From a virus (taxonomy: Duplodnaviria; Heunggongvirae; Uroviricota; Caudoviricetes): a DNA stretch of 39,290 bases. Shown piece after piece: positions 1 to 39,290 of this stretch. The stretch is from IMG/VR virus record IMGVR_UViG_2579778601_000004. The stretch is one strand, 5' to 3'. Positions within the stretch are counted from its first letter, which is position 1; each line of letters begins with the position of its first letter. The position numbers and the translations under genes are program-made. The notes beneath the pieces were generated by a model, which was not told where the DNA came from, did no database searches, and worked only from the letters and a program-made list of their open reading frames with translations.

Positions 1-1143
1 CTATGCTGTTTTGATATCTACGATAATCCAGTCTTTACCACGATCATCATTGTATCGGTCGGTCATTTTTCTGGATTTATGGCCTAACAACTTTTGCGTA
101 TCCAGACCCTGTTCCCGATATAACCGTTCTGACAGAGATCGCTGCTCATGAAATGTGGGCGCAGTTCCTTGCTCCCATTTTATGCCACATTTTTCCCGGG
201 CCTTTTTAAAAGCCGTTGTCAGAGTATTTGCAGAAACCTGGTCTCCTCTGTTTGCTTGAGAGGTAGTGTGACGGTAATGGACCAGATATTTACTAACAAC
301 AGCATCCCTGCACTGAGATATAACTTCACGAAGGGTAATATTCAGAGCATCGCATTTCAGGTTAAGCGGAATAGCAAGTTTTGAACCGGTTTTTTCCTGA
401 GTAATGTGCAACATGTCGTCCCATATATCAGAGAATTTCAAATTGCAGATATCGCCTAAACGTTGTCCAGTAACAAGAGCAAGTAGCATGCCGCATTTTA
501 AATAGGGCTGCCGTCTGCTTACGCTGTCAAATATTGCCTGCCATTCGGGCAGTGACAATCTTTGGCGGTTTACTCGATTTCGCGGTTGTTTTGTTGCCTG
601 CGCTGGGTTAAATCCTGGCGGAACATGTCCTGCGTGTTGTGCTTCTTTGAAGACGTCGATCAACACCATTCTCACGACTTGCGCCATCCTGTTATGACCT
701 TCAGCCTTTACAGCATCAATTATTTCGGCAATATCAAGTGCGGTAATATCCTTGAGGTGTTGCATTCCACAATGCTCACGGAAAAGACGAATGGGTTTGC
801 CTTTTTGCCGATAGGAGTTGGGTCTTAGTTCATTATGTTGCAGCCTGTCCTCTTGGATAGAAATATATTTATCAAGCCATTCTGTCACCGTAATGTCTGA
901 GCGCCTGCCTTTCATTCTTTCCAGACGCTCATTGACGCTTAATATTTGTCTGGTACGTTGTTCAGCAATAATGGTATTTGCTTCAGTAGCAACTTGTTTT
1001 GCTTCATTCTCATCAGTTCCTAAGCTATGAAAACGACCGGATAGTGGATGTTTGTATTGCCAATATACCTTTCCGGTTCGCTTATCTAATTTGCAATATA
1101 AATTGGGTATAGAGATTTTGTGAGATCGGGGTCTAGCAGCCAT
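1..1143 (-). CDS. int: Phage tyrosine integrase (site-specific recombinase), complete; not the lambda Int sequence
   Basis: 380-aa ORF ending at the TAG at 1-3; sits immediately downstream of and overlapping an excisionase-like gene at the prophage left end. Family call is by position and general recognition. Confidence 0.85.
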   Translation of the reverse strand: MAARPRSHKISIPNLYCKLDKRTGKVYWQYKHPLSGRFHSLGTDENEAKQVATEANTIIAEQRTRQILSVNERLERMKGRRSDITVTEWLDKYISIQEDRLQHNELRPNSYRQKGKPIRLFREHCGMQHLKDITALDIAEIIDAVKAEGHNRMAQVVRMVLIDVFKEAQHAGHVPPGFNPAQATKQPRNRVNRQRLSLPEWQAIFDSVSRRQPYLKCGMLLALVTGQRLGDICNLKFSDIWDDMLHITQEKTGSKLAIPLNLKCDALNITLREVISQCRDAVVSKYLVHYRHTTSQANRGDQVSANTLTTAFKKAREKCGIKWEQGTAPTFHEQRSLSERLYREQGLDTQKLLGHKSRKMTDRYNDDRGKDWIIVDIKTA

Positions 1144-1369
1144 CAGCGATTATCCTTTGGAGTTTTGGGTTTGCGTTTATTGGGAGTTGCGGTTCTGCAA
1201 GCGTTCCTACAAAACGGGAATTTCGGTCAATCATCCAGTAGCGACCAACTTTTATAGCGGGTGGGGCCATCATTTTCCCTTGCGCGTATTTTTTCAGAAC
1301 TCGCTCACTTGGTGCTAAGTCCCCAAATTCTTCTTTAGCCCAGTCCTGTAAAGTGATTAGTCGAGACAT
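1133..1369 (-). CDS. xis: Excisionase (Xis-like DNA-binding protein)
   Basis: 78-aa ORF overlapping the int start by 11 bp; ATG at 1369 preceded by GAGGAGG; LTLQDW...PPAIKVGRYWMI resembles the lambda Xis winged-helix region. Confidence 0.75.
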   Translation of the reverse strand: MSRLITLQDWAKEEFGDLAPSERVLKKYAQGKMMAPPAIKVGRYWMIDRNSRFVGTLAEPQLPINANPKLQRIIADGC

Positions 1370-1508
1370 TTGTCCTCCTCTTAGCTGCTGAGGGAGTTTG
1401 TGACCGATATATCTGACATGATATTAAGCTCATGGCAGGTACATCTCTTGACTGGTCATAGAGATAAATTTAATGCTGAGAAATGCAGTATTGAATTTAT
1501 CAATTTTT

Positions 1509-1748
1509 CTATTTCCTGCGCATGTCACGTAACTTCTTAATGTGTTCTGCCGTTTCGATCTCTTCTGCTATCCGATCTGCATCAGCTTTATTCACAGGTT
1601 CAAAGTCATGATTAAAGCGGAACATGCTGGCGATACATGTTCTGCCTTTTCGGATGTAGTGAACTTTGTTGTGGGTAGAACGCAGGATTTTGCAGGGAGT
1701 GCCGTGGTGGTCGACGTACCAGGTGTTAGGGTCAATCACTCTGAACAT
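1509..1748 (-). CDS. Hypothetical early-left protein (79 aa)
   Basis: ORF with ATG at 1748, in an overlapping same-strand series with the next gene (upstream gene stop at 1732); no family recognised. Confidence 0.45.
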   Translation of the reverse strand: MFRVIDPNTWYVDHHGTPCKILRSTHNKVHYIRKGRTCIASMFRFNHDFEPVNKADADRIAEEIETAEHIKKLRDMRRK

Positions 1749-2058
1749 TCTTGACCTTGTGTTGTGCGGATTGATATTCAGTGCTGATATTCACCTTTAT
1801 AGCGAACACCTTTACCGGTTTATCGCCAAAGTGCGGATGTGTGATTGTCTTCACTTCATATCCGTCATACGGAACATCAATTCTGCGACTGGAATCGTCG
1901 CGCTTCGGATATCCCTTTGTGATAATCAGGCGGTCATATTCCCGGAACATAATTCGCTTATTCCAGTAGTCATTACACAAGCGATACTCTTCCGTTTTCT
2001 CTCCGCGAATCATGGCATCGAAGTATTCACTTTTAACAGCAAGTTGCAGGTTAGCCAT
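1732..2058 (-). CDS. Putative ASCH/PUA-like domain protein (108 aa)
   Basis: ATG at 2058 shares its A with the upstream gene's TGA; N-terminal IRGEKTEEYR resembles the ASCH GxKTxExR signature. Family assignment tentative. Confidence 0.45.
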   Translation of the reverse strand: MANLQLAVKSEYFDAMIRGEKTEEYRLCNDYWNKRIMFREYDRLIITKGYPKRDDSSRRIDVPYDGYEVKTITHPHFGDKPVKVFAIKVNISTEYQSAQHKVKNVQSD

Positions 2059-2279
2059 CACTTAATCCCCCTTTGTTTGCGGATAAGCTCCAGATCTTGC
2101 TGGCAACTGGCGCAAGTCCGACAACCCTGAACGGCCAGGCGTCTTCGTTCATCTATCGGATCGCCACACTCACAACAATGAGTGGCAGATACAGCCAGGT
2201 AGTTCAGGCGGCGCATTTTTATTGCTGTGTTGCGCTGTAATTCTTCTATTTCTGATGCTGAATCAATGATGTCTGCCAT
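2058..2279 (-). CDS. TraR/DksA-family C4 zinc-finger protein
   Basis: 73 aa with CxxC-(17)-CxxC (CCECGD...CRTCASCQ), typical of phage TraR/DksA-like zinc fingers; ATG at 2279. Confidence 0.65.
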   Translation of the reverse strand: MADIIDSASEIEELQRNTAIKMRRLNYLAVSATHCCECGDPIDERRRLAVQGCRTCASCQQDLELIRKQRGIK

Positions 2280-2377
2280 CTTTCATTAATCCCTGAACTG
2301 TTGGTTAATACGCTTGAGGGTGAATGCGAACAATAAAAAAGGAGCCTGTAGCTCCCTGATAATTTTGCTTTTCATGT

Positions 2378-2659
2378 TCATCGTTCCTTAAAGACGCCGT
2401 TTAACATGCCGATTGCCAGGCTTAAATGAGTCGGTGTGAATCCCTTCAGCGTTACCGTTTCGCGGTGCTTCTTCAGTACGCTACGGCAAATGTCATTGAC
2501 GTTTTTATCCGGAAACTGCTGTCTGACTTTTTTGATTTCAGAATTAGCCTGACGGGCAATGCTGCGAAGGGCATTTTCTTGCTGAGGTGTCACTGAACAA
2601 GCCCCATGTCGGCAAGCATAAGCACACAGAATATGAAGCCCGCTGCCAGAAAAATGCAT
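2378..2659 (-). CDS. Hypothetical protein (93 aa)
   Basis: ORF with ATG at 2659 in the early-left gene series; no family recognised. Confidence 0.35.
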   Translation of the reverse strand: MHFSGSGLHILCAYACRHGACSVTPQQENALRSIARQANSEIKKVRQQFPDKNVNDICRSVLKKHRETVTLKGFTPTHLSLAIGMLNGVFKER

Positions 2660-2669
2660 TCAGTGGTTG

Positions 2670-2861
2670 TCATACCTGGTCTCTCTCATCTGCTTCTGCT
2701 TTCGCCACCATCATTTCCAGCTTTTGTGAAAGGGATGTGGCTAACGTATGAAATTCTTCGTCTGTTTCTGCTGGTATTGGCACAAACCTGACTCCAATTT
2801 GAGCAAGGCTATGTGCCAAATCAATACTCGTTCTTAACTCAACAGGAGATGCTTTGTGCAT
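2670..2861 (-). CDS. Hypothetical small acidic protein (63 aa)
   Basis: ORF in same-strand series upstream of exo; no family recognised. Confidence 0.3.
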   Translation of the reverse strand: MHKASPVELRTSIDLAHSLAQIGVRFVPIPAETDEEFHTLATSLSQKLEMMVAKAEADERDQV

Positions 2862-3022
2862 ACCGCCCCCCGTTTATTATTTATCTCCTCAGCCAGCCGC
2901 TGGGCTTTCAGCGGATTTCGGATAACAGAAAGACCGTGAAATACCCAGCCTCGCTTTGTAACGGAGTAGACGAAAGTGATCGCGCCTACCCGGATATTAT
3001 CGTGAGGATGGGTCATCGCCAT
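2834..3022 (-). CDS. Hypothetical small protein (62 aa)
   Basis: ATG at 3022; its third codon overlaps the exo stop (ATGGCGATGA), suggesting translational coupling; no family recognised. Confidence 0.3.
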
Positions 3023-3693
3023 TGCTCTCCAAATACAAAACCAATTTCAGCCAGTGCTTCGTCCATTTTTTCGATGAACTCCGGCACCATCTCGTCAAAA
3101 CTCGCCATGTACTTTTCATCCCGCTCAACCACGACATAATGCAGGCCTTCACGCTTCATTCGTGGGTCATAGTTGGCAAAGTACCAGGCATCTTTTCGTG
3201 TCACCCACATGCTGTACTGCACCTGGGCCATGTAAGCCGACTTTATGGCCTCGAAACCACCGAGCCGGAACTTCATGAAATCCCGGGAGGTAAACGGGCA
3301 TTTCAGCTCAAGGCCATTGCCGTCACTGCATAAACCATCGGGAGAGCAGGCGGTGCGCATACTTTCGTCGCGATAGATGATCGGGGATTCAGTAACATTC
3401 ACGCCGGAAGTGAATTCAAACAGGGTTCTGGCGTCGTTCTCGTACTGTTTTCCCCACGCCAGCGCCTTAGCATTAACTTCCGGAGCCACACCGGTGCAAA
3501 CCTCAGCCAGCAGGGTGTGGAAGTAGGACATTTTCATGTCAGGCCACTTCTTTCCTGAGCGGGGCTTTGCTATCACGTTGTGAACTTCTGAAGCGGTGAT
3601 GACGCCGAGCCGTAATTTGTGCCATGCATCATCCCCCTGTTCGACAGCTCTCACGTCGATCCCGGTACGCTGCAGGATAATGTCCGGTGTCAT
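3013..3693 (-). CDS. exo: Lambda exonuclease (Red alpha)
   Basis: 226-aa translation recognised as essentially identical to lambda Exo ([52 protein letters not shown]...). Confidence 0.95.
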
Positions 3694-4475
3694 GCTGCCA
3701 CCTTCTGCTCAGTGGCTTTCTGTTTCAGGAATCCAAGAGCTTTCACTGCTTCGGCCTGTGTCAGTTCTGACGATGCGCGAATGTCGCGGCGAAATATCTG
3801 GGAACAGAGCGGCAATAAGTCGTCATCCCATGTTTTGTCCAGGGCAATCAGCAGAGTGTTAATCTCCTGCATGGTTTCATCGTTAACCGGAGTGATGTCG
3901 CGTTCCGGCTGACGTTCCGCAGTGTATGCAGTATTTTCGACAATGCGCTCGGCTTCATCCTTGTCATAGATACCAGCAAATCCGAAGGCCAGACGGGCAC
4001 ACTGAATCATGGCTTTATGCCGTAACATCCGTTTGGGATGCGACTGCCACGGCCCCGTGATTTCTCTGCCTTCGCGAGTTTTGAATGGTTCGCGGCGGCA
4101 TTCATCCATCCATTCGGTAACGCAGATCGGATGATTGCGGTCTTTGCGGTAAATCCGGCACGTACATGATTCATTGTCCTGCTCAAAGTCCATGCCATCA
4201 AACTGCTGGTTTTCATTGATGATGCGGGACCAGCCATCAACGCCCACCACCGGAACGATGCCGTTCTGCTTATCAGGGAAGGCGTAAATTTCTTTCGTCC
4301 ACGGATTAAGGCCGTACTGGTTGGCGACGATCAGCAATGCGATGAACTGCGCATCGCTGGCATCACCTTTAAATGCCGTCTGACGAAGAGTGGTGATCAG
4401 TTCCTGTGGGTCGACAGAATCCATGCCGACACGTTCAGCCAGCTTCCCAGCCAGCGTTGCGAGTGCTGTACTCAT
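3690..4475 (-). CDS. bet: Red beta single-strand annealing protein
   Basis: 261-aa translation recognised as lambda Bet; start overlaps the exo end by 4 bp as in lambda. Confidence 0.95.
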
Positions 4476-4480
4476 CCGTT

Positions 4481-4777
4481 TTATACCTCTGAATCAATAT
4501 CAACATGGTGGTGAGCAATGGTTTCAACCATGTACCGGATGTGTTCTGCCATGCGCTCCTGAAACTCAACATCGTCATCAAACGCACGGGTAATGGCTTT
4601 TTTGCTGGCCCCGCAGCGTTGCAAATGATCGATGCAGAGTGATTCAAACAGGTGCTGTGGAAGACCTTTTTCCATGTCGTCTGCCAGTTCTGCCTCTTTC
4701 TCTTCACGGGCGATCTGCTGGTAGTGACGCGCCCAGCTTTGAGCCTCAAGACGATCCTGAATGTAATAAGCGTTCAT
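4481..4777 (-). CDS. gam: Gam, RecBCD inhibitor (short form)
   Basis: 98-aa translation matches lambda Gam from [26 protein letters not shown] 7 nt upstream of the ATG at 4777. Confidence 0.9.
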
Positions 4778-4852
4778 GGCTGAACTCCTGAAAATGGCTG
4801 TGAAAATATCGCCTGCGAAATGCCGGGCTGATTAGGTAAACAGGAAAGGGGA

Positions 4853-5059
4853 TTAGTGATTCAGGCCGTTGCCGCGTCCGTCGAGAAAAACTTCCACGAG
4901 CAAATCACGGGTATAAGTGCGCTCGATGCCGCGATGCAGATAAAGCCGTCCGCGTAAATTAGCTGATGCAGTCCAGGTACCATCTTTGTGTTTGACCAGC
5001 ATTCCTGGCATGACCGCACCGCGATTAACGGTCTGCGTTCCGTAATGTTGATGAACCAT
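4853..5059 (-). CDS. Hypothetical protein in the kil/cIII/N position (68 aa; ORF could extend to 96 aa with start at 5143)
   Basis: ATG at 5059 has a strong AGGAG 5-6 nt upstream; the longer ORF from 5143 has a weaker GAGG. No arginine-rich N-like motif; no family recognised. Confidence 0.4.
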
Positions 5060-5299
5060 AAAAACTCCTGCCCGTAAGCTGGGCTGCTGAACATATAGAG
5101 ACTTCTGCGCGTATTCAGGCGGTGGATGGCCGCCGGTTGTCATAACTAAGCCGCCTCGTTGAAGCGACTAAGGTATGAAATGTTGAGTTAATTTCAGCTG
5201 GTCACACCGACGTTCACGCGTCCGTTTCACCCCTCGCACTCCCCGAAGCCTGCTGAAATTCAAACTGCGGATCTAAGCGGTCATCGCAACGGTGAATCA

Positions 5300-5420
5300 G
5301 GTAGTTGCCGTATCGTTGTGTTGTTGCGATGAACTTATTTAAAACTATAGTTGTTTTATCGTCAACAACAAAAGTTGTTTTATTGGTTGTTTTAGATATA
5401 ACTGGTTGTATTTAGGATGG
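5300..5420 (-). promoter_or_regulatory. Putative OL/pL-like leftward operator-promoter cluster
   Basis: Clustered GTTGTT/AACAAC half-sites (CAACAACAAAAGTTGTT, TGGTTGTTTTAGATATAACTGGTTGT) sharing the half-site of the cI-cro palindrome; located left of the repressor terminator as OL is in lambda. Confidence 0.45.
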
Positions 5421-5504
5421 ATTTATTTTGTGACTTGAATCGCATAGCGATAACTGAAGCGAGGTTATGGTGGTTTTTTTAACGGTGTGTGTGATGAGGG
5501 GAGG

Positions 5505-5533
5505 GCAAAAGAAAACCCGGCACGGTGACCGGG
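5505..5533 (-). terminator. Putative intrinsic terminator downstream of the repressor gene
   Basis: On the minus strand CCCGG-TCACCGTG-CCGGG hairpin followed by TTTTCTTTT; about 120 bp past the repressor stop. Confidence 0.5.
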
Positions 5534-5654
5534 ATTCTTACGCCGTTAGGTAAAGATATTATTGCGGTGGCTTAATATTACTACCTAGAGCAAAGATAGG
5601 AATTAGTTCTTTACTGAATGAGCACAATGCCCAGTTGATAATTTTTAATTGGTA

Positions 5655-6344
5655 CTACCCATGCTTCCTATATGTCTGCGGCATGCTCCCAATAACCTTA
5701 CCGAAGATGAACACCCGGTTCATCTCGTCTTTCTCGATCGGGTCCCACGGTGAGTAGCTTTTGTTATCAGAGATGACCAGCAGCTTATCCTTCATCATTT
5801 GCAGGCGCTTTACATGGGCTGTGTCGTCGTACAGAAACGCATAGATACCATCACCGTCGAAAGATTTAACTGTGATATCAACGAACAGCAGATCACCTGG
5901 TTCGATCGTTCCTGACATGCTGTCACCACGCACGTTAATGATGCGGATATTTTCCGCCTTCCTACCATCGAACATGTGACGAGCATCGTCAAACGAGTAC
6001 TCAACCGAGCGTAGAACTTCTACAAACTCACGGTTGATGACTCCCGGCCCAGCACTGACTTCTATATCAAGAACGTCAATCTTGAAGTATTTGGAATGGC
6101 TGACAGTTGATTGTATTGGTTGCACTGTACTGTCTGACATATTTCCAACGCCAGAAGATAACCATTCTGCGCGCACACCCAAAGCGTTCGCGATCTCCAC
6201 GATTTTAGTTGTTTGATTAGCTTTCCCTGTTTCGATTTTCTGAATAGCAGCCTGGCTAACCCCGACCAAATCCCCAAGCGCCTTTTGTGTAAGGCCTCGC
6301 GCTAATCTGGCTTCTTTAAGTCTTTCTGAGAGTGTTGTTTTCAT
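5655..6344 (-). CDS. CI-like prophage repressor (N-terminal HTH, C-terminal LexA-like S24 peptidase)
   Basis: HTH (LTQKALGDLVGVSQAAIQKIE), Ala-Gly linker (SAGPG), S24 motifs (VRGDSMSGTIEPGDLLFVD, active-site Ser and KRL Lys). ATG chosen at 6344 (MKTTLSERL); the track's upstream extension to 6410 runs into the operator palindrome. Confidence 0.85.
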   Translation of the reverse strand: MKTTLSERLKEARLARGLTQKALGDLVGVSQAAIQKIETGKANQTTKIVEIANALGVRAEWLSSGVGNMSDSTVQPIQSTVSHSKYFKIDVLDIEVSAGPGVINREFVEVLRSVEYSFDDARHMFDGRKAENIRIINVRGDSMSGTIEPGDLLFVDITVKSFDGDGIYAFLYDDTAHVKRLQMMKDKLLVISDNKSYSPWDPIEKDEMNRVFIFGKVIGSMPQTYRKHG

Positions 6345-6448
6345 AGTCCAAATGTACAACCAAGGTTTTATTCCATCAAACGAAAATGGTTGTTGACTAA
6401 AAACAACCATAGTTTTAATCTTGATTCAAATTAACCACGGAGGTTGTT
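6345..6448. promoter_or_regulatory. OR-like divergent operator/promoter region with a 9-bp-arm palindrome
   Basis: ATGGTTGTT-GACTAAA-AACAACCAT inverted repeat at 6386-6410; TTGACT (-35-like) at 6393-6398; GGAGG RBS before the cro-like ATG at 6449. Confidence 0.55.
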
Positions 6449-6679
6449 ATGAACCCAGCTATCAAAACAGCGATCAATATCGTTGGTTCACAAAAGAAAC
6501 TGGGCGCTGCTTGCGAAGTTTCACAGCAGGCCGTCTATAAGTGGCTTCACAACAAAGCAAAGGTATCCCCTGAACATGTCGGCAGCATTGTTACGGCTAC
6601 TGGTGGAGTAGTGAAGGCATACCAGATTCGCCCGGATCTTCCGAAGTTGTTTCCACACACCGAAAAGAACGCAGCTTAA
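6449..6679 (+). CDS. Cro-like HTH regulator (YdaS/Cro family)
   Basis: 76 aa, divergent from the repressor; HTH-like LGAACEVSQQAVYKWL; GGAGG RBS. Confidence 0.65.
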   Translation: MNPAIKTAINIVGSQKKLGAACEVSQQAVYKWLHNKAKVSPEHVGSIVTATGGVVKAYQIRPDLPKLFPHTEKNAA

Positions 6680-6748
6680 ATTTCCATTTCACGCTCTTTA
6701 ACAATAAGCAATCAACTTAACAGTCAATTCAAACTAAAGGAGTCAATT

Positions 6749-7288
6749 ATGCAACCACTTACATACCAACAGACTAGCGGATTTAGCCCGACTGCGGTGA
6801 TAAATCGTTCTCAAACAAAACAGGTGCCAGGCCACGAAAAAATCCGTGATGCCGTCCGCGCCTGGTCGGCTGTAGATAATCAGGATGTCGTTGCCACACT
6901 CATTGTGAATGAGTATCTGGAGCAGGGCGGCGGCACCATCGATTTCCCTGATGATGTCAGCCGTGCACGCCAGAAGCTGTTCCGCTTCCTCGATAACAAA
7001 TTCGATTCTGAAAAATACCGAAATAACGTGCGTGAACTGACCCCGGCAATTCTGGCGGTACTACCGCTGGAATATCGCGGTTACCTGGTTGAGCAGGATA
7101 GCTTCATGGCTAGGTTGGCTGAAATGGAAAAGGAACTCAGTGAGGCAAAACAGGCTGTCATTCTCAACGCACCACGCCACCAGAAACTGAAGGAAATTAG
7201 TGAAGGTATTGTGTCGATGTTTCGTGTGGACCCAGATCTGGCTGGTCCATTGATGGCGATGGTTACTACCATGCTGGGGGCGATATGA
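6749..7288 (+). CDS. CII-position regulator, YdaT/CP76-like (tentative)
   Basis: 179 aa directly after the cro-like gene; AAGGAG RBS; EYLEQGGG motif that I associate with YdaT-type proteins. Not verified. Confidence 0.4.
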   Translation: MQPLTYQQTSGFSPTAVINRSQTKQVPGHEKIRDAVRAWSAVDNQDVVATLIVNEYLEQGGGTIDFPDDVSRARQKLFRFLDNKFDSEKYRNNVRELTPAILAVLPLEYRGYLVEQDSFMARLAEMEKELSEAKQAVILNAPRHQKLKEISEGIVSMFRVDPDLAGPLMAMVTTMLGAI

Positions 7289-7374
7289 CAGGTTCAGAAA
7301 TGGCGAAAGCCGGTCTGCTGGAACAGAACCGACTTTCAGGTGCAAATCGTAACACACTCATTGCGGGAGGAATT

Positions 7375-8304
7375 ATGGCAAACACTGCTGAGATATTCAA
7401 TTTTCCAGTGCCGGATGCGGCACAAAAGGAGCCGCGCGTGGCAGATCTCGATGATGGTTATACGCGCATTGCAAATGAGTTGCTGGAAGCTGTGATGCTG
7501 GCCGGATTAACACAGCACCAGCTTCTGGTCTTTCTGGCTGTCATGCGCAAAACATATGGCTTTAATAAAAAACTGGATTGGGTTAGCAACGAGCAACTTT
7601 CCGAATTAACCGGGATATTGCCGCACAAGTGTTCTGCTGCAAAAAGTGTTCTGGTAAAGCGTGGGATTTTTATTCAGAGCGGGCGGAATACCGGCATTAA
7701 TAATGTGGTCAGTGAATGGTCAACATTACCCGAATCAGGTAAGAAAAATAAAGTTTACCTGAAAGAGGTAAATTTACCTGAATCAGGTAAAAAAAGTTTA
7801 CCCAAATCAGGTAAAGGCGTTTACCCGAATCAGGTAAACACAAAAGACAAACTAACAAAAGACAATATAAAACCTTTTTCGTCCGAGAATTCTGGCGAAT
7901 CCTCTGACCAACCAGAAAACGATCTTCCTGTGGTGAAACCGGATGCTGCAATTCAGAGCGGCAGCAAGTGGGGGACAGCAGAAGACCTGACCGCCGCAGA
8001 GTGGATGTTTGACATGGTGAAGACCATCGCGCCATCAGCCAGAAAACCGAATTTTGCAGGGTGGGCTAACGATATCCGCCTGATGCGTGAACGTGACGGA
8101 CGTAACCACCGCGACATGTGCGTGCTGTTCCGCTGGGCATGCCAGGACAACTTCTGGTCCGGTAACGTGCTAAGTCCGGCCAAACTCCGCGACAAGTGGA
8201 CCCAACTCGAAATCAACCGTAACAAGCAACAGGCAGGCGTGACAGCTAGCAAACCAAAACTCGACCTGACAAACACAGACTGGATTTACGGGGTGGATCT
8301 ATGA
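7375..8304 (+). CDS. O: Replication initiator O (lambda O-like)
   Basis: Start chosen at ATG 7375 after GGGAGG (MANTAEIFNFPV...ADLDDGYTRIANELLEA, like lambda O MTNTAKILNF...ADLDDGY); contains the iteron array; stop overlaps the P start. Confidence 0.85.
   Translation: MANTAEIFNFPVPDAAQKEPRVADLDDGYTRIANELLEAVMLAGLTQHQLLVFLAVMRKTYGFNKKLDWVSNEQLSELTGILPHKCSAAKSVLVKRGIFIQSGRNTGINNVVSEWSTLPESGKKNKVYLKEVNLPESGKKSLPKSGKGVYPNQVNTKDKLTKDNIKPFSSENSGESSDQPENDLPVVKPDAAIQSGSKWGTAEDLTAAEWMFDMVKTIAPSARKPNFAGWANDIRLMRERDGRNHRDMCVLFRWACQDNFWSGNVLSPAKLRDKWTQLEINRNKQQAGVTASKPKLDLTNTDWIYGVDL
7726..7838. repeat. ori-lambda-type iteron array inside O, followed by an AT-rich tract
   Basis: Five copies of about 19 bp TTTACC(C/T)GAATCAGGTAAA, each with internal dyad TACC...GGTA, then an A-rich stretch at 7839-7875. 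Confidence 0.8.
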
Positions 8305-18040: not shown

Positions 18041-18210
18041 TGGCTACACCGCTTATTCGTGTCATGAACGGACACATCTACAGAGTACCAAATCGTCGTA
18101 AGCGTAAGCCTGAGCTGAAACCATCCGAAATACCAACACTGCTCGGATATACCGCCAGCCTGGTTGATAAAAAATGGTTGCGACTGGCAGCAAGGAGGAA
18201 TCATGGCTGA
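18040..18210 (+). CDS. ninE: NinE-like small protein (56 aa)
   Basis: Not in the ORF track (under 60 aa); hand translation [56 protein letters not shown] matches DLP12 NinE; ATG overlaps the ninB stop. Confidence 0.7.
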   Translation: MATPLIRVMNGHIYRVPNRRKRKPELKPSEIPTLLGYTASLVDKKWLRLAARRNHG

Positions 18211-18493
18211 CTTGAGAAAAGCAGCGCGTGGTCGGGAATGCCAGGTAAGAATCCCTGGCGTATGTAATGGCAATCCTGAAACGTCAGTACTGGCACATAT
18301 CCGGCTGGCTGGATTGTGCGGTACCGGTATCAAACCGCCAGACCTGATTGCCACCATTGCATGTTCTGCCTGCCACGACGAAATCGACCGTCGCACGCAT
18401 TTTGTTGACGCTGGATATGCAAAAGAATGTGCGCTGGAAGGTATGGCGAGAACACAGGTTATCTGGCTGAAAGAGGGGGTAATTAAGGCGTGA
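18203..18493 (+). CDS. ybcO: YbcO-like protein (DUF1364, Cys-rich putative nuclease)
   Basis: ATG at 18203 after [42 protein letters not shown]... recognised as DLP12 YbcO. Confidence 0.8.
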
Positions 18494-18852
18494 ATACTTA
18501 CTGCATCACACTACCCTGGCCGCCGAGCAATAATCGCTATTACCGCCATAATCGCGGACGCACGCATATCAGCGCAGAGGGGCAGGCATACCGCGATAAT
18601 GTCGCCCGAATCATTAAAAACGCAATGCTGGATATCGGCCTGGCTATTCCTGTGAAAATCAGCATTGAGTGCCACATGCCGGATCGCCGTCGCCGTGACC
18701 TTGATAATCTGCAAAAGGCCGCTTTTGACGCACTCACCAAAGCAGGTTTCTGGCTGGATGATGCTCAGGTCGTTGATTACCGCGTTGTGAAGATGCCCGT
18801 TACCAAAGGTGGGAAGCTGGAGCTGACTATCACTGAACTGGGAGATGAATGA
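18490..18852 (+). CDS. rusA: Holliday junction resolvase RusA
   Basis: 120-aa translation recognised as RusA ([40 protein letters not shown]...). Confidence 0.9.
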
Positions 18853-18989
18853 TGTTTGAGTCTTATATGGCAGAACGTCTTCGCCGCCGCTGGGTGCGCC
18901 TGCGCTTATATCGTTTTCCTAGTTCTGTTTTGACCGATTACCGGATACTGAAGAATTACGCCAAAACACTGAAAGGAGCTGCCGCATGA
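18849..18989 (+). CDS. ylcG: YlcG-like small protein (46 aa)
   Basis: Hand translation [46 protein letters not shown]; overlaps the rusA stop and the next gene's start, as in DLP12. Confidence 0.55.
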
Positions 18990-19675
18990 ATACCCAATAT
19001 TTACAGTATGTCCGCGAGCAACTCATTGTGGCTACCGCTGATTTGAGCGGAGCAACGAAAGGACAGCTTGAAGCCTGGCTGGAGCATGCACAATTTGATA
19101 CTGGTACATACAAACGAAAGAAGCCGCGCATTCTGGATGAGGTAACTGGCAGGATGATTACGCTGGATAATCCGCCGATTTCCGGTAAGCAGTTGTACGC
19201 AAAAGGTTCATCCATTGCACTGGTCAGCCAGGTTGAGTTCTCAACCTCGTCATGGCGCCGCGCGGTTCTGTCTCTCGAAGAACATCAGAAAGCGTGGTTG
19301 CTGTGGAGTTACAGCGAAAGTGTTCGCTGGGAACATCAGGTCACCATAACGCAGTGGGCATGGAGCGAGTTTAAGACTCTGTTGGGTACCAGGAAAATTG
19401 CAGGTAAAACACTGGAACGTTTGAAGAAGTTGATCTGGCTGGCGGCACAGGATGTGAAGAACGAGCTGGCAGGGCGTAAGACCTATGAATACCAGGAGCT
19501 GGCATCACTGGTGGGAGTGACATCAAAAAACTGGTCTGAGACATTTACTGAACGCTGGGTTGCAATGAAGCACATTTTTCTACAGCTTGATAGCCAAGCT
19601 TTATTGCTTTTAACGAAAACACGTTCAAAACAAAAGACCATATTTTCACAGCAAGATATTGCAAAACTGGATTAA
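18986..19675 (+). CDS. Putative late-gene antiterminator (Q-like), 229 aa
   Basis: Sits between rusA/ylcG and the pR'-terminator-holin region, the canonical Q slot; sequence is not lambda Q, so the call rests on position and a vague family resemblance. Confidence 0.55.
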   Translation: MNTQYLQYVREQLIVATADLSGATKGQLEAWLEHAQFDTGTYKRKKPRILDEVTGRMITLDNPPISGKQLYAKGSSIALVSQVEFSTSSWRRAVLSLEEHQKAWLLWSYSESVRWEHQVTITQWAWSEFKTLLGTRKIAGKTLERLKKLIWLAAQDVKNELAGRKTYEYQELASLVGVTSKNWSETFTERWVAMKHIFLQLDSQALLLLTKTRSKQKTIFSQQDIAKLD

Positions 19676-19705
19676 AAATCATATATTTTATGTAAATCTG
19701 ATATT

Positions 19706-19734
19706 TTGCCAATGTTGTACGCACTGGCAGTAAT
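19706..19734 (+). promoter_or_regulatory. Candidate late promoter pR' (-35 TTGCCA, 17-bp spacer, -10 AGTAAT)
   Basis: Hexamers with 17-bp spacing immediately downstream of the Q-like gene; structured leader follows. Confidence 0.4.
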
Positions 19735-19742
19735 CCAAATTC

Positions 19743-19775
19743 AAGCCCGAGGTTTAAAGCCTTGGGCTTTTCTGT
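19743..19775 (+). terminator. Hairpin plus T-tract in the late leader (candidate pause or terminator)
   Basis: AAGCCCGAGG-TTTAAAG-CCTTGGGCTT followed by TTCTGTTTCTG. Confidence 0.4.
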
Positions 19776-19856
19776 TTCTGAACGGTGAGTAGCCTTCCAA
19801 CCTACCCCAGCCAGGGTGTCTTCAGCTGTTGAGTTGATATTGCTTAACCCTCTGTT

Positions 19857-19882
19857 GCCAGCTACATGCTGGCTTTTTTATT
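19857..19882 (+). terminator. Candidate tR'-like intrinsic terminator (end of a 6S-like leader RNA)
   Basis: GCCAGC-TACAT-GCTGGC stem-loop followed by TTTTTTATT, about 130 nt downstream of the candidate pR'. Confidence 0.5.
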
Positions 19883-19996
19883 CCAGGCTTGCGGGGAGCA
19901 TCAACTCCGTGCTTTGTCGTTAAATTACCCCGTGAGCCTGATTTCTGACATTTAACGTCCCGGCCTTTTGTCGGCGGCGAAACATTGGCTATTCAT

Positions 19997-20302
19997 ATGC
20001 ACGAAAAAGAGAGCCTTGCCGGAGCGTTCTGGCTCGTTTTGCTGATCATCGCAGGTTGGGGCGGTCTGGTCCGCTACCTGATAGATGTGAAGCAGAGTAA
20101 AGCAACGTGGAGTTGGATAAATGCTCTGGCTCAAATAGTGGTATCAGGATTCACCGGTGTTATTGGTGGCCTGATCAGCATCGAAAGTGGATTCAGTATT
20201 TACATGATTCTCGCGACAGCGGGGATTAGTGGTGCGATGGGTTCGGTTGCACTGACGTACTTCTGGGAACGACTGACAGGGGTGAAAAATGCAAAATCTT
20301 AA
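19997..20302 (+). CDS. Putative holin (not lambda S-like in sequence)
   Basis: Hydrophobic protein with predicted TM segments (FWLVLLIIAGWGGLV, VVSGFTGVIGGLISI, MILATAGISGAMGSVALTYF) directly upstream of and overlapping the endolysin; ATG at 19997 (an in-frame TTG at 19985 is possible). Confidence 0.7.
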   Translation: MHEKESLAGAFWLVLLIIAGWGGLVRYLIDVKQSKATWSWINALAQIVVSGFTGVIGGLISIESGFSIYMILATAGISGAMGSVALTYFWERLTGVKNAKS

Positions 20303-20765
20303 TCCTCAGCGTAAAGCCTTCCTCGATATGTTGGCGTGGTCAGAAGGAACGGATAACGGGCGACAACCGACACGTAACCACGGTTATGATGTTATTGTTG
20401 GCGGCGAACTGTTTACTGATTACTCCGATCACCCTCGCAAACTTGTCACGCTACACCCCAAACTCAAATCAACAGCCGCCGGACGTTATCAGCTTCTTTC
20501 ACGCTGGTGGGATGCTTACCGTAAACAGCTTGGTTTGAAAGACTTCTCCCCCAAAAGCCAGGACGCAGTGGCATTACAGCAGATTAAAGAGCGTGGTGCT
20601 TTACCGATGATTGATCGCGGTGATATCCGTCAGGCAATCGACCGTTGCAGCAATATCTGGGCTTCACTGCCGGGCGCTGGTTATGGTCAGTTCGAGCATA
20701 AGGCTGACAGCCTGATTGCAAAATTCAAAGAAGCTGGCGGAACGCTCAGAGAGAGTGAGGTATGA
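20289..20765 (+). CDS. R: Endolysin R (lambda-type lytic transglycosylase)
   Basis: 158-aa translation recognised as near-identical to lambda R ([49 protein letters not shown]...). Confidence 0.95.
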
Positions 20766-21223
20766 GCAGAATAACCGCGATTATCTCCGCTCTGGTTATC
20801 TGCGTCATCGTCTGCCTTTCATGGGCGGTTAATCATTACCGCGATAACGCGATTACCTACAAAGCCCAGCGCGACAAAAATGCCAGAGAACTGACGCTGG
20901 CGAACGCGGCAATTACTGACATACAGATGCGTCAGCGTGATGTTGCTGCGCTCGATGCAAAATACACGAAGGAGTTAGCTGATGCGAAAGCTGAAAATGA
21001 TGCTCTGCGTGATGATGTTGCCGCTGGTCGTCGTCGGTTGCACATCAAAGCAGTCTGTCAGTCAGTGCGTGAAGCCACCACCGCCTCCGGCGTGGATAAT
21101 GCAGCCTCCCCCCGACTGGCAGACACCGCTGAACGGGATTATTTCACCCTCAGAGAGAGGCTGATCACTATGCAAAAACAACTGGAAGGAACCCAGAAGT
21201 ATATTAATGAGCAGTGCAGATAG
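20762..21223 (+). CDS. Rz: Spanin inner-membrane subunit Rz
   Basis: 153 aa with N-terminal TM segment and coiled-coil; recognised as lambda Rz; contains Rz1 in the +1 frame. Confidence 0.9.
20982..21164 (+). CDS. Rz1: Spanin outer-membrane lipoprotein Rz1 (embedded in Rz)
   Basis: 60 aa, lipobox VVGC, proline-rich (PPPPPAW); matches lambda Rz1. Confidence 0.9.
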
Positions 21224-21254
21224 AGCTGCCCATATCGATGGGCAACTCATGCAA

Positions 21255-21548
21255 TTATTGTGAGCAATACACACGCGCTTCCAGCGGAGTATAAATGCCT
21301 AAAGTAATAAAACCGAGCAATCCATTTACGAATGTTTGCTGGGTTTCTGTTTTAACAACATTTTCTGCACCACCACAAATTTTTGCTGCATCGACAGTTT
21401 TCTTCTGCCCAATTCCCGAAACGAAGAAATGATGGGTGATGGTTTCCTTTGGTGTTACTGCTGTAGGTTTGTTTCCAACAGTAAACGTCTGTTGAGCACA
21501 TCCTGTAATAAGCATTGCCAGAGCGGCAGAAAACAACATTTTTTTCAT
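21255..21548 (-). CDS. bor: Bor lipoprotein (serum-resistance lysogenic conversion protein)
   Basis: Start chosen at MKKMLFSAALAMLITGCAQQ (ATG 21548); remainder recognised as near-identical to lambda Bor. Confidence 0.9.
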   Translation of the reverse strand: MKKMLFSAALAMLITGCAQQTFTVGNKPTAVTPKETITHHFFVSGIGQKKTVDAAKICGGAENVVKTETQQTFVNGLLGFITLGIYTPLEARVYCSQ

Positions 21549-22028
21549 CTTATTATCCTGCATTGTTAAAAACGGCAGAATCCTATGTGACAACAATTAA
21601 ACGATAGTTAAATGGATTGATGAAAATTAAAACTACACAGGTGGGCTCAGACTATTGGAGGAAGTTGGGGACACTCAGAATCCTGTGGAATGAAATAAAC
21701 CGGTCTATCCGTCCATTACCCTTTTAGCTGCGCTGTATCGTCGCCGTATTCCCGCATTAACCATGACCGTAGCCCGACGGGGAATTCCTTCTGCGTGAGT
21801 GTGCGGGAATAATTAAAAACGATGCACACCGGGTTTTTACCGCGTTAATGATTCGCGGGTTTATCCCGGTGCGATGGTGGAAGAAACAGGAAGCTGTATT
21901 ACAGAAAGTGCTACTACTGTATCCCGATGCGATGTATGTAATGTGAGTCAGATAATGGCACAGGATGTGGTGATGTGGCAGTCTGGAACACAGGATATAT
22001 TGTCAGAATAAGACCCGTAGGAATAAAA

Positions 22029-22355
22029 ATGAAAAGACGCCTTTTACTACTTTTTCTGTTATCTGTCCTGGCAGTGGGATGCTCGCAGCAAAAAGCTGAT
22101 GAGCCCCGGCAATTAGTGACGGTGTATCCACGATATCCGGAATATGCTGCAGCAAATTATATCAAGGGGCTGGTTGAGGTTAAGTTCGATATTGGTGCTG
22201 ATGGGACTGTGACACGGATCGTTTTTCTCCGCTCAGAGCCTCATAATTTGTTTCGTGATGAAGTGGTGAAGGCCATGGCGAAATGGCGATTTGAAAAGAA
22301 TCGCCCCTGTCAGGGAGTGAAGAGACAATTTATCTTTACGCCGTCACGTCCTTGA
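22029..22355 (+). CDS. Lipoprotein with TonB C-terminal-like domain (putative envelope protein)
   Basis: Start at ATG 22029 (MKRRLLLLFLLSVLAVGCSQ, lipobox); YPRYPEYAAANYIKGLVEVKFDIGADGTVTRIVFLRSEPHNLFRDEVVKAMAKWRFE fits the TonB_C pattern. Confidence 0.55.
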   Translation: MKRRLLLLFLLSVLAVGCSQQKADEPRQLVTVYPRYPEYAAANYIKGLVEVKFDIGADGTVTRIVFLRSEPHNLFRDEVVKAMAKWRFEKNRPCQGVKRQFIFTPSRP

Positions 22356-22477
22356 TGCTTCCAGGTAGAGAGGGGCTGGAAGCAGGAGAAAAATGAAAGA
22401 GCCAGCGGTTATATTTTTGTCATGGCTGACGAGGAATGATGGAAGAAGGCGTTGTATGCCACACAACGCCTCACTGT

Positions 22478-22657
22478 TCATTTCTTCTTTTTCTCTGGTG
22501 GAACCCGATGAATAAGAGTTGCACTGGTTTCCGATGAGATGGCGATATACTCGGGCAAAGTATGCTGGCAGTTTTCCAACTGGTCAAAAATACCTGCTCT
22601 CGTCTGTTGCAATGCCTGCAGCATGCGGCGGCAATGCGCCTTGCTTTTACTAACCAT
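22478..22657 (-). CDS. Hypothetical small protein (59 aa from ATG 22657; a longer 117-aa reading from 22831 is possible)
   Basis: Internal ATG preceded by GAGGAAGG; lysine-rich C-terminus; the longer reading would overlap the upstream secreted-protein ORF. Confidence 0.3.
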   Translation of the reverse strand: MVSKSKAHCRRMLQALQQTRAGIFDQLENCQHTLPEYIAISSETSATLIHRVPPEKKKK

Positions 22658-22718
22658 CTTTCCTTCCTCTATCAGTCGCTGCGTGAACTCATCATGGAAT
22701 ACCAGGTAAATGCGGATG

Positions 22719-22970
22719 TTATCGGTTTTGGCTACGCAGCATAGTACAAAACGGACAGGTGCATCCCGGGACGGGGGAGGCGTCACATGTCCCTGTGATG
22801 GTTGTTCCGGGTAATGTACTGTGTGGGGCATAAAAATGTCCGATAATTTTACTTTCTACCGCAGTTAGTTGATTCGTTGGTCCTGGTAGCACATTGGGCG
22901 AGGATTTAAATGCCAGGCAACTGAAGGATGATGTCGCAAGGGAGATAGCGAGAATATTTCTGATTTTCAT
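22719..22970 (-). CDS. Hypothetical small secreted cysteine-rich protein (84 aa)
   Basis: Signal-peptide-like N-terminus (MKIRNILAISLATSSFSCLA); mature part has a Cys cluster (TGTCDASPVPGCTCPFC); ATG at 22970. No family recognised. Confidence 0.35.
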   Translation of the reverse strand: MKIRNILAISLATSSFSCLAFKSSPNVLPGPTNQLTAVESKIIGHFYAPHSTLPGTTITGTCDASPVPGCTCPFCTMLRSQNR

Positions 22971-23118
22971 TTGATGATGCCTCTGTGTGAAATGACGGTA
23001 AACGACGCACTTGTGCCGGCACATAATAGCAAGCACCATAATAGATCAGATTCGATTCTTGCTGTAAGTGATAATTATTCTCGTTTTCGGGTCCTTTCCG
23101 TCGATCCAACAGGTTACG

Positions 23119-23130
23119 GGGCGGCGACCT
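23119..23130. other. cos: cosN cohesive-end sequence (12-nt GGGCGGCGACCT) within the cos region
   Basis: Exact lambda left-end 12-mer, followed by lambda-like cosB/Nu1 upstream sequence (CGCGGGTTTTCGCTATTTATGAAAATTTTCCGG...). Confidence 0.85.
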
Positions 23131-23307
23131 CGCGGGTTTTCGCTATTTATGAAAATTTTCCGGTTTAAGGCGTTTCCGTTCTTCTTCGCCGTAACTTAAT
23201 GTTTTTATTTAAAACACTCCCTGAAAAGAAAGGAAACGACAGGTGCTGAAAACGGGCTTTTTGGCCTCTGTCGTTTCCTTTCTCTGTTTTTGTCCGTGGA
23301 ATGAACA

Positions 23308-23827
23308 ATGGAAGTCAACAAAAAGCAGCTGGCTGACATTTTCGGCGCGAGTATCCGTACTATTCAGAACTGGCAGGAGCAGGGAATGCCCGTTCTGCGA
23401 GGCGGTGGGAAGGGTAATGAGGTGCTTTATGACTCTGCCGACGTCATAAAATGGTATGCCGAAAGGGATGCTGAAATTGAGAACGAAAAGCTGCGCCGGG
23501 AGGTTGAAGAACTGCGACAGGCCAGCGAGACAGATCTCCAGCCAGGGACTATTGAGTACGAACGCCATCGACTTACGCGTGCGCAGGCCGACGCACAGGA
23601 GCTGAAAAATGCCAGAGACTCCGCTGAAGTGGTGGAAACCGCATTCTGTACTTTCGTGCTGTCGCGGATCGCAGGTGAAATTGCCAGTATTCTCGACGGG
23701 ATCCCCCTGTCGGTGCAGCGGCGTTTTCCGGAACTGGAAAACCGACATGTTGATTTCCTGAAACGGGATATCATCAAAGCCATGAACAAAGCAGCCGCGC
23801 TGGATGAACTGATACCGGGGTTGCTGA

Positions 23828-23853
<26 letters not shown>
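23308..23853 (+). CDS. nu1: Terminase small subunit Nu1
   Basis: Recognised as near-identical to lambda Nu1 (MEVNKKQLADIFGASIRTIQNWQEQGMPVLRGGGKGNEVLYDS...). Confidence 0.95.
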
Positions 23854-27534
<3,681 letters not shown>

Positions 27535-27554
<20 letters not shown>

Positions 27555-28854
27555 TCTCCCGCATATTGCCAGTATGGCCTTTAATGAGCCGCTGATGCTT
27601 GAACCCGCCTATGCGCGGGTTTTCTTTTGTGCGCTTGCAGGCCAGCTTGGGATCAGCCGCCTGACGGATGCGGTATCCGGCGACAGCCTGACTGCCGGAG
27701 AGGCACCCGCGGCGCTGGCGTTATCCGTTGATGATGACGGACCACGACAGGCCCGCAGTTATCAGGTCATGAACGGCATCGCCGTGCTGCCGGTGTCCGG
27801 CACGCTGGTCAGTCGGACGCGAGCGCTGCAGCCGTATTCGGGGATGACCGGTTACAACGGCATTATCGCCCGTCTGCAACAGGCTGCCAGCGACCCGATG
27901 GTGGACGGCATTCTGCTCGATATGGATACGCCAGGCGGGATGGTGGCAGGGGCATTTGACTGCGCTGACATCATCGCCCGTGTGCGTGACATAAAGCCGG
28001 TATGGGCGCTGGCCAACGACATGAACTGCAGTGCAGGTCAGTTGCTTGCCAGCGCCGCCTCCCGACGTCTGGTCACGCAGACCGCCCGGACAGGCTCCAT
28101 CGGCGTCATGATGGCTCACAGTAATTACGGTGCTGCGCTGGAGAAACAGGGCGTGGAAATCACGCTGATTTACAGCGGCAGCCATAAGGTGGATGGCAAC
28201 CCCTACAGCCATCTACCGGATGATGTCCGGGAAACACTGCAGTCCCGGATGGATGCAACCCGCCGGATGTTTGCACAGAAGGTGTCGGCATATACCGGCC
28301 TGTCCGTGCAGGCTGTGCTGGATACCGAGGCTGCAGTGTACAGCGGTCAGGAGGCCATTGATGCCGGACTGGCTGATGAACTTGTTAACAGTACCGATGC
28401 GATCACCGTCATGCGTGATGCACTGGATGCACGTAAATCCCGTCTCTCAGGAGGGCGAATGACCAAAGAGACTCAATCAACAACTGTTTCAGCCACTGCT
28501 TCGCAGGCTGACGTTACTGGCGTGGTGCCAGCGACGGAGGGCGAGAACGCCAGCGCTGCGCAGCCGGACGTGAACGCGCAGATCACCGCAGCGGTTGCGG
28601 CAGAAAACAGTCGCATTATGGGGATCCTCAACTGTGAGGAAGCTCACGGACGCGAAGAACAGGCACGCGTGCTGGCCGAAACCCCTGGTATGACCGTGGA
28701 AACGGCCCGCCGCATTCTGGCAGTTGCACCACAGAGTGCACAGGCGCGCAGTGACACTGCGCTGGATCGTCTGATGCAGGGGGCACCGGCACCGCTGGCT
28801 GCAGGTAACCTGGCATCTGATGCCGTTAACGATTTGCTGAACACACCAGTGTAA
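27535..28854 (+). CDS. C: Capsid assembly protease C
   Basis: GTG start at 27535 after GAGGAGGAG (VTAELRNLPHIASMAFNEPLML = lambda gpC N-terminus); overlaps the B 3' end as in lambda. Confidence 0.9.
28249..28854 (+). CDS. nu3: Scaffold protein Nu3 (in-frame internal start within C)
   Basis: Internal ATG at 28249 (MDATRRMFAQKVSAY) at the position expected from the lambda C/Nu3 arrangement. Confidence 0.65.
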   Translation: MDATRRMFAQKVSAYTGLSVQAVLDTEAAVYSGQEAIDAGLADELVNSTDAITVMRDALDARKSRLSGGRMTKETQSTTVSATASQADVTGVVPATEGENASAAQPDVNAQITAAVAAENSRIMGILNCEEAHGREEQARVLAETPGMTVETARRILAVAPQSAQARSDTALDRLMQGAPAPLAAGNLASDAVNDLLNTPV

Positions 28855-28863
28855 GGGATGTTT

Positions 28864-29196
28864 ATGACGAGCAAAGAAACCTTTACCCATTACCAGCCGC
28901 TGGGCAACAGTGACCCGGCTCATACCGCAACCGCGCCCGGCGGATTGAGTGCGAAAGCGCCTGCAATGACCCCGCTGATGCTGGACACCTCCAGCCGTAA
29001 GCTGGTTGCGTGGGATGGCACCACCGACGGTGCTGCCGTTGGCATTCTTGCGGTTGCTGCTGACCAGACCAGCACCACGCTGACGTTCTACAAGTCCGGC
29101 ACGTTCCGTTATGAGGATGTGCTCTGGCCGGAGGCTGCCAGCGACGAGACGAAAAAACGGACCGCGTTTGCCGGAACGGCAATCAGCATCGTTTAA
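28864..29196 (+). CDS. D: Head decoration protein D
   Basis: [12 protein letters not shown]... recognised as lambda gpD; 110 aa. Confidence 0.9.
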
Positions 29197-29251
29197 CTTT
29201 ACCCTTCATCACTAAAGGCCGCCTGTGCGGCTTTTTTTACGGGATTTTTTT

Positions 29252-30277
29252 ATGTCGATGTACACAACCGCCCAGCTGCTGGCGGCAAATGAGCAGAAAT
29301 TTAAGTTTGATCCGCTGTTTCTGCGTCTCTTTTTCCGTGAGAGCTATCCCTTCACCACGGAGAAAGTCTATCTCTCACAAATTCCGGGACTGGTAAACAT
29401 GGCGCTGTACGTTTCGCCGATTGTTTCCGGTGAGGTTATCCGTTCCCGTGGCGGCTCCACCTCTGAATTTACGCCGGGATATGTCAAGCCGAAGCATGAA
29501 GTGAATCCGCAGATGACCCTGCGTCGCCTGCCGGATGAAGATCCGCAGAATCTGGTGGACCCGGCTTACCGCCGCCGTCGCATCATCATGCAGAACATGC
29601 GTGACGAAGAGCTGGCCATTGCTCAGGTCGAAGAGATGCAGGCAGTTTCTGCCGTGCTTAAGGGCAAATACACCATGACCGGTGAAGCCTTCGATCCGGT
29701 TGAGGTGGATATGGGCCGCAGTGAGGAGAATAACATCACGCAGTCCGGCGGCACGGAGTGGAGCAAGCGTGACAAGTCCACGTATGACCCGACCGACGAT
29801 ATCGAAGCCTACGCGCTGAACGCCAGCGGTGTGGTGAATATCATCGTGTTCGATCCGAAAGGCTGGGCGCTGTTCCGTTCCTTCAAAGCCGTCAAGGAGA
29901 AGCTGGATACCCGTCGTGGTTCTAATTCCGAGCTGGAGACAGCGGTGAAAGACCTGGGTAAAGCGGTGTCCTATAAGGGGATGTATGGCGATGTGGCCAT
30001 CGTCGTGTATTCCGGACAGTACGTGGAAAACGGCGTCAAAAAGAACTTCCTGCCGGACAACACGATGGTGCTGGGGAACACTCAGGCACGCGGTCTGCGC
30101 ACCTATGGCTGCATTCAGGATGCGGACGCACAGCTCGAAGGCATTAACGCCTCTGCCCGTTACCCGAAAAACTGGGTGACCACCGGCGATCCGGCGCGTG
30201 AGTTCACCATGATTCAGTCAGCACCGCTGATGCTGCTGGCTGACCCTGATGAGTTCGTGTCCGTACAACTGGCGTAA
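29252..30277 (+). CDS. E: Major capsid protein E
   Basis: MSMYTTAQLLAANEQKFKFDPLFLRLFFRESYPF... recognised as lambda gpE; 341 aa. Confidence 0.95.
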   Translation: MSMYTTAQLLAANEQKFKFDPLFLRLFFRESYPFTTEKVYLSQIPGLVNMALYVSPIVSGEVIRSRGGSTSEFTPGYVKPKHEVNPQMTLRRLPDEDPQNLVDPAYRRRRIIMQNMRDEELAIAQVEEMQAVSAVLKGKYTMTGEAFDPVEVDMGRSEENNITQSGGTEWSKRDKSTYDPTDDIEAYALNASGVVNIIVFDPKGWALFRSFKAVKEKLDTRRGSNSELETAVKDLGKAVSYKGMYGDVAIVVYSGQYVENGVKKNFLPDNTMVLGNTQARGLRTYGCIQDADAQLEGINASARYPKNWVTTGDPAREFTMIQSAPLMLLADPDEFVSVQLA

Positions 30278-30318
30278 TCATGGCCCTTCGGGGCCATTGT
30301 TTCTCTGTGGAGGAGTCC

Positions 30319-30717
30319 ATGACGAAAGATGAACTGATTGCCCGTCTCCGCTCGCTGGGTGAACAACTGAACCGTGATGTCAGCCTGACGGGGACGAAAG
30401 AAGAACTGGCGCTCCGTGTGGCAGAGCTGGAAGAGGAGCTTGATGACACGGATGAAACTGCCGGTCAGGACACCCCTCTCAGCCGGGAAAATGTGCTGAC
30501 CGGACATGAAAATGAGGTGGGATCAGCGCAGCCGGATACCGTGATTCTGGATACGTCTGAACTGGTCACGGTCGTGGCACTGGTGACGCTGCATACTGAT
30601 GCACTTCACGCCACGCGGGATGAACCTGTGGCATTTGTGCTTCCGGGAACGGCGTTCCGTGTCTCTGCCGGTGTGGCAGCCGAAATGACAGAACGTGGCC
30701 TGGCCAGAATGCAATAA
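30319..30717 (+). CDS. FI: DNA packaging protein FI
   Basis: MTKDELIARLRSLGEQLNRDVSLTGTKEELALRVAEL... recognised as lambda gpFI; 132 aa. Confidence 0.9.
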   Translation: MTKDELIARLRSLGEQLNRDVSLTGTKEELALRVAELEEELDDTDETAGQDTPLSRENVLTGHENEVGSAQPDTVILDTSELVTVVALVTLHTDALHATRDEPVAFVLPGTAFRVSAGVAAEMTERGLARMQ

Positions 30718-30728
30718 CGGGAGGCGCT

Positions 30729-31082
30729 GTGGCTGATTTCGATAACCTGTTCGATGCTGCCATTGTCCGCGCCGATGAAACGATACGCGGGTACATGGGA
30801 ACGTCAGCCACCATGACATCCGGTGAGCAGTCCGGCGCAGTAATACGTGGTGTTTTTGATGACCCTGAAAATATCAGCTATGCCGGACAGGGCGTGCGCG
30901 TTGAAGGCTCCAGCCCGTCCCTGTTTGTCCGGACTGATGATGTGCGGCAGCTGCGGCGCGGCGACACGCTGACCATCGGTGAGGAAAACTTCTGGATAGA
31001 CCGGATTTCGACGGATGATGGCGGAAGCTGTCATCTCTGGCTTGGGCGTGGCGTGCCGCCTGCCGTTAACCGTCGTCGCTGA
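30729..31082 (+). CDS. FII: Head completion protein FII
   Basis: GTG start; MADFDNLFDAAI.RADETIRGYMGTSAT... recognised as lambda gpFII. Confidence 0.9.
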   Translation: MADFDNLFDAAIVRADETIRGYMGTSATMTSGEQSGAVIRGVFDDPENISYAGQGVRVEGSSPSLFVRTDDVRQLRRGDTLTIGEENFWIDRISTDDGGSCHLWLGRGVPPAVNRRR

Positions 31083-31093
31083 AGGGGGGATGT

Positions 31094-39290: not shown

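Follow-up and report, generated by a model that had tools for sequence, protein, structure and literature searches.

The N protein of lambda and the put RNAs of HK022 are the textbook models of processive antitermination. Lambda N combines NusA-binding and polymerase-binding parts with an arginine-rich motif (RRRERRAEK), and pL transcription through the xis/int terminator region of lambda depends on it. The put RNA acts in cis on RNA polymerase via the beta' zinc-binding domain and requires no protein factors (PMC9378689). Lambdoid phages in which neither N nor put is recognized are usually put down as phages that 'may use put' (e.g., PMC12315714).

The window analyzed here, 39,290 nucleotides of a Caudoviricetes virus (IMG/VR record IMGVR_UViG_2579778601_000004), represents an N-less lambda-like prophage whose immunity module meets the leftward early operon at 5060–5654. 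Read leftward, the interval comprises the 3' end of the cI transcript and the intrinsic terminator that serves it, an empty cargo slot, OL overlapping pL, and a 271-nt leader, followed by kil-gam-bet-exo. The leader is untranslated and conserved, and it joins pL to kil without a recognizable terminator. It is tripartite, with a 5' stem-loop (SL1), a lineage-specific segment of ~115 nt (SL2), and a 73-nt two-hairpin RNA motif. Positions 2068–4859 are 96.6% identical to lambda 30402–33193, and this homology ends inside gam, indicating that the lambda segment from nutL to kil was swapped: the 2.4 kb from pL to gam in lambda (nutL, N, sieB, ral, ea10, cIII, and kil) correspond to 471 bp in the window. 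The features of the interval and its borders are:

4853–5059, minus strand: kil (FtsZ inhibitor family), the first leftward gene (phrog_294, 1e-38; PGAP 'phage encoded cell division inhibitor').
5060–5108, minus strand: kil 5'UTR, highly conserved and unstructured (diversity; fold z +0.5), with Shine-Dalgarno AGGAG at 5069–5065.
5109–5181, minus strand: two-hairpin RNA motif of 73 nt (covariance model R2), with hairpin A at 5140–5178 and hairpin B at 5118–5134.
5168–5263, minus strand: arginine-rich mini-ORF with a TTG start, MKRTRERRCDQLK..., probably not a gene (ORF list and translation).
5190–5260, minus strand: SL2, a lineage-specific, G-rich structured segment with a 9-bp outer stem, AAUUUCAGC / GCUGAAAUU (folding).
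5281–5332, minus strand: 5'-terminal stem-loop of the pL transcript (SL1), UCAUCGCAAC / GUUGCGAUGA with a 32-nt C-rich loop (folding against shuffles).
5315–5326, minus strand: CAACAACACAAC, fully complementary to nt 72–83 of GcvB, in seed region R1 (exact 12-mer match).
5337–5391, minus strand: OL operators with GTTGTT/AACAAC half-sites, overlapping pL (inverted repeats common to OR/pR).
5506–5533, minus strand: intrinsic terminator of the cI (pRM) transcript, CCCGGTCACCGTGCCGGG then TTTTCTTTT (terminator scan; hairpin dG -10.1 kcal/mol).
5606–5614, no strand: unoccupied insertion point for cargo (morons), immediately 3' of cI (comparison with relatives).
5655–6344, minus strand: cI-type repressor (HTH and S24 peptidase), the right boundary (Pfam Peptidase_S24 1e-18, HTH_3 5e-13; PGAP).

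A first-pass annotation made from the letters alone had described operator-like repeats and a terminator between the repressor and the first leftward ORF, and both are real. The terminator (5533–5516, minus strand; dG about -10 kcal/mol) is intrinsic, ends the cI transcript, and is kept across immunity types. The operator half-sites at 5350–5391 are common to OR at 6375–6418. By sequence reading, pL comprises a -35 element, TTGACG, at 5365–5360, a 17-nt spacer, and a -10 element, TTAAAT, at 5342–5337. From alignment with the annotated pL of phi80 we infer that transcription starts at A5330, and the homology boundary between immunity types coincides with this site. No fitting promoter was found by eye inside the two-hairpin motif or the rest of the leader, and a promoter scan of 4700–7400 returned none in the leader except a plus-strand site at 5324–5351 that overlaps the operators. 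Homology to relatives breaks at about 5610–5613, in the cargo slot, which in these relatives holds GevA/GevT, HipA/HipD, a SIR2 protein, or a BamE-like lipoprotein.

The absence of an N- or Nun-like gene, as proposed in the first-pass annotation, is borne out. ORFs of at least 20 aa in 5060–5654 and the scanned annotated pL genes gave no match to the PHROG or Pfam N/Nun families, with lambda N as a positive control that matched phrog_271 at 9e-24. The first leftward ORF, described earlier as not N-like, encodes Kil instead. Its start is likely ATG 5059, as annotated by PGAP, rather than 5143. A longer Kil, initiating at ATG 5143 (as annotated in PhiR47_2) or in the arginine-rich ORF, was rejected: the upstream in-frame extensions are not conserved, HK225 has in-frame stops ahead of the kil ATG, three E. 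coli variants carry a 1-nt deletion at 5138 and another an extra T at 5065, and a strong AGGAG precedes 5059.

When translated and compared with a collection of 5.8 billion proteins, the leader matched only 38 near-identical E. coli products, none of which is N. The idea that the leader is a decayed N gene was likewise dropped, as its translation finds no N-like relatives and its alignments with the pL regions of phi80, HK639, CobraSix, phiEt88, UPF_BP1, HK225, HK022, and lambda show only a shared 5' start, for which the best local alignment was against S9-5. The left leader also lacks boxA on either strand within one mismatch (8-mer) or three mismatches (13-mers), and it lacks a boxB-type hairpin, with no stem-loop bearing a GNRA-like pentaloop; the hairpin loops present are CCGCA, GGGAGUG, GUGACCA, CAACG, and CCAUCCA. 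No motif common to the left leader and the pR transcript was detected beyond chance expectation, the sole candidate for a shared nut-like element being a 13-mer at 5210–5222 and 8082–8094 that falls within it. An outside source of N is unlikely: PhiR34_1, a viable phage that is 99.7% identical over window positions 4700–7400, has no N gene in its complete genome.

The suggestion that early antitermination could be RNA-based in the manner of HK022 put did not survive. A covariance model (R1) trained on nine putL/putR sequences detects all known put sites, with scores of 64–99 bits (eight put sites in five phages, HK022, HK639, phiEt88, UPF_BP1, and CobraSix, with seven of the eight being the model's own training sequences). 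With filters off, R1 reached at most 4.9 bits in 4800–7400, including the leader; over the whole window, it did not exceed 10.7 bits. The consensus tested comprises two stem-loops with conserved GAACGGC...GUCGG...GGCGGG.UCAGGAUGA.CGGCAAU. A search downstream of pR found no second copy of any leader element; HK639 has a single, left-only put copy, and a missing right copy is thus not decisive alone.

One part of the leader with recognizable relatives in other phages is the two-hairpin motif. A covariance model (R2) built from 11 sequences, that of the window among them, scores the window motif at 94 bits and finds one match per genome. Paired cells make up 97.8% of the alignment, seven pairs show compensatory changes, and none of 500 shuffles reaches this level; hairpin A is stable (dG -16, z -4.2) and its pairing is kept. 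Rfam searches of the whole window at gathering score and of 4700–7400 at E up to 10 gave chance-level matches only. The motif is an uncatalogued structured RNA, not in Rfam, that is common to N-type, put-type, and N-less phages and occurs in several enterobacterial genera.

The position of the motif differs between the window and these relatives. The phi80 copy (78 bits) is bracketed by terminators tL1A and tL1B, and in HK225, HK639, CobraSix, S9-5, and several enterobacterial prophages the motif directly follows an intrinsic terminator. All 13 copies that were read outside the phage group (phi80 after tL1A, HK225, HK639, CobraSix, S9-5, and eight genome contigs) follow a GC hairpin and U-run, either directly or, in HK639, after 6 nt. 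In phages with N (phi80) or put (HK639, CobraSix, S9-5), this terminator is the first intrinsic one of the leftward operon. In the window, by contrast, the motif is preceded by AACTCAACATTT; the terminator hairpin and most of the U-run are gone, and a terminator scan of the minus strand from 5330 to kil returned no terminator-like site. The antiterminator site, the first gene, and the first leftward terminator of relatives are thus all missing from the window lineage.

We give about an even chance to the reading that the leftward operon lacks, and would not need, a dedicated early antiterminator. The antiterminator was probably lost along with the terminator that it served, leaving a leader with neither N nor put. 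The first-pass annotation had proposed that antitermination here works differently or is absent; its put version of the former fails, and absence is the better supported option for the leftward operon because the terminator is missing together with N and put. Several observations count against the reading without an antiterminator. Rho-dependent terminators are not predictable from sequence by the tools used. The lineage-specific part of the leader sits exactly where relatives hold put or nutL, flanked by sequences homologous to those of these relatives. Nucleotide diversity is 0.034 in the leader and 0.015 in its last 84 nt (5060–5143), compared with 0.082 at kil third positions and 0.084 in the kil-gam spacer, which implies that the leader has some function. 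Finally, one terminator is retained farther along the operon:

2339–2357, minus strand: intrinsic terminator in the leftward operon, upstream of a TraR-like gene, xis, and int (terminator scan).

Its hairpin (dG -10.2, followed by a six-U run) is also present in lambda and PhiR34_1. The hairpin and first U-run are identical to lambda 30691–30673, with one base different in the distal tail. Retention of this lambda-type terminator indicates that a mechanism of read-through may still be needed.

The stem-loop that had been noted from its CGCAAC...GTTGCG arms, SL1, is well founded, with a 10-bp stem at 5281–5332 on the minus strand (dG -13.1, z -3.4, none of 200 shuffles as stable). The stem is kept through G-U pairs in two immunity types, and its 5' arm is replaced in a third. 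Near the transcript 5' end, SL1 carries a 12-nt perfect complement of region R1 of GcvB (K-12 sequence). This bears on an alternative that we consider unlikely, namely that the leader would serve mainly to control toxic kil and host physiology post-transcriptionally, with antitermination not involved. SL1 would then stabilize the mRNA and, via its CA-rich loop, base-pair with GcvB, a host sRNA, either as a target or as a sponge, and the two-hairpin motif would be a processing site (e.g., for RNase III) or a site of translational control. Prophage sRNAs that sponge GcvB via a CACAACA motif are known (AgvB; PMC4104026). Likewise in favor of this alternative, hairpin A has strong covariation, its G-U pairs fit the leftward RNA only, and it sequesters a conserved AUG; within the leader, conservation peaks in the 84 nt ahead of kil, which are nonetheless unstructured. 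However, 12-mers complementary to some part of GcvB are frequent by chance (three in the window and at least one in 97 of 200 shuffles), a duplex-energy scan for GcvB pairing was not significant, which leaves the exact 12-mer as the sole lead, and this 12-mer lies partly inside the SL1 stem. Moreover, pL is repressed in lysogens, such that a sponge would be active only after induction, and in other phages the two-hairpin motif precedes genes other than kil. Identity of SL1 with AgvB was ruled out. AgvB has its own Rfam family (RF02702), which has no match in the window at gathering score or in 4700–7400 at E up to 10, and it lies 3' of pR' in a late-region cargo site (PMC4104026), whereas SL1 follows pL; the two have only a CA-rich GcvB-target motif in common.

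SL2 also folds well (dG -26.4, z -2.2, 6 of 200 shuffles), and no homolog of it was found outside the phage group of the window. The alifold consensus of its inner part is unstable, and the 93 distinct variants, which share ~95% identity or more, are too alike for covariation analysis of SL1 and SL2. A rather unlikely reading of SL1 and SL2 (~5190–5330) is that they would form a cis-acting processive antiterminator RNA, an analog of put of unrelated sequence, that would modify polymerase to pass the lambda-type terminator at 2357–2339 and Rho-dependent sites toward xis/int. The leader takes the putL/nutL position right behind pL, put- and N-type relatives have homologs of its 5' start and 3' motif, and both stem-loops fold better than shuffles. 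It is kept across at least four immunity types with a diversity ~2.4-fold below that of the neutral proxies, a strong terminator is still present downstream, and an antiterminator RNA that is confined to the left operon has a precedent in HK639. Against this reading, the covariance model shows no similarity to put, the leader as a whole is not unusually stable (z -1.6), the consensus fold of its middle part is unstable across variants, and the 5' arm of SL1 is replaced in one immunity type. SL1 and SL2 have no divergent homologs that could show covariation, and absence of the pL-nearest terminator of relatives removes the most obvious need for such an RNA.

SL2 overlaps the one result that contradicts the first-pass annotation with regard to N. 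That annotation had reported no arginine-rich small ORF on either strand, yet one exists at 5168–5263 on the minus strand (31 codons, MNFSRLRGVRGVKRTRERRCDQLKLTQHFIP); no boxA or boxB adjoins it. Of the combination named in that annotation as refuting it, an arginine-rich short ORF beside boxA/boxB, only the ORF is thus present. An alternative start is GTG at 5230, which is ATG in 10 of the 93 variants. We regard it as very unlikely that translation from TTG 5263 or GTG 5230 would yield a short N-like peptide that acts in antitermination or autoregulation by binding a hairpin in its own leader (e.g., GACG-CGUGAA-CGUC at 5222–5209). In favor of it, the stretch KRTRERRCDQ is similar to the lambda N arginine-rich motif, GTG 5230 has GGAG 8 nt upstream, the commonest polymorphisms (5246, 5225, 5180, and 5177) are synonymous in this frame, and diversity is 0.093 at third positions versus 0.030 at positions 1 and 2, a comparison over 14 codons only. 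However, the stop at 5170 is TAG in 29 of the 93 variants and CAG in the other 64, and the frame is shifted by a 5-nt TCAAC insertion in four variants and by an additional G in one. As a result, the product would be a peptide of ~20–50 aa or a Kil fusion of ~125–136 aa, depending on variant and start. The arginine codons coincide with a CG-rich palindrome and may be a by-product of an RNA hairpin, the pR side has no matching site, and 20–31 residues are too few for the NusA- and polymerase-binding parts of N. PHROG and Pfam profile searches gave no family match, gene callers almost never call the ORF, and only three products among about 15 billion proteins cover its arginine-rich part. Because of the frame-breaking variants, the mini-ORF is probably not a gene. 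An ops/RfaH element at GGCGGCTTAG was considered and dropped; by eye, it matches the ops consensus at only 7 of 12 positions.

On the right side, an exact rrn-type boxA that the first-pass annotation overlooked lies outside the interval it had considered, at the position of lambda nutR:

6692–6705, plus strand: rrn-type boxA, GCTCTTTAACAA / CGCTCTTTAACAAT, in the 69-nt cro-cII spacer, with no boxB; the only exact match in the window.

The core GCTCTTTAACAA (6693–6704, plus strand) lies 13 nt after the cro stop, and GCTCTTTAACA at 6693–6703, 45 nt before the cII ATG, is a perfect match, in a transcribed but untranslated region, to GYTCTTTAANA, the boxA consensus used to find targets of Nus factors (PMC5725501). 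The spacer is unstructured, with only two 4-bp AU-rich hairpins and none with a stem of at least five pairs. No boxB was found downstream of cro, and none is common to the nutL and nutR positions. Only one immunity type has the boxA (in phage 4A7, cro and cII are 30 nt apart with no boxA between them), and Nus-based protection is thus not general in the phage group. Between P and Q, PhiR34_1 has no strong plus-strand intrinsic terminator. The window prophage has a strong terminator at 13529–13549, after a cargo gene and between pR and Q, which counts against the reading without an antiterminator. A Q gene with a pR'/tR' arrangement is present at 18986–19770.

The boxA raises the extremely improbable scenario of N-type antitermination in trans, whereby another prophage in the same cell would supply N to act at the boxA after cro. 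Its location at the nutR position would fit, and several lambdoid prophages are usual in E. coli genomes (a median of six matching places per genome). Yet no boxB-type hairpin lies beside the boxA or in the left leader, near-identical phages without their own N gene are recorded on E. coli K-12 MG1655 or E. coli C, and the boxA is missing from other immunity types of the group.

Under the preferred reading, in which the leftward operon lacks a dedicated antiterminator, RNA polymerase would proceed from pL through kil and the recombination genes unaided. SL1 would probably stabilize the 5' end of the mRNA, and the conserved downstream leader would probably affect kil expression post-transcriptionally. 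On the right side, host Nus factors may act at the boxA: it would probably recruit NusB/NusE-based complexes that, with no phage protein involved, would keep Rho from acting in the pR operon and the untranslated gap between cro and cII. Late genes are controlled by Q.

The leader was identified in 2,222 of 5,426 complete E. coli genomes, including those of O157:H7, O104:H4, and ST131 strains, and the default assignment 'may use put' can be rejected for this viable, easily grown, and very common phage group. If there is no early antiterminator, the group would show a lambda-type early operon that works without one, its terminator lost with N, and in which a bare boxA would be the site of action of host Nus factors. 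The other possibility is that the conserved leader conceals a new RNA device; if so, it would be the third early antitermination device of lambdoid phages after N/nut and put and would be carried by ~40% of complete E. coli genomes.

Among known systems, the HK022 put group (HK639, HK75, phiEt88, CobraSix, UPF_BP1, and S9-5) is likewise N-less with a structured RNA directly after pL. Some of its members share with the window the initial ~25 nt of the transcript as well as the downstream two-hairpin motif, and the pL -10/operator sequence of UPF_BP1 is similar. The window differs in that it has no put-model match (at most 4.9 bits in the leader, against the 64–99 bits that true puts score), no further copy beyond cro, and neither the gene nor the terminator that come after putL in that group. 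In phi80, the two-hairpin motif and the start of the pL transcript are homologous to those of the window and kil lies downstream in both; however, the window lacks the nutL of phi80 (boxA and core hairpin), its 98-aa N, and its rho-independent terminator tL1A, which in phi80 immediately precedes the motif.

The right-side boxA resembles host rrn boxA elements (rRNA operons, suhB leader, CRISPR arrays) in its exact rrn core and match to GYTCTTTAANA and in its setting, an untranslated, unstructured, G-poor stretch of a long operon with no evident phage-encoded partner. It differs in that no boxB or boxC-like flanks were recognized. By analogy with the suhB leader, translational repression of cII (YdaT-type), which starts 45 nt beyond the boxA, would be equally possible.

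Lambda itself has the same layout, int-xis...exo-bet-gam-kil leftward from pL/OL, then cI, and cro-cII-O-P...Q rightward from OR/pR. It also matches in the exo-bet-gam block with one downstream intrinsic terminator (96.6% identical) and in the placement of the window boxA just after cro. In contrast to lambda, the window lacks the N gene and nutL, boxB is missing from both sites, and the boxA is the rrn consensus GCTCTTTAACAAT rather than CGCTCTTA. A parallel in logic is the N-independence of lambda nin5, where removal of terminators renders N dispensable. The arrangement in the window differs from nin5 in being natural, widespread, and on the leftward operon, with one intrinsic terminator left before xis/int.

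The window is a lambda-like E. coli prophage that matches many chromosomes at ~100% identity. The sequenced phages nearest to it are PhiR34_1 (99.7% identical over 4700-7400), Turner, PhiR5_1, PhiR47_2, and the Bievrevirus group (4A7, Lambda_4C10). The prophage is organized as follows:

1-1143 (-): int, then xis and small lambda b-region genes
3013-3693 (-): exo
3690-4475 (-): bet
4481-4777 (-): gam
4853-5059 (-): kil
5060-5654: unannotated gap
5655-6344 (-): cI-type S24 repressor
6449-6679 (+): cro, YdaS-type
6749-7288: 'cII', YdaT-type, then O and P
between P and Q: cargo (inverse autotransporter, IS66-split hydrolase) and nin genes
18986-19675: Q, then lysis genes and lambda-type virion genes

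The inverse-autotransporter gene (9252-13549), located between P and the nin region, encodes an intimin/invasin-like protein of 1421 aa with three near-identical repeats of ~119 aa each. In this prophage, the interval from pR to Q contains a strong intrinsic terminator, situated 3' of that gene (13529-13549 (+)). An alpha/beta-hydrolase gene (13554-17137), on the opposite strand within the early right operon, is interrupted by the IS66-family element ISEc23 (tnpA, tnpB, transposase). A cargo hotspot 3' of the cI stop and ahead of the cI terminator (~5606-5614), which is the position of lambda rexAB, is empty in the window; in relatives it holds GevA/GevT, HipA/HipD, a SIR2-family protein or a BamE-like lipoprotein (comparison loci L002 3836-5252, L003 2841-4269, L013 549-2150, and L015 1914-2294).

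The unannotated gap comprises the cI terminator, OL/pL, and a composite untranslated kil leader (5330-5060 (-)). The first-pass annotation had described operator-like repeats, a terminator, and a CGCAAC/GTTGCG stem-loop here, and all three are real: GTTGTT/AACAAC half-sites occupy 5350-5391 and recur at OR, the terminator (5533-5516 (-)) ends the cI transcript, and the stem-loop (SL1, 5281-5332 (-)) has a dG of -13.1 and a z of -3.4. Its claim that no N-like ORF is present was likewise upheld, in that ORFs of at least 20 aa in 5060-5654 had no N/Nun match in PHROGs, nor did those tested in Pfam; lambda N, the positive control, matched phrog_271 at 9e-24. PhiR34_1, a viable phage, likewise has no N gene in its complete genome. 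The left leader had no boxA within one mismatch of the lambda 8-mer or three of the rrn or phi80 13-mers, and none of its hairpins had a boxB-like loop. The negative observation was correct overall, with two omissions: an arginine-rich ORF and a boxA after cro. Between the cI terminator and OL, ~100 nt (5417-5510) are near-invariant across immunity types; on the plus strand, this segment includes a weak hairpin with T7 after it (5474-5480) and lies 3' of a promoter-like site (5324-5351 (+)).

The first omission, a 31-codon ORF (5168-5263 (-), ...RLRGVRGVKRTRERR...), contradicts the statement that no arginine-rich small ORF exists in the interval. Its core, KRTRERRCDQ, resembles the N-type arginine-rich motif, its GTG at 5230 (ATG in 10 of 93 distinct E. 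coli leader variants) has GGAG 8 nt upstream, and the most frequent polymorphisms are silent in this frame. Its stop is TAG in 29 variants and CAG in the other 64, where the frame continues into kil, and indels also alter the product: a 5-nt repeat of TCAAC, insertion of one nucleotide, loss of one nucleotide at 5138, and gain of a T at 5065. The arginine codons overlap a CG-rich palindrome, and the ORF was called just three times among ~15 billion proteins, though the locus is in ~40% of complete E. coli genomes. The evidence against the ORF as a gene outweighs the evidence for it, and we consider it unlikely to be one.

The reported absence of boxA and boxB stood within the left interval; the second omission, an exact rrn-type boxA (GCTCTTTAACAA, 6693-6704 (+)), lies outside it and is the sole match in the 39-kb window:

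6692-6705 (+): boxA CGCTCTTTAACAAT, exact rrn-type match

This 13-nt match to the E. coli rrn sequence fits the consensus by which Baniulyte et al. located Nus-factor targets (PMC5725501). It lies 13 nt 3' of the cro stop, the position of lambda nutR, in a 69-nt cro-cII gap that is G-poor and unstructured, and the YdaT-type cII starts 45 nt beyond it; no boxB was found beside it. With N and boxB both missing, two roles are plausible: host Nus factors could provide rrn-type protection from Rho, or translation of the gene 45 nt downstream could be repressed in the manner of suhB. The boxA is confined to the immunity module of the window (the corresponding gap in phage 4A7 is 30 nt and has none), and it is therefore not a general solution for the phage group. 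In HK639, an annotated 'M3-like RNA' lies just after the YdaT-type cII (37910-37969; 1711-1770 in the fetched locus L139).

Alignment with the annotated phi80 pL placed the leftward promoter:

5365-5360: pL -35, TTGACG
5342-5337: pL -10, TTAAAT
A5330: predicted pL start

The first ~25 nt of the pL transcript (CATCGCAACAACAC...) are similar to pL starts in phi80, phiEt88, and S9-5. The leader module is independent of immunity type: homology restarts exactly at the predicted pL start despite differing operators and repressors, and on the right side it restarts at the cII ATG. SL1 begins at about +1 of the transcript; its stem is kept via G-U pairs in two immunity types, and its 5' arm is replaced in a third. 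Next after SL1 is a G-rich segment of ~115 nt (SL2, 5190-5260 (-); dG -26.4, z -2.2), for which no homologue was found outside the phage group of the window. A 12-mer in the SL1 loop (CAACAACACAAC, 5315-5326 (-)) is complementary to the GcvB R1 seed at every position, and the prophage sponge sRNA AgvB uses the same GcvB-pairing motif (PMC4104026). AgvB itself is encoded elsewhere and was not matched in the leader, duplex energies were unremarkable and not significant, and, with all of GcvB as target, 12-mer complements often arise by chance in 39 kb; putative pairing of SL1 with GcvB is a lead only.

The first-pass annotation suggested RNA-based antitermination like that of HK022 put elements. 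A covariance model was built on an alignment of nine put sequences, with compensatory changes at seven pairs, from a set comprising putL and putR of HK022, HK639, phiEt88, UPF_BP1, CobraSix, S9-5, and PdC23. With this model, all puts in the fetched loci scored 64-99 bits, the leader scored at most 4.9 bits with filters off (no match), and the whole window scored at most 10.7 bits. Since it recovered all of those puts and nothing in the leader, we rejected an HK022-type put.

The leader does contain a different RNA element. Bases 5109-5181 (-), 73 nt, recur well outside the phage group of the window, in the phages HK225, phi80, HK639, CobraSix, S9-5, and ENT1-type Enterobacter phages and in prophages of Citrobacter, Enterobacter, Scandinavium, Huaxiibacter, and Pseudescherichia. 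Copies were located in the following comparison loci:

L148 2502-2573; L011 2480-2552; L005 3643-3714; L008 3367-3438; L009 2499-2568; L140-L147

The element is thus common to N-type (phi80), put-type (HK639, CobraSix, S9-5), and N-less phages across several enterobacterial genera. All 11 variants form two hairpins (97.8% of all cells paired), with both-side changes at seven pairs of hairpin A; neither 500 shuffles (0/500) nor any slid register came near this pairing, and G-U pairs assign the structure to the leftward RNA. The motif model found one copy per genome (94 bits in the window); the pR side and lambda had no copy. The motif is absent from Rfam and is an uncatalogued RNA with strong covariation. 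A weak match (21.5 bits, E 0.006) was found in the HK022 leftward operon beside IS903 (L004 4438-4492 (-)). In phi80 the motif lies just after gene N, between the annotated tL1A (rho-independent) and tL1B (rho-dependent), and in HK639 hairpin B plus a U-run 7 nt downstream carries a terminator annotation. In all phages outside the group of the window, the hairpin and U-run of the first leftward intrinsic terminator precede the motif, either immediately or by no more than a few bases; the window lacks this terminator. A conserved AUG inside hairpin A (5143-5060 (-) and homologues) opens a short ORF in 10 of the 11 variants; the ORF starts with MTTGGHPPP, a poly-proline motif, and runs for 11 to 32 codons or continues into kil; the frame is lost in CobraSix and in 3 of 93 E. 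coli variants. This ORF could be a stalling leader peptide or a mere by-product of hairpin B.

No terminator-like site was found between pL and kil, and no strong plus-strand intrinsic terminator was found from P to Q in PhiR34_1. The simplest interpretation is joint loss of the antiterminator and its target terminators, under which kil and the recombination genes would be expressed from pL unaided. Three observations argue against joint loss, and they keep a new cis-acting antiterminator RNA, formed by the leader itself, as a live rival. First, an intrinsic terminator (2357-2339 (-), dG -10.2, six U) still stands before the TraR-like gene, xis, and int; its hairpin and first U-run equal lambda 30691-30673, within the 2.8-kb orf61-gam block, and it is present in PhiR34_1. 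Second, the leader varies less than neutral proxies: among 94 distinct variants, diversity is 0.034 in the leader core and 0.015 in its last 84 nt, versus 0.082 for third positions of kil codons and 0.084 for the kil-gam spacer. Third, the lineage-specific segment occupies the exact put/nutL position of relatives. All leader copies found are ~95% identical or more, too alike for covariation to bear on this rival. The best explanation, to which we give roughly even odds, is that the leftward operon has no dedicated early antitermination, that Nus factors may act at the boxA without boxB on the right, and that Q controls the late genes.

The phage group of the window is lambda-like and widespread, and it has neither N nor put. 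In relatives, pL is followed by nutL or put, one or more genes, tL1A, the two-hairpin motif, and, further on, kil, whereas in the lineage of the window pL is followed by SL1, SL2, the motif, and kil. The comparison with lambda agrees: positions 2068-4859 share 96.6% identity with lambda 30402-33193, which spans orf61 to gam, and the next 2.4 kb of lambda up to pL (kil, cIII, ea10, ral, sieB, N, and nutL) are replaced by 471 bp in the window.

Follow-up and report, generated by a model that had tools for sequence, protein, structure and literature searches.

In a lambda-like genome whose control region is not that of lambda, the question arises whether the three genes found there make up a working lysis–lysogeny switch, a pair of toxins held down by a repressor, or the remains of a switch that no longer operates.

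Identity and spread of the control region

Within the window, that is, the whole stretch of 39,290 nucleotides analysed, 92–97% identity to lambda extends over positions 2068–4859 (Red), 7838–8992 (the 3′ part of O, and P), 20294–21602 (lysis genes), and 23119–39290 (heads and tails), whereas positions 4860–7837 give zero matches to lambda. The mosaic put forward in the original prediction, an immunity module foreign to lambda among lambda-like Red, replication, and structural genes, is thus confirmed. The locus is an ordinary lysis–lysogeny control region of a lambda-like E. coli prophage with its own non-lambda repressor, Cro, and phi80-type CII (Table 1); it is ordinary because the module has already been deposited and annotated and is very common. 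The types of the three genes are assigned by homology, and Pfam profile searches of all three proteins agree with the types predicted earlier.

Positions 5200–7400 are 100% identical to the plaque-forming phage PhiR34_1, whose record labels the genes cI, Cro, and cII, and the same cI (99.6–100% identical) occurs in six phage records, namely PhiR34_1, PhiR26_1, PhiR5_1, PhiR47_2, Turner, and IdasGreatGrand. E. coli K-12 MG1655, E. coli C, or E. coli is listed as the host for the six phage genomes with the identical module. Among complete E. coli genomes, 2226 of 5426 contain the module in part or as a whole, and at least 80% of it is present in 1501. The literature search found no experiments on this particular immunity type and nothing usable on the source paper of the PhiR phages or on GevA/GevT.

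A complete and functional lambdoid switch with its own immunity specificity is the best explanation of the locus, with a probability of roughly 0.85. Defective prophages are common in E. coli, and N, cIII, and rex are missing here (neither cIII nor N is found next to PL), which would suit a decayed remnant in a cryptic prophage; however, the three reading frames are unbroken and preceded by good ribosome-binding sites, six deposited phage genomes contain the identical module, and conservation extends to the catalytic residues and to the promoter/operator geometry, leaving decay with next to no probability. As a discovery, a standard lambdoid switch of one of the commonest prophage immunity types in E. 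coli carries little weight. Its practical value lies in an operator map (ACAACY-N4-KTTKT) that can be put to the test in a very widespread immunity group, and in corrections to the PhiR34_1 annotation, where three genes have a wrong start or frame.

Table 1. Features of the control region, in positions of the window; promoters, operators, and CII sites are predictions from sequence.
Feature	Position	Strand	Description
PL	5337–5365	−	−35 TTGACG (5360–5365), 17-bp spacer, −10 TTAAAT (5337–5342)
OL1	5341–5354	−	ACAACTATAGTTTT; 14 bp, in PL spacer/−10; pattern match, PWM scan
OL2	5365–5378	−	ACAACTTTTGTTGT; 14 bp, abuts PL −35; 24 bp from OL1
Intrinsic terminator after cI	5516–5533	−	CCCGGTCACCGTGCCGGG then TTTTCTTTTG; terminator scan
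cI repressor	5655–6344	−	229 aa; 434-like HTH, linker with Ala98-Gly99, S24 autoprotease domain (Ser142, Lys179)
PRM	6351–6379	−	−35 TTGATG (6374–6379), 17-bp spacer, −10 TACATT (6351–6356)
OR3	6356–6369	+	ACAACCAAGGTTTT; inside PRM spacer
OR2	6380–6393	−	ACAACCATTTTCGT; between PRM −35 and PR −35
Palindrome	6386–6410		9-bp arms, 7-bp spacer; inner ends of OR2 and OR1, plus PR −35
PR	6393–6421	+	−35 TTGACT (6393–6398), 17-bp spacer, −10 TAATCT (6416–6421)
OR1	6403–6416	+	ACAACCATAGTTTT; in PR spacer/−10
Second YdaT-box-like sequence	6421–6438	+	TTGATTCAAATTAACCAC; at PR start; 9/10 core, 10/12 match; hypothesis by analogy
cro	6449–6679	+	76 aa; YdaS/P22-Cro type HTH; GGAGG ribosome-binding site 6 nt upstream
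cII	6749–7288	+	179 aa; phi80-type CII = YdaT family; AAGGAG ribosome-binding site
Candidate CII (YdaT-box-like) site	6797–6814	+	GTGATAAATCGTTCTCAA; inside cII codons 17–22, +49; 8/12 match; hypothesis
oop/M3-like antisense RNA unit	7295–7400	−	predicted; Po and terminator hairpin 7303–7335, just after cII

The repressor, Cro, and their predicted operators

The repressor reading frame runs over 5655–6410 on the minus strand when read from its first ATG, which the original prediction took as the start. The true start is most likely not that at 6410 but the ATG at 6344, where PGAP and PhiR47_2 annotate it, and the earlier call is abandoned. The N-terminus of cI matches Pfam HTH_3 (5.4e-13, residues 9–62), with the 434 repressor as the best solved structure for this domain (4.5e-9, PDB), and the C-terminus matches Peptidase_S24 (PF00717; 1.2e-18, 67.3 bits against a cut-off of 23.3, residues 95–218); the protein also matches PHROG_4. 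Ser142 in GDSM and Lys179 in VKRL align with Ser60 and Lys97 of UmuD, so that the S24 dyad is intact, and the UmuD K97A chain 8gmt_B places its Ala in the Lys179 column of the alignment. Ala98-Gly99 is situated within EVSAGPG of the linker, 44 residues before Ser142, where the S24 match begins, and is the putative cleavage site. A LexA-like repressor with an intact S24 domain and an Ala-Gly linker, as predicted, is therefore borne out by Pfam and by the dyad aligned to UmuD. Upon DNA damage, RecA would stimulate self-cleavage of cI at this site by means of Ser142 and Lys179, which would separate the two domains and lead to prophage induction. Past the cI stop, the intrinsic terminator lies at a distance of 120 bp, in the slot that holds cargo such as GevA/GevT in relatives.

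Divergent from the repressor and 105 bp from the cI start, cro is the first gene of the rightward operon. Its product matches Pfam YdaS_toxin (PF15943; 4e-17, 62.2 bits against a cut-off of 30) and P22_Cro (8e-5), the Xfaso Cro structure 3bd1 in the PDB (7e-4), and PHROG_35, which agrees with the Cro-like HTH gene expected after the repressor. No NCBIfam family scores above its cut-off for Cro or the 179-residue protein.

The two control regions share a GTTGTT half-site, as the original prediction had held. ACAAC/GTTGT pentamers are enriched in both, with seven in 106 bp at OL (0.23 expected) and five in 121 bp at OR (0.26 expected), and the pattern ACAAY-N4-KTYKT has six matches at five loci in the window, all in OL or OR, against 1.63 expected. 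The OR sites at 6356, 6380, and 6403 are spaced by 24 and 23 bp and interleaved with the promoter hexamers, and PL mirrors PR, with a 19-nt stretch (5339–5357) that is 95% complementary to 6400–6418. Judged by their order and placement, the five sites appear to form a lambda-style OR3/OR2/OR1 and OL1/OL2 layout. The second half of OR2 is poor (TTCGT), both halves of OL2 match the ACAAC half-site, and no clear OL3 can be assigned at OL, where extra ACAACC half-sites are present at 5385–5390 and 5404–5409. PR and PRM are weak promoter matches, below the threshold of a simple scanner. A put-like antiterminator RNA was considered for the PL leader and rejected (no meaningful similarity to HK639 putL; folding z 0.18).

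In the proposed mechanism, cI dimers would bind 14-bp sites of the form ACAACY-N4-KTTKT, three at OR and at least two at OL. Occupation of OR1 and OR2 would block PR, and that of OL1 and OL2 would block PL. Lambda CI activates PRM from the position that OR2 matches here, directly upstream of the PRM −35, so that OR2 may serve the same purpose, and OR3, inside PRM, would allow negative autoregulation. Transcription from PRM is predicted to start at about the A of the cI ATG (6344), which would leave the cI mRNA from this promoter leaderless. The geometry is like that of lambda PRM and of paaR2 in CP-933P, the latter leaderless by experiment (PMC8630535).

Comparison between phages connects the sites with the recognition helix. 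The helix SQAAIQK is common to cI here, to Klebsiella phage ST101-KPC2phi6.1 (cI 77% identical), and to Salmonella phage UPF_BP1 (cI 35% and Cro 68% identical), and both of the other phages possess three 14-mers of the ACAAC...GTTTT type with 24/23 spacing and a variable central 4 bp. The OR3 sequence recurs unchanged at the corresponding place in UPF_BP1 and almost unchanged in ST101-KPC2phi6.1, and an identical OR2 is found in the latter. The Cro helix SQQAVYK resembles the cI helix, with a common S-Q-x-A start, and in Stx1 phage 06-3462 both change A to P (SQPAIQK in cI, SQPAVHK in Cro), while the same-position sites change from ACAAC to mostly ATAAC-N4-GTTAT. Helix changes track site changes across these phages; therefore, helices and sites covary. 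In 3W/S149, which has a different helix, a 14-bp palindrome ATACGCTTGCGTAT occupies the OR3 position. Cro would thus bind the same sites as cI, as its sequence and this comparison suggest.

The original prediction had described a single palindromic operator with 9-bp arms. The sequence ATGGTTGTT-N7-AACAACCAT is indeed present exactly at 6386–6410 and is unique in the window even when three mismatches are allowed (0.01 expected); what does not stand is its reading as one operator. The left arm is the ACAACCAT end of OR2, the right arm is the ACAACCAT end of OR1, and the PR −35 sits in the "spacer", so that the palindrome probably arises where two neighbouring 434-like operators of 14 bp abut, one on either side of this hexamer. 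A primary operator bound as a whole unit by one repressor dimer would account for a perfect 9+9 inverted repeat, far beyond chance and covering the PR −35; nevertheless, it is improbable on several grounds. There is no other copy, the OL counterpart having 6-bp arms and an 8-bp spacer; the half-site centres are about 16 bp (about 1.5 helical turns) apart, a poor fit for a 434-like HTH dimer; and OR3 shows the 14-bp pattern without a palindromic partner. Furthermore, in three other phages whose recognition helix is identical or nearly so, the 14-bp sites and their spacing are preserved but the palindrome is not. Decay of the arms to 6/9 is seen in the Klebsiella relative, where the 14-mers remain intact, and in UPF_BP1, despite the same helix, the three sites lie in one orientation, and therefore no palindrome exists there although the 14-bp sites persist. 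The palindrome was also flagged as terminator-like on both strands; its AT-rich stem, with 3 GC pairs, and its location inside divergent promoters led to the rejection of this reading.

The 179-residue protein and its candidate sites

The product of the third gene matches Pfam YdaT_toxin (PF06254; 9e-30, 103.4 bits against a cut-off of 21) and, simultaneously, PHROG_163, "CII-like transcriptional activator" (6e-67). Its identity is 65.6% to phi80 cII over the full length, 67% to mEp237, 72% to CobraSix, and 51% to HK225/HK639. PF06254 is the sole Pfam match at E ≤ 0.01, the lambda-type family Phage_CII being absent. The YdaT structures 8bt1 and 3c4r are matched by sequence in the PDB, and chains of the same two entries are the top six Foldseek hits of an AF2 monomer model (pLDDT 76.5; probability 1.0, TM 0.67–0.71 over about 120 residues), in which a POU-like HTH domain is predicted to precede a long helix. 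Arg79 (QKLFRFLD), invariant in 26 homologues, aligns with the FRW motif of 8bt1/3c4r, the neighbouring Trp being Phe here, and is the counterpart of the conserved DNA-contacting Arg in the recognition helix (Rac R57). Because one protein combines membership of Pfam YdaT with 66% identity to phi80 cII, "YdaT-like" and "CII" denote the same thing; published work likewise treats YdaT as the CII-analogue, homologous to phi80 CII, and YdaS as the Cro-analogue (PMC8630535, PMC9986795, PMC5917428). The predicted YdaT relationship in the cII slot is upheld, whereas the opposition drawn between a YdaT-like protein and a canonical CII falls away, the protein being both.

The notion of a repressor-controlled toxic pair, also part of the original prediction, is an older and outdated reading, against which PMC8630535, PMC9986795, and PMC5917428 argue. 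The 76- and 179-residue genes would then form a toxin–antitoxin or toxin–toxin pair (YdaS/YdaT) instead of switch regulators, in keeping with the Pfam names "YdaS_toxin" and "YdaT_toxin", the PGAP name "toxin YdaT domain-containing protein", and the filamentation and death that over-expressed Rac YdaT causes through rcsA (PMC11879457). However, the names stem from a 2007 prediction unsupported by later studies, and over-produced lambda CII is toxic too, yet it is not called a toxin (PMC5917428). YdaT of CP-933P is non-toxic and activates a PRE-like promoter (PMC8630535), and YdaT has been characterised as a DNA-binding tetramer with a POU-like HTH (PMC9986795). By family and fold both proteins here are HTH DNA-binding regulators, which does not fit a type II toxin–antitoxin system, an assignment also rejected in the literature (PMC5917428, PMC8630535). 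Moreover, the 66% identity to phi80 cII concerns a product in the cII slot of live temperate phages. A toxin pair is accordingly very improbable, and the thousands of PGAP annotations that say "toxin YdaT domain-containing protein" are better read as "phi80-type CII".

As a phi80-type CII, the protein is expected to behave like YdaT of CP-933P and Rac, assembling into a tetramer and switching on leftward transcription of cI from an establishment promoter (PMC8630535, PMC9986795, PMC11879457). The best candidate for its binding site, as a hypothesis drawn from sequence, is 6797–6814, where 49 of 50 homologous loci match TGATT-N6-AATCA in at least 7 of 10 positions, against a background of 0.5% per position, all within coding sequence; the site is kept in the HK225 group though the amino acids differ. 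A PRE-like promoter sought by eye near the cII start yielded only a CATAAT overlapping the ATG, which is not conserved in relatives, and no establishment promoter was located. Synonymous-site conservation along cII, used as a test for a cis-element, is 0.66–0.85 in codons 1–25 against a gene mean of 0.555, a signal that is confounded because, at low amino-acid identity, pairs that share residues are close relatives.

The second YdaT-box-like sequence lies at the PR start, and Rac YdaT footprints over the ydaS promoter (PMC11879457). A perfect box (12/12) at 17403–17420 overlaps the −35 of a predicted rightward promoter, TTGATT-17-CATAAT at 17403–17431, upstream of orf33/ninB. Six phages or records conserve this box, with a total of five different spacers; five of the six have this cII type, and the sixth is a partial phage 82 record. 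In the window as a whole the Rac-type box is not enriched (21 matches at ≤3 mismatches, 20.2 expected), and the cro–cII intergenic region of phi80-type phages contains no consistent match. It is thus a tentative and rather doubtful suggestion that this CII recognises the Rac/CP-933P box TTGATT-N6-AATCAA with a regulon wider than cI establishment, comprising 6797–6814, 6421–6438, and the ninB-side box, and shuts off a secondary nin/Q promoter, possibly with looping of the tetramer between boxes. In lambda, the PaQ antisense transcript is CII-dependent; if the suggestion is true, the outcome would be the same by a different mechanism, and confirmation of the conserved perfect boxes upstream of ninB could extend the known regulon of this CII family.

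Just after cII, the oop/M3-like unit folds at −24.1 kcal/mol (z −2.86), with Po consisting of −35 TTGAAT (7395–7400) and −10 CATAAT (7372–7377; promoter scan 9/12 with TG). A hairpin with different stem sequences exists at the corresponding position in mEp237 and phi80, where the phi80 record annotates M3 RNA. Across the entire window, no Rfam family reaches its gathering threshold.

Comparison with known systems

PhiR34_1 (PV340559.1) contains the module itself without any difference, although in its record cI is annotated too long, at 251 aa, as is O, by 30 codons, and kil is placed in the wrong frame. PhiR47_2 has a GevA/GevT cargo between cI and OL, which the present module lacks. In the case of phi80, the immunity region (cI, gene 30/Cro, cII, M3 RNA) has the same gene order; the full-length similarity of the cII product, the M3/oop-like hairpin after cII, and an OR with three operators interleaved with pRM and pR are likewise shared. 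However, its cI and Cro are distant (24% identity, or no significant match), its 19-bp operators have a different sequence, and it possesses N, nutL, and a cI leader of about 13 nt by the annotated pRM, whereas the window has no N and no predicted cI leader.

YdaS/YdaT, accompanied by PaaR2 in CP-933P or RacR in Rac, both cryptic prophages, belong to the same Pfam families and share the same fold. The recognition-helix core R-x-x-Q-K-x-F-R and the position between the repressor and O are kept, and the repressor mRNA is leaderless in CP-933P and predicted to be so here (PMC8630535). The identity to YdaT of Rac/CP-933P is only about 26%, and in the model of the 179-residue protein the N-terminus is extended by about 25 disordered residues and the C-terminus by about 40 residues that form two more helices. 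In those two prophages the experimentally defined box (A/T)TGATT-N6-AATCAA is situated either where ydaS ends or at the start codon of ydaT, whereas the best conserved match here is located at +49 in the gene. In a coarse comparison, PaaR2 and RacR lack the S24 domain arrangement of cI.

The 434 repressor binds 14-bp ACAA-N6-TTGT operators. Like cI, it has Gln first in the recognition helix, and its operators resemble the present sites in their length, their initial ACAA, and their poorly conserved central bases; the helix otherwise differs (QAAIQK here, QQSIEQ in 434), and the sites here have a conserved C as the fifth base and a second half of GTTTT, not of the TTGT type. Lambda CII occupies the same slot and has the same expected role as an activator of lysogeny-establishment transcription, but no sequence-family relationship is detected, and the 179-residue protein is twice as long. 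Lambda CII recognises direct TTGC-N6-TTGC repeats, whereas the site expected for the present CII is an inverted repeat.

Mosaic genome and spread of the immunity region

By local BLAST against lambda, this lambdoid prophage is mosaic: four segments of the window are lambda-like at 92–97% identity (see table), and 4860–7837 has no lambda match. Because such segments flank this stretch, the original prediction of a foreign immunity region amid lambda-like Red, replication and structural genes is correct. Escherichia phage PhiR34_1 (PV340559.1) carries positions 5200–7400 at 100% identity, with the three genes annotated as cI, Cro and cII, and the same cI (99.6–100%) is found in six deposited phages. 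Of 5426 complete E. coli genomes, 2226 contain matches to 5300–7290, and in 1501 of these the match spans 80% or more of the region. PGAP names the three products 'S24 family peptidase', 'transcriptional regulator' and 'toxin YdaT domain-containing protein'. The module is an ordinary, very common lambdoid immunity region that has been deposited already. The observation behind the original prediction and its gene identities are confirmed, but its toxin framing is outdated and its operator was misparsed. The analysis adds, modestly, an operator map and a set of conserved YdaT boxes, both open to testing.

The 235-bp slot from OL to the cI stop (5420–5654) is empty of cargo and contains only a terminator. 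In lambda, rexAB occupies the cI–OL slot. In relatives (comparison sequence L002, 2341–3769), the slot is filled: PhiR47_2 has the toxin-antitoxin pair GevA/GevT there, and 3W and S149 have other ORFs. Leftward, kil (PHROG_294, 1e-38; 4853–5143, minus strand) is the sole gene from PL to gam, preceded by a leader at 5144–5335; PhiR34_1 annotates a 77-aa ORF in another frame at the kil locus. ORF and PHROG searches between PL and gam found no N, nutL or cIII, and the PL leader shows neither put-like similarity to HK639 nor excess folding. At the predicted PL transcript start lies a small hairpin, ATCGCAACAACACAACGAT (5311–5329, minus strand), and a single pairwise alignment gives a similar hairpin, ATCGAAACGAAACATCGAT, in the HK639 pL leader (comparison sequence L071, ~34370, minus strand).

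Repressor, Cro and predicted operators

The longest cI ORF begins at ATG 6410 (251 aa); PGAP and the PhiR47_2 record use ATG 6344 (229 aa, MKTTLSERL...), the residue at which alignment with homologues of other phages begins. The protein contains HTH_3 (Pfam, residues 9–62, 5e-13) and Peptidase_S24 (residues 95–218, 67 bits vs a cut-off of 23) domains; the best solved relative of its N-terminal domain is the 434 repressor (4.5e-9), and its C-terminal domain can be aligned to UmuD and LexA. The predicted Ser/Lys dyad is intact, with Ser142 (GDSM) in the column of UmuD Ser60 and Lys179 (VKRL) in that of Lys97, where the K97A chain 8gmt_B carries Ala. The predicted Ala-Gly linker is likewise present as Ala98-Gly99 (EVSAGPG), the sole Ala-Gly of the linker, situated where the S24 match starts. 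With these domains, dyad and linker, cI has the sequence features needed for RecA-stimulated self-cleavage, and the prophage would be SOS-inducible. The 76-aa Cro, with GGAGG six bases 5' of ATG 6449, matches Pfam YdaS_toxin (4e-17), P22_Cro, PHROG_35 and the solved Xfaso-1 Cro, in agreement with the Cro-like HTH gene predicted.

The palindrome reported as the operator, ATGGTTGTT-GACTAAA-AACAACCAT, lies with its 9-bp arms exactly at 6386–6410 and occurs once in the window with up to three mismatches allowed. It is probably not one operator; rather, it represents the facing ACAACCAT ends of OR2 and OR1 across the PR -35. Across 39 kb, the pattern ACAAY-N4-KTYKT is matched six times, vs 1.63 expected; the matches fall into five loci, all within OL or OR. 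These 14-bp sites are spaced by 24 and 23 bp in OR and by 24 bp in OL, and are exactly interleaved with plausible promoter hexamers. PL and PR are mirror-imaged over 19 nt (95% complementary), and PR and PRM score below the threshold of a simple promoter scanner; we infer all promoter assignments from the sequence.

Features of the immunity region and related segments of the window
Feature	Position	Strand	Sequence or composition	Basis or location
OR3, predicted operator	6356–6369		ACAACCAAGGTTTT	ACAAY-N4-KTYKT
OR2, predicted operator	6380–6393	minus	ACAACCATTTTCGT	ACAAY-N4-KTYKT
OR1, predicted operator	6403–6416		ACAACCATAGTTTT	ACAAY-N4-KTYKT
OL1, predicted operator	5341–5354	minus	ACAACTATAGTTTT	ACAAY-N4-KTYKT
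OL2, predicted operator	5365–5378		ACAACTTTTGTTGT	ACAAY-N4-KTYKT
PRM order			-10 TACATT 6351–6356, OR3, -35 TTGATG 6374–6379, OR2	inferred
PR order			-35 TTGACT 6393–6398, OR1, -10 TAATCT 6416–6421	inferred
PL order			-10 TTAAAT 5337–5342, OL1, -35 TTGACG 5360–5365, OL2	inferred
Intrinsic terminator	5516–5533	minus		3' of cI; terminator scan
Candidate YdaT-box-like site	6421–6438		TTGATTCAAATTAACCAC	at PR start site
Candidate CII site	6797–6814		GTGATAAATCGTTCTCAA	cII codons 17–22
oop/M3-like hairpin	7303–7335		-24.1 kcal/mol, z -2.86	
oop/M3-like promoter	7400–7372	leftward	TTGAAT-17-CATAAT	predicted, 3' of cII
Perfect YdaT box	17403–17420		TTGATTATGAATAATCAA (TTGATT-ATGAAT-AATCAA)	
Lambda-like segment	2068–4859		orf61 to exo, bet, gam	local BLAST
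Lambda-like segment	7838–8992		O 3' part and P	local BLAST
Lambda-like segment	20294–21602		lysis genes	local BLAST
Lambda-like segment	23119–39290		cos to tail genes	local BLAST

Four comparisons favour the 14-bp sites over a palindromic operator. The OL counterpart has 'arms' of 6 bp and an 8-bp spacer in place of 7 bp, with the internal geometry of the 14-mers unchanged. In the Klebsiella phage ST101-KPC2phi6.1, whose cI is 77% identical and has an unchanged recognition helix (GVSQAAIQKIETG), the sites are ACAACCATGGTTTT, ACAACCATTTTCGT and ACAACTAAGGTTTT, likewise 24 and 23 bp apart; their 5-bp ends are kept, their central 4 bp are variable, and the arms of the palindrome fall to 6/9. In the Salmonella phage UPF_BP1 (cI 35% identical, helix GVSQAAIQK; Cro 68% identical), the sites ACAACCAAGGTTTT, ACAACCAAAGTGTT and ACAACCTTAGTTTT, again with 24/23 spacing, share a single orientation, and therefore no palindrome exists. 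The Stx1 phage 06-3462, with Ala-to-Pro in both recognition helices (cI SQPAIQK, Cro SQPAVHK), has ATAACCACGGTTAT, ACAACAATTGTTAT and ATAACTCATGTTAT at the same positions. In phages 3W and S149, whose helix is different, the OR3 position is occupied by ATACGCTTGCGTAT. Furthermore, the palindrome half-site centres, ~16 bp apart, would lie on different helix faces. The 434 repressor, the closest solved cI relative, likewise binds a 14-bp ACAA...-type operator.

Extra ACAAC/ACAACC half-sites are situated beyond the five predicted operators (5315–5324, 5385–5390, 5404–5409 and 6434–6447), including a tandem pair in the PL leader, two 5' of OL2 as a possible OL3, and ACAACCTCCGTGGT over the cro ribosome-binding site. 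Because the PRM -10 ends seven bases 5' of the A in the cI ATG, we predict a leaderless cI mRNA. The lambda cI mRNA is leaderless, and the mRNA of paaR2, the CP-933P repressor gene, is leaderless by experiment (PMC8630535).

The phi80-type CII and its predicted trailing RNA

The 179-aa protein, predicted to be YdaT-like, matches Pfam YdaT_toxin (9e-30), PHROG_163 'CII-like transcriptional activator' (6e-67) and the sequences of both solved YdaT structures, 8bt1 and 3c4r. Its AlphaFold2 model (26 homologues as input, pLDDT 76.5) shows disordered residues 1–25 (pLDDT below 50) followed by eight helices, and the best six PDB matches are all 3c4r/8bt1 chains (probability 1.0, TM 0.67–0.71, ~26% identity). 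Its full-length identity to the phi80 cII product is 65.6%, and its identity to the CII of mEp237, CobraSix and HK225/HK639 is 67%, 72% and 51%, respectively. These matches identify the protein as a phi80-type CII, a type that belongs to the YdaT family; to pose a canonical CII without YdaT relationship as the refuting case is a false opposition.

The cI proteins of these phages are at most 28% identical to the one here, no significant Cro match exists between them and the window, and their own cI and cro are not close relatives of one another. Because cI and cro differ among phages sharing this type of cII, the sequences indicate that cII and its 3' hairpin RNA are a separately exchangeable module. 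The predicted leftward promoter and the hairpin would form an oop/M3-like RNA unit, housed in the 87-bp gap between cII and O. The alignment places the O start at ATG 7376, after GGGAGG and level with the start of lambda O, so cII and O do not overlap; the annotated start at 7285, which overlaps the cII stop, probably precedes the true one by 30 codons. mEp237 and phi80 have a hairpin at the corresponding position, annotated as M3 RNA in phi80, but the stem sequences differ.

Candidate CII sites and comparison with known YdaT systems

No CII establishment promoter was located in the module, and the published YdaT box, (A/T)TGATT-N6-AATCAA, is not enriched across the whole window. At the offset of the candidate site within cII, 49 of 50 homologous loci (40-odd species) match at least 7/10 of the box core (background 0.5% per position), and the HK225 subgroup has ATGATT-N6-AATCGC there despite different amino acids. 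This conservation is only suggestive of a CII site because it falls in the coding sequence of related genes; a synonymous-site conservation test along cII was confounded. Codons 1–25 of cII (6749–6823) encode the predicted disordered residues, yet several stretches of their DNA hardly vary in ~50 loci, namely ATGCAnnCACTT and TGATAAAYCG, the latter containing the rare Ile codon ATA. Lambda PRE lies inside cII, and by analogy these stretches may reflect a cis element within the coding sequence.

A putative rightward promoter (TTGATT, 17 bp, CATAAT; 17403–17431) lies 5' of orf33/ninB, and the perfect box overlaps its -35; the phage 82 record (X92588) annotates these hexamers as a putative promoter. 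The box occurs at this place with five spacers, namely those of the window, of phage 82 and PhiR34_1 (shared), of HK639, of PhiR5_1 and of KO-TP1, the last with the right arm TATCAA. A phi80/YdaT-type cII is present in 19/19 complete phage records having this block; phi80 itself lacks the box-bearing block. Here CII may have a second target, from which nin/Q expression would be controlled. The stretch separating the replication genes from ninB contains a moron, a leftward esterase-like alpha/beta-hydrolase gene (16316–17137, minus strand); the records of related phages annotate porin and ybcK-like genes.

The equivalence of YdaT and CII has been published already. Jobling made the case from genetic context for ydaS/ydaT as cro/cII equivalents, not toxins (PMC5917428), and Jurenas et al. 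found CP-933P YdaT to be a non-toxic activator of a PRE-like promoter and a phi80 CII homologue (PMC8630535). Prolic-Kalinsek et al. solved the structure of YdaT, a tetrameric POU-like HTH protein that binds TTGATT-N6-AATCAA (PMC9986795). Wons et al. traced the toxicity of over-expressed YdaT to rcsA activation, mapped the Rac YdaT box ATGATTCATGAAAATCAA to the ydaT start codon, and found that Rac and CP-933P YdaT, 30% identical, bind each other's sites; the Rac YdaT footprint covers the ydaS promoter (PMC11879457).

Follow-up and report, generated by a model that had tools for sequence, protein, structure and literature searches.

A prophage-encoded lipoprotein with a TonB C-terminal domain, a possible decoy of the host energy transducer

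The gene studied here lies in a 39,290-nucleotide stretch of viral DNA (IMG/VR record IMGVR_UViG_2579778601_000004, Caudoviricetes), which we refer to in its full length as the window. It encodes a lipoprotein of 108 residues whose mature part is a C-terminal domain (CTD) of the TonB family. The gene is a prophage moron: its transcription in the lysogen is independent of the neighbouring genes and, judging from the comparison of its alleles, it is a working gene under purifying selection. We tentatively propose that the protein acts as a lipid-anchored copy of the TonB CTD that would compete with the TonB of the host. The gene itself is already known, since it is annotated in phage 21, named by PGAP and listed as an expressed moron of strain LF82; what would be new is the proposed function, for a very common E. 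coli gene that is transcribed during lysogeny.

The mature region is a TonB C-terminal domain

The preliminary description had reported a TonB C-terminal pattern in the mature part of the protein, and the TonB_C profile search bore this out. Pfam TonB_C (PF03544) matched residues 33–99 with an E-value of 7.3e-13 and 49.2 bits against a cut-off of 24.6, and TIGR01352 (tonB_Cterm) scored 47.4 bits against a cut-off of 27.1. In a BLASTP comparison with E. coli TonB, residues 23–103 were aligned with TonB residues 150–230 over 81 residues without a gap, at 41% identity (E = 7e-20). The sequence matches in the PDB were entries of the TonB CTD (1u07, 1xx3, 2gsk and 2grx).

A structural model of the 108-residue protein was obtained with AF2 using an alignment of 25 homologues; its pLDDT was 86 overall and above 90 across the domain, whereas an alignment of 7 sequences gave a pLDDT of 55. 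The top Foldseek matches of this model were all TonB CTDs, with target-normalised TM values of 0.91–0.92 and an rmsd of 0.9–1.5 Å. They included TonB bound to BtuB (2gsk_B; target-normalised TM 0.92, rmsd 1.0 Å) and TonB bound to FhuA (2grx_C; rmsd 0.9 Å). A fold search in BFVD for a viral relative gave no significant match, the best E-value being 0.14.

The residues typical of the domain are also in place. In the gap-free alignment the YP motif is retained (Y36 P37, corresponding to TonB Y163 P164), together with five aromatic positions: F53, F75, W86, F88 and F103 correspond to F180, F202, W213, Y215 and F230 of TonB. Among the 25 homologues, P37, F75, W86 and F88 are invariant and Y36 is nearly so. 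The last strand (residues 94–103) is retained as well, and the protein ends five residues further on, with TPSRP. All the features of the TonB_C domain family that we tested were found, and the protein is a member of this family.

Four substitutions were seen with respect to TonB: R158 is replaced by T31, Q160 by Y33 (by leucine in the type 2 allele, see below), R166 by Y39 and R171 by Y44. These TonB residues are, we assume, positioned near the TonB box or the transporter, and their alteration speaks against a decoy.

Compared with E. coli TonB, whose CTD spans approximately residues 150–239, the phage protein thus shares the fold, the YP motif and the aromatic positions, but it carries a lipoprotein signal and is without roughly the last 4–9 residues. 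The TonB equivalog models (NCBIfam, PRK10819) gave 45–69 bits against cut-offs of 265–448, and only the last ~85 model positions could be aligned. The features of the energy transducer, namely the inner-membrane anchor for coupling to ExbB/ExbD and the proline-rich spacer, are absent from the 108-residue protein. Because it has neither the anchor nor the spacer, the protein is not a TonB energy transducer and cannot transduce energy.

Lipoprotein signal, tether and gene structure

The positions of the gene, its parts and its neighbours are collected in Table 1. The preliminary description had placed a lipoprotein of about 108 residues between bor and cos. The open reading frame was confirmed, with an ATG start at 22029 and a TGA stop at 22353–22355, and both neighbours were found where expected, on either side of it. 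Neither this arrangement nor the domain matches can be put down to chance. The lipoprotein signal was recognised by inspection, no dedicated predictor being used: in the N-terminal sequence MKRRLLLLFLLSVLAVG-C18, a basic n-region leads through a hydrophobic core to the lipobox A-V-G-C. Ser19 stands at position +2, and the lipobox cysteine thus falls within the first ~35 residues. The E. coli alleles and most of the distant homologues share this cysteine; residue +2 is serine in the window allele and threonine or alanine in other alleles.

Cys18 is therefore expected to carry the lipid and to be residue 1 of the mature protein. The residue at +2 governs the sorting of lipoproteins, and the serine at this position, in place of aspartate, predicts Lol-dependent export and sorting to the outer membrane. 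Only a short tether separates the folded domain from the lipid anchor; in the AF2 model the pLDDT was below 50 at residues 17–21 and about 95 from the block of residues 31–40 onward.

Table 1. Positions of the TonB_C lipoprotein gene, its parts and neighbouring features in the window
Feature	Position	Strand	Evidence
Rz	20762–21223		Pfam Phage_lysis, 182 bits
Rz1	20982–21164		72 bits
bor, neighbouring outer-membrane lipoprotein moron	21255–21548	-	Pfam Lambda_Bor, 106 bits
Upstream region moving with the TonB_C gene as one cassette	21729–22028	+	Similarity to the type 2 cassette of JLK-2012
Shine-Dalgarno-like AGGA, 6 nt 5' of the ATG	22019–22022	+	Sequence; phage 21 RBS annotated at the same place
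TonB_C lipoprotein gene, complete, 108 aa + stop	22029–22355	+	ORF list, sequence, Pfam/NCBIfam matches, identity to CPT_21_73, dN/dS
Predicted signal peptide and lipobox, residues 1–18, MKRRLLLLFLLSVLAVG-C	22029–22082	+	Read from the sequence
Short tether of ~7–8 residues (SQQKADE), lipid anchor to folded domain	22083–22103	+	AF2 pLDDT; varies between alleles
TonB C-terminal domain, residues 26–103 (E. coli TonB 153–230)	22104–22337	+	BLASTP, PDB matches, AF2, Foldseek
cosN cohesive-end sequence GGGCGGCGACCT, 764 bp 3' of the gene	23119–23130	+	Right/left end junction of phage 21 mapped onto the window

An alternative start at the in-frame GTG at 21975, which would add 18 residues, was rejected: the ATG, where the signal peptide begins, is the start in the homologues, in PGAP and in the annotation of phage 21. 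A small upstream ORF at 21874–22011 (CPT_21_72 of phage 21) was also considered as coding and rejected, as it is interrupted by frame-breaking indels in the alignment of type 1 and type 2 and gave no Pfam match.

When the context of the window allele (type 1) was compared with that of the type 2 allele in JLK-2012, the similarity was confined to 21729–22338, that is, to the gene and ~300 bp upstream of it, so this segment behaves as one mobile cassette. A promoter active in the lysogen is presumed to lie within its upstream part, 21729–22028. A consensus scan of 21200–23400 found no sigma-70 promoter on the + strand, and manual inspection of the segments common to both types revealed no convincing -35/-10 pair. 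The sequence GATAAT at 21951–21956 is conserved between type 1 and type 2; as a Fur box, this region fits about half of the 19-bp consensus in the best alignment, that of the type 2 allele (manual count). No RNA family from Rfam was recognised in the upstream element that is conserved.

Selection and expression

Between type 1 and type 2 we obtained dN = 0.18 and dS = 1.5, that is, dN/dS = 0.12 with synonymous sites near saturation, and 88 full-length copies were present among the loci fetched. The type 1 variants that are 1–3 nt apart differ by purely synonymous changes in all seven alleles; one further type 1 allele differs by 9 nt and 4 amino acids, and a frameshifted allele cluster (P0003) also exists. 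This pattern of substitutions argues that purifying selection keeps the gene working.

Published data on the adherent-invasive strain LF82 allow the gene to be followed in the lysogen. Prophage Perceval of this strain carries it as LF82_160, "TonB fragment", which is listed as an expressed moron (PMC9928086); by tblastn its protein is identical to that of the window. In LB its mRNA was 8-fold over the prophage background, and in all ten samples it reached log2 values of 5.0–6.6, as against 2.3–4.4 for the endolysin, Rz and terminase genes next to it (PMC9928086). There was no significant response in macrophages (log2FC 0.26) and none to DMEM, whereas bor of LF82 was strongly induced under both conditions (PMC9928086). 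According to these published RNA-seq data, transcription of the TonB_C gene in the lysogen is independent of its late-gene neighbours. Since its transcription exceeds that of these late genes, it is a prophage moron; its absence from lambda and many lambdoid phages agrees with this. The level of the mRNA in LF82 is moderate and unresponsive to DMEM and macrophage conditions, an observation that goes against a decoy.

Distribution and homologues

Of 5426 complete E. coli genomes, 1225 have type 1 and 415 have type 2. The two types coexist in at least one genome, and up to ~30% of the complete genomes have the gene in one form or the other. PGAP uses the name "TonB family protein" for it in more than 1,200 E. 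coli genomes. The carriers include Nissle 1917, LF82 (prophage Perceval) and Shiga-toxin phages, and the gene is common in extraintestinal pathogenic strains. Among phages, type 1, identical to the window protein, occurs in phage 21, PhiR47_2, PhiR57_1, PhiR63_2, ev017 and Perceval, and type 2 (72% identity) in JLK-2012, Stx1a phages and Lys8385Vzw; the version from a Klebsiella phage is 41.5% identical.

The position of the gene is kept in four unrelated lambdoid backbones, those of phage 21, of JLK-2012 and the Stx1a phages, of the Klebsiella phage and of a Rahnella prophage. In each of them it lies on the late-operon strand, with the lysis cassette before it and the small terminase gene after it.

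An exhaustive HMMER search showed that the closest relatives outside E. coli are small proteins of 107–133 residues, most of them with a lipobox and named "TonB family protein" by PGAP. The Rahnella relative, 31% identical over the full protein, is encoded in a lambdoid prophage between the Rz and terminase genes. Unlike the phage gene, the relatives in Raoultella, Erwinia, Serratia and Shimwellia lie in the chromosome away from any phage genes; their neighbours are, for example, lacZ/lacI, araBA or cellulose synthase genes. Over the domain alone, the phage protein is 40–44% identical to genuine TonBs and 35–50% identical to these small lipoprotein homologues. Its identity to true TonBs is no higher than to the small homologues, so the capture must be old, and on this comparison the phage gene is a separate lineage of long standing and was not recently derived from E. 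coli tonB.

Type 1 was found together with sitABCD in phage 21, Perceval, ev017, the three PhiR phages and the icd-integrated prophage of Nissle, and sitA is present in all seven type 1 phage records. About 19 sit-positive phage records are without the TonB_C gene, and the type 2 and Klebsiella phages are without sitA. The association may be simple co-inheritance.

A possible decoy of TonB

In the complexes with BtuB and FhuA, the TonB box joins the last β-strand of the TonB CTD as an additional strand; free TonB has a short terminal strand, which the TonB box displaces. If so, the binding edge would be permanently open in the phage protein. The reading that we prefer, and for which we claim no more than tentative confidence, is that of a general decoy. 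The protein would be acylated at Cys18, as the established rules for lipoproteins suggest, and the tether of ~8 residues would then hold the TonB-like domain directly under the periplasmic face of the TonB-dependent transporters. There it would bind TonB boxes by strand addition to its own last β-strand or, alternatively, pair with the C-terminal domain of the host TonB. With no inner-membrane anchor, proline-rich spacer or link to ExbB/ExbD, it would bind without delivering energy and would therefore compete with the real TonB. The lysogen would become less permeable to phages of the T1 and phi80 type, group B colicins, some microcins and albomycin, at the cost of a partial loss of siderophore and vitamin B12 uptake.

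Transporters can far outnumber TonB, and their titration may call for more of the protein than the cell produces. Carriers such as Nissle 1917 depend on TonB-driven iron uptake, so a strong general block seems costly, and whatever effect the protein has must be mild, depend on conditions or be limited to particular receptors.

There is a functional precedent for a dominant-negative decoy in engineered TonB fragments. As cited in PMC9769762, periplasmic fragments of TonB were reported to inhibit transport by FecA and FhuA (Howard, Herrmann, Stratilo & Braun 2001, J Bacteriol 183:5885). These fragments, like the phage protein, consist of the C-terminal portion without the energy-coupling N-terminus, but they are soluble, overexpressed laboratory constructs, whereas the phage protein occurs naturally, has a predicted tether to the outer membrane and is only 41% identical to TonB.

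A second precedent is Llp of T5, a lipoprotein of the inner leaflet of the outer membrane that inactivates FhuA from the periplasmic side (bioRxiv 10.64898/2026.03.26.714494). Llp and Cor of phi80, N15 and HK022 belong to the same class as our protein would, that is, small phage lipoproteins in the inner leaflet of the outer membrane that exclude phages at a TonB-dependent transporter. There is, however, no relation in sequence or fold, the window protein matching only TonB_C, PHROG 1267 and PHROG 34172. Llp acts allosterically on the plug and loops of FhuA and not by mimicking TonB, and the cor genes adjoin tail genes, whereas the TonB_C gene is near cos. The role in superinfection exclusion or colicin protection through competition for TonB boxes, which the preliminary description had put forward as speculation, seems plausible in view of the reported inhibition by periplasmic TonB fragments and of the transcription of the gene in a lysogen. 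PADLOC gave no match for the 108-residue protein, and in the published literature we found no phenotype, localisation or binding data for it.

SitABCD is a TonB-independent importer of iron and manganese. In the phage 21 lineage, including PhiR47_2, it could compensate for damped TonB-dependent uptake. The decoy can thus be extended to a two-part conversion module, in which the phage protein, as a natural TonB mimic on an outer-membrane tether, would partly close the TonB gateway and SitABCD of the same prophage would offset the cost in iron; we regard this combination as distinctly unlikely.

Alternative explanations

The protein might also be a blocker specific for certain receptors, its altered surface docking on one or a few transporters, as Cor and Llp do on FhuA, with most iron uptake left intact. 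T31, Y33, Y39 and Y44 stand at presumed transporter-facing positions, the gene is highly prevalent in strains that need TonB, and Llp and Cor each inactivate a single transporter from the periplasmic side, all of which would suit such a blocker. Pairing with the TonB box is, however, mostly backbone-mediated and so intrinsically promiscuous, and nothing points to any particular target. We consider a receptor-specific blocker possible but unlikely.

The TonB CTD has been proposed to bind peptidoglycan. Independently of TonB boxes, the protein could serve envelope structure or interaction with the host, for example as a peptidoglycan-binding tether linking the outer membrane to the cell wall or as a surface-exposed factor for serum or stress resistance in the manner of Bor/Iss. 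The gene adjoins bor/iss and is carried together with other envelope morons, a porin and sitABCD, and its orphan chromosomal homologues in Raoultella, Erwinia and Serratia stand in unrelated contexts. We consider such a role quite unlikely, as the residues conserved in the family are those that define the fold of the TonB CTD, and in Pfam, NCBIfam and PHROG no known serum-resistance or peptidoglycan-binding family was matched. With Bor/Iss the protein shares the character of a small prophage-expressed lipoprotein moron of the outer membrane, its own location there being predicted; the family (Lambda_Bor), the strand and the regulation are different, as seen from the induction of bor in LF82.

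A late lytic function is very unlikely in our view. The protein would then act in lysis, or would keep progeny virions from being lost on receptor-bearing debris, and both the position and the strand just after Rz/Rz1, kept in at least four backbones, would agree with this, as would the match to PHROG 1267 at 5e-43, a family labelled "Rz-like spanin". But separate Rz and Rz1 genes are already present in the window (Table 1), the protein is a folded TonB_C domain without a C-terminal membrane segment, its transcription in the LF82 lysogen is independent of the late-gene neighbours, and lambda and many other lambdoid phages manage without the gene. A spanin as such was rejected, as no feature of the Rz type or Rz1 type and no C-terminal membrane feature was found and both spanin genes are encoded separately; the label of PHROG 1267 looks like a positional mis-annotation.

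That the gene is a dead captured fragment of host tonB, a view to which the labels "partial tonB-like" and "TonB fragment" in databases and the frameshifted cluster P0003 might lead, is effectively refuted by the selection and expression data described above, and the lipoprotein signal of its own, absent from TonB, and the age of the capture also stand against it.

Were the general decoy to prove true, it would represent a new kind of prophage protection, in which the energy transducer of the host is mimicked instead of a single receptor being plugged, a mechanism of exclusion that has not been described for any phage. It would mean an altered sensitivity of many clinical and probiotic strains to TonB-dependent phages, colicins, microcins and siderophore-conjugated antibiotics, with a bearing on phage therapy and "Trojan horse" drugs, and it would offer a naturally occurring means of studying the interaction of TonB with its transporters. 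Should the decoy prove false, the protein would still be a very common envelope protein.

Genomic neighbourhood and relation to phage 21 and lambda

The gene is preceded by the genes for holin, endolysin, Rz and Rz1 and followed by cosN and then by Nu1 and A. The segment 21200–23118 of the window is identical (100%) to the right end of classical phage 21 (OL657228), where the counterpart CPT_21_73, with an identical product, is annotated as "TonB C-terminal domain protein". To the right of cos the identity with phage 21 is only 66–71%, so the window is a mosaic. Its closest relative is PhiR47_2, in which the whole 2.2 kb was matched at 99.8%.

It had been suggested that lambda itself may carry a homologous gene at this place. 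This did not hold: tblastn found the protein in 15 phage records, with lambda absent among them, and the DNA similarity between the window and lambda stops at ~21837.

The window ends before J, so the J protein of phage 21 was taken as a guide to the receptor of the carrier phages and to self-exclusion; no receptor followed from it. Among the matches listed for the C-terminus of J from phage 21 (40 of 263), phi80, N15 and HK022 were absent; this C-terminus is 57% identical to that of lambda and 55% to that of 434.

Conserved non-coding stretch upstream of the gene

Comparison of the type-1 cassette (whose TonB_C allele is identical to that in the window) with the type-2 cassette showed that the two share about 95% identity in the non-coding stretch immediately 5' of the lipoprotein gene, versus only about 73% DNA identity in the coding region. 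Portions of this stretch were found in 432 phage records, among them lambda, 933W and VT2-Sakai, and in every case the match lay 3' of the lysis genes. A search of the stretch against Rfam gave no matches; it contains a hairpin, and folding of the longer region 21725-22040 gave z = -2.25. A promoter region, an RNA element and a recombination boundary are all candidate roles for it. The coordinates of this and several other features are collected in the table.

Table. Features in and around the prophage window (window coordinates unless stated otherwise)
Feature	Coordinates	Strand	Location
Inverse autotransporter ORF, 1421 aa, intimin/invasin type	9252-13517	+	prophage early region
Complete IS66-family element and esterase gene	13829-16245 and 16316-17137	-	
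Conserved non-coding stretch	21729-21895	+	immediately 5' of the TonB_C lipoprotein gene
Hairpin	~21826-21872	+	nested in the conserved non-coding stretch
117-aa ORF	22478-22831	-	between the TonB_C gene and cos
106-aa ORF	22719-23039	-	between the TonB_C gene and cos
Sigma-70-like sites	22587-22559 and 22991-22963	-	
sitABCD-carrying region of phage 21	21967-25416 (phage 21 coordinates)		beyond the window's right end

Family label and cysteine of the TonB_C protein

The 108-aa protein matched PHROG 1267 (E = 5e-43), a family that bears the label 'Rz-like spanin'. This label appears to be a positional mis-annotation and could propagate into newly annotated phage genomes. The mature lipoprotein has a single additional cysteine, C94 (22308-22310), in the loop preceding the last strand; it is shared with the type-2 phage alleles and with the Erwinia homologues P0181 and P0182, and the position is occupied by Arg in other alleles. 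Because the mature protein offers C94 no partner for an intramolecular disulfide, an intermolecular one is conceivable.

Chromosomal genes for small secreted proteins consisting only of TonB_C occur in Raoultella, Erwinia, Serratia and Shimwellia (loci L083-L086 and L096-L101). The genomic surroundings are unrelated: the neighbours are lacZ/lacI or araBA, the genes for cellulose synthase, or a gene with a SIR2 domain.

Region up to cos and co-carried genes

The 117-aa ORF between the gene and cos corresponds to a PhiR47_2 CDS annotated 'hypothetical protein'. Neither minus-strand ORF had a Pfam match, and PADLOC gave at most a marginal match, to the 106-aa ORF (E = 0.042). In the phage 21 annotation the same interval instead carries small plus-strand ORFs, equivalent to window positions 22393-22515 and 22562-22744. 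A mosaic junction lies at cosN (23119): the left side is 100% identical to phage 21, whereas to the right, in cosB, Nu1 and A, identity drops to 66-71%. Nu1 of the window scored 333 bits against the Pfam Phage_Nu1 model.

All type-1 carriers examined, among them phage 21 and the Nissle 1917 prophage, have the sitABCD iron/manganese ABC transporter, and some additionally have a prophage porin (NmpC/OmpC-like) and iss/bor. Since the near-identical PhiR47_2 encodes SitA, the window's prophage probably encodes it as well, past the right end of the window.

Other elements in the window

The inverse autotransporter ORF is a large adhesin-like cargo gene, with a Pfam IAT_beta match of 338 bits and multiple Big_1 and Invasin_D3 repeats. 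The IS66-family element comprises a 537-aa transposase, a TnpB-like Orf2 and an HTH Orf1, and adjoins the gene for an alpha/beta-hydrolase esterase (Pfam BD-FAE, 125 bits). Directly 3' of the Q antiterminator gene, at 19691-19770 (+), the Rfam model of the Hfq-binding sRNA isrJ matches below threshold (30.4 bits; gathering score, 37; E = 0.008). The late promoter and the short terminated transcript that arises from it are expected at this place.
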